Assembly (NCBI GenBank): GCA_034435835.1
Contig: DAOTWF010000017.1
Coordinates: forward strand, 79,617 to 143,616
Length of the DNA stretch: 64,000 nt
Source: Dehalococcoidia bacterium
GTDB taxonomy: Bacteria > Chloroflexota > Dehalococcoidia > GIF9 > UBA5629
Direction of reading: 5' to 3'
Part shown: one piece after another, positions 1 through 64,000 of the stretch
Layout of the letters: every line of letters starts with the position of its first letter
Position numbering within the stretch: the stretch's first letter is position 1
Notes under the pieces: generated by a model
The model's input: the letters and a program-made list of their open reading frames with translations, nothing else
Database searches by the model: none
Told to the model about the DNA's origin: nothing
Made by a program: the position numbers and the translations under genes

Positions 1-14
1 AGCTGTACCCGCGG

Positions 15-43
15 TTGACTCGACAGGAAAAAAGGTCTTAAAT
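15..43 (+). promoter_or_regulatory. candidate sigma70-type promoter upstream of ORF 61..567
   Basis: TTGACT (15-20), 17-nt spacer, TTAAAT (38-43), followed by an AT-rich stretch before the ATG at 61. Sequence match only. Confidence 0.3.
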
Positions 44-60
44 ATTACAACAGTTAATAA

Positions 61-567
61 ATGAGCAACGCCTCAACATACCGCGCTGGACTGCAGTCAC
101 TGGCTCTGGCACTGATCTTCATGCCGGAGCCCGTGAGCACGGTGGTCGGTCTTGGCTTGCTCGGCGTGTCACGCGCCATAGAGACGTCCAGGCCGAATAA
201 TTTCCGCCGCCTCAGCAACGGCATCAGCGACCACTTCGATTATAAGCTCGCGATAAGGGGTAACTCTACAATCGCTGTAGAGTTTAAACCCAAGCGGCAT
301 GGGCAGCTCCCCAGAGCATACCCCAAGATCGCCAGACTGCAGGACAACCCCGAAGCTCTGAAATCGCTGCAGGAAAAAGTACAGCTACAGCTCAAGAAGG
401 GAACGACAGCCCCCTCAGCGCTGGAGTCGGCAGGGCTGCTCAGGCCACCGGTGCGCCTGCACCCGAGACTGACACCAAGCAGCCTTACAGTCCCCCCCAT
501 CGCAGGCAGGGGCTCTGCTCAAGGAGCCAGAACTAGGAGAGGTGCGCCTCAGAGCAGAATAACTTAA
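61..567 (+). CDS. hypothetical protein (possible N-terminal membrane segment)
   Basis: 168-aa ORF with ATG start. Hydrophobic N-terminus (LQSLALALIFMPEPVSTVVGLGLLGV). No recognisable motif. The C-terminal third is low-complexity P/R/S-rich. Confidence 0.3.
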   Translation: MSNASTYRAGLQSLALALIFMPEPVSTVVGLGLLGVSRAIETSRPNNFRRLSNGISDHFDYKLAIRGNSTIAVEFKPKRHGQLPRAYPKIARLQDNPEALKSLQEKVQLQLKKGTTAPSALESAGLLRPPVRLHPRLTPSSLTVPPIAGRGSAQGARTRRGAPQSRIT

Positions 568-609
568 ACCAAAGCAATACCGACTCACTACAAAAAGGAG
601 AAGCACTGA

Positions 610-2016
610 GTGACAGGTGAAACCAGAGGGACTGACCTGACACCCTTTTTCCAGCCCCGCTCTATAGCTATAGTGGGCGCCTCAAAGGACGAGCTGAAGT
701 CAGGCGGTATGTTCATCTCTAGCCTGCTCAAGGACGGTTATGAGGGTGTCATCTACCCCATCAACCCCAGGGAATCTGAAATTATGTCCCTGAAGTGTTA
801 CTCCAGCGTCAGTGAGGTGCCCGGAGAGGTCGACCTCGCTATTATAGCCATACCGGCAAAAAATGTGCCCAAGGCGATGGCTGACTGCGCACAGAAAAAG
901 GTAAGGTTCGCCATCGTGCACAGCGCCGGCTTCGCCGAGCTCGGTGGCGAGGGAATGAAATTACAGCGTGAGATGGTGGAAATAGCCCGAGGTGGTGGTG
1001 TGCGGGTGGTGGGGCCCAACTGCATGGGGATTTTCTCACCGAAGGCTAAGATCAACACAATATCCGCCCATACTAGAATGGCGATGGAGCCCGGCGGCAT
1101 CGCCTTCGCGGGGCAGAGCGGCTGGGCGAGCGAGAACATGGTGCTCCTCGGCACCGAGCGCGGACTGCGCTTCAAAGGAGTGGTCAGCATCGGCAACCAG
1201 AGCGATCTCTCCATCGAGGACTTTCTGGAGTACTTCGGTACTGATCCTGAGACAAAGGTTATCTGTTTCTACATTGAGGGGCTGAAACAGCCGAAGCGTT
1301 TCTTCAAACTTGCAGAGAAAATTTCACCGCAGAAGCCAATAATCGTCTGGAAGGGCGGTAGCTCCGAGGCAGGAGCAAAAGCCGCCATGTCACACACCGC
1401 CTCACTGGCTGGCAGCTACACCGTTTTCGAAGCCGCCTGTAAGCAGAATGGGGTCGTCCTTGCGCAGGGGCTAAAGGAGCTCATGGACTTAGCAGCGGGC
1501 TTCTCAGCATCATTCCTGCCGCAGGGCAGAGAGGTGGGCTTACTCATCGAGGCTGGCGGCGGTGCTGTCGCCAGTGCCGATGCCTGCGCTAAGGAAGGGC
1601 TGAAGGTATCACCGCTGCCCGAAGCTGTCCAGCAGAGGCTGCGCGACTTCCTCAAGGACAGGATACCGCCCTCACCCAGCCTCAAAAATCCGGTGGATCT
1701 GGTCTGGGTACCCTTCGGCGAGGCAAACCTTGTCTACAGCACCTGCCTTGAGCTCATGATTGAGGCAGTGGACGCCTGCCTCACCATCTGCTACGCCTTT
1801 CTGGAGGACGAAAACTTCCTCGCCCGGCTGGAAGGAATACGCGATAAAGCCAAAAAGCCCATCGTCGTGGTGCCGGGGCATTCCAACGAGCAGCAAAAGG
1901 GGATGACCCTGGCGACGAGGCGTGGCATTCCCGCCTATGCCATGCCCGAGGACGCTATAAGGGTGCTCGGCGCCATGGTGCGGCGTTCTGAGTATTTGAA
2001 AAGCCTGCAGCCCTGA
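610..2016 (+). CDS. CoA-binding, ADP-forming acyl-CoA synthetase alpha-subunit-like protein (succinyl-CoA-ligase-like fold)
   Basis: N-terminal CoA-binding signature FFQPRSIAIVGAS...GYEGVIYPINP. Also VVGPNCMGIF and a phosphohistidine-loop-like AMSHTASLAGS. GTG start. Paralogous to 29172..30647 and 30816..32288. Confidence 0.8.
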   Translation: MTGETRGTDLTPFFQPRSIAIVGASKDELKSGGMFISSLLKDGYEGVIYPINPRESEIMSLKCYSSVSEVPGEVDLAIIAIPAKNVPKAMADCAQKKVRFAIVHSAGFAELGGEGMKLQREMVEIARGGGVRVVGPNCMGIFSPKAKINTISAHTRMAMEPGGIAFAGQSGWASENMVLLGTERGLRFKGVVSIGNQSDLSIEDFLEYFGTDPETKVICFYIEGLKQPKRFFKLAEKISPQKPIIVWKGGSSEAGAKAAMSHTASLAGSYTVFEAACKQNGVVLAQGLKELMDLAAGFSASFLPQGREVGLLIEAGGGAVASADACAKEGLKVSPLPEAVQQRLRDFLKDRIPPSPSLKNPVDLVWVPFGEANLVYSTCLELMIEAVDACLTICYAFLEDENFLARLEGIRDKAKKPIVVVPGHSNEQQKGMTLATRRGIPAYAMPEDAIRVLGAMVRRSEYLKSLQP

Positions 2017-2028
2017 TAATCTGGGCGG

Positions 2029-3957
2029 TCAGACCTCCAGCCCCACCCGGTAGCCCTCCTCCACCGCCTCCCTTATCCCCCGCGGCGTCACGCAGTCACC
2101 CACACGCACCAGCTTGGGCACCTTTCTCCTGAGCAACTTTGCCAGCCCGTCGTTGGGTACAGCACCGGCTGCCACCACCACAGTGTCCGCCTCCACCAGC
2201 CGCCTGTTGCCCTCGCTGTCCCGGATCACCACGCCGTCTCCGGTGATTTCCTCGTAATTCACACCGGTGAGGATGGTGGCACCCTTAATATGCAACCTCT
2301 CGATCATCGGCTCCCTCACCGAACGGTTAACTTTGGTCGCCAGCCTTGCCCCACGCCTCATGATGGTCACCTTCTTGCCACGGTCAAGAAGGTAGAGTGC
2401 CGTCTCGCAACCGACAAGTTCGCCGCCGATTATCGCTACCCGCCCACCGGTCTCAGCGCCGCTGAGCACCTGGCTTGCCAGCAGCACATTCTTCCCCTTG
2501 ATTCCGGCGATGTCCGGAATGAACGGCTTGACGCCGGTCGCCAGGATGACCACATCGGGCTTACACTCTGAGAGCAGGTCGGGGGTGAACTCCTGCTTCA
2601 GCCTCACCCTAACGCCAAGCTTATTCACCTGCCCGATGAGATACCGACGGTAAGCCTCGATGGTGTCTTTGAACGGAGGTTTAGCCGCCAGTATGAGCTG
2701 CCCGCCAAGTTCATCAGCCTGCTCAAAAAGCACCACCTCGTGTCCCCGCTGCGCTGCTACGATAGCAGCCTGCATGCCGCCGGGACCTGCACCGACCACC
2801 ACCACCTTCTTCCTTTTCCCCACCAGCAGCGCCGCCCACTCCCTTTCCCTGCCCAGCGTGGGGTTCACTGTGCAGCCGACGCCGTTGCCCCTCCTTCTCC
2901 CCACACTGTCCAAACAGTAGAAGCAGCGCAGGCAGGTCCTTATGTCCTCCAGTCTGCCATTGGCTATCTTTCCCACCGTATGAGCATCGGCAAGGAGCTG
3001 CCTGCCCATGGCAATAAAGTCCGCTCTCCCCTGGCGGAGCGCTTCCTCGCCAATTTCCGGTGTTATCCTGCCCACCGCGATCACCGGCACCGAAACCGCC
3101 TGTTTCACCGCCTCAGCGTACTCAATGAAGGCGCCGGGCTGCTGCGCCATCGGTGGACGACGGGCGACGCCAACCGCATGCGCCGAGACATGGATGGCAT
3201 CGGCACCGGCTTCCTCAGCCAACTTTGCCACTACCCTGGTCTCCTCCAGCGTGATGCCCCCTTCTACATTCATCTCCACGGCGCTGAGCCGGCACCATAC
3301 CGGATAGTCGCGCCCCAGCCTTGAGCGTATCGCCCTTATCACCTCCACAAGGAACCGCGCCCGGTTTTCCAGGCTGCCGCCGTACTCGTCCTGCCGCCTA
3401 TTGGAAAGTGGCGAGAGGAACTGGCTCACCAGATAGCCGTGGGCACCGTGTATTTCCACACCATCGAAGCCGGCCTCCCTCGCCCGCCAGGCAGCCTCAG
3501 CAAAGCAGCTAACCAGCCGCTTTATCTCCTCCAGGGTGAGTTCATTCGGTACCTCGCCATCGCGACCAGGGATGGGTGATGGTGCCACCGGCTTGAAGCC
3601 GGTAAGGCGGGAAGAGGTCTGCCTGCCGGCGTGGTGCAACTGTATCGCCGCCCTGGCGCCATGGCGCTTGACGGCGGCAGCCAGCTTGGCAAGCCCAGGG
3701 ATGAAGGTATCCTGGTCGACTACAATCTGCCTCACAAGTCCTCTGCCCACGGGTGCATCTATGCAGCTAATCTCCACAATGATCAGCCCCGGTCCTTCCT
3801 TAGCCCTCTCCTCGTAGTAGGCTATCAGCCTCTCTGTCACCGAACCGTCCTCAGAGGCATAGCCAGTAGCCATCGGCGGCATGACAATGCGGTTCCTGAC
3901 CTCCATGGTGCCGATCTTTCCCGGCTGAAAAAGCCTTTCAAACTCTGCTGACGCCAT
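2029..3957 (-). CDS. Old-Yellow-Enzyme family NADH:flavin oxidoreductase / 2,4-dienoyl-CoA reductase-like protein
   Basis: N-terminal OYE TIM-barrel motifs (RNRIVMPPMATGY, HGAHGYLVSQFLSP). Fe-S motif CLRCFYC...C. C-terminal Rossmann VVVVGAGPGGMQAA. Start moved to the ATG at 3957, which is preceded by GGAGGT; the track ORF extends to 3990. Confidence 0.85.
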   Translation of the reverse strand: MASAEFERLFQPGKIGTMEVRNRIVMPPMATGYASEDGSVTERLIAYYEERAKEGPGLIIVEISCIDAPVGRGLVRQIVVDQDTFIPGLAKLAAAVKRHGARAAIQLHHAGRQTSSRLTGFKPVAPSPIPGRDGEVPNELTLEEIKRLVSCFAEAAWRAREAGFDGVEIHGAHGYLVSQFLSPLSNRRQDEYGGSLENRARFLVEVIRAIRSRLGRDYPVWCRLSAVEMNVEGGITLEETRVVAKLAEEAGADAIHVSAHAVGVARRPPMAQQPGAFIEYAEAVKQAVSVPVIAVGRITPEIGEEALRQGRADFIAMGRQLLADAHTVGKIANGRLEDIRTCLRCFYCLDSVGRRRGNGVGCTVNPTLGREREWAALLVGKRKKVVVVGAGPGGMQAAIVAAQRGHEVVLFEQADELGGQLILAAKPPFKDTIEAYRRYLIGQVNKLGVRVRLKQEFTPDLLSECKPDVVILATGVKPFIPDIAGIKGKNVLLASQVLSGAETGGRVAIIGGELVGCETALYLLDRGKKVTIMRRGARLATKVNRSVREPMIERLHIKGATILTGVNYEEITGDGVVIRDSEGNRRLVEADTVVVAAGAVPNDGLAKLLRRKVPKLVRVGDCVTPRGIREAVEEGYRVGLEV

Positions 3958-4053
3958 TGGGTTACCTCCTCTAGCAGAAGTGGGGGACAATGATGCTGTA
4001 ATTTAACACAACCCGCAGAGCGGGTTCAAACCCACTCCTCGCCGAGGACAGAA

Positions 4054-4510
4054 TTATGTCGAGGTTGGGAAAGCAGGGTTATCTTGCTGGCAGACGGCGA
4101 CGCCGATGACACGGGGACCGACTTGGGTGCCGATGACCGGGCTGATCTTGAGCCAGCGGATGTGCTCCTTGGGGAATTCGGCGCTGAGCTCCCGTGCCAG
4201 CATGTCGTCCTCACCGTGCGTCATGGCGTCCTCAATCGCCAGCTCTTTTATCTCCAGGAAGGGTGAGACGAAGTCGCGGAGGTATTCCAGTGCCTTCGCT
4301 CGGCATCTCACCCCGGTCACCCCCACGGTGATGCCATCCTTAAGGGAAAAGGATTGTGTTCAACTTCAGCGCCGAGCCCAGAAAAGCCTGCGCCCTGCCG
4401 ATGCACCCGCCACACTGAAGGTATTCTAGTGTGTCAAAGACGATGCGTAGATCCGCCCGCCTCATGCTGTCATACACCACCCGCTTCACCTCCTCCATAT
4501 ACGACTTTCG
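4054..4510 (-). pseudogene. DegV-family (fatty-acid-binding) gene remnant, N-terminally truncated and frameshifted
   Basis: Minus-strand translation gives ...SYMEEVKRVVYDSMRRADLRIVFDTLEYLQCGGCIGRAQAFLGSALKLNTILFP-stop. Shifted by one frame near 4350 it continues SLKDGITVGVTGVRCRAKALEYLRDFV...ISPVIGTQVGPRVIGVAV. This matches the C-terminal half of DegV proteins (DTLEYL-GGRIG and PVIG-H-GPG regions). The N-terminal half is absent because the upstream gene's stop codon is at 4545. Confidence 0.6.
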
Positions 4511-4544
4511 CCTGTCAACGGCTGCTGTGATTGCTGGTTTTGGC

Positions 4545-5600
4545 TTATTTTGCCAGCTTTGGCGCCAGCCAGCAGCCGAGGTCGGTCGCCATCATGTCAC
4601 CGGTCTCCTCATATGCCCTACCTCGGCAACCACTGCAGGTAAGCTTGTAATCGCACCTGCCGCATTCGCCTCTGAGCAGCTCTCTTTTTCTCAACTGCTG
4701 TAACACCGACGAGTTCTTCCAGATGGAGGCTATATCCTGCTGCCTGATATTGCCCAAGTTTATCTGTAGCAGCATGCACGGGTTCACCTCGCCATTGCAC
4801 TGGACCATCACATAGCCCATGGGCATGCCGGCGGCACAGCCTCTGCCGTAGTAAGGGATCCTCCTCAAAAGTTCAGAGGGAAAGTGTCTTGGCTTAATCT
4901 GCTTTTGTTGTAGCAACAAGGGGTACATGGGGCATCCCGGTACCCTGATGACTATGGGACAGTCCGCTTGAAGTTGGGCAAGCCGTTCCATAGCCTGTCG
5001 TCTCTCTTCGTTACTCAGCACCTGCCCCCGGCACTCCTCTTTAGCCCGTCCGGCAGCCACCAAGTCGAACAGTTCAGCGGCATCCGCACCGTATTCCACA
5101 GCCATCTGCACCAGGTCCTCCAGTTGCGACAATGTTTCCTTCCTGATTACCGTATTGAACTGGAAGGGCAGACCTGTCTTCCTGCAGGCTTCCACCCCCC
5201 TTAAAGCATCGGCGAAGGCACCTGAAACACCCCTGAAAGAATCATGTGTCTGCGCGTCGGCGCCGTCGATGGAGATAGCAACCGCCATCACGCCGACTTC
5301 CTTCATTTTCCTAGCGGCGACTTCGTCTATGAGTGTGCCGTTGCTGCCGATGGTGGTCCTTATCCCCTTGCTTGAGGCATAGCTAATAACATCGAACAGG
5401 TCTTCGCGGCATAACGGCTCTCCACCATCTATAATGAGCAGCCCGATGCCCCATCTGGAGAGGTTATCGATCAGGCTGAGCGCTTCCTCCGTGGAGAGTT
5501 CATCCGGTGCTGGCTCATCCACCGATCCGCTATAGCAGTGCTTGCACTTCAGGTTGCATTTTCGGGTAATGCTGTATGATACCATGAACGGTGGTTGCAC
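4545..5600 (-). CDS. radical SAM protein with C-terminal SPASM-type auxiliary-cluster domain (NirJ/AhbD/maturase-like)
   Basis: CNLKCKHCY (Cx3Cx2C) near the N-terminus, and IIDGGEPL. C-terminal Cys-rich region GRGCAAG...CNGEVNPC...CGRCDYKLTCSGCRGRAY. GTG start preceded by GGGAGGAG. Confidence 0.8.
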   Translation of the reverse strand: MQPPFMVSYSITRKCNLKCKHCYSGSVDEPAPDELSTEEALSLIDNLSRWGIGLLIIDGGEPLCREDLFDVISYASSKGIRTTIGSNGTLIDEVAARKMKEVGVMAVAISIDGADAQTHDSFRGVSGAFADALRGVEACRKTGLPFQFNTVIRKETLSQLEDLVQMAVEYGADAAELFDLVAAGRAKEECRGQVLSNEERRQAMERLAQLQADCPIVIRVPGCPMYPLLLQQKQIKPRHFPSELLRRIPYYGRGCAAGMPMGYVMVQCNGEVNPCMLLQINLGNIRQQDIASIWKNSSVLQQLRKRELLRGECGRCDYKLTCSGCRGRAYEETGDMMATDLGCWLAPKLAK

Positions 5601-5773
5601 CTGTCTCCTCCCGTAAGTTATTGTGCTGTGGTGAGCGTTACATGGCTGCCGTGGCTGGCTGGCTTGGTTTCGGCATAGTCTAACATAGCCCTGCTACCAT
5701 GGCAACGCGAAAGGGTCAGGTTGTTCCGGCGGACACGAGCCTTTATACTAAGAGCAGCTGTGGAGAAAAGCGA

Positions 5774-6883
5774 ATGGCTGGCACGATAAAGCTGGGGGAA
5801 CTATTTGGCATACCGGTGCGGCTGCACTATACCTGGCTGGTGGCGCTGGTGCTGGTGAGCATAGCGCTGGCGCTGTACTTCTGGGGAGTGCATTCGGCGT
5901 GGCATAACCTGGCGTCCGGTGCCGCTGCCAGTGTGCTATTTTTCTTTTCCATGTGCCTGCGCGAAATTGCCTGCGTTTTTGCTGCCAGAAAGCTGGGCAT
6001 GCCGGTGAGGGGGATAACACTGTTCGTCTTCGCTGGCATGCCCCGTATCGCCGAGCAGGACTCAAAGCCCCTGCCCGAGCTCGCCCTTGCTGCCGTTGGC
6101 TTCCTGGCTAACCTGGCTATCGCCGGAGTGTTCTATGCCCTTTACGGCATGTTGATTAACCTGGGCAGCCTATCACTTGCCGATCTGATGCAATGGCTGT
6201 TCTACTTCAATATTATGGTAGCCCTGTTCAACCTGCTGCCGGCACCGCCGCTAGCCATGGGCATAGCACTGCAGGCTGTCCTGCAGCTGGCACTGGGTGA
6301 CCTGAGCCGGGCAGCCCGCATCGCCACGCTGCTTGGTCGCAGCATCGCCATAATGCTCATCCTGACCGGCATTACAGTGCTCGTCGCCAGCCGTGACCTG
6401 TTCGCCGGCACCGCCATCGCGGTCTCCGGCTGGTTTCTGGAAAATGCCGCCTCAGCCAGCCGGCGGCAAGCGCTGGTGCGCCACGCCCTCCACGGAATCA
6501 CCGCCCATAACCTCATGACCGAAGACTATACCCCTCTAAAGCAACAGCTTACCTTCGGGCTGGTGCGCGACTACATCATCAATTCAGGGCAGAACTGCTT
6601 CTTCGTTATCGAGGACGGCAAGCTGGAGGGCATCGTCACCCTCACAGATATCCTTATCCCGCCGAAGCGCTGGAACTCCACAAGGATAAGCGATATTATG
6701 ACACCGGCAAGAAAGCTGAAGACGGCACCGCCATCCGAGCCAGCGGTAAACTTGCTAGAACTAATGGACGATTTTGGCATAGGTCAGGTGCCCGTGGTCA
6801 GGGGCAGAATGCCTCTGGGCATGGTCACCAGGGAAAGGCTACTGCGCTTCCTCAAGGCACGGGCAATTCTACGGGCTTTTTAA
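5774..6883 (+). CDS. M50 (site-2 protease) family membrane protein with C-terminal CBS pair; predicted catalytically inactive
   Basis: LGELFGIPVRLHYTWLV start typical of COG1994 S2P-CBS proteins. The HExxH position reads REIAC, the GG-VA region reads AGMP, and NLLPxxPLDGG reads NLLPAPPLAMG. Two CBS-like repeats sit at the C-terminus (ITAHNLMTEDY..., ISDIMTPARK...). Start set to the ATG at 5774 (GGAGAA RBS); the track ORF begins at 5699. Confidence 0.75.
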   Translation: MAGTIKLGELFGIPVRLHYTWLVALVLVSIALALYFWGVHSAWHNLASGAAASVLFFFSMCLREIACVFAARKLGMPVRGITLFVFAGMPRIAEQDSKPLPELALAAVGFLANLAIAGVFYALYGMLINLGSLSLADLMQWLFYFNIMVALFNLLPAPPLAMGIALQAVLQLALGDLSRAARIATLLGRSIAIMLILTGITVLVASRDLFAGTAIAVSGWFLENAASASRRQALVRHALHGITAHNLMTEDYTPLKQQLTFGLVRDYIINSGQNCFFVIEDGKLEGIVTLTDILIPPKRWNSTRISDIMTPARKLKTAPPSEPAVNLLELMDDFGIGQVPVVRGRMPLGMVTRERLLRFLKARAILRAF

Positions 6884-6889
6884 TGACGG

Positions 6890-8359
6890 CTATCTGGTGG
6901 GCGCTTCGGGCACTGCCGGCACCTCATCGATAACCTTCCTCTGCCGGACCTCTTTGTAGTAAACCCGCCAGTTAGCCTCAAACCAGCGGAATGGCTTCTC
7001 GGCGCGGGAGAACGCCAGCACCCTCATATCCTGCAGGTCATCGCTCAGCCAGGCTGCCCGATAGACCTCGCTCAGGGGTGTCCCCGCCGTAACCTCAATC
7101 TCCCAGCGGTCACGCCTGAGCCCGGCATCAAGCCTGCCCTGGAGGTATATCTCCCAGTCAATCCTTACAGAGCTTCTCGGTGCAGCCGAGGTCCTGAGGT
7201 AGAGCCGGCAGTCACAGGTATCGTTCGGCTCGAGCCAGCGCACCTCCCCCAAGCTGGTAAACCATGCTGAAGAGTCCATTTTCCTCACCGTATACCGACT
7301 TCGCGCCACTTCCTCATAGCTAGCCAGCGCCGGCGATACCACATCCTCCCACTGCTGCCATTTCACATAAGAGGGGTTCCAGTGCCACACAGTACCTCTG
7401 CCGCCGAGGACGTCGCCCAGGATGTCGTTCCAGTACTCCTTGCCCATGCCCGATGGTGCCCGGCGGCTGAAACTGCCCTGCCGCGCGAGCGCAGAACACT
7501 CGACGTCACCGCCGAACAGGTACTTCAGTATCTGCTCCGCTATAAACCCCGCGACCTCCTTCATGTTGCCAAAATCGCTGTGTCCGTACTCGCCGTAATA
7601 AACCACATCAGCGCCCTCACTGTACATTGCCGATACCGGCAGGGCGCCGTCGTCCATGTCCCGGGGATACATGTCCATGCCGCCGTAGTTGAACTGACTA
7701 CCCAATGGTGCGACCTCCCCGGAGACCAACGCCAGCCAGTGTCTATTCCTTGCCACCCAGTCGCCATCGACACTGCTATCGTATGTCGCCACCGATTTAC
7801 ATACCCCCCTGTCAGCACGTACCACCATGGCGGCACGGCAATAGCTCTCGAAAGTGGCTGCCCCTGCCATAAAGTACTTATTCAACGGCGGCACTGGACT
7901 ATTGATGGTGACCACCAGCACTGTCCTGTCAGCCAAGCTGCCCACGTTTTTCGCCACCCCGTAGAGGGCAGCCTTGCCGCCCATGCTGTGCCCGATGAGC
8001 ACCAGACTACCCTCCTGTGGCAAGTACTGGTCAACGCTTTTCGCCAGGTTCAGCGCCCAGGTATCCAGGTCAACATCGTTGGGATAACAGCGGTTGAGGA
8101 TATTGAACCTTACCTTGACGCCGGGGTTAGCGCGCTCGTATTCCTGAATGTAGCTGAAGATGCGTTCGGAGAGGATATCAGCCAGCAGTTGCTGGGCGCA
8201 GGAGTTGCCGCCGGCACCGTGGCTGAAGACGAAATTCAGCGTCTTCACCATCACCGGCGTTTCCGCCCGCACCGTCGAAACAAACAGGATTAACAGGGGA
8301 CAGAGGGATAGCCAGACAATAAAAGCAAGCCTTCGCATGGTCTGCACCAAAACACCCAC
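6890..8359 (-). CDS. secreted alpha/beta-hydrolase (lipase/esterase-like) with uncharacterised ~200-aa C-terminal domain
   Basis: Signal-peptide-like N-terminus (MRRLAFIVWLSLCPLLILFVSTVRA). Nucleophile elbow LIGHSMGG. HGAGGN near the N-terminus. I recognise no motif in the C-terminal half. The alternative ATG at 8338 is equally plausible. Confidence 0.65.
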   Translation of the reverse strand: MGVLVQTMRRLAFIVWLSLCPLLILFVSTVRAETPVMVKTLNFVFSHGAGGNSCAQQLLADILSERIFSYIQEYERANPGVKVRFNILNRCYPNDVDLDTWALNLAKSVDQYLPQEGSLVLIGHSMGGKAALYGVAKNVGSLADRTVLVVTINSPVPPLNKYFMAGAATFESYCRAAMVVRADRGVCKSVATYDSSVDGDWVARNRHWLALVSGEVAPLGSQFNYGGMDMYPRDMDDGALPVSAMYSEGADVVYYGEYGHSDFGNMKEVAGFIAEQILKYLFGGDVECSALARQGSFSRRAPSGMGKEYWNDILGDVLGGRGTVWHWNPSYVKWQQWEDVVSPALASYEEVARSRYTVRKMDSSAWFTSLGEVRWLEPNDTCDCRLYLRTSAAPRSSVRIDWEIYLQGRLDAGLRRDRWEIEVTAGTPLSEVYRAAWLSDDLQDMRVLAFSRAEKPFRWFEANWRVYYKEVRQRKVIDEVPAVPEAPTR

Positions 8360-8430
8360 TCTAATATAGCAAAAATGCTATCAATTACCTAGCGGACGGT
8401 AGCGCACAGGTGTGCCGCGCTGCCTTCGGG

Positions 8431-9300
8431 TCACCTGCGGTAGACGCCGATGATTTCGAAGCCTTCAGGGATACGGTGCTCCCTAGTCAACCGTTCGGCG
8501 TGAAAGCCTTCAAGTTGCCACTTGCCTTCCCAGCCCATCTCCCGCGCCGCCAAATAAAAATGGCACATGGCGATGCCCACATCCAGCCGGTAATAATGTT
8601 TGCCCTGGCGCACGCTGGCATATCGTCCGGCAGCATCAGCCAGCGCCACCACCTCGCTTTCAGTCACCAGAAAACGCCACGGCTGGGTGTTCGCCCAGGA
8701 AGGCGCCAGCCGGGCACACTCCAGCGCCTCCAGGAGCACCTCGTTCTGCGTCTCAAGCGGCTCACCCCATACCTTACCGAAAGCTATCGCACTTAAAGGC
8801 TTGCGCCTGCCGAAGTCCCGGGCACCTATCTTGATAATGTTTCTGGCAAACCTTCCATAAAACGATGTGTCCGGATAGCCAAGCGGCGTTAAGGCGATGA
8901 CCCGCTCTCCCATCTTTAAGTCCATCAGCTCGCCGATGCTCGCCTCGGTGAACATGCCGCCGATCCAGCAGGTGCCCAGACCCTTTTCGGTGGCACACAG
9001 CACCAGTTGCTCCATGCGGAACCCCATGTTTTCCATAAAGTGCGGCTTCTCCTGAGAGGTGGCAACGATGAAATGCGGTGCCGAGCCGAAGAGCCAGCGC
9101 CCACCGGTGAGCATCGTCATACGCTCGGCTATCACCCTGCCCTCGGTGAATAGATGAAAATGCACCGCGATCTCCGGAGCCAGCGCCACTGACTTCTCAC
9201 CAGCCTTCATCACTGCCTCAAGCACCTCGTCGGCGACCCCCTGCGAAAGGTAGTGCCGGATGCTCCTGCGGCGGCGGATGATGTCACGAATGTCAGCCAT
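8431..9300 (-). CDS. nitroreductase-family protein (two nitroreductase-like halves)
   Basis: RRRRSIRHYLSQGV near the N-terminus. Second-half motif LECARLAPSWANTQPWRF. Starts 8 nt after the stop of the upstream 1384-aa gene. Confidence 0.8.
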   Translation of the reverse strand: MADIRDIIRRRRSIRHYLSQGVADEVLEAVMKAGEKSVALAPEIAVHFHLFTEGRVIAERMTMLTGGRWLFGSAPHFIVATSQEKPHFMENMGFRMEQLVLCATEKGLGTCWIGGMFTEASIGELMDLKMGERVIALTPLGYPDTSFYGRFARNIIKIGARDFGRRKPLSAIAFGKVWGEPLETQNEVLLEALECARLAPSWANTQPWRFLVTESEVVALADAAGRYASVRQGKHYYRLDVGIAMCHFYLAAREMGWEGKWQLEGFHAERLTREHRIPEGFEIIGVYRR

Positions 9301-9308
9301 AGCTCATT

Positions 9309-12300
9309 TCAAGCTGCGCCCACCCCGGACGGCACCCCTGCCCTGCGGGCACAGAACTTTATCAGCTCGGCGAAGCTGTTTATCTTCGCCAGATTGTTGG
9401 TCTCCGGGAAGCCATCGTAGGTGAGGCTGATCCAGGGCTTGTGGTAGAGCAAACTCAACTTTTCCGCCATCGCTGCCACAATGCCGCCGGGCATGCAGCC
9501 GTGGGGCATCACCGAGATGACGCCGGCGAATTTGGGGTTCTCCAGCCACTCCACACCGCCGCCGATGCTGAGCACCGCCTCGCTGCCACACTTCGGCGAA
9601 AGATAACGGCTGGTAAGTTCTAGTATTTCGGTCACCGCCGGCTCAACGATGTCCAGCACCTCGTGGCAGTGTCGGGCAAGCGAATGCTCGTCGCGCTCCT
9701 GAATGCGCTTCTTAATGTAGCTGACGATGGCTTTGCCCCAATTTCTGTCCATCACAGCGTCCTCCAAGTGGCGGTGGTAGATGTACTTCAACCATTCGCC
9801 CACCGGCGAGACCACCACCTCCAGCCCCGCCGCCTCACAAGCCCCCACCAGGTCGTTGTTGCTGAACCTGTTGGAGCGGAGGTAAATCTCGCCGTTTATA
9901 CCCACCAGCGGCCTTCGCGGCAGCGAGGTGTCGATTACTCCCCTGAATGCGGTAGCCGCTTCTCTAAGCAGGTCACCGAACGGCTCCTTTTTGCGGATGC
10001 GTTCTAAAATACGTGTTTTGTACTCCTCGAATAAACTCTCAGCGGCGCCGCGCTCTTTCTCGTAAGGGCGAGTGCGCCACAGGAGCTTTTCCAGATGGTC
10101 GATGGCGACTATCCCCCGCCACGCCAGCCGCTCGAAGTCACGTCCTAGGTTTATATCACGGTAGGCGTTGTTGGAGACGGTGGTACGGATGGGGAACTCG
10201 AAGCCGAGGTCTTTGAGCGCCCGCATGTGTTCGATGGCATATTTGCCGAAGCGACAGGGACCGTAAGAGCCAGCGGTAAAGCCCTCGTACTCGTCCAGCC
10301 GGTGATGGTTGTCATAGCAAAACTTGAGCAAGTCGCCCAGCGTCACCCTATATGGAAGGCACTCGGTTCCGGAGGTTATCTGGTTTGCCAGCAGGAGGTT
10401 GCGGTCGTCAGGCTCGGGCAGCACCAGTACCCTGGCACCACAGGCCTCCATGGCGGCGGCTATCGCCTCCACGTGGGTACACATGCGGTGGACTACCAGC
10501 GTCTTCTGCTCGGTGCGCACAAAGGGCATGGTGCCCCGGTATATGTCTTTCGGCTCCGACCTCTGCTCCCTGGCAGCTTTGGCATAGCCGGTAATGGTGT
10601 CCACAAAGGCTTCCAGACGGGTGACTATACCCGCCTCGGCGGCGTGCTCGTCTATCTCAAGCTGCCCCAGAGGCTTTCCACCCATGATATCTTCAACAAT
10701 TCTGAGTATGAAGGAGTTGGGACCGCAGCCAAAGTTGGTCACCACCAGACCGAACAGCTGCGGGTCGGACTCCACAATGGCGGCACCAGCGATGTGCCGG
10801 CTCTCCCACGCCCAGTAAGGACGGTCACTGTACTTCCTCACATCAACGGAGTCAAGCGGCAGGAAGTCAAGCGGCACCGGAACCACGCCCAAGTGCGCCA
10901 GTGTCTCAGCGATGCCCAGGTTGGCACCCGAGTCCTGCGACATATATGACCGGGTGAAGATGACCACCCCCAGCCTACCGCTTCTGCGCAGCTCTTCCAG
11001 CAGCCTCTTCCCCAGAGCCGCCTTTTCCGCCTCAAATTGTTGCTGTGCCTCGATGCCAGCAAGCGCTGCCTTCCTCCCGGCGCTGCGGCTGAATCCCATC
11101 CTCACAGCGACATCCGCCAGGCTCTCGATGGTATCATCGTAGCCACGGCTGAAATCGGTGAAGGGGATGAGCAGCCGCTCACCGATGTCAAGCACCTGCC
11201 TGACGATGAATGGCGAAGCCTGCACCAGCGGGCAGGCATATTTCTGGTTCTCAGCCCCCTCTTTCCTGCCCAGGCGGATGGCACAGGGATAGAGGATGAA
11301 GTCCACCTTGTCTTTCAGGCTATCAGCATGTCCGTGTACCAGCTTTAGCGGGAAACAGCTATCGGTATAGCTCAGTTCCACCGACCTCTCGATGATCTCT
11401 TTGTTCGTCTTCGGCGATAGCACCACCCGCACGTTAAGCGCATTGAGGAAACCGAGCAGCAACGGTAGATAGTCATAGACGTAAAGTGCCCTAGGGATGC
11501 CCACCACCGGTCCCCTGCCCTCTCCCTCGCGGTACTCCTTCAGGAGCAGCCGCTCGCGCTCGTCGAAACAGGTGCTTATTCGCTCGCGGCTGATGGCGCT
11601 ATCATAGCGGTCGCAGCGGCTGCCGTAGAAGGTCGGCTTTTCGTTGGGAAGCTGCATCCGGGTGATGGTGCAGTTGTTGTCACAGCCCTTGCAGACGAAG
11701 GTGGAGAAGCTATACTGACCCTCTATCACTCGCTGAAAGCCTTTGAAGCGGGACTTCCCCCCCGCCATCTGTTCCTTAGCCAACAGGGCAGCGCCGATGG
11801 CGCCGCTGACCTCCTTGTGCTCAGCCACTATCAACTGCTTGTCTTTGAGCTGTTCGCAGAAGGCAGCGACCACCGCCTGGTTGTAGAAAACGGCGCCGGT
11901 GAGGATTACCTTGCTGCCCAGCTTCTTGGTGCCCACCACCTTGGAGAGGTAGTTTTTGGCGATGGAGTTAGCCAGACTGGCGGTGATGACCTCCATGGGG
12001 ACGTTGTCCTGCTGTACCGAAGCCACCGCCTGTCCCATGAAGGCAGCGCACCTGGTGCCTAAGTCTATGGTGTACGGTGCAGAAAATGCCAGCCGGGCAA
12101 ACTCGCCGTCCTTCACCGAGACGCCAAGCATCTCGGCAAGCTCGTCTATAAAGCTCCCGGTGCCGGCAGCGCAGGCCTTGTTCATCTCATAGTCCACCAC
12201 AGTGCCATGCCGCTTGAGCACCAGCTTGGAGTCCTGACCGCCGATCTCGATGATATCGGCATCCGGGTCTATCTCCGCCGCTGCCCTCGTCTGGGCGGTT

Positions 12301-13463
12301 ATCTCGTTCTTGATCAGGTCGGCACCGATGAGGCTGCCGATGAGATACCTGCCAGAACCGGTGACGCCTGCGCCGAGCACGGTGACCTTATCGGCGCCCT
12401 TCCTGAGCAGATTGCGGAAGACCTCCTTCACCGCCTCCACGGGCCTGCCTGCGGTCATCAGGTAGTGTTTTGCCAGCACCTGCTTTCCCGTCTCGTCCAG
12501 TATCACCGCCTTGGTGCTGGTGGAGCCCACGTCCACGCCGAGATAGCCGGCGCAGGGGGCGGTGATCACCGGGTCAACAGCGGACTGAACGCCACCCATC
12601 GGTTGGAGCGGCAACAACCTGAAGTAGCGCTGCTCGGCATTGGCAGGCACGGGGGGGACAACTCTGGAGCTCTTTCCCCGGGAGAGCAGGGCGGCGCCGA
12701 CGGCTTCGATGTGCAAGTAGTCCTCAGGGACCTTGATGCTGACCGGGTAGCCGTTCCTCTGGGAGATGAGCTCGTTTAAGGCTTTAATGATGGCAGCATT
12801 GGCGGCGACGCCGCCGACGAAGTAGACGGGCTCGCGGAAGGCTCCCTTCTTCAGCGATACCACCATGCGGGCTATGCTCTCGCACAGAGCATAGAGCATC
12901 GCCTCCACAGGGGCGCCCTTCTGCTGGAGGTGGATGAGGTCGGTCTTGGCGAACACGCTGCACCGGGCGGCGATGCGGGGAGGCGTGTCCTCACAGGCGA
13001 GCGCCAGCTTGGCGAACTCCTCCAAGTTGATACCCAGACGGTAAGCCTGCTGCTCTAAGAATCTACCGGTGCCGGCGGCGCAGAGCGGGTTTGCCGCCAC
13101 CTTCCACGGCTTATTCAGACCGTCCTCAAGCTCGATGACCAGCGCCGTCTGTCCGCCGATCTGGATGATGGTGCTGACGTCGGAATGGCGGTGGAGGAGT
13201 CCGTAGGCGATAGCCAGCGGGCTGGTATACTCCGACCAGTTAAGCTCCTTAGGTATCAGCCCTTTGTTCGAACCGCTGATGCCAGCGGCGGAGATTTCCT
13301 CGAAAGCCACCTTATGACTGAGGCGCCTGAGCAAAGAGCTTATGGCGGCGCCGGGGCTGGAGGTCACCTTCTCTGCATCCAGCCACAGCACCCTGCCCCC
13401 CTCATCGGCGAGCGCCAGCTTGGCGTTCACCGAGCCGATATCAAGTCCTAGAGAGTACGACAT
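9309..13463 (-). CDS. fusion of two BadF/BadG/BcrA/BcrD-type ATPase (2-hydroxyacyl-CoA dehydratase activase) modules with an HgdB/DUF2229-like dehydratase-component region
   Basis: Two ASKHA-type phosphate-1 motifs (LGLDIGSVNAKLAL; YLGVDVGSTSTKAVIL). Two activase cluster-helix regions (CAAGTGRFLE; CAAGTGSFID). Cys motif FVCKGCDNNC. Long C-terminal region of the type seen in about 1400-aa 'CoA-substrate-specific enzyme activase' fusions. Confidence 0.8.
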   Translation of the reverse strand: MSYSLGLDIGSVNAKLALADEGGRVLWLDAEKVTSSPGAAISSLLRRLSHKVAFEEISAAGISGSNKGLIPKELNWSEYTSPLAIAYGLLHRHSDVSTIIQIGGQTALVIELEDGLNKPWKVAANPLCAAGTGRFLEQQAYRLGINLEEFAKLALACEDTPPRIAARCSVFAKTDLIHLQQKGAPVEAMLYALCESIARMVVSLKKGAFREPVYFVGGVAANAAIIKALNELISQRNGYPVSIKVPEDYLHIEAVGAALLSRGKSSRVVPPVPANAEQRYFRLLPLQPMGGVQSAVDPVITAPCAGYLGVDVGSTSTKAVILDETGKQVLAKHYLMTAGRPVEAVKEVFRNLLRKGADKVTVLGAGVTGSGRYLIGSLIGADLIKNEITAQTRAAAEIDPDADIIEIGGQDSKLVLKRHGTVVDYEMNKACAAGTGSFIDELAEMLGVSVKDGEFARLAFSAPYTIDLGTRCAAFMGQAVASVQQDNVPMEVITASLANSIAKNYLSKVVGTKKLGSKVILTGAVFYNQAVVAAFCEQLKDKQLIVAEHKEVSGAIGAALLAKEQMAGGKSRFKGFQRVIEGQYSFSTFVCKGCDNNCTITRMQLPNEKPTFYGSRCDRYDSAISRERISTCFDERERLLLKEYREGEGRGPVVGIPRALYVYDYLPLLLGFLNALNVRVVLSPKTNKEIIERSVELSYTDSCFPLKLVHGHADSLKDKVDFILYPCAIRLGRKEGAENQKYACPLVQASPFIVRQVLDIGERLLIPFTDFSRGYDDTIESLADVAVRMGFSRSAGRKAALAGIEAQQQFEAEKAALGKRLLEELRRSGRLGVVIFTRSYMSQDSGANLGIAETLAHLGVVPVPLDFLPLDSVDVRKYSDRPYWAWESRHIAGAAIVESDPQLFGLVVTNFGCGPNSFILRIVEDIMGGKPLGQLEIDEHAAEAGIVTRLEAFVDTITGYAKAAREQRSEPKDIYRGTMPFVRTEQKTLVVHRMCTHVEAIAAAMEACGARVLVLPEPDDRNLLLANQITSGTECLPYRVTLGDLLKFCYDNHHRLDEYEGFTAGSYGPCRFGKYAIEHMRALKDLGFEFPIRTTVSNNAYRDINLGRDFERLAWRGIVAIDHLEKLLWRTRPYEKERGAAESLFEEYKTRILERIRKKEPFGDLLREAATAFRGVIDTSLPRRPLVGINGEIYLRSNRFSNNDLVGACEAAGLEVVVSPVGEWLKYIYHRHLEDAVMDRNWGKAIVSYIKKRIQERDEHSLARHCHEVLDIVEPAVTEILELTSRYLSPKCGSEAVLSIGGGVEWLENPKFAGVISVMPHGCMPGGIVAAMAEKLSLLYHKPWISLTYDGFPETNNLAKINSFAELIKFCARRAGVPSGVGAA

Positions 13464-13553
13464 CGTTCAAAATGCGGGATGTTGCCGCAGCAACCCTTCC
13501 GCCCTAATATTATAGCAGACCGCGATCAACCCCCTGCCGCTTTGAGAGGGGTA

Positions 13554-14342
13554 CTAGTCCTCGCCTAGCAGATGGCTCCTCACCTTGTCATAGCCCGGCG
13601 GGTGCTGGGAGGGGTACCTCATGAAGGAGGGCACAGGGTAACGGAACACGCCAGTCTGGTAGCCAGCCTGCAAGCCCTGGATGGTCTTCTCCACCTTGCT
13701 CATGGGTATGGAGAAGGCGCACTCGTGGTCCTGGGGGTGCCCGATGATCCTCTCCCCGGTACCCACAATGGCGAACTGGGCTTCGTCCGTCTGGATGGTG
13801 CGGGTGATGTAGGTGGTGCATCCCGCCCCAGCTGCCAGCGCCGTCTGGACATTTGGCTTGCCCGTGCCCATCAGGTAGCCGGAGAGCAACACCCATATCT
13901 GTGCCGGGCTGCCGTAGGTGAGGATAAGGTGGGGCTCGAAGTTGCAGCGGTGCAGCGGCGCTATCAGCGCATATTTATATTTGCCGTACTCGAATTTGGG
14001 CAGGTTCTGGATGCTGGCTGCCGCCTGCTCCTTGGTCATCCCCCATAGCCCCAAAGACGCCTGCAGACTGCCATCGGCGACGTCCGGAAGAAGCGGCAGA
14101 AATCCCAGGCTGATGCCGGCGATGTAGCAGCTCTGATACTTGTCCACAGCTATCGTCCAGCCGTACCTCCGCGCCATGGTCACCGCATGGCACAGCGAGA
14201 TGTTAAAGCCCAAGTCCTTCTGTGATGTTCGGGTCTTTTCCGGAAGCTCGCCCTCCGAGGCACACATCCGTATTGCCAGCGGGAAGGTCTGCGGCTTCAG
14301 GTACTGTTCCCACGCCGCCTGCACCTGTTTTGTATCTATCAT
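13554..14342 (-). CDS. DUF169-like protein (COG2043-type), function unknown
   Basis: 262 aa. The pattern PLAIRMC..PE....LCHAVTMARRYGWTIAV....CYIAGISLG resembles DUF169 from memory. Same strand as, and 90 nt upstream of, the activase fusion. Confidence 0.45.
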   Translation of the reverse strand: MIDTKQVQAAWEQYLKPQTFPLAIRMCASEGELPEKTRTSQKDLGFNISLCHAVTMARRYGWTIAVDKYQSCYIAGISLGFLPLLPDVADGSLQASLGLWGMTKEQAAASIQNLPKFEYGKYKYALIAPLHRCNFEPHLILTYGSPAQIWVLLSGYLMGTGKPNVQTALAAGAGCTTYITRTIQTDEAQFAIVGTGERIIGHPQDHECAFSIPMSKVEKTIQGLQAGYQTGVFRYPVPSFMRYPSQHPPGYDKVRSHLLGED

Positions 14343-14417
14343 AGCTCTATCTCCTCTTTACTATCTGCTTGGTGTCATTATAGCCCCCGTGGTACAATCA
14401 CTCAACCGCGAGGGCAA

Positions 14418-15161
14418 ATGAAGGTCAGGGAGGTCTTGGTCAGGGTCATACTGTCTAAATCGAAGGTGTTCGACTATGTGGTGAATCCCTATGTGGGCTG
14501 CCAGCATGGCTGTGCTTACTGCTACGCTAGGTTTATGAAGAGGTTCACCGGGCACAGCGAGCCCTGGGGTGAGTTCGTGGATGTGAAGGTAAACGCGCCA
14601 GACCTGCTCCCGCGGCAGATAGCAAGGGCGAAGCCGGGCAGGGTGTGGGTGAGCGGCGTCTGCGACCCTTACCAGCCGCTGGAAGGTAGATACCGGCTCA
14701 CCAGAAAGTGCCTCGAGATACTTGTCCAGCACCGCTGGGAGGTCACCGTCCAGACCAAGTCGCCGCTGGTGCTGCGAGATATCGACCTGCTGCAAGGCGC
14801 ACCTGGGATAGAGGTCGGCTTCAGCATCACCACCGCCGATGAAAATATCAGGAAGCTGTTCGAGCCCAAGGCACCGCCCATCGAGGAAAGGCTTGGGGCG
14901 CTTAAGGAACTCCACCGCGCCGGCGTCAGGACGTTCGCTATGATAGCGCCGCTTTTACCCGGTGCCGAGGGGCTCCCCGCCAGGCTCAACGGGAAGGTGG
15001 ACTATGTGTTAATAGACAGGATGAACTACCATTATGCCGACTGGCTCTACCGCAAGCAGGATATTGAAAGCGCCCTGAGCGATGGTTTCTTCTATACTAA
15101 AGCGAGGGGGCTTGCCACCGCCCTTGCCGTGCAGGGCATCGAGTGCCAGGTACTTTTCTGA
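14418..15161 (+). CDS. radical SAM protein, SplB/'DNA repair photolyase' (COG1533)-like
   Basis: NPYVGCQHGCAYCYARF (Cx3Cx2C). About 250 aa. Ends 85 nt upstream of aor. Confidence 0.7.
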   Translation: MKVREVLVRVILSKSKVFDYVVNPYVGCQHGCAYCYARFMKRFTGHSEPWGEFVDVKVNAPDLLPRQIARAKPGRVWVSGVCDPYQPLEGRYRLTRKCLEILVQHRWEVTVQTKSPLVLRDIDLLQGAPGIEVGFSITTADENIRKLFEPKAPPIEERLGALKELHRAGVRTFAMIAPLLPGAEGLPARLNGKVDYVLIDRMNYHYADWLYRKQDIESALSDGFFYTKARGLATALAVQGIECQVLF

Positions 15162-15246
15162 CCCCGCTGATGGTAGGGAAAAGGTAAATGACTGTATAAT
15201 AACGGGACAGGCAACAAAATAAGCTGCGCTTGCAGGGAGACGAATT

Positions 15247-17052
15247 ATGGCTGGCGGTTACATGGGAAAAGTGCTCTGGGTGGAACTCTCCACAGGAAAG
15301 ATGGAAGAGGAGCCACTCGTTGAGAAGATGTGCCACGATTTCCTCGGCGGCTATGGCATCGGCGCCAGGATACTCTACAACCGCATGAAGCCAGGCGTAG
15401 ACCCGCTGGGACCTGAGAACATACTGGGCATGCTCACAGGTCCCCTGACCGGCACCCCGGTGCCCACGGGGGCAAGGTACGCCGTGGTGGCGAAATCGCC
15501 GCTCACCGGGACCTGGGGCGACGCCAACTCCGGTGGTGACTTCGGTCCCTACCTCAAGTTCTCCGGCTACGACGGCATCTTTTTCACCGGCATTTCACCC
15601 AAGCCGGTCTACCTGCTCATCGACAACGGTAAGGCTGAACTCCGGGATGCCAGCCATATCTGGGGGAAGGACACCTACGATACTGAGGACGTTTTACAGG
15701 CAGAGCACGGCATGGACAGCCGTGTCTCCTGTATTGGTCCTACCGGCGAGAAAATGTCGCTTATCTCCTGCATCATCACCCAGCGCGGCTGCGCCGCGGG
15801 ACGTTCCGGGCTGGGGGCGGTGATGGGCTCCAAGAAGCTCAAGGCGGTGGTGGTGAAGGGAAAACACACAGTACCGCTGGCTGATGAAGAAACCCTTGAC
15901 CGACTGCGCAAGCAGTATCTGGCAGCACTCAACGATAAGCAATCGCCGCGGTATGCATTCACTCAGTCATTCCGCAAGTACGGCACCGCCGGTCATGCCG
16001 CCCTTTCAGCACACAATGGCGATACCCCGGTAAAGAACTGGGGCGGAATCGGCGTCATCGACTTCCCCGATGTCTCCGGAATTGAGCCCGAGGCGGTGAT
16101 AGCTAGGCTGGAAAAGCACATCGGCTGCTGGCACTGTCCTATAGCGTGCGAGGGCGCTTTGAAAGAAGGTGCCGGAGAATACTGGTACCCCGCGGGCACC
16201 CGCCGTCCTGAATACGAGACCATCGGTGTCTTCGGCACCATGTGCCTCAACAACCACACCGAGTCCATAGCCCGAGCCAACTACATCTGCAACAGCTATG
16301 GACTGGACACCATCTCCGCCGGCTGCACCATCGCCTTCGCCATCGAATGCTACGAGAACGGCATCATCACCAAGGCGGACACCGAAGGCATCGAACTCAC
16401 CTGGGGCAACCACCGCAGCATCCTGGCTGTGCTGGAGAAAATGGCAAGGAAAGAAGGCTTCGGTGCCGTGCTTGCTGATGGCTCAAAGCTGGCTGCGGAG
16501 AGGATCGGGCGTGGTGCCGACCGGTACGCCATACACATCGGCGGGCAGGAGCTGGGGCTTCATGACCCCAAACTGATGCCGCCGATGGTAGGACATATGG
16601 AGTCAGCGGCAGCGCGCTATCAGATGGACGCCACCCCGGGGCGCCATACACAAGGCTTCGGTCCCAGCGGCTTCCGTAACCACCTCAGCAACGCCACCGG
16701 CGTCTGCTATTTCGGCGGCATCGGTACTGAAATGCTGGCGGACTTCCTTAGCGCCGTGACCGGTTGGGAGTATACTAGAGACGAGCTATTAAAGACCGCT
16801 GAGCGCATCGCCACCTTGAGGCATGTGTTCAACCTCAGGGAAGGAATAAACCCGCTCAAGTGGTATGTACACCCGAGGATAATCGGTAGGCCGCCCCTCA
16901 ACGAGGGTCCCCTGGCAATGGTGACCGCCGACATCGAAGCCCAGGTATACTGGAACCTCGGCGCCCTGGACTGGGATCGCCATACCACCAAGCCAAGCAA
17001 GAGAAAGCTGACGGCGCTTGGCCTTGAGGATGTGATAAAAGACCTGTACTAA
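15247..17052 (+). CDS. aor: aldehyde:ferredoxin oxidoreductase (tungsten/molybdopterin AOR family)
   Basis: N-terminal GKVLWVELSTGK...FLGGYGIGARILY...GPLTG...KSPLTG...NSGG pattern. 601 aa, typical of the AOR family. Confidence 0.9.
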   Translation: MAGGYMGKVLWVELSTGKMEEEPLVEKMCHDFLGGYGIGARILYNRMKPGVDPLGPENILGMLTGPLTGTPVPTGARYAVVAKSPLTGTWGDANSGGDFGPYLKFSGYDGIFFTGISPKPVYLLIDNGKAELRDASHIWGKDTYDTEDVLQAEHGMDSRVSCIGPTGEKMSLISCIITQRGCAAGRSGLGAVMGSKKLKAVVVKGKHTVPLADEETLDRLRKQYLAALNDKQSPRYAFTQSFRKYGTAGHAALSAHNGDTPVKNWGGIGVIDFPDVSGIEPEAVIARLEKHIGCWHCPIACEGALKEGAGEYWYPAGTRRPEYETIGVFGTMCLNNHTESIARANYICNSYGLDTISAGCTIAFAIECYENGIITKADTEGIELTWGNHRSILAVLEKMARKEGFGAVLADGSKLAAERIGRGADRYAIHIGGQELGLHDPKLMPPMVGHMESAAARYQMDATPGRHTQGFGPSGFRNHLSNATGVCYFGGIGTEMLADFLSAVTGWEYTRDELLKTAERIATLRHVFNLREGINPLKWYVHPRIIGRPPLNEGPLAMVTADIEAQVYWNLGALDWDRHTTKPSKRKLTALGLEDVIKDLY

Positions 17053-17351
17053 TGGCTATGGGCGGAGCTGTATTCAACTGCACCATTGAGCTCTACGGCA
17101 TACCCAAGCAGATAACCACCGAGCGCAGGGTGGAGGTGGAACTCGAGGACGGGGTGGGACTTGCCGGGGTGATCGCCGCACTTCGCCGCAAAATCCCGGC
17201 GCTCGATGGCACGGTATTCCACCGCGGCGAGGACAGGCTTTCCGAGTTCTATGCCTTCAACATCAACGGGCGCTTCTATATAGACGACAAGGGTATCAGA
17301 GTCCACAAAGGGGACCGCATCGCCCTGCTCTCCCTCGCCGCCGGCGGTTGA
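17052..17351 (+). CDS. MoaD/ThiS-like ubiquitin-fold sulfur-carrier protein (C-terminal Gly-Gly)
   Basis: 99 aa ending ...LLSLAAGG-stop. Its ATG overlaps the aor stop (TAATG), which implies translational coupling. Confidence 0.6.
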   Translation: MAMGGAVFNCTIELYGIPKQITTERRVEVELEDGVGLAGVIAALRRKIPALDGTVFHRGEDRLSEFYAFNINGRFYIDDKGIRVHKGDRIALLSLAAGG

Positions 17352-17607
17352 ACTCACACCATTGCTCGAAACTATAGAGGACATCCGGGGTACGTGCTCT
17401 TTGATGGTTGCCGTAACGGTATAGCGCTACGGACTCACCACTCCCGGGCGCTCAAGAAAGGGCTCAGTCCCACCGAGTCTTCTGCAAACCAGAAGACAGC
17501 CACAGTCGTAGAGTCAAACACATTTAATAAATGCGGCGCCAGAGCCACATTTGCCTAGGAGCCGGTGCCCAGCCGGGGAAACCTGACTGTCTGATAGCAG
17601 ACTCTAT

Positions 17608-18399
17608 CTAATATACCTTCCTTCTGGCTGCCCAGACAATTATCCCAGCCGTGATAATCACCATACCCGCTATGGCAGCGTATACCACGCCCTGGGCAGG
17701 GACCTCAGGAAGGGAAAACCGCTTCAGCAATATTCCCAGCAGTGCCCAGTCAACCACAAGACAGAAGTAGATGTCCTTCCTTGACAGGAGCACTGACAGT
17801 GCAATCGCAATACCAGCGATGATCATCGCCACCGCCCAGAATTGCTCGCCGAGACCCCATGCATCCCACCCGATATCCACCAGGAAGGCGGTCACATTGG
17901 CGATCGTGGCTATGGTAATCCACCCTAGATACACGCTGAAGGGAAGGTGCACAAAATACTTCTCAGTCTTACTTGCGTCTGATTTACCGACCTGCAGCCT
18001 GAGGTAAATCGCCATCAGTGACCCCAGCAGCACCAGCATTATGACCAGCGATAGAGCCACGATTTCATAATGCCAGGCGAATATCCAGCCGATGTTAGCC
18101 AGACAGGAGATGAAAAACAGCACCCCGATCCTCTGTATGAAGACATTCCTCCGGAAGTCCCTTCGGACAGAAGGTATTAGCTGATATACGACAAAGACAG
18201 CAAGCAGCAGGTAGATTATCCCCCAGATTGAAAAGGTCAGCCCCGCGGGCACAAATAGATTGGGGTAGAGGTCGGCTAACTCGCCGGTGGTCCTGTTGTT
18301 TATGGGCAAGGCGTTAGCCAGCCCATTGACGACAATGGTGCCGAGAAACCCCAGCAGGTTAAGTACCGAAAGCACCAGCACCGGCCGATTTCTATTCAT
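17608..18399 (-). CDS. integral membrane protein, TspO/MBR-related (tryptophan-rich sensory protein-like)
   Basis: 263 aa with about 7 hydrophobic segments. N-terminal LGTIVVNGLANALPINNRTTGELADLYPNLFVPAGLTFSIWGIIY resembles TspO-related proteins. The family call is tentative. Confidence 0.5.
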   Translation of the reverse strand: MNRNRPVLVLSVLNLLGFLGTIVVNGLANALPINNRTTGELADLYPNLFVPAGLTFSIWGIIYLLLAVFVVYQLIPSVRRDFRRNVFIQRIGVLFFISCLANIGWIFAWHYEIVALSLVIMLVLLGSLMAIYLRLQVGKSDASKTEKYFVHLPFSVYLGWITIATIANVTAFLVDIGWDAWGLGEQFWAVAMIIAGIAIALSVLLSRKDIYFCLVVDWALLGILLKRFSLPEVPAQGVVYAAIAGMVIITAGIIVWAARRKVY

Positions 18400-18691
18400 A
18401 AATACCCCTCAGTATATTTAAGACACTGCGGCTCGGGCTTTGTCCTGTTTATCGCAGGGTCTTTGTCGCTATTTTACACCGTCCCCACCGCAGTAGCAAA
18501 AACGGTGCTACAGGTAGTACCTTTTCAACATTGTGAGCAGCTGTCCAGCACAGTCTCCGAGTTCCCGCAGCTCTTCAGGATGTGAAAACAATCCAGCTTC
18601 GCATGTGGAGGTCTGTAAGACCGGCCCCGTTTCCCGATCAGGGCCCTGCAACAACCTGCATTTCTATGTCGCCCCGCGTGTCTGAACACAA

Positions 18692-19243
18692 TTATCGAGA
18701 CGACGATGAAGATATGACGCAATAGATAGTAAGTAAATCTAGAGCGTCTTGCTCTGAACGTGAAAACAGTTTCTTGAACCAGATCTGGGCGACAAAACCT
18801 CATTACATCGGGATGTACCCCCGTCGGGGCAACTCGGAGCGAAGGCGTCCCGCAGCTTCTTCTGCTTCCGTAAGTGCACGAGCTTGTCGGTCTCGCATGC
18901 GCAGCTTACCGTCCTCTCCAAGCTCATAACCACAAAAGGCTAGGATCTTGTTCAACTCATTCCGACGCCAGTCAAAGAGCTCAGGGTTTTTGTGTATTGT
19001 ACAGGGCTCATTGCCTCTTCGGTAAAAGCACCAACAATGTTATCCGAGCGCTGTTGCACTTGGCACAGCTTCAGAGCTTCAAAAAGACGACGCCACTTGG
19101 TCACCGTAGGCATTGGGTCGAAGGATACCAAGCCGCTTCAAGATGGTGCCTATTTCACTTCCTGTGAGCCCGTGACAGGTATCAGCAGGGACTTTACAGA
19201 TACTTGTTATTTGTGCATCGTTAAATTTAGGGATTGCCGGCAT
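18692..19243 (-). pseudogene. decayed TIGR02391 / Hypoth_Ymh-family gene (multiple frameshifts plus an internal deletion)
   Basis: Minus-strand frame-walking from the ATG at 19243 gives five pieces. (1) MPAIPKFNDAQITSICKV..GLTGSEIGTILKRLGI.. (2) TKWRRLFEALKLCQVQQRSDNIVGAFTEEAMSPVQY. (3) PELFDWRRNELNKILAFCGYELGEDGKLRMRDRQARALTEAEEAAGRLRSEL. (4) VHPDVMRFCRPDLVQE. (5) EQDALDLLTIYCVI. Each piece lies in a different frame and is ended by a stop. Order and motifs match TIGR02391 family proteins as I recall them. The boundaries are approximate. Confidence 0.65.
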
Positions 19244-19615
19244 CTTGTTCTAATCACAACACGCCGACATCGTATATGCTTTAACAGAAGGGCAACGCTC
19301 GTTCATCAGCATTGTGCAACATTGTTGATATAATATGACATTAGCACACGAATCGCCGATGCCGTGGTATTTGCCGCACGGAGTGTCACATTTCATCCCT
19401 GTGGAAAGACAGCAAGACGAGGTCAGACATAGTCCTCAGCTCCTGCTAGCTTGGTCAAGCTGAACAGCGAGGACACCCGGGGTGATTTTGTCTGGACTCA
19501 ATCTCAACGTTATTGTAAGCGGGCTGCCTTCGTTAAAAACGCGGTCGAAATCTTAACACCCGTTTCCGATACTGCCCAAATCTTGCAGCAGCTTATCGTC
19601 CTCAGGGAAACCAGC

Positions 19616-20548
19616 TTACAGTCCGCGGAGGAACTCGGGGCGTAGCAGCGAGGTGTCCCCGGTGGCGAGCACACGCTCTATCGCGGCAAGCATCCGCTCC
19701 CGATCCTGCGGCAGTGTGCCGCGCACTGCCAGATAGTTGGAGGCGTGCATGGAGCTGAAAAAGCACCTGGTGAAACTGGCATTCTCTATCATCAACTTGA
19801 GTTCCTTCAGCGACTGTAGCGGTGGTACAGGATGGAACCTGCCCTCCTGCCAATTGTGGTAAAGAGGGGTGCCCGGCACCAGCATCAGCGCCAGCACGGC
19901 GGCATACTCAGGGTCTATAGCGGTAAGGACTTCAGCCGTTCGCAAGGCGTGCTGTTCACTTTTCTCCACACCCCCGAGCCCCAAGATGACTGTCACCGAA
20001 AGGGTTATGCCGGCTTCCTTCGCTTTTCTCCCCGCGTCGATAATCTGCTGACTGTCCACACGCTTGTGTACAGCTTCCAGTACTTCATCATCACCGCTCT
20101 CGATCCCCATGTACAGTATGGAGAGTTTGAGTTCCCTGAGCTGCCTGAGCTCCTCAACGCTCCTCCGCAGGATGTCCTGTGGTGTGGCATAGCTGCCAAC
20201 CCTCTCGATGGCAGGCAATTTTCGGTTCAAGTACTGCAACACTTCCTTGAGCTCGGGGAACGGGTAGACCAGGGCATCCCCGTCCTGCAGGAACACCCTC
20301 CTGCCGTCCCATTCACTTGCCACGGCATAGACCACAGCAGGCATGTTAGAAATACGGAGCCCGCTCCGCAGGAACAGGGCTAAGGCGTCTATCTCCTGCT
20401 TCACGCTGTCCACATCGCGGATTTGCAGTTTCGAGCCGTAATAGCCGCAGAAGGTACAGGTATTGTTGGAGCAGCCCGAGGTCAGGGGTAAGAAATAGCT
20501 CCTCCATTCGCTGGGCGGTCTGATTATCTCAGGTCTTCGAAAAGCCAT
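19616..20548 (-). CDS. radical SAM protein with non-canonical Cx4Cx2C cluster motif (HemN/Elp3-like core, no extra domains)
   Basis: LPLTSGCSNNTCTFCGYYG, with the codons checked on the DNA. Also LQDGDAL and MGIESGDDEVL, typical of the radical SAM core. 310 aa. Confidence 0.7.
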   Translation of the reverse strand: MAFRRPEIIRPPSEWRSYFLPLTSGCSNNTCTFCGYYGSKLQIRDVDSVKQEIDALALFLRSGLRISNMPAVVYAVASEWDGRRVFLQDGDALVYPFPELKEVLQYLNRKLPAIERVGSYATPQDILRRSVEELRQLRELKLSILYMGIESGDDEVLEAVHKRVDSQQIIDAGRKAKEAGITLSVTVILGLGGVEKSEQHALRTAEVLTAIDPEYAAVLALMLVPGTPLYHNWQEGRFHPVPPLQSLKELKLMIENASFTRCFFSSMHASNYLAVRGTLPQDRERMLAAIERVLATGDTSLLRPEFLRGL

Positions 20549-20563
20549 GGTCCTTTAATTATT

Positions 20564-21169
20564 CTAGCGACCGCTGAAAATTATCTGCCACAAGGAGGCT
20601 TTCCTGTAATTGGTGACCGTGCGCTGCTTTTCCACCACAACAGGCTTCCCGCAGTAGCCGCTAATAACGGCTGACACTTCCCCGGGATCAGTCCACTTTA
20701 GCCTTAAGCTCAGGCGCATGTTTCCTCCCCAGAAAACACCCTCTCTAAGCAACACCCTGTATTCGCCCAATGGCAGCGGAATATCCACCTCCCCCTCCGT
20801 GCCGAGCTGTTCATAAACTATTCTGCCGGTAGCGGTGTAAAGATACAACCCACCCGGGGCGGGGAGCTTGAAGCTACCGACCAGCCTGGCACCGGTGCTG
20901 GTGACAGAAAATGGCACGGTGAGACCCCCGGGCGTGGAGTAGACTCCACCTTCGTAGACCACCTCCTCCCGTTCCATCACGCCGATGGGAGTCTTTGCCC
21001 CGGCTAACTCACAGGGCTCCCACACGACCTCGATGTCCTGATAATTCTCCAGCACCTGATAGGGCACCGTCTTCCAGGGAACAGCAAAGAGGATGCATAC
21101 TACGGCAACTGCCCCAGCAGTTGCCGCCACAATAAGGATGGTTTTCTTACTCCAAACTATTCCTCGCAT
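20564..21169 (-). CDS. hypothetical membrane-anchored protein
   Basis: 201 aa. Single N-terminal TM helix (ILIVAATAGAVAVVCILFAV) followed by a beta-rich, G/V/Y-rich domain. Tightly spaced between same-strand neighbours. Confidence 0.5.
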   Translation of the reverse strand: MRGIVWSKKTILIVAATAGAVAVVCILFAVPWKTVPYQVLENYQDIEVVWEPCELAGAKTPIGVMEREEVVYEGGVYSTPGGLTVPFSVTSTGARLVGSFKLPAPGGLYLYTATGRIVYEQLGTEGEVDIPLPLGEYRVLLREGVFWGGNMRLSLRLKWTDPGEVSAVISGYCGKPVVVEKQRTVTNYRKASLWQIIFSGR

Positions 21170-21229
21170 GTCTAGACAACGGCACAGTCAGATTGTACAG
21201 TGCAACAAATCACCGGGCAACATCAAGAA

Positions 21230-22126
21230 TCAGGCTGGCTTTCCAGCCTTTGTCAGCCTCAATAAGCCAAAGAGCCAAGGGGCTCCCAGAGTGATCCACA
21301 AGCCCATAAGAGCATAGCGCAGGAAACGGAAAACGAGGTACAGCCCCGAGCTTTCGCCGGGGAATAACGCTTTGAGCCCGAGATACAAAGCCAGCACGAC
21401 CACCATGCCGACGAGGAAACGGGTAAGCCGCTGCCACCACCCCCCGATAGCCTCGAAGCGGACATAGCGGTCCGCCAGAACAAAACCCAGACTCGCCCCG
21501 GTCAGAGGCGCGAGCGTGGTCACGGTATTTTTGGTGGGATAGACCAAGACCAGCACAAGGGGCACTGCCAGCACCAGCAATATCTGCCACCACAGGTTTA
21601 ACCGGGACACCCACTTTTCCACCGGCGGCTGCACCGCCAGATAGACAGCCAGCAAGATGCCACCTATCGCCCAGCCAGCGAGGACGTCTGTGGGGAAGTG
21701 TACGCCCAGATAAACGCGGGAGAAGCCGATGAGCACTATCAGCGCTATGGCCAGCGCCAGGAGCCATGTCGTTCTCCAGCGGGCAGCGAGAGCACCCCAC
21801 ACAACGATTGCTGACTGGGCATGACCACTGGGAAGCCCGTAGCCCTCAGCTTCGGCGAGCTTGACACCGGGCTCGAGGACAAATGGGCGTGGATGCTGGA
21901 TGAGGTCCTTCAGGACGACATTGATATAGCTTGCCATAAGAAAGAAGGCAGCAAGGCGCACACCAAACCTGAAATCCAGACACCATACCAGCACCGGGAT
22001 GAGTATCAGGTAAAACTGTTCATCCCCCAGGAAGGTGATGGTGCGGAAGAAGCTGTCCAGCATTAGTCCATTGACCTGCTGGATGGCGGTAATTATGCTT
22101 ATTCCCCATTGCCAGACTGCTTCCAT
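21230..22126 (-). CDS. PAP2-family phosphatase (phosphatidic acid / undecaprenyl-PP phosphatase type) membrane protein
   Basis: All three PAP2 motifs are present: KDLIQHPRP, PSGH and SRVYLGVHFPTD. Multiple TM segments. Starts 7 nt after the truB stop. Confidence 0.8.
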   Translation of the reverse strand: MEAVWQWGISIITAIQQVNGLMLDSFFRTITFLGDEQFYLILIPVLVWCLDFRFGVRLAAFFLMASYINVVLKDLIQHPRPFVLEPGVKLAEAEGYGLPSGHAQSAIVVWGALAARWRTTWLLALAIALIVLIGFSRVYLGVHFPTDVLAGWAIGGILLAVYLAVQPPVEKWVSRLNLWWQILLVLAVPLVLVLVYPTKNTVTTLAPLTGASLGFVLADRYVRFEAIGGWWQRLTRFLVGMVVVLALYLGLKALFPGESSGLYLVFRFLRYALMGLWITLGAPWLFGLLRLTKAGKPA

Positions 22127-22133
22127 AGTCCTC

Positions 22134-23048
22134 CTAGAAGTCCACTGATTCCTCCGGTGGAGAAAACACCTTGAAAGGATGCCAGTGCCCCTTGTCTGTC
22201 ACAAACCGGAGCACCGCTACCAGATGACCGTCGCTGCTGTAGGCACGACAGTATTTGTCGTCCACCACCGCGTCAGCAGGCAGCACAAACGGGCTACCAC
22301 GTCTCACCGCAAGTTCGCTCTGCCCACTGAGTATCACCGCCTTCCAGTCCAGGAGCGGAGCGTCGATGGGGTGGAGGAACTCCCTCCAAGTACCTTCCTT
22401 GCAGGCGGACTCGAACTGCGGCAATGTCAGGGCATCTTCAATAGAAAAATGACCGCAGCGCAGCCGGGTGAGGTTATTGAGATACGCACCGCAGCCCAGG
22501 CGCTGTCCCAGGTCATGAGCCAGTGAGCGGATATAGGTGCCTTTGCCGCATGCCACCTCTATAGTGACCAGCGGGGGCTCATATTTGACGAGCCTGATAC
22601 TGTAGATGGTCACTCGCCTGGGCTTGGGGCTCACCCTCAAACCCTCTCGGGCAAGCTGGTAGTATGGCTTGCCGTCCTTTTTCAGCGCACTGAATGCCGG
22701 CGGGGTCTGCTCTATGGTGCCACATAAAGTCGTCAATGCTCCCTTCAGGTCGTCCGCGGAGATGCAAACTGGGTCACCTTTGTAGACCACCTTGCCCTCG
22801 CGGTCGAAGGTATCTGTGGCTTCCCCCAGCTTTATCTCCGCAAGATATGTCTTGCTTTCCGCGGCGATGAACTCTGCTACTCTGGTCGCCTGACCGAAGC
22901 AGACCGGCAGCACACCGGTGGCGATGGGGTCGAGGGTACCGGCATGTCCCAGGCGTCTTTCACCGGTAAGGCGTTTCAGCCGGGCGACGACACCGAATGA
23001 TGTCCACCCCTCAGGCTTATTGATATTGAGGATGCCGTCAGTCCCCAC
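22134..23048 (-). CDS. truB: tRNA pseudouridine(55) synthase
   Basis: GILNINKPEGWTSFGVV...LGHAGTLDPIATGVLPVCFGQATR. Start set to the GTG at 23048, preceded by GGAGGAAG; the track ORF runs to 23123. Overlaps the rbfA stop by 11 nt. Confidence 0.9.
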   Translation of the reverse strand: MGTDGILNINKPEGWTSFGVVARLKRLTGERRLGHAGTLDPIATGVLPVCFGQATRVAEFIAAESKTYLAEIKLGEATDTFDREGKVVYKGDPVCISADDLKGALTTLCGTIEQTPPAFSALKKDGKPYYQLAREGLRVSPKPRRVTIYSIRLVKYEPPLVTIEVACGKGTYIRSLAHDLGQRLGCGAYLNNLTRLRCGHFSIEDALTLPQFESACKEGTWREFLHPIDAPLLDWKAVILSGQSELAVRRGSPFVLPADAVVDDKYCRAYSSDGHLVAVLRFVTDKGHWHPFKVFSPPEESVDF

Positions 23049-23406
23049 CTTCCTCCCCGGTCTTATCGGATGCCAGCTCGTCGATAAGCTTGAGCACCTT
23101 GGCACCCTTCTCGATAGATTCATCGAGGTGGAAGCTGAGTTCTGGTATATGCTTCAGCCTGAGCCGGCTGGCTAGCTGACGGCGCAAGAAGCCGGAGGCA
23201 GCGGCAAACCCCTGCAGCACCTCCCCCTTGCTGACCTCCTCTCCGAAAATACTGACATATACTCTGGTATGGGTCAGATCCACAGAGGTGAACACCCTGG
23301 TTATAGAGATGAAGCTTCTCAGCCTAGGATCGTTGACCTGCTCACGGAGGAGTTCACTGATCTCCTGTCTGATAAGGCTGCTAATACGGTCAGTCCTTCT
23401 GGTCAT
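23038..23406 (-). CDS. rbfA: ribosome-binding factor A
   Basis: RISSLIRQEISELL...DPRL..ISITRV..S.DL.H..VYVS pattern. 122 aa. Located between infB and truB. Confidence 0.9.
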   Translation of the reverse strand: MTRRTDRISSLIRQEISELLREQVNDPRLRSFISITRVFTSVDLTHTRVYVSIFGEEVSKGEVLQGFAAASGFLRRQLASRLRLKHIPELSFHLDESIEKGAKVLKLIDELASDKTGEEGGD

Positions 23407-23467
23407 GTCACCTCCTCAGGTCTGTGGACCGGAGGCAGAGCTTTTAGCTCGGGAGAGAACCTGCTTC

Positions 23468-25291
23468 TCAGGTTACGACTGTCCTGCCAAGGACCTGGAT
23501 AACATCACCGACCTGAAAGTCGGAGAAGCCTTCCACACCAACGCCACACTCGAAGCCAGCGGCTACCTCCTTAACGTCCTCCTTGAACCTTCTCAGGCTG
23601 ATTATCTTAGACTCACAGACGACCCGTCCTTTGCGGACCACCCGCGCCAGGGCGTCCCGCCTCACTCTGCCCTCTTTCACCATTACGCCCGCTACTTTAC
23701 CCTTCTTCGCCGTATCGAAGACTGCCAGCACCTCCGCCTGCCCCTCTAGAACTTCAACATAGGTGGGCTCGAGCATGCCCTTGAGAGCTCGGGAGACATC
23801 GTCCACCAGCTCATAGATTACATTGTAATAGCGTATGCTCACACCTTCGAGTTCAGCCAGCTTCTGCGCACCGGGCTCGGTGCGGGTATTGAAGCCGATG
23901 ATTATCGCCTTTGAGGCGACGGCAAGGAGGACGTCGCTTTCGGAAACGGTTCCGCTGGCGCTGTGGATCACCCGCACCCTCACCTTCTCATCGCTGAGCC
24001 TTTCCAGGGAGTCCTTTATGGGCTCGATGCTGCCCTGGACATCGGTCTTGAGAATGATGTTAAGCTCTTTGGTCTTGCCGGCGCCGATCTGGGCTGAGAT
24101 ACCGGTCAGGCTGACAGCCCGGGCACGAACTGCTTCTCGCTCCGCCTGCCGCTTCTCCAGAATCTGCCGCGCCTCGCGCTCGCTGTCCACCACCTTGAAG
24201 CTGTCACCAGCTTGAGGCACACCGTTAAGCCCCAGTATCTCCACCGGTGTTGCCGGCTCAGCCTTCTTAAGGTGCTTGCCCAGGTCGCTGGACATGGCTT
24301 TTACCTTGCCCCAGGTATCGCCGGCAACCATGATATCCCCGAACTTCAGAACCCCCTTCTGTACCAGCAATGTCGCCACCGATCCCCTAGACTTATCCAG
24401 CTTGGCTTCTATCACCACGCCCTCGGCAGGGCAATCGGTCTCAGCCTTGAGCTCCATTATTTCGGCAAGGACCAGAATGTTTTCCAGGAGGTCATTTATG
24501 CCCTGCTTTTTCTTGGCTGATACGGGCACACAGATGACGTCACCACCCCACTCCTCGATCACCAGCCCCAGATCTGCGAGCTGCTGTTTCACCCTCTCCG
24601 GGTTGGCTTCGGGCTTATCGATCTTGTTAATAGCCACCACTATAGGCACATCTGCTGCCCGGGCATGGTCTATCGCTTCAATTGTCTGCGGCATCACGCC
24701 GTCATCGGCAGCCACCACAAGCACGGCGATATCGGTGACCTGGGCACCGCGCGCCCTCATGGCAGTAAAAGCCTCATGCCCCGGCGTGTCCAGGAAGGTT
24801 ATCTTTTTCGAGCCCACCTCCACTTGGTAAGCGCCGATATGCTGGGTAATGGCGCCCGCCTCGGTGGCGGTGACGTTACTCTGGCGGATGGCGTCAAGGA
24901 GGCTGGTCTTGCCGTGGTCGACATGCCCCATTATGGTGACCACCGGCGGTCGGAGCGAAAGCTTGCCCGCCCCGGTGGGCGTGGGACGTTTCACCGCCAT
25001 CCTGGTCACTTGTTTTCTGGCTTCGCGCCCGTAGACCGCTGCCACCAAAGCGGCGGTCTCAAAGTCCAGAACTCGGTTTATGTTCGCCATGATGCCGTTC
25101 CGCATCAACTGCTTGATGACCTCAATGGAGCTGACCTGCAACAGTTCAGCTAACTGCCTTACGGTTAGGGATGGCGGCAGCACAATCTGGGGCTTTGACT
25201 CTACAGTAGTTTTAGCGCCGGCGCTATTTTTTGCCTCGCCCGCCTTTACGCTGCTCGCCGCAGCTGGTTGTTTCTTCTCCCCCGTGGTCAC
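23468..25291 (-). CDS. infB: translation initiation factor IF-2
   Basis: GTPase motifs VVTIMGHVDHGKTSLLD, DTPGHEAF and NKID. Conserved C-terminal domains. 607 aa. Confidence 0.95.
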   Translation of the reverse strand: MTTGEKKQPAAASSVKAGEAKNSAGAKTTVESKPQIVLPPSLTVRQLAELLQVSSIEVIKQLMRNGIMANINRVLDFETAALVAAVYGREARKQVTRMAVKRPTPTGAGKLSLRPPVVTIMGHVDHGKTSLLDAIRQSNVTATEAGAITQHIGAYQVEVGSKKITFLDTPGHEAFTAMRARGAQVTDIAVLVVAADDGVMPQTIEAIDHARAADVPIVVAINKIDKPEANPERVKQQLADLGLVIEEWGGDVICVPVSAKKKQGINDLLENILVLAEIMELKAETDCPAEGVVIEAKLDKSRGSVATLLVQKGVLKFGDIMVAGDTWGKVKAMSSDLGKHLKKAEPATPVEILGLNGVPQAGDSFKVVDSEREARQILEKRQAEREAVRARAVSLTGISAQIGAGKTKELNIILKTDVQGSIEPIKDSLERLSDEKVRVRVIHSASGTVSESDVLLAVASKAIIIGFNTRTEPGAQKLAELEGVSIRYYNVIYELVDDVSRALKGMLEPTYVEVLEGQAEVLAVFDTAKKGKVAGVMVKEGRVRRDALARVVRKGRVVCESKIISLRRFKEDVKEVAAGFECGVGVEGFSDFQVGDVIQVLGRTVVT

Positions 25292-25602
25292 CCTTCAGTA
25301 TCCCCCCTGGACGGCAGATTTCTGCCATATTCTACCAGCATCTGGCGATTTTCCAAAGTCAGGTTGGTGCGCAATGCATGTTCCAGGCGGTTACCCTTCA
25401 GCCCCGTCTCCCAGCACTCACGGTAGGGACAGAGATAAGCACCCCGCCCCGTCAGCTTTCCCCTGGGATCGATCAGCACCTCCCCTCGATGGTTTACCAG
25501 ACGGACCATTTTCCTTTTGGCTTTCGTCTCCCGACAGGCTATGCAGGTACGCTGCGGGACGTGTTTACGCCGGATGGTCTGTGGTCTGGCCTCACTCTTC
25601 AA
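25288..25602 (-). CDS. ylxR: YlxR/RnpM-family (DUF448) RNA-binding protein
   Basis: QRTCIACRETKAKRKMVRLV...GRGAYLCP. Positioned between nusA and infB, overlapping both. Confidence 0.8.
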   Translation of the reverse strand: MKSEARPQTIRRKHVPQRTCIACRETKAKRKMVRLVNHRGEVLIDPRGKLTGRGAYLCPYRECWETGLKGNRLEHALRTNLTLENRQMLVEYGRNLPSRGDTEG

Positions 25603-26998
25603 GTTCGTCCTCGTCCATGTAAGCGGGCTTGGGGCGTACTTTCCTGGCTTTGCCCTTGGTCAGGTCAGACTCTTTCTTGCTCTTCTTCTTCGCCTTCTCC
25701 TGCCTTGCCGGCAATATGTCCTCGGCAAAGCGTATCTGAGGTATCTCCGTAGTTCTTGTCGTCGTCGCCCCTGAAGCCAGCACAAGCTCGTAGTCCGTTG
25801 CCGGTGCCACTGCTTCCTCCACAGCCTCTTCTTCCACAGCTTCAGCCACTTCAGCGGTCCCTGCTGCCGCAGTTACAACTTCAGGTGCCGGTATCTCCTC
25901 AGGCAGCACCGCTACCTCAGCCTTTGCCAGGGCACTGGCAACAGCCACCTTCTCCTTTTCCGCTTCAATGGCTGAAGCGCTTTTAATGTCTATCCGCCAC
26001 CCAGTGAGCCTGGCTGCCAGCCTGGCATTTTGTCCTTCCCTGCCGATAGCCAGTGAAAGCTGCCTGTCGGGCACAACCACCACGGCAGTGTTCTCCGCCT
26101 CGTTGAGCTGGACATCCAGCACCTGCGCCGGGCTCAGCGCATGAGCGATGAACACCGCCGGGTCATCCGACCATTCGATAACATCTATTTTCTCCCCGTT
26201 CAGTTCATTCACAATGCTCTGTATCCTGATACCCCGCAACCCCACACAGGAGCCTACGGGGTCAACGCCCGGCTGACGGGTAGCTACGGCGACCTTACTC
26301 CTCGACCCAGCTTCACGGGCGATCGCCTTTATCTCAATGACACCGCTCGCGATCTCCGGTATCTCCAGCTCCAGCAGCCGGCGCAGCAAATTGCGGTGCG
26401 AGCGTGACACCACTATCTGAGGACCCCGCGTCGTCTTGGTCACCTCAATGACATAGAGCTTCAGCCTGCGCCCGGTGCGGTAGCGCTCGCTGGGCACCTG
26501 CTCGCTGGCAGGGAGCACAGCTTCAGCCCTGCCCAGATCCACGAAGACTTGTTCCGGGGTGATGCGCACCACCGTGCCGCTCACTACATTGTCTTCCTTG
26601 CCGGTAAACTCCTCGTAGATGGCACGATGCTCAGCCTCGTGCAGGCGCTGCAATATCACCTGTCTGGCTGTCTGGGCAGCGATGCGGCCGGCATTGGGCG
26701 GAGTGCATTCGATGCTGATAACCTCGCCCACCTGCGCCGATTTGTTGATTTTCCGCGCCTCCGCCAGGGATATCTCACGGGCTGAATCGTGGGGGTCCTC
26801 AACCACCGTCTTCTTGACGAAAATCTTCACCTCGCCAGTGTTGGGGTTGATCTTGGCTGCTATGTCCTGACCGGCGGTGAAGGCGTCTTTCTTATACGCA
26901 GACACCAGTGCTGACTCGATTGCTGCCAGCACCGCTTCCTTGGGCAGATGTTTCTCCGCTGCTAACTGGGTCAGCGCAATCATGAACTCCGTCTTCAT
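25592..26998 (-). CDS. nusA: transcription termination/antitermination factor NusA
   Basis: N-terminal domain ([24 protein letters not shown]), S1 domain and two KH domains ([23 protein letters not shown]; [22 protein letters not shown]). Low-complexity acidic then lysine-rich C-terminal tail. Confidence 0.95.
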
Positions 26999-27031
26999 AA
27001 TTCAACACCACCCCTGTAACTTTCTACCAAC

Positions 27032-27060
27032 AAAAAAGTGGGAACTTTGCCCCACTTTTT
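27032..27060 (-). terminator. rho-independent terminator-like hairpin (bidirectional shape) between uppS and nusA
   Basis: The plus strand reads AAAAAAGTGGG-aactttgc-CCCACTTTTT. On the minus strand the GTGGG/CCCAC stem, extended by A-T pairs, is followed by TTTTTTGTTGG. Confidence 0.55.
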
Positions 27061-27155
27061 CGCAATGATTGAATTCTACCAATTAGTTTACCATAAAAAA
27101 CGGCAAAAGGCAACCACTATGTTCAATTGCGACCTGTTATGTCCGAATTTTTTGA

Positions 27156-27914
27156 CTAACGCGGTGGCAGACCACCGAAACGCCGCTGCCGCTGGCTATA
27201 ATCTATAAGGGCTTTATCAAGTTCCTCCTGCCCGAAGTCTGGCCATAGGACGGGTATGAAATATATTTCCGAGTAGGCAGACTGCCAGATAAGGAAATTG
27301 CTCAGGCGTTTTTCACCTCCTGTACGGATGACCAGGTCGGGGTCGGGTATGCCGGCGGTGTACAGGTGGTGACTGAAAATCTTCTCGTCTATCCTGGATG
27401 CCGGAGTGCTACTAAGGACTAGGCGCTTTGCCGCCTCCACTATTTCGTTTCTGCCGCCGTAGTTGAAAGCTAGGCAGAGCGAAAGCCGACCATTGCCCTT
27501 GGTTAGCTCGAGCGCCCTTTTTATTTTGTCCCTAGCCTCTGGTGACAGCCCATCGAGCTTCCCCAGATGGTACAGCCTTATCCCTTTCTCCATCGCGTAG
27601 TCGAGCCCCTCATCGAGCTTTTCCTCCAGAATATGGAAAAGGGCGTCCACCTCCTGCCGCGGACGGCTCCAGTTTTCAGTGGAGAAGGCATACAGGGTGA
27701 GGTATGGAATACCGTAGCCAATAAAAAGCTCCACCACCCGCTGGGCAACTTTTGCCCCCTCGCGGTGTCCTTCAATCCGGGGCAAGCCTCGTTGCTCAGC
27801 CCACCGTCCGTTGCCGTCCATGATGATAGCAACATGCCGCGGCAGCTTTTCTGGTGGCAACGGCGGACTAACTTGAAACTGTGCCGACACCTGGTGCTCC
27901 CCTGCTAGCCACAA
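27156..27914 (-). CDS. uppS: isoprenyl transferase (undecaprenyl-diphosphate synthase family)
   Basis: PRHVAIIMDGNGRWA, TLYAFSTENW.RP, and the C-terminal RRFGG motif. Confidence 0.9.
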   Translation of the reverse strand: MWLAGEHQVSAQFQVSPPLPPEKLPRHVAIIMDGNGRWAEQRGLPRIEGHREGAKVAQRVVELFIGYGIPYLTLYAFSTENWSRPRQEVDALFHILEEKLDEGLDYAMEKGIRLYHLGKLDGLSPEARDKIKRALELTKGNGRLSLCLAFNYGGRNEIVEAAKRLVLSSTPASRIDEKIFSHHLYTAGIPDPDLVIRTGGEKRLSNFLIWQSAYSEIYFIPVLWPDFGQEELDKALIDYSQRQRRFGGLPPR

Positions 27915-27971
27915 TTCTACCCCCTTTGGTGGCTTTGGGCAAGCTAGCAGACTCTCCGGGACAATCTAATT

Positions 27972-29150
27972 TCAGCCGTCAGAAGATTTGGCTCTCCCCA
28001 CCGGATGCACCAGCAACGAGCGGGCAAGGTGCTTCAATGCCCCGGAAACAGCCCGCGAGTGGTAGTCAAAGTACAGGGGTTCTGCCTGACGCAGAAAGTC
28101 GGCAATGCCATAACGGACGGCGAAGTTATATAGGAACTCCACCTGCCCATTATCCAGCCTGCGATAGATACGATGCAGCAGATAGCTAGTCCTGAACTCC
28201 TTTCCAAGCTTGTCTTGCCAGCGCCGCTGGTAGCAGGACAGAGTTTTTTCCGAAAAATCACCACAGCGAAACGCCCTGCCCAGAACTTCAGCGGCGATGC
28301 CGGCACACAATGCCCCGTAGTATATGCCGCCTCCGGTGAGCGGTTTGACCTGACCGGCAGCTTCGCCGACCACGACCACGCGGCTGCCGAATGTCCTCTG
28401 CAGTGGATAGAGGGGGATGGCAGCGTATTTCGGCTGGCACTGTACTGCGGCTATTTTCCCCTCCGCCGCAAGCCGCCGTAAAAGCCTGTTCAGCTGCTGC
28501 TTGGGCTGACGGCGAACCATCAGCCCCGCCAGCCCCATCCCCTCCCTGGTGGGCACCAGCCAGGCGAAACTGCCCGGCGCCACTTCCTCATCCACATAGA
28601 CCTCCATCTCATCGGTGTTCACCCTTACCTCTGCCTGAGCACCGATGGTGAAATCGCTTATCCTGCCCAGCCCCAGCTTCGCTGGCAGTGACGACCCGAA
28701 ACCGCTGGCGATAGCCAGAACACGGCAATTGTAGCTCTTCGTCTCTCCATAGCACTCAGCCTTTACAGTAACGCCGGTATCCTCGATCATAATCTCGCTG
28801 GCACGTGTGCAGAACACACAGGATGCGCCCGCCGATCCTGCTCTCTCTGCCAGCAGCCGATCCAGAGCGGGCCTGTCGACCACCCAAGCGATAGCATCAT
28901 CACGCCGCAGGACCAACGAATCTCCCGAGGGGGACACCACCCTGACTGAACTCACCGGCCTCATCAGCAGGTCCCGAGGAACCTCCAGCAGTTCAAGACA
29001 TCTCTGACTGACTATACCCGTGCAGCAGATATCTTTTCCGGGCACGGTTTTCTTCTCCATCACCAGCACCGCATAACCGCGCCTGGCTAAGCTGAGGGCG
29101 AGGTAGCTGCCGGAGGGACCGGCGCCGACTATAGCCACGTCATAGAACAT
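27972..29150 (-). CDS. geranylgeranyl-reductase-family FAD-dependent oxidoreductase
   Basis: MFYDVAIVGAGPSGSYLA...VLVMEKK dinucleotide-binding start. CCTG motif region. About 390 aa, typical of the GGR family. Confidence 0.75.
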   Translation of the reverse strand: MFYDVAIVGAGPSGSYLALSLARRGYAVLVMEKKTVPGKDICCTGIVSQRCLELLEVPRDLLMRPVSSVRVVSPSGDSLVLRRDDAIAWVVDRPALDRLLAERAGSAGASCVFCTRASEIMIEDTGVTVKAECYGETKSYNCRVLAIASGFGSSLPAKLGLGRISDFTIGAQAEVRVNTDEMEVYVDEEVAPGSFAWLVPTREGMGLAGLMVRRQPKQQLNRLLRRLAAEGKIAAVQCQPKYAAIPLYPLQRTFGSRVVVVGEAAGQVKPLTGGGIYYGALCAGIAAEVLGRAFRCGDFSEKTLSCYQRRWQDKLGKEFRTSYLLHRIYRRLDNGQVEFLYNFAVRYGIADFLRQAEPLYFDYHSRAVSGALKHLARSLLVHPVGRAKSSDG

Positions 29151-29171
29151 ACCCCATCCGTCAGGGTACCC

Positions 29172-30647
29172 TTAATCCTCCCGGTTCCGGTACTCGGCAT
29201 ATTCCACCAGCTTAGCGTAGACCGCCGCAGCCTGGTGCGGCAGTTCATAACATATTGAGTTCCGTTCGGCAAGGATACGGGTTATCTCCTCGGCACCGAG
29301 TCCGCCGAAGTCCGCCTGCCTCCAGGCAATGACCACCGGCTTGCCATACTGGTCGCTCAGCCCGTTTATTGCGTCCAGCATGGAGCCCAGTATAGAGCTT
29401 ACGAACTCCTTTGTTATCTGTCCGCCCTGAGCGATGTTGAAAAAGGCTGCAATCTGGTCGCGCCGGAGAGGCGGCATCAGACCAAGCGTGATGACGCCAT
29501 CAACCACCGGGCAACGGAGCAAGATTTCCAACACTTTCAGGTTGTTTTCCCTTGGCATCCCCCCGACGAAGTCCACCGGGTTGCCACGGTTCCACCATGC
29601 GGGCATAAAGACGTCCAGCTCTTTTATGGTCTCTGGAGGTAAGGTGACCACATCAAGCCCCAGCTTGGCACAGGCATCGGCGGTGAGCACACCCCAGCCA
29701 CCACCGCCGGTGATTATCGCCACTCTCCGTCCGCGGGGCAACGGCTGCCTCAAAAAGGCGATCCCCGTGTCCACCAGATCATCCAGGGTGGTCACCCTGA
29801 TGATGCCCGCCTGCTTGCACATCGCTTGTACGATGGCATCGGGCACTGCCAGAGAGGCAGTGTGTGAGTGGGCAGCCCTTGCTCCGGCTTGTGTTTCACC
29901 AGCTTTGATCAGGATGATCGGCTTCCGCTTGCTCACTTCCTTCGCCGTCTTGAAGAAACGGACACCGTCCTTAAAGCCCTCGATGTAGCACAGAATTACT
30001 CTGGTCTGGGGGTCTTGAGCGAAATATTCAAGATAGTCCTCGGCACGGATATCTGCCTGATTGCCTATGCTCACAGCCTTGGATAGACCATATCCCTGAC
30101 TATCTATGAGGCGGGCAACGGTGTTCATGATGTTGCCGCTCTGTGAAATGATGGCAAGGGGACCAGGGCGGGAGAACTCTGAGGGCATCTGCGGATGGAG
30201 CTTGTGTGAAGGGTTCATGATGCCGAGACAGTTGGGACCGACAAACCGGATGCCGGCACTGCGGGCTATATCCACTATCTCCCGCTGCAACTTTTCGCCC
30301 TCACCACCGATCTCAGCAAAGCCGGCGGTGATCACCACAGTAGCCTTTACTCCCTTGGCAGCGCAATCTCGCATCACTTCCGGCACCGCCGGAGGGGGCA
30401 CCACAATGATCACCAGGTCAGGCACCTCAGGTATGTCCACCACCCGTGAATAAGACTTCACCCCAAGCACCTCAGGGCTGCCGGGATTTACCGGGTACAC
30501 CCGTCCTTCGAAACCCCCTCTCAAAATGTTGGACATCACCCGGTAACCCCATTTGGACTGGTCGTTAGAGGCGCCGACTACTGCCACCGAAGACGGCTCG
30601 AACAGCAACTTCATGTATGACACTGACCCTTTTACTTCGGTGCACAT
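29172..30647 (-). CDS. CoA-binding, ADP-forming acyl-CoA synthetase alpha-subunit-like protein (paralog 2)
   Basis: LFEPSSVAVVGASND...VYPVNP, FVGPNCLGIM and AHSHTASLA. AAGGAG RBS 8 nt before the ATG at 30647. Confidence 0.8.
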   Translation of the reverse strand: MCTEVKGSVSYMKLLFEPSSVAVVGASNDQSKWGYRVMSNILRGGFEGRVYPVNPGSPEVLGVKSYSRVVDIPEVPDLVIIVVPPPAVPEVMRDCAAKGVKATVVITAGFAEIGGEGEKLQREIVDIARSAGIRFVGPNCLGIMNPSHKLHPQMPSEFSRPGPLAIISQSGNIMNTVARLIDSQGYGLSKAVSIGNQADIRAEDYLEYFAQDPQTRVILCYIEGFKDGVRFFKTAKEVSKRKPIILIKAGETQAGARAAHSHTASLAVPDAIVQAMCKQAGIIRVTTLDDLVDTGIAFLRQPLPRGRRVAIITGGGGWGVLTADACAKLGLDVVTLPPETIKELDVFMPAWWNRGNPVDFVGGMPRENNLKVLEILLRCPVVDGVITLGLMPPLRRDQIAAFFNIAQGGQITKEFVSSILGSMLDAINGLSDQYGKPVVIAWRQADFGGLGAEEITRILAERNSICYELPHQAAAVYAKLVEYAEYRNRED

Positions 30648-30815
30648 ATTATCGCTCCTTCAGAATTTTGGTTGACCGAGAAAAAAACACCACTATTTTA
30701 GCAGTCAGAGGGGCAACAGAACAAATAGCTTTAAACAGGCTGGTTCTGCGATGCGCACAATTGGCGGGACATCATCAGAACAACACTAAATGTGCCTGCA
30801 TAGCTTGCCACAAAA

Positions 30816-32288
30816 CTACTGTTCCTGCTGCAGGTATTCGCTATATTGAAGCAGCTTGGCAAATACAGCAGCCGACTGATGCGGCATCTCATAGCAGACC
30901 GTGTTCCGGTCAGCTATGGCGTGGGCTATTCTGCGGTTCACCTGCGAGCCGAAACCCAGTGGCTCTGAGGCGATCACCAGTGGCTTGCCGTAGCGGTCAC
31001 TCATCTCAACCAATCTATCGATGGTCCGAGCCGCCCCGGCGACCATGGCATCCCTTGTCGCGTCTTTGTCATCACCCTCAGAACGGCGCCCGAACTGTCC
31101 CGGGTTCATCACCGGCATCAGCCCCAGCATGATGACGCCGTCCACCACGGGGCACCGGAGTATCGTCTCCACTGCCCGAAAAAGGCTGTCTCCCGACGTA
31201 CCCGCCACCAGGTCAACCGGGTTGCCCCGGCTCCACCACGGCGGCATGAAGCTGTCCAGTTCCTTCATCGTCTCCTCAGGCAGGTTGACCACCTCCAGAC
31301 CCACTTCTGCGCAGGCGTCCGCCGCCAGCACGCCCCAGCCACCCCCGGCAGTAACCACACCCACCCTACGCCCTTTAGGGAGCGGCTGACGCAGGAAGGC
31401 AATCCCCACGTCCACAAGCTCGTCAAGGCTCTTCACCCTGATGACACCAGCCTGTTTGCACATAGCGTCGATCACCGCGCTGGAACCAGCCATGGAAGCG
31501 GTGTGGGACTGTGCCGCCCGGGCACCCGCCGGCGTATGCCCGGCTTTAAGCAGAATGATCGGCTTCCTCTTGCTTACCTCCTGCGCCACCCTGAAAAAGC
31601 GGATGCCGTCCTTGAACCCTTCAATATAGCAGAGGATGACCTTACTCAGAGGGTCCTGAGCAAAATATTCAAGGTAGTCCTCGGCAGTGAGGTCTGCCTG
31701 ATTGCCAATGCTCACGCACTTCGAGCAGCCGTAAGCCCTCTGTATCAGCACCCGGGCAATGGTACCTATGATGTTACCGCTCTGGGAGATGATACCGAAG
31801 GGACCCGGTGGTGGAAAGATCGGGGGCATCTGGGTGTAAAGTTTATGGTGGGGGTTCAGGATGCCAAAGCAGTTGGGACCCACAAACCTTATGCCACCAC
31901 TTCGAGCGATCTCCGTAATCTCTTGCTCCAGTCTGGCACCTTCACCACCGACCTCAGCAAAACCGGCGGTGATCACCACCACTGCCGGCACCTCTTTGGC
32001 GGCACAATCGCGCATCACCTGAGGAACGCTGGGCGGGGGCACCACGATAACCACCAAGTCGACTCTTTCAGGTATGTCCGTCACCCGAGGATAGGTCTTT
32101 ATGTTCAGCACCTCAGGGACACTGGTGTTCACCGCATAAATCCTGCCCTGGAAACCGCCGCTGATAATATTGGAGAAAATGCGAAAGCCCCATTTGGAGG
32201 GGTCGTTGGACGCGCCGACCACTGCCACCGAGGTCGGCTCAAACAACACCTTCAACCGCGCCATAAGTTCTCCGGACTGTATATCCAT
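30816..32288 (-). CDS. CoA-binding, ADP-forming acyl-CoA synthetase alpha-subunit-like protein (paralog 3)
   Basis: LFEPTSVAVVGASND...IYAVN, FVGPNCFGIL and AQSHTASMAGS. Collinear with paralog 2 along its full length. Confidence 0.8.
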   Translation of the reverse strand: MDIQSGELMARLKVLFEPTSVAVVGASNDPSKWGFRIFSNIISGGFQGRIYAVNTSVPEVLNIKTYPRVTDIPERVDLVVIVVPPPSVPQVMRDCAAKEVPAVVVITAGFAEVGGEGARLEQEITEIARSGGIRFVGPNCFGILNPHHKLYTQMPPIFPPPGPFGIISQSGNIIGTIARVLIQRAYGCSKCVSIGNQADLTAEDYLEYFAQDPLSKVILCYIEGFKDGIRFFRVAQEVSKRKPIILLKAGHTPAGARAAQSHTASMAGSSAVIDAMCKQAGVIRVKSLDELVDVGIAFLRQPLPKGRRVGVVTAGGGWGVLAADACAEVGLEVVNLPEETMKELDSFMPPWWSRGNPVDLVAGTSGDSLFRAVETILRCPVVDGVIMLGLMPVMNPGQFGRRSEGDDKDATRDAMVAGAARTIDRLVEMSDRYGKPLVIASEPLGFGSQVNRRIAHAIADRNTVCYEMPHQSAAVFAKLLQYSEYLQQEQ

Positions 32289-32379
32289 GTCTGTCTTCCG
32301 GTCTTACTGGTTCTGTGTGACCCAGTGTATAACCCGGAATGTCTTATTGTATCAGTCAGACGGAATATGCGGCAAATCT

Positions 32380-33390
32380 TCAAATGCCAGCTGGCTTAAG
32401 CAACGGCTGCCGGCTTGACAGAGCCGAATTCAGAAAGTTCAGCGTCCGGCGCAGGATGAGCGGGTAATAGAGCCAGATTGATATATGAGTGCCCGGCAGC
32501 CAGACTATAGGCGGTTGGCCACACTCGTTCCAGAAATCGAGCGTTGCCCCTTTGGGTACAGCCTCATCCCAGAGGGCATTTATCATCAGCACTGGCTTCT
32601 GGCGCAGAAACGGGCTATAGGTCAGCGGGTCAGTGAGGAAACATCGCTTCAACGGGCTGACGTTGTCCAGCCCCTTAGTAGCCACTTCAGCAATATACTG
32701 AGGATAGACCTCGCGCCGCACCTGGTAGCACTCCTCCTCGGTGCAGAGACAGCGCCTTTCAACTATCGGGCGACGGGTCTCCCAGGTCATCCTGGCTGAA
32801 TTGCCGCCGGATATGATGAACACTCCAGCCCCCACCCGTTCGTCAACCCCCATGGCTATCGCTGAAATAAACCCTCCCATGCTCACACCCACCAGCCCCA
32901 CCCTGCCACCGTCTATCTCCGGTCTGATAGCCGCCCAGTCCATAATCTGCCGTATCTCGATCACGGAGGCGCGGTAACCTTCATACCATTCTTCGGGCGT
33001 CAAATTGGGGGCGCGCTGTTTCATCACCTCCGGCATGCGGCTGGCATGAAAGACCAGATAGGGGATGAAACATGCTATACCCCTCTTTGCCAGGGAGGGT
33101 GCCATAAGCTGGCAGGGCACCGCGCCCCGCTCGCCCCAGCCATGCACCAGAATAATTAGTGGTGCCCGCTCCACCCCCAGTGGCTGAAAATACTCACCGT
33201 AAGCGACATCGCTCTCCTTATACCCCAGGGGATGGGCGCTGGGGAACTCCACAGCATACTGCACCCACCTGGAGTTCCTCCTTACGGGCTTCAGAGAGAA
33301 CTCGGGGTCTGCACACTCATACTTATAAGGGTTCATCCCTGTATCCTGCCCGAATGGCTGCGCCTCTTTGAGTGTCGGACACCGTTCCAT
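32380..33390 (-). CDS. alpha/beta hydrolase (dienelactone-hydrolase / prolyl-oligopeptidase-like)
   Basis: ILVHGWGERG, nucleophile elbow LVGVSMGG, and a C-terminal LPGTH segment likely to contain the catalytic His. Confidence 0.65.
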   Translation of the reverse strand: MERCPTLKEAQPFGQDTGMNPYKYECADPEFSLKPVRRNSRWVQYAVEFPSAHPLGYKESDVAYGEYFQPLGVERAPLIILVHGWGERGAVPCQLMAPSLAKRGIACFIPYLVFHASRMPEVMKQRAPNLTPEEWYEGYRASVIEIRQIMDWAAIRPEIDGGRVGLVGVSMGGFISAIAMGVDERVGAGVFIISGGNSARMTWETRRPIVERRCLCTEEECYQVRREVYPQYIAEVATKGLDNVSPLKRCFLTDPLTYSPFLRQKPVLMINALWDEAVPKGATLDFWNECGQPPIVWLPGTHISIWLYYPLILRRTLNFLNSALSSRQPLLKPAGI

Positions 33391-33470
33391 ATTTTACGGC
33401 GCTGCTCTCCACCCTTCAAGCCGTAACCCTTACGTAATGTTCCTATCTTGATACCCGGGCTGCAGCAAGC

Positions 33471-36197
33471 TCACCCTGCTTTTCTAGATACCGGCCGCCA
33501 TTTGCCTAGGCTGAAGAGACGGGGGAAGAAGGTCTTGCGCAGCTCTTCTACCGCGAACAGGCTGACGCCGGCAGAAACGGCAATCCCCCACTCTCTGACG
33601 CCTATGGGGACAGTACCGAAAGCGACCTGCATGAAGGGCAGGTAGACCACCCCCATCTGGAGCAACACCGCCACACTGACGGTGACCGGCAGCAAGCGGT
33701 TGCGGCGGATGCCAAGCTCAAAAACGGTGTGCTCATCAGAGCGGGCTAAAAACGCCTTAAACCACTCCATGACGGCAACGGCACAGAAGGTCACCGTGCG
33801 CGCCGCCTCCAGATCCATCCTCGCCTCCGCCCAGGAGAAGACAAAGAATATCCCCAGGCTCATCAATGTAGACAGGAAGGTGACACGCAGCAGAAGCCCA
33901 GGGAAGAGGAGCCCGACTTTGGGATGGCGCGGCGGTTGCTTGAGCTCGTCACCCGCCTTCCCTTCCAGGCCCAGCGGGATCGCAGAAGCACCGTCTGTCA
34001 CCATATTTATCCAGATTATCTGCAGCGCCAGCAAGGGCGCCTTGCCCACAAAGAGAACACAGATGATTAAGCCGAGCAGCTCACCGAAGTTGGAACTGAG
34101 CAGGTAGAAGACCACATTGCGGAGGCGGTTGAAGATGGTGCGCCCTTCCTCCACAGCCGCCACCACCGTGGCGAAGTTGTCGTCCGCCAGCACCATGTCG
34201 CTCGCCTCTTTGGAGACATCGGTACCGGTTATTCCCATAGCAATGCCTATATCCGCTGCCTTCAGCGCCGGGGCATCGTTGACGCCGTCCCCGGTCATGG
34301 CAACCACATGCCCACGGCTCTTCAGCGCCCTGACTATCCTGAGTTTTTGGACGGGCTCAATGCGGGCAAATACGGTGATGTTCTCTATCTCCCGGGCAAG
34401 CGTGTCATCGTCCATAGCCTGAAGTTCAGCACCGGTGACCGTCCTGCCTTGAGGTAACTCCAGCTGGCGAGCAATCGCTTCGGCGGTCAATTTGTAGTCG
34501 CCGGTTATCATTTTTACCTTGATCCCCGCCTGCTCACACAGCCTGATCGCCTCCTTGACCTCCTGGCGTGGCGGGTCAGCCATGCCTGAAAGCCCCACAA
34601 ACACCAGCATCCCCGATATGGTGCTCTCGGTAAGCTCCGCCATTTCCGAGGGGAGCCTGGTATAAGCGCTGCCGATAACCCTCAGTGCCTGCTGCGCCAT
34701 CGTCTCGTGTGCCTGTCTGATGGCTTCAACCTGTCCTTGCTCAAGAGGCACCTCTTCGCCTTTCTCAGTGAGGATAGCACCGCTCATGGAGAGCAGCTTC
34801 TCCGGTGCACCTTTGACGAAGGCTATCTTGCCCCCATCCCCCGGGTGGACGGTGACCATATATTGCTTCTCGCTCTGAAACGGTATTTCGTCCAGACGCG
34901 GCTGCCTTATCTCCAGCTCCTCCTTATCCAGCCCAGCCTTGGCAGCAGCCACCAGCAGTGCCCCCTCCGTGGGGTCACCCACCAGGCTGCAGCATTCGCC
35001 CTCACCGTTTCTGACCAGCAGGGCATCGTTGCACAGTACCCCAATCTTGAGATGCATGGCAAGCGCCGGAAAATCGCCCGGTGATACGGCGCTGCCGTTC
35101 TGCCTGAACTCGCCTTTAGGCACATAGCCCTCGCCGCTGACCTCAATCCACTTTCCAGCGCAGTAGATGCGCTGCACCGTCATCTGGCTCAGCGTCAGCG
35201 TGCCTGTCTTATCGGAACAGATCACCGTGGCTGAGCCTAGCGTCTCCACAGCTACCAGCCTGCGGACTATGGCATTGCGCCGCGCCATCGTTTGCATGCC
35301 CACCGCCAGAACCACGGTGACCACCGCCGGCAAGCCTTCAGGGATGGCAGACACCCCGGCGGCAACGGCGAGGAAGAACATCTCCATCCACCCGATCCCT
35401 TTGAGCATACCCTCGACGAACAGGATGACAAGGGCACCGAGAACCAGAATGATGATGAAGCGCCCCAGCCGGCTGATGCTCTGTTGCAGCGGCGTCTTCT
35501 CCGCCTCGATCTCCTCAAGTGTGCCGGCTATGGTGCCGATGGCGGTGGACATGCCAGTGCCGACCACCACAGCCGTAGCCCTGCCATAGGTCACCACCGT
35601 GTTCATGTATACCATATTCTTTCTGTCAGCCAGAGCCACCTCACCGTGAAGCGGCTGGCTATGTTTGTCCACTGGCATGGACTCACCGGTGAGGATCGCC
35701 TCGTCAACCTTGAGGTTGGACGAGTCTATCAGCCGGGCATCAGCAGGTACCTTATCGCCGATTTCGAGCAGTATGATATCACCGGGTACTATCTCCCGCG
35801 CCGGGACTTGCCTCACCACGCCGTCACGCCTTACCTTTGCCCTTGGCGCCGCCATGTGTAGTAGTGCCTCCATAGCCCTCTCAGCGCGCCCCTCCTGAAT
35901 GAACCCGATGGTGGCGTTGGCAAGGAGCACCCCGAATATTACCCAGGCGTCTATATAATGCTGGGTGATGAGGGAGATAATGGCAGCCGCCAGCAATATG
36001 TATATCAGCGGGCTCAAGAACTGTCTGAAGAAAAGCACCACCGGCAATGTTCTCTTGCGTCTGGCCAGCTCGTTGGCGCCATACTGCTTTAGCCTCTCCT
36101 TCCCCTCAACATCGGTGAGCCCGTGGCGCCGTGAGCCCAGCAGCCGGAGTGCTTCGTCAGCCGTCAGATTATGCCAGTTATTAGCTCTGGACTGCAT
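33471..36197 (-). CDS. cation-transporting P-type ATPase (type II, Ca2+/Mg2+-like)
   Basis: TGES (LTGESMPV), phosphorylation site ICSDKTGTLT, hinge MTGDGVNDAPALK, and about 10 TM segments. 908 aa. Confidence 0.9.
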   Translation of the reverse strand: MQSRANNWHNLTADEALRLLGSRRHGLTDVEGKERLKQYGANELARRKRTLPVVLFFRQFLSPLIYILLAAAIISLITQHYIDAWVIFGVLLANATIGFIQEGRAERAMEALLHMAAPRAKVRRDGVVRQVPAREIVPGDIILLEIGDKVPADARLIDSSNLKVDEAILTGESMPVDKHSQPLHGEVALADRKNMVYMNTVVTYGRATAVVVGTGMSTAIGTIAGTLEEIEAEKTPLQQSISRLGRFIIILVLGALVILFVEGMLKGIGWMEMFFLAVAAGVSAIPEGLPAVVTVVLAVGMQTMARRNAIVRRLVAVETLGSATVICSDKTGTLTLSQMTVQRIYCAGKWIEVSGEGYVPKGEFRQNGSAVSPGDFPALAMHLKIGVLCNDALLVRNGEGECCSLVGDPTEGALLVAAAKAGLDKEELEIRQPRLDEIPFQSEKQYMVTVHPGDGGKIAFVKGAPEKLLSMSGAILTEKGEEVPLEQGQVEAIRQAHETMAQQALRVIGSAYTRLPSEMAELTESTISGMLVFVGLSGMADPPRQEVKEAIRLCEQAGIKVKMITGDYKLTAEAIARQLELPQGRTVTGAELQAMDDDTLAREIENITVFARIEPVQKLRIVRALKSRGHVVAMTGDGVNDAPALKAADIGIAMGITGTDVSKEASDMVLADDNFATVVAAVEEGRTIFNRLRNVVFYLLSSNFGELLGLIICVLFVGKAPLLALQIIWINMVTDGASAIPLGLEGKAGDELKQPPRHPKVGLLFPGLLLRVTFLSTLMSLGIFFVFSWAEARMDLEAARTVTFCAVAVMEWFKAFLARSDEHTVFELGIRRNRLLPVTVSVAVLLQMGVVYLPFMQVAFGTVPIGVREWGIAVSAGVSLFAVEELRKTFFPRLFSLGKWRPVSRKAG

Positions 36198-36266
36198 AAT
36201 GTTATTCCCCCATTTGAATGATTTACAAACCTAGAAGGGGTATCCGGGGCTGCGCATATCTGCTGC

Positions 36267-37133
36267 TCAGTTTTTCGCCGCCGGAAGGGGCGGGCGGACA
36301 AGCAGCACGGGCTTCGTGGAGCCTTCGACCACCCTGGAGGCGACGCTGCCATATGCCCACTTGCTGACGCCGGAAAAACCGTGAGTGGTCAGGGCGATCA
36401 GGTCAACATCGCTTTCGCTGGCATACTGCAGTATGGTGTCAGCAGGCTTCCCCTGCAGGAGTCTGGTGGTTACCTTCAGCCTCTTCTCCTCCAGAAGTGC
36501 CTTCCGTCGGCTCAGATAGCGTTCAGCCTCCCTCTGCAGCTTATCTGTTAGGTCTTTTTCCACCTTCGTCCAGTCCTCATACACAGCTAGCTGGGGCACC
36601 TTCACTGGCTCAGCGACCTGAAGCAGCACGACCTCGCCAGCCATGGCTCTGGCAAACGCCTCCACGTGGGGAAGGATGGCTTCGGCGAACTGGGAACCGT
36701 CCAGCGTAGCCAGTATTCTTGCCAGCTTCACCGCTGCCTCAGCCCGTTCACTGGAGCGCACCAGAAAGACGGGTATGTGCGACCTCTGTACCACCTTAGT
36801 GGCGATGCTGCCTAGCGCCCAGCGGCTTAGCCCACCCTTGCCATGGGTGGAGATTGCGATGAGGTCAACTTTGCTTTCCGCAGCAAAGTTCAGTATGGAA
36901 TTAGCCGGTTCTCCCTCAATGCACAGAGCCCGCACCTTGACTTTCGAGACCTTGAAGGCTTCAGCCTTTTTCTCCAGATATTCCACCAGCACATGTTTCA
37001 GCGGGTCTCCCGGCGGGCAAACGGTGAGCAGGACAACTTTGCTGTCAAAGCCCCGGGCAATCTTCAACACATAGGGTAAAGCCTGTTCAGCCAGCTCCGA
37101 GCCATCTAGCGGGACAAGCAGCGTGTGATACAT
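36267..37133 (-). CDS. universal stress protein, tandem UspA domains
   Basis: Two repeats of the pattern LVPLDGS...A...DLI...THG..G...GSV...V. Start set to the ATG at 37133, preceded by GGAGGTG. Confidence 0.8.
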   Translation of the reverse strand: MYHTLLVPLDGSELAEQALPYVLKIARGFDSKVVLLTVCPPGDPLKHVLVEYLEKKAEAFKVSKVKVRALCIEGEPANSILNFAAESKVDLIAISTHGKGGLSRWALGSIATKVVQRSHIPVFLVRSSERAEAAVKLARILATLDGSQFAEAILPHVEAFARAMAGEVVLLQVAEPVKVPQLAVYEDWTKVEKDLTDKLQREAERYLSRRKALLEEKRLKVTTRLLQGKPADTILQYASESDVDLIALTTHGFSGVSKWAYGSVASRVVEGSTKPVLLVRPPLPAAKN

Positions 37134-37237
37134 CTCCACACCTCCTGCGTTTTCCAGCACCTTGCCTTCAGGGAACTGGTCTATCCACAGCTATATTAGC
37201 CGTTCCGTGAACTCCTGGCAAGTCCCCTGGGAAACCA

Positions 37238-38530
37238 TTAATGTCTTGCAGCCGCAAAGCCCGTCTTGCCCTGCTGGGCAGGGGGCTTGAGCAGCAGAAC
37301 CACGATGGCGGCCGTCATCATCGTGGCAGCGAAGGTGAGGAATGCGGTTATGTAGCTACCGGTGATATCAAACAGCCAGCCGGCAAAGTAGGGTCCGGCG
37401 AAGGAGCCGAACACTGCAAAGGCATTTATGTAGCCCATGATGGCACCGAAGGCTTTATAGCCGAAAAACTGCACCCGGAGCATCGGTTCCAGGGGCAGGC
37501 GCAGCCCCATGCCGGTGCCATATACGATGACGAATACCCAAATCCAAGCCATGTCGGTCGCCCTGGCGAGGAAGAAAAGTCCTAGGGCTTGCATCAGGCT
37601 GGAGACAAAGTATAGACGTCTGATATCCCACTTATCGGCAAGCCAGCCGCCGGAAATCCTCCCCGGGACGCTTATGAGGGTCATCATACCCAGCGCCGTG
37701 GCTGCCAGCACTTTGGAGATGCCCATATCTTCCACAAACGGTATCTGGTGCACCACGATGGCGCTGAGTGCAGTATGGGAGAAGGTGAAAGCCAGCACCA
37801 TCAGCCAGAAAGCCCGCGTCTTCATAGCCTCCTTCAGAGTCAGACCTTCACCAACATCAACATGCGGTCTCTTGCTATCGCTGTGGGATGGCGTTGCCAC
37901 GGCAGGCTGCCGCTCTTTGCCATCAGGGGCAAGCCCGTACCGCTCCGGTCCATGGGGCTTGAGCACAGCACCAAGCCCCAGTCCCAGTACGACGGTAGCC
38001 ACCGCCAGCACCAGCACCGACACCCGCCAGCCGTATTGAGTGATCAGCCAGGCAACAGCGGGCACGATCGCCGAGCCACCAAGCGCTGCCCCAGCCGTCA
38101 GGATCCCCATCGCCAGCCCTCTTTTCTCGTTAAACCACCTGGCAACAGCGGTCTGGAGTGGTAAGTACAGCCCTGTGCCCATGCCTAGGGAGACAAGTAC
38201 CGTGTAGCTTAAGATGAACATCCAGAAGCTGTGCATGTAGTACATAAGGGCAAACCCGATGGCTGCCATCATCCAGCCGGCGATGACCATGGCACGCGGA
38301 CCGTATCTATCGGTGAGGGGACCAGTTATTAGCCCCTGGACACCGCCCTCAAGGCGCGATAAAGAGAAGGCGATTGAAGTGGTCGCGCGCGACCAGCCGA
38401 ACTCGTGAGAGATAGGGTTGAAAAGGGCGCCATAAGAGTAAAAGTAGCCGCCGTAGCCGAACATGCACAGCACCGACCCGGCAGCAACGATCCACCAGCC
38501 ATAGAACACTTTGCCCGCTTTTCTGAGCAT
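37238..38530 (-). CDS. MFS transporter (oxalate/formate-antiporter-like)
   Basis: About 12 TM segments with a central hydrophilic loop. Start set to the ATG at 38530 (GGAG 11 nt upstream); the track begins at a GTG at 38545, inside the U-tract of the upstream hairpin. Confidence 0.75.
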   Translation of the reverse strand: MLRKAGKVFYGWWIVAAGSVLCMFGYGGYFYSYGALFNPISHEFGWSRATTSIAFSLSRLEGGVQGLITGPLTDRYGPRAMVIAGWMMAAIGFALMYYMHSFWMFILSYTVLVSLGMGTGLYLPLQTAVARWFNEKRGLAMGILTAGAALGGSAIVPAVAWLITQYGWRVSVLVLAVATVVLGLGLGAVLKPHGPERYGLAPDGKERQPAVATPSHSDSKRPHVDVGEGLTLKEAMKTRAFWLMVLAFTFSHTALSAIVVHQIPFVEDMGISKVLAATALGMMTLISVPGRISGGWLADKWDIRRLYFVSSLMQALGLFFLARATDMAWIWVFVIVYGTGMGLRLPLEPMLRVQFFGYKAFGAIMGYINAFAVFGSFAGPYFAGWLFDITGSYITAFLTFAATMMTAAIVVLLLKPPAQQGKTGFAAARH

Positions 38531-38540
38531 CCCCGGTCTC

Positions 38541-38575
38541 CGCACAAAAACAAAAAGGCGATTTCCTCGCCTCTC
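38541..38575 (-). terminator. intrinsic-terminator-like hairpin + U-tract immediately upstream of the MFS RBS (terminator of the sulfur operon and/or attenuator)
   Basis: The minus strand reads GAGAGGCGA-GGAAA-TCGCCTTTTTGTTTTTGTG, followed by CGGAGACCGGGGATG (RBS + start). Confidence 0.55.
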
Positions 38576-38708
38576 CTCTCCCTGCCAGAACAGTGCCGGT
38601 TTACCTTACCGGAACTTCAATACCCCACGTCCCACCCGCCGTACAGCAATGAAGCAGTTTAACACAAAAAACCGCGGGCTTTCAATTTTTGTAGGCTATC
38701 TGCGAAGG

Positions 38709-39977
38709 TCACACCAGAGCCTTCACAGCAAGCTCGGAAAGGCTAGTGACCTCGATGTCGAGCCCGTAGTGTTCGTTGAGTTCACCGATCTGATGGCGAC
38801 AGTTATCACACGAGGTGACCACGATCCTGGCGCCGGTGCTGTGGACCTGCTCCGCCTTCAGCTTACCTGCCCTGAGACGGATGTCAGTCCATTCAGGTAT
38901 AGCCACCAGTCCGCTGCCGGCACCGCAGCAAAAGCTGTAGATCCGGTTGGGGTTCATCTCACGGTAGTCCTCAGCCACAGCGCGGATTATCCGCCGCGGC
39001 TCTTCAAACAGCCCGCCCTTGCGCCCCAGATTGCAGGAATCATGATAGGTCACTGGGACACCGTTCCTTTTAGGAGTTAAGGTGAGAACACCTTTCTGCA
39101 AGTACTCGTCCAGCACCTCTATTATGCTGCGCACACGGAAAGGCAGCCGCCGCCCCAGCCACCGCGCCACCTCCCACCGCATTACAGGATAGCCATGCCC
39201 GCACTCCGTAATGACCACCTCCTCAACCTTCAGGCGCTCCGCCTCAGCGATGATGCGTTGTGCGATGCGACTGGCCCTCGATGTATCAGCCAGAAAGTAA
39301 GCGTAGTTCGAGGTCTCGAACAGGCTGAGAGCCCAGGACTCCTTTGCCAGGTTGAACAGGACTGCCTGCGGCACGATGGTATGTGCCCCGGAAAGGGGAA
39401 CATAGAGCACCCGGACACCTTCCTTCCCCACCGGTATGGTGGCGCTGGAACTACCCAGATGGTCCTGCACCTGCTTTTCCAGCTCTTTCACCTGGTCGAG
39501 GTAGAACTCTTTGAAAAACTCGATGTTCTCCCCCTTGGCAATGGCGGCATCCGCCAGTTCCACGAGCATCTGCGGTGCCCCGCCGCTGGCGGTAGCCAGT
39601 GCCCTGACTGCCCGCATAATGTCCGCGGTGTCCACACTGAGGGGACAGTCAAGGGTGCACCTCTGACACAGCGTACAGGTGGAAAAGGCTATATCGGCAA
39701 GTCGGCGTAGCAATTCCGCAGACACTTCGCCGGAGTCACGGCGCCGGAAGCGACCCGCCGAAGGGTCAAGGAGCCGCCGGTATATCCTGCGCAATTGCTC
39801 GGCGCGGTAGAAGGGGGTATGCTCCAGTTTCGGCTCGGACCGGTAATAGTGACAGCTCTCGGCGCAGATACCACAGCGGACACATGCCTCTAGAGAGGCA
39901 AGCTGCTTGCGGTCAATCAGGACCTCCAACTTCCGTTTCACATCAGCAAGGGATAGGGAGGTGGCTTCGGCACTCAT
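38709..39977 (-). CDS. HdrD/DsrK/GlpC-type iron-sulfur protein (2x[4Fe-4S] ferredoxin domain + CCG domain)
   Basis: CVRCGICAESC and CTLCQRCTLDCP motifs. A degenerate first CCG-like region (ITECGHG). A complete CCG signature: HDSC...SFCCGAGSG...TSCDNC. ATGA overlap with the upstream membrane gene. Confidence 0.75.
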   Translation of the reverse strand: MSAEATSLSLADVKRKLEVLIDRKQLASLEACVRCGICAESCHYYRSEPKLEHTPFYRAEQLRRIYRRLLDPSAGRFRRRDSGEVSAELLRRLADIAFSTCTLCQRCTLDCPLSVDTADIMRAVRALATASGGAPQMLVELADAAIAKGENIEFFKEFYLDQVKELEKQVQDHLGSSSATIPVGKEGVRVLYVPLSGAHTIVPQAVLFNLAKESWALSLFETSNYAYFLADTSRASRIAQRIIAEAERLKVEEVVITECGHGYPVMRWEVARWLGRRLPFRVRSIIEVLDEYLQKGVLTLTPKRNGVPVTYHDSCNLGRKGGLFEEPRRIIRAVAEDYREMNPNRIYSFCCGAGSGLVAIPEWTDIRLRAGKLKAEQVHSTGARIVVTSCDNCRHQIGELNEHYGLDIEVTSLSELAVKALV

Positions 39978-40588
39978 CGCAGAATGCCCCTGTGACCAGA
40001 TATCCAGCCAAAGAAGCCTCGTGAATAGAAGAAGTAGAGGAAATGACGCAATTTGCCGAACGGCGTGTAGGCGAGCGTTATAGCTGAGACCACCCAGAAC
40101 AGCGGCAGGAACTGCGCATCGGCGGCACAGAGGCTTGCCGAGATGAGGAATACCGTGACTAAAGTCAGCGAGAAATAGTCATCGGCGGTGCTCACCGCCC
40201 TCAATATAGGGTCACGAGACCGCAACCAGAAACCCGTTAAGGCGGCAACGGCAGCTATGGCGAAAAGAACCGATGCTGTAAGCCGCACTGCCGAAGGCAG
40301 AAAGGTCAGCCACGGGGTGGAGATGAGAAAAGCCGTGCCCAGAAAGATACCGCCATGAAAGACCACCCCGCGGAGGTAAGCGACCCAGTGCAGCCGTGCG
40401 CTCTCCTTCTCCCAAGGCAACATACCCAGGGTAAAGGCATGTAGCACCCCTTTTGCCGCTGAACCTCTGGCGGAAGCCACATCGCCACGAAACTGCCACC
40501 GCTGCATACGGGCAATATGCCAGCCCAGTCCCGCAGCACAGATAACTGCACCAAGACACAGCGCCACAAAGGCGATGAGTACGCTCAC
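39974..40588 (-). CDS. 5-TM membrane protein, NarI/DsrM/HdrE-like putative cytochrome b subunit
   Basis: 204 aa with five hydrophobic helices. His residues lie in or near helices 1, 2 and after helix 5. The C-terminal PFGKLRHFLYFF resembles the NarI-family motif. The GTG start overlaps the tusA stop (GTGA). Confidence 0.5.
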   Translation of the reverse strand: MSVLIAFVALCLGAVICAAGLGWHIARMQRWQFRGDVASARGSAAKGVLHAFTLGMLPWEKESARLHWVAYLRGVVFHGGIFLGTAFLISTPWLTFLPSAVRLTASVLFAIAAVAALTGFWLRSRDPILRAVSTADDYFSLTLVTVFLISASLCAADAQFLPLFWVVSAITLAYTPFGKLRHFLYFFYSRGFFGWISGHRGILR

Positions 40589-40827
40589 TTCGCTTTCCTG
40601 ATGGTGAAGGTGATGAGCTTATCCTTTTTCTCCATGGAGAGGAGTTCGTTCCCGGTGCTCTTCACCCAGGCTGGGATATCGGCGAGCACGCCCGGGTCTG
40701 TTGCCGTAGCCTCCAGGATTCCACCCGCAGGCAGATCCTTTATCGCTTGGCTGACCCTGACCACCGGTATAGGGCAGAGCAAACCCTCAAGGTTGAGCTT
40801 CACACTGGCACCTGTTTCCTGCGTCAT
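40585..40827 (-). CDS. tusA: TusA/SirA-family sulfurtransferase
   Basis: LNLEGLLCPIPVVRVSQAIKDL..GGILEATATDPGVLADIPAW (conserved Cys-Pro motif). Start set to the ATG at 40827, preceded by GAGGAGGTG; the track ORF extends upstream. Confidence 0.8.
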   Translation of the reverse strand: MTQETGASVKLNLEGLLCPIPVVRVSQAIKDLPAGGILEATATDPGVLADIPAWVKSTGNELLSMEKKDKLITFTIRKAK

Positions 40828-40840
40828 TTTGTCACCTCCT

Positions 40841-41317
40841 CTAAATGAACAACGTGGCAAAGGAGCGTCCCGCCGCTTCCAGCATTGTCGCCACCCCCGC
40901 CGGCTCCGCCACCTCGTCGATGAGGTCCTCACGCTTTATCTCCATGACCTCCATGCTCATCTGGCAGGGCACCAGTTTGACCCCGAGGTCCACAGCCATC
41001 TTACGAAGTTCCCCCAGCGGCGTGATGTTATGCGCCTTCATCATCTGCTTGAACATCCACCTACCGATGCCACCGAAGTTGAACCGGGAAGGACCGATGC
41101 GGTTGATGCCACCCCGGTTAAGCAGCCCCATCATCCGCCCGAAGACGCTCTTACCGGTAAGGTTGCCCTTCTGTATGGCTTTTATCCCCCAGAAGGTGAA
41201 GAACATGGTGGTCTCCTTACCCGAGGCAGCAGCACCAACGGCAATGTTGAACGCCGCCATCACCTTGTCCATATCACCGCTGAACACCACTATGGTCACC
41301 CCTTCTCTGTCTGACAT
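40841..41317 (-). CDS. DsrE/DsrF/DrsH-like (DrsE_2-type) sulfur-relay protein
   Basis: VTIVVFSGDMDKVMAAFNIAVGAAASGKETTMFFTFWG...LVPCQMSMEVMEIKREDLID...ATLFI. Start at the ATG at 41317, preceded by AAGGAGGG. Confidence 0.7.
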   Translation of the reverse strand: MSDREGVTIVVFSGDMDKVMAAFNIAVGAAASGKETTMFFTFWGIKAIQKGNLTGKSVFGRMMGLLNRGGINRIGPSRFNFGGIGRWMFKQMMKAHNITPLGELRKMAVDLGVKLVPCQMSMEVMEIKREDLIDEVAEPAGVATMLEAAGRSFATLFI

Positions 41318-41336
41318 TTTCACCCTCCTTGTCAAT

Positions 41337-41687
41337 TTATCCTGTCAGCCTTTCCGCCAAGCGCCTGTTCTTTTCCATCTGGTTCAATAATATCTGATGC
41401 ACAACGTCGCAGGCTTCGCCTATCTTGCTATCGGTCAGGCTATAGTACACATTCACCCCCTCCCGTCTTGCCTGCACCACACCACGGTCACGAAGCACTG
41501 CCAGATGCCGTGATACCACCGCCTGCGGCACTTGAAGAAGCTGCACAAGCTCGCTTACCGCCCTCTCACCACCACGCAGGATGTCAATTATCTGCAGCCT
41601 CTTGGCATCGGCAAAAGTCTTGCACAGCTCCGCCTTAAGCTCGTATAGCTCCAGATCCCGTCGCTCTCTCAAATAACTTCTCCTCAT
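41337..41687 (-). CDS. ArsR/SmtB-family transcriptional regulator (two Cys: C22, C93)
   Basis: wHTH signature FADAKRLQIIDILRGGERAVSELVQLLQVPQAVVSRHLAVLRDRGVV..RREG..VYYSL. Confidence 0.85.
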   Translation of the reverse strand: MRRSYLRERRDLELYELKAELCKTFADAKRLQIIDILRGGERAVSELVQLLQVPQAVVSRHLAVLRDRGVVQARREGVNVYYSLTDSKIGEACDVVHQILLNQMEKNRRLAERLTG

Positions 41688-41696
41688 CTTTTTAAC

Positions 41697-41708
41697 TATA
41701 TCGATATA
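41697..41708. promoter_or_regulatory. perfect 12-bp palindrome TATATCGATATA, candidate ArsR operator
   Basis: Lies 10 nt upstream of the arsR start codon, in a strongly AT-rich divergent intergenic region (41688-41837). An AATATT palindrome follows at about 41713. Confidence 0.4.
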
Positions 41709-41837
41709 TTAAAATATTATCATATGATTGCATTTGTTGTCAAACCGTGTTTCTGATAGGTTGTGAATAGTGGAGGTAATAGGGCTTGACAAGCTGTATT
41801 ATAATATGTTTAGCTTTGGAGAAAGGAGGTGACTCAA

Positions 41838-41981
41838 ATGGCGCAGGCGTATTGCTTCAAGTGTCGCAAGAAGGTGGAGGTCAGGAATCCCGCCAATGTG
41901 ACGCTGAAAAACAAGCGTCCAGCGATCCGGGGGACTTGCCCGAACTGCGGAACCAAGGTATTCCGCATCGGTAAGAGCTAA
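41838..41981 (+). CDS. small zinc-ribbon protein (DUF5679-like), 47 aa; absent from the supplied ORF track
   Basis: AAAGGAGGTG RBS 7 nt before the ATG. Translation: MAQAYCFKCRKKVEVRNPANVTLKNKRPAIRGTCPNCGTKVFRIGKS, with CxxC...CxxC and a C-terminal FRIGK. Confidence 0.6.
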   Translation: MAQAYCFKCRKKVEVRNPANVTLKNKRPAIRGTCPNCGTKVFRIGKS

Positions 41982-41993
41982 ACTTTTCTTGAG

Positions 41994-42671
41994 TTAAGCC
42001 GAAGCTGAAAAGTGGTGGCTGAGCCTCTGCAGCAGCAGACGGGGGTTCTCGTCTAAGATTACGTGGTGTTCCACGCTGCGCAGGCCGGCGGCGACTAGTG
42101 TGGTTGTTGCTAGAATTGGGGAAAGCAGGTCGCCCTCGTTATGGGCGTCTGAGTTAAGCAACAGGCGCGCTTTGGCCTGGAGGCAAACCGAAGCAGCATG
42201 GGCGTTGGTCGTTGAATGTCCCTTGCGGGTAGTCAACTCTATGAAAATGCCCCTTGCGGCCGCAAGGCTAGCCTGTTCAGGGGTGATTAATCCGGGGTGA
42301 GCCAGGATATCAACATGTGGTGACTGGAGCGCTGCCAGGTTGGTGCCATTTTCCACAGGTTCGGCAAGGGTTTCGCCATGGACCACCACCAGCCAAGCAC
42401 CGAGCTCCTTAGCCCTCTGGGCGATTTCTGGGATCGCTTCTGCGGGGAGGTGAGTCAGTTCGACACCGGGGATAGCAAGTATGTTCCAGTAAGCTCTGGC
42501 AAGGGCACAGTCATCGCTTACCTCCTTGATCACCCGGGCAAGAGAACCGATGCCAACATGATCCGTGATAGCAATGGCTGAATAGCCCTTCACTATAGCG
42601 CGGCGGATAAGCTCCATGGGTGAAAGAACGCCATCGCTGAGAAAACTGTGGGTGTGAAAGTCATAAAGCAC
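41994..42671 (-). CDS. PHP-domain metal-dependent phosphoesterase (histidinol-phosphatase-like)
   Basis: MLYDFHTHSFLSDG...AIAITDHV...GVE...HG...SDAH motif series. Confidence 0.75.
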   Translation of the reverse strand: MLYDFHTHSFLSDGVLSPMELIRRAIVKGYSAIAITDHVGIGSLARVIKEVSDDCALARAYWNILAIPGVELTHLPAEAIPEIAQRAKELGAWLVVVHGETLAEPVENGTNLAALQSPHVDILAHPGLITPEQASLAAARGIFIELTTRKGHSTTNAHAASVCLQAKARLLLNSDAHNEGDLLSPILATTTLVAAGLRSVEHHVILDENPRLLLQRLSHHFSASA

Positions 42672-42736
42672 CTTTCAAAGATATCACAAACCACAAATCG
42701 AGACAAGGTGGTAAAATATACAAAAGGATGGTAGCT

Positions 42737-43636
42737 ATGGCAGAAGCAAGATTGCAGCAGATTCTGGTGCCCCTCGATGGCTCACTCGAGGCGGAGTGTG
42801 TGCTCCCCTACCTCCGGGACCTGGCGCCTAGGTTTAATGCCAAGGTGCATGTCCTTGCCGTGGGTGTAGGACAGAGGACAAGGAGGGTAAATCGCCTGCT
42901 GGAAGACTATATCGTCAAGATGACTGAAGAGCTCAAACAGCAGGATATTAACGCCGAGGCGTCGGTCGTTTACGGGACCACTGCCGATATGATACTGGAG
43001 TTCGCCCAGCACCAGAAGGTCGACCTCATCCTTATGGCAACCCATGGCTTGAGCGGGGTGACGCGCTGGTGGCTGGGAAGCGTTGCCGAAAAGGTGGTCA
43101 GCGCCTCCCCCACCCCCATAATGCTGGTCCAGGCAACACGATCCGAAAAACATGACACGACAAGTAAAAAGAGCATCGAAAGAATCCTCGTCCCGCTGGA
43201 CGGTTCCGAGTTAGGGCAGGCGGCTCTGCCCTATGCCGAAATGCTCACCTTCAAGACAGGGGCTGCTCTTGACCTGCTGCATGTGGTGGCACCCCCGGGA
43301 GCCATAGAAGCCAGCCTGCTCACCGGACCCGACTGGGTAAAACTGATCCAGGTGCTGCAGGAAGCTGGCGAGGATTACCTTAAGGAAATGGTGAGGCAAC
43401 TGGGTGAGCGTGGCATAAAAGCCACCTACGAAGTGGTAACTGGTGAGCCTGCCGACAAAATAGTACAATATGCAGAGACAAAAAGGGTCAGCCTGATAGC
43501 AATGTCAACCCACGGTCGGACAGGGCTAGCCCGCTGGGTGATGGGGAGCGTTGCCGACAAGGTAGTGCACAGCGCCAGCATGCCCGTCTGGCTGGTGAGG
43601 TCAGCTAAAATACTAGCTCCCAAAGCGAAGCCCTGA
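42737..43636 (+). CDS. universal stress protein, tandem UspA domains
   Basis: Two repeats ILVPLDGS...DLI.M.THG..G......GSVA.KV. Start set to the ATG at 42737, because the AAAGG motif directly abuts the track start at 42728. Confidence 0.8.
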   Translation: MAEARLQQILVPLDGSLEAECVLPYLRDLAPRFNAKVHVLAVGVGQRTRRVNRLLEDYIVKMTEELKQQDINAEASVVYGTTADMILEFAQHQKVDLILMATHGLSGVTRWWLGSVAEKVVSASPTPIMLVQATRSEKHDTTSKKSIERILVPLDGSELGQAALPYAEMLTFKTGAALDLLHVVAPPGAIEASLLTGPDWVKLIQVLQEAGEDYLKEMVRQLGERGIKATYEVVTGEPADKIVQYAETKRVSLIAMSTHGRTGLARWVMGSVADKVVHSASMPVWLVRSAKILAPKAKP

Positions 43637-43672
43637 CTTGAAAAATAAGGTATTAACGGAAAGGAGCAAGCC

Positions 43673-44800
43673 ATGGGAAAGATTAACGTGGCTATCATCG
43701 GTGTGGGCAATTGTGCCTCATCACTGGTACAGGGAGTGTACTACTATCGCAAAGCCAAGGACGACGAGTTCGTCCCCGGGCTGATGCACGTCAACTTAGG
43801 TGGCTACCACATCAGAGACATCAACTTCGTGGCTGCCTTTGATATAGACAAAAACAAGGTGGGCAAAGACCTCGCTGAGGCTATCTTTGTTCCCCCAAAC
43901 AATACCTACAAGTTCTGCGACGTACCAGCCACCGGCGTCAGGGTTGCCCGGGGCATGACCCATGACGGGCTGGGTAAATACCTGTCACAGATCATCACCA
44001 AAGCCCCCGGCTCCACCGCAGACATCGTGGGCATCCTCAAGGAGACTAAGACCGATGTGGTGATCAACTACCTGCCCGTAGGCAGCGAGGAAGCCACCAA
44101 GTGGTATGTGGAGCAGGTGCTCGATGCCGGCTGCGGGTTCGTCAACTGCATACCGGTGTTCATCGCCCGGGAGCCTTACTGGTACAAAAGGTTTGCTGAT
44201 CGGGGACTGCCCATAATCGGAGACGACATCAAGTCACAGGTCGGCGCAACCATCACCCACCGCGTGCTCACCAGGCTGTTCCACGACCGCGGTGTCAAGC
44301 TGGAAAGGACTTACCAGCTTAACTTCGGTGGCAATACCGACTTCTACAACATGTTAGAGCGGGAGCGACTGGAATCAAAGAAAATCTCCAAGACAAATTC
44401 TGTCACCTCGCAGCTCGACTATGAGATCGAGCCAGAGAACATCCATATCGGTCCCAGCGATTACGTGCCGTGGCTTGCCGACCGCAAGTTCTGCTACATC
44501 CGGATGGAAGGAAGGGCCTTCGGCGATGTGCCGCTCAACCTGGAACTGAAGCTGGAGGTCTGGGACAGCCCGAACTCCGCCGGAGTGGTCATAGACGCCA
44601 TAAGGTGCTGCAAGCTGGCGCTGGACAGGGGCATAAGCGGCTCGCTGGTGGCGCCCAGCGTCTACTTTATGAAGTCACCCCCTATACAGTACTCCGACGA
44701 TGAGGCGCGGAGGCGCGTGGAGAACTTCATTTCAGGGAAGGACCTCTTACCACCAGTCTCTCTTCCCGAAGCACCACCAGCACAGGCAAAACAGCGGTAA
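43673..44800 (+). CDS. ino1: inositol-3-phosphate synthase (myo-inositol-1-phosphate synthase, actinobacterial/archaeal type)
   Basis: [19 protein letters not shown]...VPGLMHV..G.Y...D..FVAAFD.D..KVG.DL; LPVGSEEA; [17 protein letters not shown]. Closely mirrors mycobacterial Ino1 as recalled. Confidence 0.9.
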
Positions 44801-44839
44801 CAACGGAGCACAGGCAGAGTGGGGTAATTCAGAGCAGAA

Positions 44840-45955
44840 GTGAGAATCGGACTTGTTTCGCCGTACGACTACTCTTTTCCGGGCGGTGTGGTGAACCACA
44901 TCGCCTATCTGGCACACAATTTCATCCAGTGGGGACACGAGGTTAAGATCATCGCCCCCTGCCGCAAGAGAGGCACCAGATACTTCGAAGAGGAGGTAAC
45001 GCCGGTAGGCAGGCCCATCCCCATACCTTCCGGCGGCTCTATAGCCCGCGTACCGCTCTCGCCCTGGCTCCCCGCCCAAGTAGGGGAGATATTGAAGAGG
45101 CAGAATTTTGACATACTCCACCTTCACGAGCCATTCACACCGATGCTCTGTCTCAGCGCTCTCGCCAGGTCAGAGGCCATAAATGTGGGGACGTTCCACG
45201 CCTACCACAGCCGCCCCTGGCCCTACAAAATCGGCCGCCCCGTCTTTCTCAGGCTACTCAACAAGCTACACGGCAAGATAGCCGTGTCCCAGCCAGCCCT
45301 GGAATACGTCAGCCGCTACCTCCCCGCGGACTACCGCATCATACCCAACGGGATTGACACCGAACATTTCACCCCCGACGGTTCCCGCCGGGAGGAATTT
45401 GCCGACGGCAGGGTAAACCTGCTTTTTGTGGGCAGGCTGGAGGCAAGGAAAGGGCTGCACCACCTGCTAGACGCCTGCGCCAGAGTAAAGAAGGCACTGC
45501 CCGGCTTTCGTCTCATAGTGGTGGGACCGGGCACGGTGCTGCGGCGGAAATATCAGGCAATGGTCAAGCTCCTTGATATTGAGGACAATGTCACTTTCGT
45601 CGGTTACGTCCCCACGTCAGAACTACCGTCATATTATCGTACTGCCGACATCTTCTGCGCCCCGGCGACCGGTGGCGAGAGCTTCGGCATAGTGTTGCTT
45701 GAAGCCATGGCGTGCGCCAAACCCGTCATCGCCACCAGCATAACCGGCTATGCCAGCGTCATCCGGGACGGCGAGGACGGGCTATTGGTGCCACCAAAGG
45801 ACGATGAAGCGCTGGCGCAAGCCATCCTGAGGCTCGTCGATGATAAGCCACTACGAGAGCGCCTCGCAGCACAGGGCAGGAGAAAGGCTCAAAGGTATGG
45901 CTGGGCGAACATCGCCCGTGAGGTGATGGACTACTACAGGACTCTGCTCAGTTGA
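44840..45955 (+). CDS. GT4-family glycosyltransferase, PimA-like (phosphatidylinositol mannosyltransferase-like)
   Basis: MRIGLVSPYDYSFPGGVVNHIAYLA...GHEVKIIAP resembles the PimA N-terminus. C-terminal E..GIVLLEAMA (EX7E) motif. GTG start. Confidence 0.7.
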   Translation: MRIGLVSPYDYSFPGGVVNHIAYLAHNFIQWGHEVKIIAPCRKRGTRYFEEEVTPVGRPIPIPSGGSIARVPLSPWLPAQVGEILKRQNFDILHLHEPFTPMLCLSALARSEAINVGTFHAYHSRPWPYKIGRPVFLRLLNKLHGKIAVSQPALEYVSRYLPADYRIIPNGIDTEHFTPDGSRREEFADGRVNLLFVGRLEARKGLHHLLDACARVKKALPGFRLIVVGPGTVLRRKYQAMVKLLDIEDNVTFVGYVPTSELPSYYRTADIFCAPATGGESFGIVLLEAMACAKPVIATSITGYASVIRDGEDGLLVPPKDDEALAQAILRLVDDKPLRERLAAQGRRKAQRYGWANIAREVMDYYRTLLS

Positions 45956-46551
45956 GAAATCCCATGCCCAACCTTTCCGAACTGCGAAAGCTTGCCGCCC
46001 AGCGCATCACCAATCCCTTCCTCTCAGCCCTTTCCCGGAGCGGGCTTAAGCCCAATACACTCACCTGGATCGGGCTGGTGGTAAGCTTTGCCGCCGCCTA
46101 TACCATCGCCACCAGACACCTTGTGATTGCCGGCATCCTGGTGCTCCTCTCCGGTCTGTTCGATATCCTGGATGGGGCTTTGGCTAGAGCCACCAGCCAG
46201 TCCACGCGCTTCGGTGCCATGCTGGACTCTACCTTCGACCGCCTCGCCGATGCTGCGTTGCTTTTCGGCGTGACACTGCTTTATCTGAAGACCGGAGAAT
46301 GGCTTACCGTCGTCCTGGCATTCTTGGCACTGGCGGGCTCCTTCCTCACCAGCTATACCAAAGCCAGAGCAGAGGGACTGGGCATAGCCTGTCCTGTCGG
46401 TTTGTTTACCAGAGCGGAGAGAGTTATAATACTGGCGCTGGGCTTGTTGCTGAACCAGCTTTTCATAGCCCTGATCGTGCTGGTCGGACTTGCCTTTTTT
46501 ACCGTAGGACAGAGACTGGTCTATGTGTGGCAGAAGACAAAGGACTTTTAG
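45952..46551 (+). CDS. CDP-alcohol phosphatidyltransferase (phosphatidylinositol-phosphate-synthase-like)
   Basis: DILDGALARATSQSTRFGAMLDSTFDRLAD matches D-x2-DG-x2-AR-x8-G-x3-D-x3-D. Multiple TM segments. Overlaps the GT4 stop. An alternative ATG start lies at 45964. Confidence 0.85.
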   Translation: MRNPMPNLSELRKLAAQRITNPFLSALSRSGLKPNTLTWIGLVVSFAAAYTIATRHLVIAGILVLLSGLFDILDGALARATSQSTRFGAMLDSTFDRLADAALLFGVTLLYLKTGEWLTVVLAFLALAGSFLTSYTKARAEGLGIACPVGLFTRAERVIILALGLLLNQLFIALIVLVGLAFFTVGQRLVYVWQKTKDF

Positions 46552-46572
46552 GAAATTGGGAGTTAACTGATA

Positions 46573-46761
46573 GTGAGCGACCGGGCTTTTCAACGGGGTG
46601 CCGCCGGTCTTAGCGCGGCTGTTCTGGTCTGGATAGTACTGGGCACCGTTATGCGCGTTCCGGGCACCCTGTGGGTGATAGCCACCGGTCTGGTTGTGTG
46701 GCTTGTAGGCAATGGCGCCCTGCTCTATTACTGGGGCAAGGACTATATGTCCCGCATGTAA
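46573..46761 (+). CDS. small two-TM membrane protein (hypothetical)
   Basis: 62 aa with a GTG start and two hydrophobic helices (LSAAVLVWIVLGTV; LWVIATGLVVWLVGNGALL). Directly follows the inositol-lipid genes. Confidence 0.35.
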   Translation: MSDRAFQRGAAGLSAAVLVWIVLGTVMRVPGTLWVIATGLVVWLVGNGALLYYWGKDYMSRM

Positions 46762-46807
46762 AAAGGATTCCCCCGCTTTCGGGCTGGGTCTCAATTTTTA
46801 AAGTGCG

Positions 46808-48091
46808 ATGTCGATAGTAGCGATTGTCGGTGCCCAGTGGGGCGATGAAGGTAAAGGCAAGATCGTCGACCTCCTCGCTGAGAGAACAGACGCTGTGGTA
46901 CGCTTCTCCGGAGGCGATAACGCTGGGCACACGGTGATAAATGCTTATGGAGAGTTCAGGCTCCACCTGGTGCCCTCAGGTATATTCCACCCGCACGTTG
47001 CCTGTATTATCGGCAATGGCGTGGCAATCAACCCAGCGGTGCTACTGGAGGAAATCGATAACCTGGAAAAGCATGGCGTGAAGGTGGACAACCTGCTCAT
47101 CAGCGACCGTGCGCACCTGACCATGCCCTATCACACGCTCCTCGATGGTCTCGAAGAGGAGCGTCGGGGTGAAAGGGCCATCGGCACCACCCGCAAAGGG
47201 ATCGGTCCCGTTTTTGCCGATAAAATAGCCCGCCTGGGAATCCGCACCTGTGATTTGCTGGACAGAAACGGGTTCCGCAGGCGGCTTGCCTCCGTGCTAG
47301 AACTCAAGAATGCACTCCTTACCAAAGTATATAATGTTCAGCCGCTCTCTCTGGACGAAATCTACCAGCAGTACTGTCAGTACGCACAGAGGCTCGCCCG
47401 CTTTATAACCGACACTAGCGATCTGTTAAACCGCATGGTTCTGGAGAACAAGAACATCCTTCTGGAAGGGGCACAGGGCACCCTACTCGACCCCGATTTT
47501 GGCACCTACCCGTATGTGACCTCTTCATCACCCCTGGCAGCAGGCGCCTCCCTAGGCACCGGCATAAGCCCCAGAAAAATCGACCAGGTCATCGGCGTCT
47601 TCAAAGCGTACACCACCCGTGTGGGCGGTGGTCCCATGCCCACGGAGCTCAAAGACAAGGTGGGGGAATTCATCAGAGAGCGGGCGCACGAGTACGGTGC
47701 GACCACCGGCAGGCCTCGCCGCTGTGGCTGGTTCGACGCCGTCGCCGGACGCTTCGCTACCGAGATCAACGGCTTCACCAGCATCGCCCTTACCCGCCTC
47801 GATGTCCTGGACGTCTTCGACTCGGTCAAGATATGCACCGCCTACAGGCTCAACGGCGAACTAATACGCCGGTTCCCCAGCGATGCCTCTGCTCTGGAAA
47901 AGTGTCAACCGGTATATGAAGAACTGCCGGGCTGGAAGGCACCGACCTCCCATATCCGCCAGGCCGCAGAGCTACCCTCGCAAGCCCGCCGCTATGTGGC
48001 ACGCATCGAAGAACTGCTCTCCTGCCCTGCAAGCATAATCTCAGTGGGCCCCAGCCGCGACCACACAATCATGGCCAAGGAGGTCTTTTAG
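46808..48091 (+). CDS. purA: adenylosuccinate synthase
   Basis: VGAQWGDEGKGKIVD, GGDNAGHTV, TTRKGIGP and GTTGRPRRCGW. Confidence 0.95.
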   Translation: MSIVAIVGAQWGDEGKGKIVDLLAERTDAVVRFSGGDNAGHTVINAYGEFRLHLVPSGIFHPHVACIIGNGVAINPAVLLEEIDNLEKHGVKVDNLLISDRAHLTMPYHTLLDGLEEERRGERAIGTTRKGIGPVFADKIARLGIRTCDLLDRNGFRRRLASVLELKNALLTKVYNVQPLSLDEIYQQYCQYAQRLARFITDTSDLLNRMVLENKNILLEGAQGTLLDPDFGTYPYVTSSSPLAAGASLGTGISPRKIDQVIGVFKAYTTRVGGGPMPTELKDKVGEFIRERAHEYGATTGRPRRCGWFDAVAGRFATEINGFTSIALTRLDVLDVFDSVKICTAYRLNGELIRRFPSDASALEKCQPVYEELPGWKAPTSHIRQAAELPSQARRYVARIEELLSCPASIISVGPSRDHTIMAKEVF

Positions 48092-48287
48092 CGCAGCGTG
48101 TGAACGCTGACTGCTATTCTGGCGGGGGATTGAAGGAACGCTACGAAACATAAAAGCTGGAGAAGGGGCTACCCAACCACGGGAAGATAGTTCCGACCGC
48201 AGGACTGTGACTTCGAAAAATCGCAATATTTTCTGTAAGCCGAGTCCCTTTTCTTAAAAAGGCGCTCACCTCGCCCAAGTGCAAAGG

Positions 48288-49181
48288 TTACGGAACCGGC
48301 AGGTCGATCTTGTAGTTCCTGACGGTCTGCTCGATTATAGCCTTCGATTTTTCATCTGGCTCCACCAAGGGAAGCCTGGGCTTACCCACATTAAACCCCA
48401 GATAGTTTAGGGCATACTTCAACGGAGTGGGATTGGACACGATAAACATGGCACTTACCAGTGGTAGGAGATTGTGGTGTATCGCTGCCGCCTTCTGGGT
48501 ATCGCCCTTAACACAGTATTCCATCATCTGCTTTATCTGAAGTCCCACCAGATGGGAGATAACGCTGATGACGCCGTAGCCATTCAAGCACATGATGTGG
48601 AAGGTATCGCCGTCATTGCCACTGTAGACCAGAAAGCCCTTTTTCGCCTTCTGGATGATGGTGGCGATCTGCTCAAAGTTGGCGCTAGCTTCCTTTATCC
48701 CGACGATGTTATCTATCTGGCTCAGCTTCACCGTAGTATCGGCGGAGAGGTTGGTCGCCGTCCGAGAGGGCACATTGTACAGTATACAGGGCAACCTGGT
48801 GGACTCGGCAATAGCCTTGAAATGCTGGTACAAGCCCTCCTGGGTGGGGCGGTTATAGTACGGCACCACCAAAAGGCAGCCGTCCACGCCGGTCTTCTCT
48901 GCCTCCCTGGTGAGCTCGATGCTTGCCTCGGTGCAGTAGTTGCCCGTGCCGGCGATCACCGTTCCTTTATTGCCCGCAGCCGATTTGACCTCAGCGAAGA
49001 GCCGCAGCTTCTCCTCTTTGGTCAGGGTAGGCGATTCGCCGGTGGTGCCTGAAACAACCACCCCGTCGCTACCCGAGTCGAGCAGCGCTTTAACCAGCTT
49101 CTTCGCCTGGGCATAGTCTACTTTCCCTTCAGTATCGAAGGGGGTGATCATTGCAGTCAGCAGCCTTCCGAACTGAGCCAT
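48288..49181 (-). CDS. dapA: 4-hydroxy-tetrahydrodipicolinate synthase
   Basis: TAMITPF...VDY......L...G.DG.VVSGTTGES.TL; YNVP.RT; the active-site Lys region IVGIKEAS. Confidence 0.9.
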   Translation of the reverse strand: MAQFGRLLTAMITPFDTEGKVDYAQAKKLVKALLDSGSDGVVVSGTTGESPTLTKEEKLRLFAEVKSAAGNKGTVIAGTGNYCTEASIELTREAEKTGVDGCLLVVPYYNRPTQEGLYQHFKAIAESTRLPCILYNVPSRTATNLSADTTVKLSQIDNIVGIKEASANFEQIATIIQKAKKGFLVYSGNDGDTFHIMCLNGYGVISVISHLVGLQIKQMMEYCVKGDTQKAAAIHHNLLPLVSAMFIVSNPTPLKYALNYLGFNVGKPRLPLVEPDEKSKAIIEQTVRNYKIDLPVP

Positions 49182-49195
49182 GGTTTCCCTCCAAA

Positions 49196-50227
49196 TTAGA
49201 TTTTACTTTTCTTTTTCACCCAGTCCCGTTTGATCGCCTCTTCGGCTATCTGGATGGCGTTCAAAGCAGCCCCTTTGCGCAGGTTGTCAGCAACTATCCA
49301 CATCACCAGCGCCCTAGGGCTGGAGACATCGGCACGGATGCGCCCCACGTAGACATGGTCCGTCCCCGCAGCCAGCCAGGGCTGGGGATAAAGGCTGACG
49401 CTGGGGTCGTCCAGCACCTTGACCCCGGGAGCCCTCGCCAGTATACTTCTAGCTTCCTCGGGGCTAATTGGGTTGGCGAACTCTGCGTTTACCGCCTCGC
49501 TGTGGCCAATAAATACCGGCACCCGGACGCAGGTCGCAGATATGGCTATATCTTCAGCATGCATTATCTTCTTCGTCTCCTCCACCATCTTCCACTCCTC
49601 TTTAGTATAGCCATTATCAAGGAAGACATCTATTTCGGGCAGCAAGTTGAAGGCGATCTGGTGCGGATAGACATGGGGCACCACACTCTGCCCCTCCAGT
49701 ATCAACTTGGTCTGGGTGGTCAGTTCCTCCACAGCAGCCGCCCCGGTGCCGGACACCGACTGGTAGGTTGAGACCACGATACGCTTTATGGGGTTGACCT
49801 TGTGCAGCGGGTACAGAGCCACCACCAGCTGAATCGTGGAGCAATTGGGGTTGGCGATGATCCCCTCGTGCCACCTTATGTCCTCAGGGTTCACCTCGGG
49901 GACGACCAGCGGCACCTTGGGATCCATCCTCCATGCAGCGCTGTTATCGATGACCAGCGCCCCGTTCTTGGCTGCTAGCGGTGAAAAATAGCGGCTGACC
50001 TCGGAGCCTGCAGAAAACAGGGCGATATCAGTGTCATGAAAAGAATCAGGGCTTGTCTCCTGAACCTCTAGCTCCTGATGCCCAAAGAAGAGCTTCTTGC
50101 CAACTGAGCGGTCTGAGGCATAAAGCTTGACCGAGGCGACAGGGAAATTACGCTGCTGCAGGATCTTGATAAACTCCTGCCCCACCATACCAGTAGCGCC
50201 GACGATCGCCACATTGTATGTCCTCAT
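49196..50227 (-). CDS. asd: aspartate-semialdehyde dehydrogenase
   Basis: VAIVGATGMVGQEF, NPNCSTIQLV (active-site Cys), SGTG. Confidence 0.9.
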   Translation of the reverse strand: MRTYNVAIVGATGMVGQEFIKILQQRNFPVASVKLYASDRSVGKKLFFGHQELEVQETSPDSFHDTDIALFSAGSEVSRYFSPLAAKNGALVIDNSAAWRMDPKVPLVVPEVNPEDIRWHEGIIANPNCSTIQLVVALYPLHKVNPIKRIVVSTYQSVSGTGAAAVEELTTQTKLILEGQSVVPHVYPHQIAFNLLPEIDVFLDNGYTKEEWKMVEETKKIMHAEDIAISATCVRVPVFIGHSEAVNAEFANPISPEEARSILARAPGVKVLDDPSVSLYPQPWLAAGTDHVYVGRIRADVSSPRALVMWIVADNLRKGAALNAIQIAEEAIKRDWVKKKSKI

Positions 50228-51033
50228 GGGCCCCCCTTCAGATCAAGTAGACTGTCCAGACCGTATATCAGCCCCTTTCGCCTCACCACCTCCTTTATAG
50301 CCAGCATAACACCTGGCATGTAGCATTCACGGTTCAGGGCATCATGCCTCAAAGTCAGTGTCTGCCCCTGGGCACCGAAGACCACCTCCTGGCTTGCCAT
50401 CAAACCCAGCAGCCTCACGCTGTGGATGGCAATCCCCTCCACCTGCCCTCCGCGGGTGCCGCTGAGCGTCTCCTTTTTGGTCACCGGGTAGACAAAGGGC
50501 TTGCCCCTTGCCTCCACCATCGCCTGTGCTGTAGCCAGTGCGGTGCCAGAAGGGGCATCGGCCTTCTCATGATGGTGCAGCTCGATTATCTCAGCATAAT
50601 CAAAAAACCTAGCAGCGATCTTTGCCAGGTGGAGCAATACCACTGAACCCAGAGCGAAATTGGGGGCGACCACCGCCCCAACTCCATTACCCTTAGCCAG
50701 GCGGTCAATTTCCTCCAGATTGTCGCGAGTAAGCCCTGAAGTGCCGATGACCACATTTATGCCCTGCTTCAGCGCCAGGCGTACTGCTGACATAGCCGCC
50801 TCGGCAATGGAGAAATCGACCACCACCCCGGGCTTGCAGCGTTTCAGCGCCGATTCTAGGTCTCTGGACAGCGGCACTGTCTTTGAGCCGTCGGGGAGCA
50901 CCAGTTGCTCCTCCGTGGCTTTGATATCCACCGCGCCAACCATCTCCAGCTCCCTGTCGCGGCAGACGGCTGCCGTGACCTCCCTGCCCATTTTGCCTAA
51001 AGCTCCGTGAATCAGTACTGCAATCGCCTCCAT
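50224..51033 (-). CDS. dapB: 4-hydroxy-tetrahydrodipicolinate reductase
   Basis: HGALGKMGREV, IGTSGL, and ELHHHEKADAPSGTA, a variant of the HH..K.DAPSGTA signature. 4-nt overlap with asd. Confidence 0.9.
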   Translation of the reverse strand: MEAIAVLIHGALGKMGREVTAAVCRDRELEMVGAVDIKATEEQLVLPDGSKTVPLSRDLESALKRCKPGVVVDFSIAEAAMSAVRLALKQGINVVIGTSGLTRDNLEEIDRLAKGNGVGAVVAPNFALGSVVLLHLAKIAARFFDYAEIIELHHHEKADAPSGTALATAQAMVEARGKPFVYPVTKKETLSGTRGGQVEGIAIHSVRLLGLMASQEVVFGAQGQTLTLRHDALNRECYMPGVMLAIKEVVRRKGLIYGLDSLLDLKGGP

Positions 51034-51062
51034 CTCAACCCCCTGCCGATTCAGTAACTTTA

Positions 51063-53270
51063 CTACTTGCGACCGTGCTGGCGGTTATCGCGGCCCAGTC
51101 TTCCCCGTGCCGGCATCCGCCTTCTTTCCCGCTGTGGCTCACGGCTGGTGCCGGTGGAAGAGTCCATCAGCCGGGCTCCCCTTATCTGCGACAGGTCGGA
51201 GAACACCGCCCTCCGGGAAAGGTTTATCCTCCCCAAGTTGTCTATCTCGATTACCTTAACCATAATCTCATCGCCCACCTTTACCACATCCTCCACCTTA
51301 CCCACCCTGTGGTCAGCCAGTTCACTTATCCGCACCAGCCCTTCCTTGCCAGGAAGTATCTCAACGAAAGCACCGAAGCTGGAAACACGGGTCACCTTGC
51401 CGGTGTACACAGCACCCACTTCAACATCGCGCGTCAGGCCTTCTATCCTGGCAATCGCCTCCAGCGCCGCTTCCCTGTTCGGCGAGGCTATGATCACCGT
51501 GCCATCGCCCTCAATATCAATGCTGGTCACCTTGGTCTCGTCGATTATCGACCTAATCACCTTGCCTCCGGGGCCGATCACGGCGCCGATCTTTGCCGGG
51601 TCGATGCTGATGCGGTACATCCTTGGGGCATAAGGGCTCAGCTCAGGGCGGCTGGCGCTTATCGTCTGCTGCATCTTCTCCAGTATCTCAGAATGCGCCT
51701 CCCGTGCCTGCCTTATCGCCTCAGCTATGATATTCTCACTGATACCCCGCAGTTTTATATCGAGCTGCAGGGCTGTAATCCCTTTGGCTGTGCCAGCCAC
51801 CTTAAAGTCCATGTCCCCGTGGGCATCTTCCTTCCCCTCGATGTCGGTCAGGATGATATATTCACCGCCGTCCCCGGTTACCAGCCCCATGGCTATCCCA
51901 GCCACCGGCACCTTGATGGGGACGCCGGCATCCATCAGCGATAGGGAGGAGCTGCAGACGCTTGCCATGGAGGTGCTGCCATTGGAGCTGAGCACCTCGG
52001 AAACAAGGCGTATGGTATAGGAGAACTCCTCATCGCTCGGTATCACTGGCAGCAGTGCCCTCTCCGCCAGCGCACCGTGGCCAATCTCACGCCGACTGGG
52101 TGACCCCAACCGCCTGACCTCACCGGTGGAGAACGGCGGGAAATTGTAATGGTGCATGAAGCGCTTTGCCTCTTCCAGCCCCAGACCGTCCAATAACTGT
52201 TCCTGCCTAGGTGAACCTAAAGTGGTGATGGTCAGGACCTGGGTAAGCCCCCGCATAAACAGCCCCGAGCCATGCGTCCGTGGCAATATCCCCACCTCAC
52301 AGGTTATGGGCCTTATCGCCCGGGGCGGACGACCGTCTATATGCCGTTTTTCCTGAAGTATCTTTGCCCTGACCGCCTTTCTGGTCTCGTTTTCCAGCAC
52401 CGCCAGAATATCAGCCTCAGCAAAGATGTCCTTCAGTCTTTCCACAGCTTCCCGCCTCACCTCCTCGAGCACATTATCCCGCTCCAGCCTGTCAGCATGG
52501 CTGATGGCAGCGGCAATCCTAGGAGCGAATTCTGACGAAATGGCCGCCACCAGCTCTGGGGGAAATTCGAGTGCTTTGACCTCTATTTTCGGCTTGCCGT
52601 AGGCGGCACGGAGTTCCTCCTGGAGCTTGAGGATGTCCTGGTTTGCTTCATGGCCAAACCTAATAGCCTGCAGGACTATGTCCTCCGGCGCTTCCTTAGC
52701 CCCCGCCTCCACCATCACGATGGCTTCTCTGGTACTGGCAATCACTATGTCAATCAGGCTGCTGGTTATCTGGGGTAAAAGCGGGTTGAGCACCAGCCTA
52801 CCATCAATGTAACCCACCCTGACCGCTGACACCGGTCCATAAAAGGGAATGGACGAAAGGTGTACGGCAGCCGAGGCACCGATTACAGCCAGTATATCGG
52901 GGTCGTTCTCTTGGTCGGTGGACAGGACGGTAACTATTATCTGAATGTCATTATGAAAGTTTTTGTCAAACAGCGGACGGAGGCTGCGGTCAGTTAACCT
53001 TCCAGCCAGGGTGGCTTCCTCACCGGGACGCCCCTCGCGGCGGATGAAGCTGCCTGGGATCTTGCCCACGGCATAATGTCTCTCCTCATAGTCCACGGTG
53101 AGCGGAACAAAGTCAACTCCTTCGCGGGGCTCACTGCTGACACACACGGTGGCTAAGATTACCGTGTCACCATAGCGGACAGTGACAGCGCTTTCAGCCT
53201 GCTGGGCTAATTTGCCAGTCTCGATTGTCAGCACCCGACCCCCGACCGTACACTGACCAGAATAAGCCAT
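51063..53270 (-). CDS. pnp: polyribonucleotide nucleotidyltransferase (PNPase)
   Basis: Two RNase PH domains, a KH domain (IGAVIGPGGKVIRSI) and an S1 domain (VYTGKVTRVSSFGAFVEILPGKEGLVRISEL). R/G-rich basic tail. Confidence 0.95.
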   Translation of the reverse strand: MAYSGQCTVGGRVLTIETGKLAQQAESAVTVRYGDTVILATVCVSSEPREGVDFVPLTVDYEERHYAVGKIPGSFIRREGRPGEEATLAGRLTDRSLRPLFDKNFHNDIQIIVTVLSTDQENDPDILAVIGASAAVHLSSIPFYGPVSAVRVGYIDGRLVLNPLLPQITSSLIDIVIASTREAIVMVEAGAKEAPEDIVLQAIRFGHEANQDILKLQEELRAAYGKPKIEVKALEFPPELVAAISSEFAPRIAAAISHADRLERDNVLEEVRREAVERLKDIFAEADILAVLENETRKAVRAKILQEKRHIDGRPPRAIRPITCEVGILPRTHGSGLFMRGLTQVLTITTLGSPRQEQLLDGLGLEEAKRFMHHYNFPPFSTGEVRRLGSPSRREIGHGALAERALLPVIPSDEEFSYTIRLVSEVLSSNGSTSMASVCSSSLSLMDAGVPIKVPVAGIAMGLVTGDGGEYIILTDIEGKEDAHGDMDFKVAGTAKGITALQLDIKLRGISENIIAEAIRQAREAHSEILEKMQQTISASRPELSPYAPRMYRISIDPAKIGAVIGPGGKVIRSIIDETKVTSIDIEGDGTVIIASPNREAALEAIARIEGLTRDVEVGAVYTGKVTRVSSFGAFVEILPGKEGLVRISELADHRVGKVEDVVKVGDEIMVKVIEIDNLGRINLSRRAVFSDLSQIRGARLMDSSTGTSREPQRERRRMPARGRLGRDNRQHGRK

Positions 53271-53289
53271 GCTCCCCCCGGCGGCATCT

Positions 53290-53553
53290 CTACTTTCTCA
53301 GCCCCAACCTGCCGATGACATCCCGATAGCGCTGCACATCTTCCCTAGCAAGGTAGGCAAGCAACCGCCTCCGGCGACCGATCAATTTCATCAGTCCGCG
53401 CTGCGTGTGGTGGTCATGCCGGTGTAACTTCAGGTGCTCGGCAAGGCGGTTTATCCTCTCGGTAAGCAGCGCAACCTGCACCTCGGTCGAGCCGGTATCT
53501 TTGTCGTGCTTCTTAAAGTCCGAGATTAGAGCTGCTTTTTTCTCCTTCTCCAA
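53290..53553 (-). CDS. rpsO: 30S ribosomal protein S15
   Basis: [28 protein letters not shown]...IG.RRRLL.YL. Confidence 0.95.
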
Positions 53554-53639
53554 ACCTACTCTCCTTATGTGTTCGCTTATGAAACCAAATTATAACACAC
53601 GCCAGAAAACAATGCACCACGCTTTAGCCACGGGGACGC

Positions 53640-55259
53640 ATGGAGTATAATAAAGAGCAAATGGCCTCTCAGGTTTTCTACCGCAAATGGCGCCCCCAGA
53701 GGCTCTCCGAGATAGTGGGGCAGGAACACGTGACCACAACCCTCAAGCATGCCATCGCCAGCGGACATATTGCCCATGCCTATCTCTTCTGTGGGCCACG
53801 GGGTACCGGCAAGACCAGCACCGGACGCATCCTAGCTAAAGCAATAAACTGCCTTCAGCCCGAGGATGGCGAGCCGTGCAACAATTGCACTGTCTGCACT
53901 GCGATCAATCAGAACAGCCTGCCCGATGTCATCGAGATAGATGCTGCCAGCCACCGCGGCATCGACGAAATCCGTTCCTTAAGGGAGAAGGTGAATTACG
54001 CTCCCAGTATAGCCAGGTACAAAGTCTATATCATAGACGAAGTACATATGATAACAAAAGAGGCGTCCAACGCGTTCCTTAAGACCCTGGAGGAGCCTCC
54101 GGAACACGTAAAGTTTGTCCTGGCAACCACCGAGCCCCACAAAGTCCTGCCCACCATTATGTCGCGCTGCCAGCGCTTTGATTTCCGCCGTCTCTCCAGC
54201 GCAGCGCTGAGCACCAAACTTGAGCTCATCTGTCAGAAAGAAGGCATTGAAATCGAACCCCAAGCATTAGCCCTGCTCGCCCGCTCCACCGCTGGCAGCC
54301 TGCGCGATGCTGAAAACCTGCTGGAACAACTTGCCATTTACTACGGGCGTAAGATAGGGCTCGATCAGGTCAGGGATCTGCTGGGCATCTCCGGTGACCC
54401 GCGCATCAAGGAGCTGGCAAAGCACATCATAGACAGAAATGTCACCGCAGGGCTGAAGACTATAAACAGCGTCGCCAGCGATGGCATAGACCTGCGCCAG
54501 TTTGCTCGCGAGCTTGTGGACTATCTGCGCCGGTTGCTGCTGGTAAAATCCGGAGCTGACGAAGCGGTGGACGCCGCCACCGATGACCTCGCCGAGATGA
54601 AATCGCTGACCTCTCCTATTAGCCTGGAATACCTGGCTTCAGCGGTGAAGCGCTTCAGCGAGATTGACCTGCGTTTGGACAACTATTCGCCGCTGCCCCT
54701 GGAGCTGGCGCTGGTCGATTGCAGCCTGTTCAGTGCTACCCCAGCCGCACCCGGGACAGCAGCCAAGGTCGCCGAGGAAAAACAGCCGGTGCTAGCATCC
54801 GCCAGAAAAACGTCCGAGGCTGAGCCGGCACCACCACCAGCGCCGCTACAGACGCATCCCCGCAGCCCATCGCCGGAGATAAAGTCTTCGCCGGAGCTGG
54901 ATCACATCCGCAGCCACTGGAAAGAGTTCATACAGGCGCTCCGTGGCGAGGGTTCCAGCGGCAATCTCGACGCCTTCCTGCGCAGCGCCTGCGAGCCCAT
55001 CGCTGTGGAGGACGATACCCTGGTCCTGGGCTTTTACTGGGAAATGCACAGGTCGAAAATCGATGACCTCAAGTACAAACACCTGGTGGAGAAAAAACTG
55101 AAGGAGGTGTTCGGGCGACCCTACAGGTTGCGCTGCGTCCTCACCCCCAAGAGTGCCAAAGCTTACTCCAGACAAGAGGCAAACATCCCCCTGGTGAGGG
55201 CTGCCCTAGAAAGGGGAGCGACATTCGTAGACGAAGAAACGGAAACAGGAGGCAAATGA
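53640..55259 (+). CDS. dnaX: DNA polymerase III subunit gamma/tau
   Basis: YRKWRPQRLSEIVGQEHV...HAYLFCGPRGTGKTS, Zn module CNNCTVC, IIDEVHM, SRCQRF. An alternative ATG start at 53661 (MASQVFYRKWRP) is plausible. Confidence 0.9.
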   Translation: MEYNKEQMASQVFYRKWRPQRLSEIVGQEHVTTTLKHAIASGHIAHAYLFCGPRGTGKTSTGRILAKAINCLQPEDGEPCNNCTVCTAINQNSLPDVIEIDAASHRGIDEIRSLREKVNYAPSIARYKVYIIDEVHMITKEASNAFLKTLEEPPEHVKFVLATTEPHKVLPTIMSRCQRFDFRRLSSAALSTKLELICQKEGIEIEPQALALLARSTAGSLRDAENLLEQLAIYYGRKIGLDQVRDLLGISGDPRIKELAKHIIDRNVTAGLKTINSVASDGIDLRQFARELVDYLRRLLLVKSGADEAVDAATDDLAEMKSLTSPISLEYLASAVKRFSEIDLRLDNYSPLPLELALVDCSLFSATPAAPGTAAKVAEEKQPVLASARKTSEAEPAPPPAPLQTHPRSPSPEIKSSPELDHIRSHWKEFIQALRGEGSSGNLDAFLRSACEPIAVEDDTLVLGFYWEMHRSKIDDLKYKHLVEKKLKEVFGRPYRLRCVLTPKSAKAYSRQEANIPLVRAALERGATFVDEETETGGK

Positions 55260-55561
55260 ACAAGTTTTTCTTGAAACAGGCGCAGGAATTGCAGGCAAAG
55301 TTGGCCAAGGCACAGCAGGAGCTGGCAGAGATGACCACCGAAGCCACCTCGGGCGGCGGAGCCGTCAGGGTGGTCATCGATGGTCAGCAGAGAGTCCGTT
55401 CGGTAGACATTTCGCCCGAAGTGGTAAATGCCGAAGATGTGGAACTTCTCGAGGACATGGTGTTGACCGCGGTCAACGAAGCTATTCGAAAATCACAGGA
55501 AATGGCTGCCAGCCACCTGAGCAGCTTGACCGGTGGCTTGAAAATGCCGGGGCTGCCCTGA
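55256..55561 (+). CDS. ybaB: YbaB/EbfC-family nucleoid-associated protein
   Basis: [18 protein letters not shown]......[26 protein letters not shown]...[14 protein letters not shown]. Classic dnaX-ybaB-recR order. Confidence 0.85.
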
Positions 55562-55574
55562 GGAGGCAACGCCG

Positions 55575-56183
55575 TTGAGTGGTACTTCCTACGCGGCTGA
55601 GCCCATAGCCAGGCTCATCGAGGAACTGAACAGGCTGCCGGGCATAGGTCCCAAAAGTGCCCAGCGGCTCACCTTCTACCTGCTAAGGGCGCCGGCAGAA
55701 CAGGTTGAGGCGCTGGCTGAAGCCATAAAGGCACTCAAGGAGAGGCTGCGGCTGTGTTCCATCTGCCTCAATATCACCGATTCCGACCCCTGTACTATTT
55801 GCAGCGACCTGGAGCGTGACCGCACACAAATATGTGTGGTCGAAGAGCCTATAGACATACTCCCTCTGGAGCGGACGAGAAAGTACCGGGGTCTGTACCA
55901 TGTTCTCCACGGCGTCATTGCGCCCAGCGAAGGCATCGGTCCCGAGGAGCTCAAAATCAAGGAACTGCTCACCCGTCTAAAAAATAGCCAGGTTGCCGAG
56001 GTGATCCTGGCTACCAATCCCAATCTTGAAGGAGAAGCCACCGCCATGTACCTGCAGCGGCTGATAGCACCGCTGGGGATAAAGGTCACCCGACTTGCCC
56101 GCGGACTGCCCTACGGCGGCGACCTGGAATATGCCGATGACGTCACCTTAAGTCGCGCCCTCGAAGGCAGACAAGAAATGTGA
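55575..56183 (+). CDS. recR: recombination protein RecR
   Basis: [24 protein letters not shown]; Cys4 zinc finger C.IC.N......C.IC; Toprim VVEEP.D; [15 protein letters not shown] start. Confidence 0.9.
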
Positions 56184-56198
56184 GCCTTTTAGACAGCG

Positions 56199-56984
56199 AT
56201 GCCGTCTCCCAGGGTATACCAGACAGAAGCCATCATCATCAGGCGGACCAACTTGGGGGAAGCTGACAGGATACTCACCCTGTACACGCGTGACCTGGGC
56301 AAGATAAGGGCGGTGGCTAAAGGGGTGCGCCGTCCCCAGAGCAAACTGGGGGGACACGTGGAACTGCTCACCTGTAGCCGCCTAATGCTCGCCCGGGGCC
56401 GCAGTCTGGACATCATCACTCAGGCGCAGACCATCGCCAACTTCCTGCCCCTAAAGGATGACCTGGAACGTGCCGCCAGCGGTCTCTACGTGGCTGAACT
56501 GGTCGATGCCTTCACCGCAGAACGTGCCGAAGACCCAGCCCTCTTCGACTTGCTTGTGGACATCCTCGCCCATTTGGCACAGTCCCCCCGCACCGACATC
56601 GTGCTGCGCTACGCTGAACTGCAACTGCTATCACAGGCGGGCTATCGCCCTGAGCTCCAGCGCTGTGGCAACTGCAAAGCGCCGCTGCAGCCGCGCGCCA
56701 ACTTCTTCAGCCCCAGCCACGGTGGAGTGCTTTGTCACATTTGCGGTTACCATGAGCCGCGGGCACACCCCCTGTCCCTCAACGCCCTGAAGGTGCTCCG
56801 TTTCTGGCAGAGCTGCGACTTCGCCACCGCTGAAAAGGTGAAACTGGACAGGGAGCTTGCTCTTGAACTGGAGACGGTGCTGCAAGAATACATCCGCTTC
56901 CTGCTGGAAAGAGAGCTGAAATCGGTCACCTGGCTGGAAAGGCTAAAGCACCTGCCGCACAAACCGTCCCCACGCCCAAGCTAG
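56199..56984 (+). CDS. recO: DNA repair protein RecO
   Basis: TEAIIIRRTNLGEADRILTLYTRDLGKIRAVAKGVRRP.SKL; zinc motif C..C...........GG..C..C. Confidence 0.85.
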   Translation: MPSPRVYQTEAIIIRRTNLGEADRILTLYTRDLGKIRAVAKGVRRPQSKLGGHVELLTCSRLMLARGRSLDIITQAQTIANFLPLKDDLERAASGLYVAELVDAFTAERAEDPALFDLLVDILAHLAQSPRTDIVLRYAELQLLSQAGYRPELQRCGNCKAPLQPRANFFSPSHGGVLCHICGYHEPRAHPLSLNALKVLRFWQSCDFATAEKVKLDRELALELETVLQEYIRFLLERELKSVTWLERLKHLPHKPSPRPS

Positions 56985-57019
56985 GAAACCGGGGACATGC
57001 CTGACACCACTGGAACCGC

Positions 57020-60000
57020 TTAACGGCTGGAAAGTGCCTTGGACACCTCTGTCACCAGTTTAGAGGCATCGAACGGCTTCACCAGATAAGGTGCGCCGGT
57101 ACGGGTGAGGAACTCCCGTGTGCTTTCCCCCATGACATCCCCGGTGATAAACAGCGTCCGCTTGGTGAGCGAGGGGACCAGCCTCCTTAACCTGCGGTAA
57201 AGCTCTACCCCGCTGGTGCCCGGCATCTTGATGTCGAGCAGCAAAAGCTGGTAACGTCCGCTTCGCACCTTTTCCAGCGCTTCCTCAGCGCCGCCAGCCG
57301 TATCCACGTCACAGCCCTCCGCCCTCAGCACCTCTGACACGAAATCCCTGACCACAGCTTCATCGTCCACCACCAGTATCCTGGCTTTACCCAGGCGGAG
57401 GCGGGCGCGGGCTTTGGCTGGGGTAACCTTTTCCTCAGCAGCCAGCGCAGTCTCCACCGGCAGCTCGATGAAAAAGGTCGCCCCCTTGCCCGGCTGGCTC
57501 TCCGCCCATATTCTTCCCTTATGCTCGGTTATTATCCCGTGGCATATGCTCAAGCCCAGCCCGGTGCCCGCACCCACCTCAGCGGTGGTGAAAAACGGCT
57601 CGAATATCCTCTCCAGGTGCTCAGGGGCAATCCCCGGGCCATTGTCCTTGAAGGATATTCTGATAACGGAGTCCAACGCTTCGGTCTTCACCACCAGCCT
57701 GCCCTTCCTCGGCACCCGTTTCACCGCCGTCTCAGCGTTTATGATAATGTTCAGGAACACCTGCTGTAACTGACCGGGGTCAGCCACTGTGGCAGGAAGG
57801 TTGGGAGCAAGCCGAGTGGTGACGGTTATGTTGCTTGTCTCCAGATGGTAGGCTCTGAGTCGCAGCACAGCCTCGATAACCTCATTGATATTCACCAGCC
57901 TCCGCTCCGGCCTGTACTGGCGGGCGAAGGTCAGCAGCCTCCTCAAAATGCTGGCTACCCGCTGGGCACTCTCGTTTATCACCTCGAGAGCCGCCCTCAT
58001 ATCCTCTGGCACGTCCTTTCTCGCCAGCAGCAACTGGGCATAACCCATCACGCCGGTGAGCGGGTTATTTATTTCGTGGGCAATTCCCGATGCCATCTCG
58101 CCCACAGAAGCCAGCCTGGCGGCGAGGTGCGCCCGCCTCTCCAGCTCCCTCCTCTCCTCCTCCGCCTGCATCCGCTCAGTAATATCCCGCCCAACGCCGC
58201 GGAAGCCGACGACTTCGCCTTTCTCGTTGCGCAGCGGTAAAGCAACAAGCTCACCAAAGCCGGTGCTGCCATCTTTGCGCACCACCCTGAAGATGACGCC
58301 CTTCTGCGGTCGCCCCGTCCGGTACACCTCATTGAAAACTTTGAACACCTTTTTCCAGTCTTCTTGGGCTACCAGCATGCGGTAGTTATTGCCCAGTAGC
58401 TCCTCACTGGAGTAGCCCGTGACGCGGCACATGGCATCGTTGACAAAGGTGAAATCACCGGCGATATCCAGCTCGAAATAGCTGTCCTCCATCTCATCAA
58501 GGACGGTGCGGAACCTTTCTTCCGACCTCCTTAAAGCCTCCTCCATCCGCCTGCGCTCGGTGACGTCCCGGGCAACGCCACGGAAACCGATGATCTCGCC
58601 TTTTTCATTACGCCGCGGCAGCACGCTGTACTCAACGTCGACCCTCCTGCCGTCCTTGGCGATCTGTACAGCGTGAAGCGACCTCAAGGGCTGCCCGGTG
58701 CGGTATACCTGGTTAAATGACCGAAAGACCTCTTCCCTGCCCTCTTCCGGTGTGTAATTGCGGTAGTTCAACCCCATCAGCTCTTCCGGCGAGTAGCCGA
58801 GCCGCCGCGCCAGGGCATCGTTGAAGAAGACCAGGTTGCCGCGCAGGTCTGTCTCGTAGTAACCTTCGTCCACCTCCTCGAGAACCGTGCGGTACCGTCG
58901 CTCCGACTCGATGAGCATGTCCTCCAACCGTTTCTGTTCGGTGACGTCCTCCATGAGTACAAGCAGCGCCGGCTTCCCGTCCCAGGTGATGTTGACCGCA
59001 TTGAACAGAACCCACCTGATGCCGCCGTCCTTTAATACCACCCTTAACGGGTAGTAGCGCGGCTGCCTTTCGCCTCTGAGCCAGCCCTGGAACCGCCTCT
59101 TCGCCTTATCTAAATCCTCGGGATGGAAGAAAGCCCAGACTGACATCTCTCGCAACTCTTCCATACCGTAGCCGCTGATACGCAGCACCCTGTGGTTGGC
59201 GAACACCACATTATCGCCCTGCACCACCACAATGCCTTCGGTAGCATTGTCCACCAGGGTTCGGTACCTTTCCTCCGACCGCTTCAGCGCCTCCTCCATC
59301 TCCATCTGCTCGGTGACATCGGTCATGAGGGATAACACGGCAGGCTTCCCCTCCCAGGTTATCATCGCAGTGTTGGTCACCACCCACCGTATGCCACCGT
59401 CTTTAAGAACCACCCTTAAAGGGTACCACCGGGAAAGTCTTTCTCCGCGGAGCCAGCGACGGAACCTGTCCAGAGCTTTCTCCCTGTCCTCGGGATGGAA
59501 GATGTCGAAGGAGCCCATCGCCATCATCTCTTCCAGCGTATAGCCGCTCATCCTCAAAGCCCGGCGGTTGGCATAGACTATCCTGCGGTTCCGGGAGACG
59601 GTGATGCTCTCGGCGGCGTTTTCCACCACGGTGCGGTACCTCTCCTCACTCCTGCGGAGTTCCTCCTCGACTGTATGCCGTGCTTCCTCAGTTTCAAGGC
59701 TGTGCAGGGCAAAGGCGATGTCTGCCGCCACCTCCTCAAGTAGCCCTTCCTCCTCCCCTTTACTGGCGATGCCCCGGGGGGCAGACACCATCATCACCCC
59801 GTACGCCTTCCCGCCATATGCCAGGCGCACGCTCATCCCGATGCCATCGCCACACCTGTGCTCCAGCGGACAGCCCCGGCAGACGCCCCCAGCAGCTTCG
59901 ATCACCAGGGCATCGGTCGCCTCCAGCGCCTTTCTGGCGCAGGGCGGGAGCTCGCCCTTCTCCAGCACCCGCTTCAGCCGGGCGAAGCCCCTGCCCAGAC

Positions 60001-60304
60001 CGGCCTGGGAAGAAGCCACGAATTTCCCTGCCTCGTCGAACAGGACGACCCAGGCGCTGCTATAGCCGCGGTTCCTTACCAGGTTGTGGCACACCCCCCT
60101 GAGGAGCTGGTTCCGGTCAGCCCCGCGGGCGATGAGCTGGTTGATATTACGGATGGCACGGAGCACCCTGTTCAGACGGCGCAGCCTCTCCTCCATCGCC
60201 CCTTCAGTCTTCATCCGCGCCTCCAGAGCCGCCACCCTCCGCCTCATCGCTTCCAGTTCAGCCACAAGCTCCTCTTTCGTCTTCTCGGAATTTTTTCTAG
60301 CCAT
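57020..60304 (-). CDS. hybrid sensor histidine kinase: coiled coil, Cys-rich GAF-like sensor, four PAS domains, HisKA, HATPase_c and a C-terminal receiver
   Basis: H-box ASGIAHEINNPL. N/G boxes (NAETA, DNGPGI, GTGLGLS). Receiver ILVVDDE...LLLLDIKMPG...KP. Four PAS units, each preceded by S/EER(Y/F)RTV. Confidence 0.85.
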   Translation of the reverse strand: MARKNSEKTKEELVAELEAMRRRVAALEARMKTEGAMEERLRRLNRVLRAIRNINQLIARGADRNQLLRGVCHNLVRNRGYSSAWVVLFDEAGKFVASSQAGLGRGFARLKRVLEKGELPPCARKALEATDALVIEAAGGVCRGCPLEHRCGDGIGMSVRLAYGGKAYGVMMVSAPRGIASKGEEEGLLEEVAADIAFALHSLETEEARHTVEEELRRSEERYRTVVENAAESITVSRNRRIVYANRRALRMSGYTLEEMMAMGSFDIFHPEDREKALDRFRRWLRGERLSRWYPLRVVLKDGGIRWVVTNTAMITWEGKPAVLSLMTDVTEQMEMEEALKRSEERYRTLVDNATEGIVVVQGDNVVFANHRVLRISGYGMEELREMSVWAFFHPEDLDKAKRRFQGWLRGERQPRYYPLRVVLKDGGIRWVLFNAVNITWDGKPALLVLMEDVTEQKRLEDMLIESERRYRTVLEEVDEGYYETDLRGNLVFFNDALARRLGYSPEELMGLNYRNYTPEEGREEVFRSFNQVYRTGQPLRSLHAVQIAKDGRRVDVEYSVLPRRNEKGEIIGFRGVARDVTERRRMEEALRRSEERFRTVLDEMEDSYFELDIAGDFTFVNDAMCRVTGYSSEELLGNNYRMLVAQEDWKKVFKVFNEVYRTGRPQKGVIFRVVRKDGSTGFGELVALPLRNEKGEVVGFRGVGRDITERMQAEEERRELERRAHLAARLASVGEMASGIAHEINNPLTGVMGYAQLLLARKDVPEDMRAALEVINESAQRVASILRRLLTFARQYRPERRLVNINEVIEAVLRLRAYHLETSNITVTTRLAPNLPATVADPGQLQQVFLNIIINAETAVKRVPRKGRLVVKTEALDSVIRISFKDNGPGIAPEHLERIFEPFFTTAEVGAGTGLGLSICHGIITEHKGRIWAESQPGKGATFFIELPVETALAAEEKVTPAKARARLRLGKARILVVDDEAVVRDFVSEVLRAEGCDVDTAGGAEEALEKVRSGRYQLLLLDIKMPGTSGVELYRRLRRLVPSLTKRTLFITGDVMGESTREFLTRTGAPYLVKPFDASKLVTEVSKALSSR
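58180..59660 (-). repeat. two successive tandem PAS-domain duplications (A-A-B-B, period about 369-375 nt) inside the kinase gene
   Basis: A units share ...RWLRGER...YPLRVVLKDGGIRWV...ITW.GKPA.L.LM.DVTEQ. The matching DNA blocks near 59390-59432 and 59022-59064 are about 369 nt apart. B units share ...F.ND...R..GYS.EEL.G.NYR.....E......F..VYRTG.P.......KDG.........LP.RNEKGE..GFRGV.RD.TER. Confidence 0.7.
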
Positions 60305-60517
60305 CGTCGATCCCTGCTCTTAAATTAGTAAATTCCCACCTAGTCTTTGTACTCTTTTTAATCGCATATGTCAAGCTGATTTTGGGGTCAACAGGATGGT
60401 ACTTTTGGTGCACTCTTGTTGAAACGCCGCCGCGCGGGCATCTATAATGCGCGGTGATGAGCCAGGTTTCAGCCATACGGTCGGTCGCCTGCAGGGAAAA
60501 AGCGTCAGGAGGTGACA

Positions 60518-61324
60518 ATGAAGGTAAAGGCTAACGGCATTTCGGTGTACTGCGAGATCAAGGGAAAGGGGGATAATCTGGTGCTGATCCACGGGGCGGG
60601 TGATAACCTGAATATGTGGTACCACCAGGTACCTGTGTTTTCCCGAAATTATCGGGTTATCACCTACGACGTCAGGGGTTCAGGGAAGAGCGATAGCCCC
60701 GAAGGGGAATACACCATATCCCTATTTGCCGAGGACGCCTATCAGTTGATGAAGGCACTGAAGGTATCGGGGGCTTATTTCCTGGGTTATTCAATGGGCG
60801 GGCGCATCGCCCTGCAACTATCGCTGGAGCACCCCGAGATGGTGAAGGCGCTGGTGCTTGCCAACAGCTCTGTAGGGCTTCTGCCGCCCACACCGGAGGC
60901 CATTGAGCGGCGCAAGGCAATAATTGAGCTTCTGCAGAAGAAGGACATGAAGACCTTTGCCGAGATGATGACCACAGCCGCCTTCTCCCCTGACTTCAAA
61001 TCGCGAAACCCTGTTGAATTTGAGCGGTACAAGAAGGTCAAGATGCGGAACAAGCCCGAGGGCATCGCCCGCCTTATGGGCTCGCTGGCTGCACCCCCAT
61101 CCCCACCAGACCTATCGAAAGTGAAATGTCCCACCTTGCTCATAGTGGGCGAACACGACTTCTACATGGGGGTAGAACAGGGGAGGCAAGCCCAACAAGC
61201 AATAGCCGGCGCTGAGCTGGTCGTCCTGCCCACCGGCCACGCCGCTGCCATCGAAGCTCCGGAAAGATTTAACGCCGCGGTGCTTGACTTCCTCTCCAGG
61301 GTGAGACCCGCACCACATACCTGA
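60518..61324 (+). CDS. alpha/beta hydrolase (3-oxoadipate enol-lactonase / haloperoxidase-like)
   Basis: LVLIHGAGDN, nucleophile elbow LGYSMGG, a C-terminal region with GEHD, and the catalytic His in LPTGHAA. Start set to the ATG at 60518, after AGGAGG. Confidence 0.75.
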   Translation: MKVKANGISVYCEIKGKGDNLVLIHGAGDNLNMWYHQVPVFSRNYRVITYDVRGSGKSDSPEGEYTISLFAEDAYQLMKALKVSGAYFLGYSMGGRIALQLSLEHPEMVKALVLANSSVGLLPPTPEAIERRKAIIELLQKKDMKTFAEMMTTAAFSPDFKSRNPVEFERYKKVKMRNKPEGIARLMGSLAAPPSPPDLSKVKCPTLLIVGEHDFYMGVEQGRQAQQAIAGAELVVLPTGHAAAIEAPERFNAAVLDFLSRVRPAPHT

Positions 61325-61424
61325 GCGCACCCGCAGACCTAGAGCCTAGGTCAACTTGTTTTGACCGCCGCCCATCTTTTAGGATAGACTTTCGGCATAC
61401 TGCAGCCAAAAAGGAGGGGTGAAA

Positions 61425-62261
61425 ATGTGCATCTGGTGCGAAAAATATGCCGATGGCTACCAGAGGTGGTACTTCAACCCGGCAAACTATGCCCGCAAAC
61501 TCTACAAAATCAGGAAAGAGGAGGCTGAAGCTGCCGGCGCTGAAGGCAGCCCCATGGCAGCCGGTGGCATGTCGCTGCTGACAGAGGAGTTTCTCCAGGC
61601 ATGGGACAAAAAGGACTATGCCACTGTAGACAAAATAAAGCAGGACATCGAGCGGCTGTCATGGGCAGCACACTTCGGACAGGTGGTCACCCTTGAGGAC
61701 ACCCTGAAGGTTATCGACCTGATCTACCCCATCGCCATCATGACCTGCCTCTGCCGGCGCTCAATGCTGGGCTTGCCCGATGAGGAAAACTTCACCTGCA
61801 TCGGCATGGGCTCAGGGATGTACAAGTGGGAACGGTGGCCCAATACCTACCGCGGCGGCGTCCAGTTCCTCACGCCCGACGAAGCCAAGGACATCGTTAC
61901 CAGACTGAACAAGAGGGGGCTGGTGCAGACCCTGTTCACCTTCGGCACACCGTATATCGGCGGCATCTGTAACTGCGACTACCCTGACTGCTCTGCCATC
62001 AGGACGACGCTGGACTTCGGCATCAGGACGCTGTGGAAGGGGCACCACGTAGCTCAGGTGGACCGCGACCTCTGCAATGGCTGCGCCTCCTGTATCCACC
62101 GTTGCCAGTTCAAAGCGCTCAGTTTCTCGGCTTCCCAGCAAAAAGCCTACATAGACCAGTTCCAGTGCTTCGGCTGCGGGCTCTGCATCACCGAATGTCC
62201 CCCGGAAGCCATAACCCTGGTGGAGCGAGCCAGCCTGCCAGCGCTGGCAAACGTATGGTAA
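61425..62261 (+). CDS. Cys-rich protein with C-terminal 2x[4Fe-4S] ferredoxin domain, function unknown
   Basis: CNGCASCIHRC and CFGCGLCITECP. Additional Cys clusters: CIWC, MTCLCRR, GGICNCDYPDC. Start set to the ATG at 61425, 10 nt after AAGGAGG. Confidence 0.6.
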   Translation: MCIWCEKYADGYQRWYFNPANYARKLYKIRKEEAEAAGAEGSPMAAGGMSLLTEEFLQAWDKKDYATVDKIKQDIERLSWAAHFGQVVTLEDTLKVIDLIYPIAIMTCLCRRSMLGLPDEENFTCIGMGSGMYKWERWPNTYRGGVQFLTPDEAKDIVTRLNKRGLVQTLFTFGTPYIGGICNCDYPDCSAIRTTLDFGIRTLWKGHHVAQVDRDLCNGCASCIHRCQFKALSFSASQQKAYIDQFQCFGCGLCITECPPEAITLVERASLPALANVW

Positions 62262-62282
62262 CCACAGAGGAGGTGTGCCGCT

Positions 62283-62537
62283 ATGCTACCAAAAATTATC
62301 GTCGATGATAATAAATGCAGTAACCCGCTCTCCTGCCGCAAGTGCCTCCTTGCTTGCCCCATGCATGCCCTGGGACTGGGCACCAAGGTGGGACCGAAGA
62401 AGTTCCAAGAGATACCGCCAGAGCAGTTCCGGGTTGCCGGGGTGCGTCTGGAGAGGTGCACCGTGTGCAGGGACTGCGTTAAAGTATGCCCCAGCGGTGC
62501 CATTCAGGTATTTTGTGACGGAGGTGCTGGAAAATGA
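62283..62537 (+). CDS. small ferredoxin-like protein (one canonical and one atypical Cys motif)
   Basis: CTVCRDCVKVCP is canonical; CSNPLSCRKCLLACP is atypical (Cx5Cx2Cx3CP). GAGGAGG RBS. The stop overlaps the next ATG (ATGA). Confidence 0.6.
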   Translation: MLPKIIVDDNKCSNPLSCRKCLLACPMHALGLGTKVGPKKFQEIPPEQFRVAGVRLERCTVCRDCVKVCPSGAIQVFCDGGAGK

Positions 62538-63118
62538 CCACAGGATGGAAATACGCTAGACCCGCTAAAGAAAAACTTATGACGCTGGAGGAGCCGGGTA
62601 AAGAGCTGCTCTTCGATGCCGATAAGGGATTGGTGGACGAGATTACAGCAAAGTTCAATCTCAGCAGCATTGCTCAGGGGCTTGGCGGTAAGAGCCATGA
62701 GCAAATCCACCAGGCTATGGAGCAACTAGGGAAGGAGCTCATGGAGCTGACTGTCAAGCTCGGCGATGGCAAATATCTGGATCGCACCGGTGAGATGATT
62801 GAACGGGTCTACAAACAGACGGGCATGTCTTTCCCCCATCGCCTGCAGAGGTACATCGAGCTCTCCATACTGGGGCTGAGGCCCGCCGACCGCTGGAATA
62901 TCACAAAGTCGACTACAAAGGAGCTGGTGCTCCAGGTGACATCGTGTTCAGTGAGAAAGGCACTTGAAGGCGCTGGCATAAGCGGACTGCCCTGCAAAGC
63001 GTTCTGCATCGCCAGCTTCCAGGCTGCTGCCGCCAAGACCGGCGACCGGGTGCAAGTGGAGCTGACCAAAACGCTGCCACAGGACGGGCTATGTCAGTTC
63101 TGTATCGCCAGAGCTTAG
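62534..63118 (+). CDS. hypothetical protein, possibly ATC-hydrolase-like (PF14196-type) fold
   Basis: The C-terminal pattern VLQVTSCSV....G.....PCKAFC...........V.VELTKTLPQDGLCQFCI resembles, from memory, the Cys pattern of 'L-2-amino-thiazoline-4-carboxylic acid hydrolase' family proteins. Tentative. Confidence 0.4.
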   Translation: MTTGWKYARPAKEKLMTLEEPGKELLFDADKGLVDEITAKFNLSSIAQGLGGKSHEQIHQAMEQLGKELMELTVKLGDGKYLDRTGEMIERVYKQTGMSFPHRLQRYIELSILGLRPADRWNITKSTTKELVLQVTSCSVRKALEGAGISGLPCKAFCIASFQAAAAKTGDRVQVELTKTLPQDGLCQFCIARA

Positions 63119-63426
63119 CTGCGCCACCTTTCATCGGGCGCCGCTTGTATCACTCCCCCCCTTTGTCCACCATGCCGGACGGTGGTCTGCCATGGAGCCG
63201 GAGGCTGCGCCTGCACTTCCCCGAGCTTACTGAACTGCTCGAGGACTGGTACGACAGGACAGCGGAGAACTGCGACCGGTTCGTCAACATCAGCGAGGTG
63301 GACAAATATAGCATCACCTGTACCATCTGCCGCCACTTCGATGCCGGCGGCTGTTTCTCAACCGGTGCTGCCCCCGTGGATATCATGGCCCTGCTACACA
63401 GAGCCCGCCAGCACGACACCCTGTGA
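63091..63426 (+). CDS. hypothetical protein (start uncertain: 63091 or 63172)
   Basis: An ORF in the cluster's orientation that overlaps the previous gene's end. Contains CTICRHFDAGGC. No recognisable family and a weak RBS. Confidence 0.25.
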   Translation: MSVLYRQSLAAPPFIGRRLYHSPPLSTMPDGGLPWSRRLRLHFPELTELLEDWYDRTAENCDRFVNISEVDKYSITCTICRHFDAGGCFSTGAAPVDIMALLHRARQHDTL

Positions 63427-63596
63427 TAACCACTTCAATATCACCTCGTTTCTCGCCCACGAGCACAGGGCTTATGCTGGCTCACACCTAGGGCAGATAG
63501 TTCAAAACCAGGAATGGAGTTTAACGAGATAACCGGCCCGTCATCTTCTCGCCACATCGGGGGAAAGTTGCACGACTTCCAGTTTTTGTCAGAATG

Positions 63597-63605
63597 TGGT
63601 AAAAT
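63597..63605 (+). promoter_or_regulatory. candidate extended -10 promoter element (TGGTAAAAT) upstream of gyrB
   Basis: TGnTAAAAT about 140 nt upstream of the gyrB ATG. No good -35 at 17-nt spacing. Sequence match only. Confidence 0.3.
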
Positions 63606-63745
63606 AGTTTAGTCTTGATGGAAGTTGTTGTGTTGCCACAGTGCTCTGGCACTAAATATTGGGCTCATAATCCACCAATCCTCACCCGCTGTAGCCTGTG
63701 AGAGCTGGGCGGGTTATACCGCTTTGAGCAACTTGAGCAACGGTC

Positions 63746-64000
63746 ATGGCGCAGGAGAATAACAAAGAGGCGACCACAGCTTTTGCCGATTATACTGCGG
63801 AAGACATACGGGTGCTGGATGGCCTCGAAGCCGTGCGGCGTCGCCCTGGTATGTACATTGGCAGCACCGACCAGCAAGGCCTGCACCACCTGCTCTATGA
63901 AATAGTCTACAACAGTATAGACGAGGCGATGGCGGGCTACTGTACCCGCTGTGCCGTGACTATCCGCAAGGACAACTCGGTAACCGTCACCGATAATGGT
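63746..64000 (+). CDS. gyrB: DNA gyrase subunit B, N-terminal fragment (truncated by the window end; absent from the ORF track)
   Basis: Translation from the ATG at 63746: [65 protein letters not shown]... This is the canonical GyrB N-terminus (LEAVRKRPGMYIG, GLHHL, E..DN..DEA). Confidence 0.9.

Follow-up and report, generated by a model that had tools for sequence, protein, structure and literature searches.

Sulfate and sulfite reducers have a menaquinol:DsrC-trisulfide oxidoreductase, DsrMK(JOP), whose core is DsrMK. This core combines a NarI-type heme anchor with a cytoplasmic protein that carries only one complete CCG motif in addition to two [4Fe-4S] motifs. The new DsrMKJOP structure describes the persulfidated Cys329 and the His331 of DsrK as a sulfur relay in reductive sulfide release (preprint 10.64898/2026.08.25.746951). 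HdrDE, the methanophenazine:CoM-S-S-CoB oxidoreductase of Methanosarcina, consists of a membrane b-type cytochrome and a fused HdrC/HdrB-like subunit that cleaves the heterodisulfide, and HdrD and HdrB feature two non-cubane clusters. The sHdr system of sulfur oxidisers is a soluble HdrAB1B2C1C2 complex with lipoate-binding proteins that is supplied by a DsrE2/DsrE3/TusA cascade, so DsrE2-TusA pairs are already known as partners of CCG-cluster enzymes in the cytoplasm (PMC11094781, PMC4175335). Mycobacterial EtfD (9ojn) is a fused 1042-aa chain with a linear [3Fe-4S] cluster and a NarI-like domain that holds one heme near the cytoplasm, and it takes its electrons from ETF, not from sulfur carriers. 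HmcEF and TmcBC of Desulfovibrio and the clade B pairs of Anaerolineae share a common superfamily with the locus described here for both subunits.

The locus resembles DsrMK in this two-subunit architecture, in a non-ligating Cys with a His two residues on, in the PFxKLxH motif of its anchor, and presumably in a protein-bound sulfur substrate. Unlike DsrMK, which works with DsrC, it is encoded with TusA and DsrE2 and occurs in organisms without Dsr; it scores below the NCBI DsrK and DsrM cut-offs, forms a separate clade, and its anchor is short. It shares with sHdr a TusA and a DsrE2-type protein beside a CCG enzyme, with carrier-bound sulfur as the presumed substrate; here, however, a DsrK-type CCG enzyme is coupled to a membrane cytochrome b, and HdrA, HdrB, and LbpA are not encoded at this locus. 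In comparison with HdrDE, the protein counterpart of CoM-S-S-CoB would be a heterodisulfide of TusA and DsrE2, so that the substrates would be proteins, not coenzymes. The sequence-only reading had proposed an uncharacterised DsrMK/HdrED-type membrane module with TusA/DsrE as its carrier. This stands as the best reading, in which the module probably couples sulfur bound to the carriers with the quinone pool of the membrane. The analysis establishes families, folds, conserved residues, and gene order, from which complex formation, activity, substrate, direction, and inducing signal are inferred. A published description of the four-gene unit was not found in the literature.

Gene arrangement and sulfur carriers

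The window, the whole 64-kb stretch of DNA that was analysed, contains five co-directional minus-strand ORFs that encode an ArsR, a DsrE2-type protein, TusA, a 204-aa membrane protein, and a 422-aa CCG protein (Table 1). This is the five-gene unit claimed from the sequence, and its junctions were also described correctly. The ArsR/DrsE_2 junction is a 19-nt gap with AAGGAGGG, the DrsE_2/TusA junction is a 13-nt gap with GAGGAGGTG, the membrane protein overlaps TusA by GTGA, and the CCG protein overlaps the membrane protein by ATGA. The genes are translationally coupled. All of the claimed motifs were found (LVPCQMSM, GLLCPIPV, PFGKLRHFLYFF, two CxxCxxCxxxC, and HDSC...FCCGAG...SCDNC), and the Pfam search matched HTH_5, DrsE_2, TusA, CCG, and Fer4_8. 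A survey of the genes of the window agreed with the claim that dsrAB, dsrC, sox, sqr, and hdrABC are absent from it.

Table 1. Positions of the features of the locus in the window
Feature	Coordinates	Strand	Basis
Operon promoter	41714..41743	-	-35 TTGACA, 18-nt spacer, extended -10 TGaTAATAT; consensus scan
Probable operator, perfect palindrome TATATCGATATA	41697..41708	.	between -10 box and regulator start codon
ArsR/SmtB-family repressor, 116 aa from ATG	41337..41687	-	Pfam HTH_5 50 bits; NCBIfam NF033788 82 bits (cut-off 55)
DsrE2-type sulfur-carrier protein, 158 aa from ATG	40841..41317	-	PF13686 (DrsE_2) at 7e-44
TusA sulfur-carrier protein, 80 aa from ATG	40585..40827	-	PF01206 at 7e-20
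Five-helix NarI/DsrM-type membrane anchor, 204 aa, GTG start	39974..40588	-	AF2 model, Foldseek, hhalign
Cytoplasmic DsrK-type iron-sulfur protein, 422 aa	38709..39977	-	Pfam CCG (3.5e-13), Fer4_8

Each of the two carriers has exactly one invariant Cys. In the DsrE2-type protein this is Cys118 of LVPCQMSM, which is kept in 35/35 sequences, and the loop GPSRFNFGGIGRWMFKQMMK is highly conserved. The nearest solved structures are DsrE2B SSO1126 (2QS7, 3.7e-18) and 3PNX, and the protein misses the NCBIfam DsrE2 equivalog cut-off with 71 vs 210 bits. In TusA, Cys18 of the CPxP motif is invariant in 39/39 orthologues, and structures have been solved for its relatives Ta1170 and E. coli TusA. Through Cys18 and Cys118 the two proteins would act as cytoplasmic sulfane-sulfur carriers, in the role that DsrC has for DsrMK. 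The TusA protein also matches YedF, a selenium-metabolism TusA relative (6e-10), and ArsR and MerR regulators often sense metalloids, which would suit a selenide or perselenide (or tellurium) carrier system coupled to the membrane. Such a module is very improbable, as the TusA match is better than the YedF match, no selD, yedE, or selenoprotein gene is linked to the module, and all of the DsrE2 and DsrK relatives are connected with sulfur.

The iron-sulfur protein and its membrane anchor

The CCG protein features two CxxCxxCxxxC motifs (C32-C42 and C101-C111) and one complete CCG motif (C315, C350, C351, C390, and C393). Its Cys residues are conserved 14/14, with all cluster Cys invariant. The residues E258-C259-G260-H261 are also invariant; C259 is non-ligating and is all that the first CCG domain keeps. 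The protein had been labelled HdrD/DsrK-type, of which the DsrK part holds. An HdrD-like assignment was ruled out by the single CCG cluster, as HdrD has two. The NCBIfam scores are 232 bits for TmcB, 228 for DsrK, and 211 for HmcF, all below cut-off; the NCBI curated DsrK cut-off is 400 bits, and the Ca. Kryptonium orthologue reaches 303 bits. The protein does not group with GlpC/LutA, for which the scores are 47 bits or less. The AF2 model (pLDDT 89.2) finds EtfD as the best Foldseek match (E 3e-12, TMq 0.69), followed by LutA and HdrB. Sequence comparisons place the protein in a branch of the DsrK/HmcF/TmcB superfamily that is monophyletic and has no name. The ECGH motif is also present in DsrK-grade proteins, which pass the NCBI DsrK cut-off, and C259 and H261 correspond to the relay residues Cys329 and His331 of A. 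fulgidus DsrK. The position of DsrK Asp500 appears, by an indirect mapping, to be Cys393.

The AF2 model of the anchor (pLDDT 87.7, pTM 0.82) predicts a NarI fold. The best eight Foldseek matches are NarI chain C with a probability of 1.0 and a TM of about 0.55, and the EtfD membrane domain matches with a TMq of 0.56. Profile comparison by hhalign to a PF02665-positive DsrM-type protein gave an E of 9e-5, and the NCBIfam matches to TmcC (2.4e-9) and HmcE (5e-9) are both under cut-off. The anchor has zero Pfam matches, PF02665 included, so its NarI/DsrM kinship rests on non-Pfam evidence. The invariant His residues are H67, H78, and H182, the last in PFGKLRH, an instance of the NarI/DsrM heme-ligand motif. 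The claim of a NarI/DsrM-like protein is borne out by the fold and the motif, and of the NarI/DsrM heme His 3/4 are kept. F164 replaces the fourth, leaving only one complete bis-His site, and for this reason a two-heme transmembrane wire is not established. The incomplete set resembles single-heme EtfD, which reduces menaquinone, and this counts against a reductive reading.

Both subunits have EtfD as their best structural match outside NarI, with the C-x-H motif aligned, and H261 aligns with EtfD H583, which the authors of the EtfD work hold to make the cluster non-catalytic. The pair could then be a general entry or exit point of the quinone pool with a non-catalytic cluster, and TusA and DsrE2 would be accessory proteins, for example sulfur donors for cluster building or repair. 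This is unlikely. The identical His and Cys are found in catalytic DsrK, where the Cys is the sulfur relay, and the CCG protein lacks the other three residues that ligate the linear [3Fe-4S] cluster of EtfD. No ETF or other donor gene is linked to the module, and a role as maturation factors would not readily account for two dedicated carriers that are stoichiometrically coupled and each keep an invariant active-site Cys.

Distribution and proposed function

Clade A comprises 41 non-redundant loci with a CCG protein at least 48% identical, and DsrE2-TusA is directly upstream in 39/41 of them. In clade B, the nearest sister clade and next group out in the tree (36 loci), no TusA or DsrE2-type gene is ever found upstream (0/36); its pairs belong to a constant gene cluster that also encodes MopB-FeS-NrfD, an unknown protein of ~700 aa, and a DsrN-like amidase, and in 20/36 loci the CCG gene is followed by a small DsrE-like gene. 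In one complete genome (L001/L011), the membrane-CCG pair has no DsrE2-TusA next to it. The gene order is conserved outside the source genome and across several phyla: carriers include Dehalococcoidia, Anaerolineae, the cultivated Thermoflexus hugenholtzii, and Ca. Kryptonium, and the four-gene order is identical in the latter two. Divergence is correlated across the four core proteins (rho 0.78-0.92), and the neighbourhoods of orthologous loci hold no further conserved gene. The four-gene core is one conserved evolutionary unit. That proteins of this CCG family function together with a NarI-type anchor is seen in a natural NarI-CCG fusion (P0271) and in EtfD.

Clade A forms a monophyletic group that is closer to clade B than to the DsrK-grade sequences. 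It differs from its relatives beside the cluster ligands (residues 193-203, S314, 357-358, 391, and 394), as is expected for a different partner. Thermoflexus, which carries the module, has menaquinone and lacks Dsr, Sox, and assimilatory sulfate reduction (PMC8129789), and since it has no Dsr pathway the module does not seem to serve DsrC. It is quite unlikely that the pair is an ordinary DsrMK that acts on a DsrC encoded elsewhere, with TusA and DsrE2 merely feeding DsrC in the manner of TusA and DsrEFH of sulfur oxidisers. DsrK is among the best NCBIfam matches, the C-x-H catalytic pair is common to both, and a relay from TusA through DsrE to DsrC is established in other systems; however, the DsrK cut-off is missed, clade A is a separate branch, the 64-kb window has no dsrC or dsrAB, no dissimilatory sulfate or sulfite reduction pathway is reported in Thermoflexus (PMC8129789), and the DsrE here is DsrE2-type, not DsrEFH.

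The preferred reading, to which we give about an even chance, is a self-contained, repressor-controlled, quinone-linked module in which sulfane sulfur delivered by TusA/DsrE2 would be reduced to sulfide. The 422-aa protein would be the catalytic subunit, with the relay residue C259 and H261 next to its cluster, and the 204-aa protein would be a NarI/DsrM-type heme-b anchor that joins the clusters to menaquinone/menaquinol. We infer that the TusA persulfide would be transferred to C259, either through DsrE2 or while kept together with it, perhaps in the form of a TusA-S(-S)-S-DsrE2 bridge, after which sulfide would be released and the carriers reset. Disposal or turnover of reactive sulfane sulfur is a more likely role than main respiration, since the module is present in heterotrophs without a dissimilatory sulfur pathway.

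The same complex may instead run in reverse as a carrier-thiol (or sulfide):menaquinone oxidoreductase, a doubtful reading with several points in its favour. It would form an S-S bond and load sulfane sulfur onto TusA/DsrE2, or make a TusA-DsrE2 hetero-di/trisulfide, with the electrons passing to the quinone pool, which would make it a protein-based equivalent of SQR or of DsrMK(J) acting oxidatively in sulfur oxidisers. The midpoint potentials are about -270 mV for sulfane sulfur reduction and about -74 mV for menaquinol, so reduction by menaquinol is uphill under standard conditions, and thermodynamics favour the passage of electrons to menaquinone from thiol or sulfide. The one complete bis-His site is like that of EtfD, which feeds menaquinone from a cytoplasm-side heme. 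For cable bacteria, it has been proposed that DsrMK(J) reduces quinone as it forms the DsrC trisulfide (PMC13293266), and sulfide capture as carrier-bound sulfur could help Thermoflexus, which has no assimilatory sulfate reduction. However, the neighbourhood encodes no conserved protein that could consume the oxidised carrier downstream, so the module would not be self-contained, and the closest characterised site, C329/H331 of DsrK, is described for reductive sulfide release.

Regulator and promoter

An alternative start of the regulator, a TTG at 41672 that is preceded by AGGAGA and lies 5 codons later, gives 111 aa (NCBI annotation of the identical contig). C22 and C93 are located at the positions first given for them; C22 is kept in 26/30 orthologues and C93 in 17/30. 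The suggested likeness to the two-Cys switch of BigR/SqrR is not supported. Among solved structures SqrR comes closest (E 4e-13), yet its sensing Cys aligns with D35, not C22, C93 is kept only in the 17/30 orthologues, and the Ca. Kryptonium locus has a MerR-family regulator in place of ArsR. The regulator gives no clear clue to a sulfur signal. In the preferred, reductive module, ArsR (MerR-type in other lineages) would bind the AT-rich palindrome over the transcription start and keep the operon off until a signal arrives.

The promoter matches the consensus at 10-11/12 positions with the top score in the region, and most orthologous loci feature TTGACA and a -10 box at the equivalent place. 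The palindrome TATATCGATATA reported upstream of arsR is present, 9 nt from the ATG rather than 10, and is embedded in a longer imperfect repeat, TTTTAA-...-GTTAAAA. Perfect 12-nt palindromes are not rare alone, with 19 in the window vs 16.8 in shuffles. This one matters, and is a probable operator, because it is located just downstream of the TTGACA-N18-TGnTAATAT promoter and an ATATA..TATAT-type inverted repeat occupies the equivalent position in most of 29 orthologous promoters.

Operon layout, promoter and regulator

Five co-directional minus-strand genes had been described in 38709–41708 in the sequence-only reading, and the operon was borne out exactly as described (see table). The junctions are also as claimed, with a 19-nt gap carrying AAGGAGGG, a 13-nt gap carrying GAGGAGGTG, and GTGA and ATGA overlaps. 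Pfam confirmed four of the five proteins.

Genes of the operon, with strand and Pfam status
Feature	Coordinates	Strand	Support
ArsR-family regulator	41337–41687	-	Pfam
DrsE_2-family protein	40841–41317	-	Pfam
TusA	40585–40827	-	Pfam
Membrane protein (anchor), 204 aa	39974–40588	-	without Pfam match
CCG-domain protein, 422 aa, two ferredoxin-type motifs	38709–39977	-	Pfam

The regulator belongs to the ArsR/SmtB family, matching PF01022 (HTH_5) with 50 bits (cut-off 22) and NCBIfam NF033788 with 82 bits (cut-off 55). Two candidate starts are present, an ATG at 41687 that has no Shine-Dalgarno sequence and a TTG at 41672, five codons on, that lies behind a well-spaced AGGAGA. The NCBI annotation of an identical contig (CAZQND010000002.1, 252 kb) uses the TTG start, which gives a protein of 111 aa and renumbers the two cysteines, C22 and C93, as 17 and 88. 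A BigR/SqrR-like two-cysteine switch had been loosely suggested for this protein. Among solved structures SqrR comes nearest (E 4e-13), and the alignment places one SqrR sensing cysteine on D35 and the second beyond C93; C22 is retained in 26 of 30 regulator orthologues and C93 in only 17, with Leu or Ile at this position in an Anaerolineae-type branch. The two-cysteine switch is therefore unsupported, and the score against the BigR equivalog is 58 bits for a cut-off of 155. A search for "TsoR", as NCBIfam calls a related ArsR protein, found nothing relevant.

The best sigma-70-like promoter of the region, TTGACA-N18-TGaTAATAT at 41743–41714, lies directly 5' of the perfect palindrome TATATCGATATA (41697–41708). 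The palindrome is present as claimed, but it lies 9 nt from the ATG and not 10. The window contains 19 perfect 12-mer palindromes versus 16.8 in shuffled sequences, so a significance based on statistics alone was rejected. Most orthologous promoters carry an ATATA..TATAT-type inverted repeat downstream of the -10 box and ahead of the start codon, and because of this conserved position the promoter sequences support a putative autoregulated repression at the transcription start.

A gene for a 50-aa DUF5679 zinc-ribbon protein (41829–41981, plus strand) is divergent from the operon, upstream of its promoter, and is retained in a close relative (L005). Downstream, a terminator-like hairpin with a T-run (38552–38576, minus strand) is located 133 nt past the stop codon of the CCG gene, immediately before an MFS transporter gene (37238–38545), and a promoter-like site (38656–38685, minus strand) lies between the CCG stop and the hairpin. 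Genes for tandem-domain universal stress proteins (Usp) are found on both sides of the operon (36267–37160, minus strand; 42728–43636, plus strand). The MFS, Usp and P-type ATPase genes keep their synteny with the operon in close relatives only (L005 and L006).

The dsrAB, dsrC, sox, sqr and hdrABC genes, already reported absent, were not found in the window, where the remaining genes encode housekeeping and fermentative functions. The window also features a 1384-aa protein (9309–13463, minus strand) with two BcrAD/BadFG ATPase domains and a DUF2229 domain, adjoining DUF169 and nitroreductase genes, and an aldehyde:ferredoxin oxidoreductase (AFOR) gene followed by a ThiS-like gene. These BcrAD/BadFG, DUF169, nitroreductase and AFOR genes (9309–13463 minus, 13554–14342 minus, 15247–17352 plus) are typical of anaerobe metabolism and unrelated to the operon.

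Conservation of the four-gene core

A large protein collection holds 295 relatives of the membrane protein, nearly all from uncultured Chloroflexota, and none of them has a precomputed Pfam domain. When one genome from each GTDB species was scanned, 155 loci came up and 80 of them were retained; comparison of all five window proteins with these separates the loci into two groups. Clade A consists of 41 non-redundant loci whose CCG protein shares 48% identity or more with that of the window, and clade B consists of 36 loci with a CCG protein that is 35–46% identical. The gene order is conserved in related genomes of several phyla: the DrsE_2 gene and tusA lie directly upstream of the membrane gene, in identical order and strand, in 39 of the 41 clade-A loci, and in 30 clade-A loci an ArsR gene lies upstream of this pair. 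Neither DrsE_2 nor tusA was found upstream in clade B (0 of 36 loci). The carriers of clade A include Dehalococcoidia, Anaerolineae, Ca. Aquidulcis and MAGs labelled Bacteroidota, Armatimonadota and Deltaproteobacteria. The cultivated Thermoflexus hugenholtzii has the full five-gene order, and Ca. Kryptonium thompsonii has a MerR-family gene in place of arsR.

Two clade-A loci depart from this order. In the first (L019), the contig terminates at the membrane gene. The second (L001/L011) is the complete chromosome CP070642.1 of Chloroflexota bin905 and the sole complete clade-A locus that is without DsrE2-TusA; upstream lie unrelated genes, for an M78 peptidase and for HTH proteins of the XRE type, which suggests an insertion or replacement. 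An ArsR gene beside SBF and DsbD-like genes is found 6 kb off.

No other gene is consistently linked to the module in the 41 clade-A loci; a Usp gene is near it in 10 and a small zinc-ribbon gene in 5. The four core proteins have diverged in close step with one another (rho 0.78–0.92). From the synteny, the MerR exchange, the lack of other linked genes and the correlated divergence, it follows that the conserved unit is the four-gene core and that the regulator is exchangeable. Conserved neighbours that could reveal the substrate, namely SQR, persulfide dioxygenase, YeeE and rhodanese, were sought around the module and none were found.

The recurrent Usp neighbours hint at a stress context but prove nothing. 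Other clade-A loci (L001 and L004) have a Zn_ribbon_8 gene of ~61 aa directly 3' of the CCG gene instead of the divergent zinc-ribbon gene. The regulator, membrane and CCG genes of one locus (L084, CAVSBU010000017.1) are each split into several reading frames, so that either the copy is decaying or the long-read assembly contains frameshift errors.

The clade-B pair is part of a fixed Anaerolineae cluster that is also present in Ca. Desulfolinea nitratireducens (L077:27-12463, L002, L038, L068 and ~30 other loci). The order of this cluster is MopB-like protein, 4Fe-4S protein, NrfD, an ORF of ~60 aa, a protein of ~700 aa, anchor and CCG protein, followed by a 129-aa DsrE-like protein, a ferredoxin, a DsrN-like amidase, HemA and a radical SAM gene. 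Of these, the ~700-aa protein, for which Pfam and NCBIfam give no match, occurs in 32 of 36 loci. The 129-aa DsrE-like protein features two conserved cysteines and is present in 20 of 36 loci, and the DsrN-like amidase in 26 of 36.

The CCG protein and its membrane anchor

The CCG protein scores 232 bits with TmcB, 228 with DsrK (NF045796, cut-off 400) and 211 with HmcF, all below the cut-offs. Assignment to the GlpC/LutA type, which would have spoken against the sequence-only reading, is not favoured: the GlpC models give 47 and 33 bits (cut-offs ~278–280), GlcF gives 19 bits (cut-off 333), and LutA is only a partial fold match. The AF2 model (pLDDT 89.2) matches the entire soluble part of EtfD, the mycobacterial fused NarI-like/CCG protein that receives electrons from ETF (E 3e-12, TMq 0.69), then LutA and HdrB.

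Clades A and B retain all 14 conserved cysteines without exception. These include the two ferredoxin-type CxxCxxCxxxC motifs (C32/35/38/42 and C101/104/107/111) and the single complete CCG motif (C315, C350, C351, C390 and C393), and Pfam likewise finds one CCG stretch. The protein thus has the DsrK-type layout of two [4Fe-4S] motifs and exactly one complete CCG motif. It had been called HdrD/DsrK-type, of which the DsrK half stands; HdrD needs two complete motifs, and the degenerate first CCG-like domain keeps only the lone C259. The similarity to HdrB is weak (E 1.7e-3 by sequence and 1e-6 to 9e-5 by fold).

The segment E258-C259-G260-H261 is invariant in both clades. In the alignment with EtfD, C259 corresponds to C581, a ligand of EtfD's counterpart of the Hdr distal cluster and the only one of that cluster's ligands to be retained, and H261 corresponds to H583. 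A 2026 cryo-EM preprint on A. fulgidus DsrMKJOP reports a DsrK that has just one non-cubane cluster, in which the distal-cluster ligands are all lost save for a strictly conserved Cys329. Cys329 was seen persulfidated, a sulfur relay from DsrC to the cluster was proposed, and His331 is conserved among single-cluster DsrK relatives. Since C259 and H261 match the Cys329/His331 arrangement, the CCG protein of the window is predicted to have a DsrK-type catalytic site. The ECGH motif is found in 41 superfamily representatives, two of which pass the NCBI DsrK cut-off (P0286 with 413 bits and P0289 with 451 bits). H261 as the mark of a non-catalytic, EtfD-like cluster was rejected, since DsrK-grade proteins and A. 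fulgidus DsrK share the histidine.

The same preprint reports Asp500 in place of the supernumerary Cys234 of Hdr. HdrB C234 aligns with C393 of the window protein, thus, by an indirect, transitive alignment, the Asp500 position appears to be Cys here. Cys is also found at this position in proteins that pass the NCBI DsrK cut-off, and Asp in one representative, P0344 (332 bits, below the cut-off). P0289 features Cys at this position and is encoded on a short contig (L095:2-2942) behind DsrM-like and enoyl-CoA hydratase genes. The cut-off that P0289 passes, its neighbours and its Cys together indicate that DsrMK-like pairs of a non-Dsr kind may be recognised by the curated DsrK model as well.

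When 160 sequences were placed in a neighbour-joining tree, built with no support values, clade A was monophyletic with two metagenomic sequences as its sisters; clade B and HmcF-leaning sequences are next out, and DsrK-grade sequences are further away. Clade B as the "true DsrMK" of Chloroflexota was rejected, as its CCG proteins also miss the DsrK, HmcF and TmcB cut-offs. The residue differences between clades A and B cluster beside the cluster ligands (193–203, HDSC/HDPC, GLVA/GMLS and C(D/E)NCR/CHNCLD), a sequence pattern as expected if the redox site were kept and the partner were different.

The assignment of the 204-aa anchor as a NarI-type protein holds for the five-helix fold, which is supported by model and profile, but not for PF02665 or the curated models. 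There is no Pfam match, PF02665 included, and the curated NCBIfam models give 37 bits for TmcC (cut-off 240) and 36 bits for HmcE (cut-off 275), with E 2-5e-9. A profile search of PDB sequences with the anchor family gave no match, even at E 10, and hhalign against E. coli NarI was not significant (E 0.26); detection of NarI at the sequence level was thus dropped. The AF2 model is confident (pLDDT 87.7, pTM 0.82), and its top eight Foldseek matches are NarI chain C (prob 1.0, TM 0.43–0.55, E only ~0.02), followed by the EtfD membrane domain. The anchor family aligns by hhalign (E 9e-5) with a PF02665-positive DsrM-type protein that is encoded directly upstream of a DsrK-grade protein, and this alignment superposes DDYFSL and the motif PF(G/S)KL(R/I)H. 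The PF02665 domain and a CCG protein are also found in one natural chain of 661 aa, with the CCG part 39% identical to that of the window.

The bis-His heme sites were assessed by two axial-His pairs, one in helix 2 with a spacing of ~10 residues and one in helix 5 with a spacing of 18 (see table). The histidine of PFxKLxH is H205 in the E. coli NarI sequence and not H187, and the ligand map was set by the DsrM-like protein and the fusion. Each of 77 sequences keeps H67, H78 and H182, and none has a His at the fourth position. The anchor therefore has one complete bis-His site, while the other is incomplete, with F164 in place of a His ligand.

Axial histidine positions in NarI-type membrane proteins
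Protein	Helix 2	Helix 5
E. coli NarI	H56, H66	H187, H205
DsrM-like protein (L095)	H82, H92	H197, H215
Natural fusion (L094)	H71, H81	H193/194, H211
Window anchor	H67, H78	F164, H182

The charge distribution places the 29–67 loop, the 126–134 loop and the C-terminus in the cytoplasm and fits an N-out, C-in topology. The His positions and this topology therefore put the complete bis-His site on the predicted cytoplasmic side. EtfD is a precedent for a one-heme version of the NarI fold, with a menaquinone site beside that heme. If the anchor binds one heme, quinone turnover would occur on the cytoplasmic side with no charge separation.

The natural chains in which a PF02665 NarI-like domain is fused to a DsrK-type CCG protein (L094:5001-6986, which is P0271, and P0276) are 661–670 aa long. 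After the L094 fusion comes a small protein that faintly resembles MtrC/MtrF, and an AFOR gene is nearby.

Sulfur carriers and the proposed reaction

The Pfam assignments of both carriers were confirmed, with 71 bits for TusA (PF01206, cut-off 28.6) and 150 bits for the DsrE2-type protein (PF13686, DrsE_2). Both miss the NCBIfam equivalogs: TusA scores 44 versus 78 bits, and for DsrE2 (NF047629, cut-off 210) the window protein scores 71 bits and the Kryptonium orthologue 92. Each carrier features one cysteine, C18 in the CPxP motif (CPIP) of TusA, which is invariant in 39 of 39 orthologues, and C118 of the DsrE2-type protein, which is invariant in 35 of 35. The solved structures nearest to the latter are Sulfolobus DsrE2B (2QS7, 3.7e-18) and 3PNX, and DsrE3A is far more distant. 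Its most conserved stretch besides the active-site region is an inserted loop, GPSRFNFGGIGRWMFKQMMK, which is a candidate docking surface. The literature defines DsrE2 proteins by their being linked to Dsr or Hdr systems, and no sulfur compound tested reacted with archaeal DsrE2B (PMC4175335, PMC11094781).

The most economical model is the DsrMK mechanism copied with different carriers. Sulfane sulfur would be brought by TusA and/or DsrE2 and taken over by C259; electrons from menaquinol would travel by way of the heme anchor and both cubane clusters to the non-cubane cluster, which would reduce the sulfur, so that sulfide departs and the carriers are reset. DsrC carries two cysteines on one arm. 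Because TusA and DsrE2 have only one cysteine each, a TusA-S(-S)-S-DsrE2 bridge is proposed, as speculation, to be the two-protein counterpart of the DsrC trisulfide or CoM-S-S-CoB. The proposed substrate differs from both in being spread over two separate proteins.

The reductive reading, in which a quinone-linked module reduces carrier sulfane sulfur to sulfide, is given an even chance. The main alternative is the same machine in reverse, with an S-S bond formed and menaquinone reduced; standard potentials favour this direction, and the likeness between the anchor and single-heme EtfD does too. This alternative is considered unlikely. The Thermoflexus genome paper reports menaquinone, and it reports neither Sox nor any sulfate reduction, whether dissimilatory or assimilatory (PMC8129789). 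Since Thermoflexus carries the module while this paper reports no sulfate reduction pathway, the module is independent of Dsr. A DsrC-dependent DsrMK is accordingly disfavoured, also by the DsrK score (228 versus 400 bits) and the absence of dsrC and dsrAB from the window; this alternative, a non-sulfur electron module and selenium chemistry are improbable even when taken jointly.

The repressor control, the frequent Usp neighbours and the presence in heterotrophs suggest that reactive sulfane sulfur is turned over conditionally, and speak against a main respiration. All parts are from known families, and both themes, DsrMK with DsrC and DsrE2-TusA with sHdr, are known. Conserved synteny and clade-specific residues define the module well, and its function is predicted. 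That the four genes form a new enzyme class, a quinone-linked reductase or oxidase of sulfur held between TusA and DsrE2, is a tentative proposal with somewhat less than an even chance.

DsrK-type chemistry, with its relay cysteine and reduction at a non-cubane cluster, has until now been linked with DsrC and the dissimilatory reduction of sulfite. With TusA and DsrE2 as carriers, it would extend to at least 41 species-level genomes in several phyla, including organisms without a dissimilatory sulfur pathway, where its job would be general sulfane-sulfur handling. If true, DsrK-type sulfur chemistry would be at work in ordinary heterotrophs such as Thermoflexus, Kryptonia and Dehalococcoidia, giving them a membrane-coupled route for reactive sulfane sulfur turnover. 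Additionally, the long-unexplained DsrE2 family would gain a defined, testable job and cytoplasmic sulfur-carrier networks a membrane/quinone link. No description of a TusA/DsrE2-linked membrane HdrD/DsrK-type module was found in the searchable literature. Public annotations of the module genes are generic, "(Fe-S)-binding protein" or "hypothetical protein", or wrongly "nitrate reductase gamma subunit".
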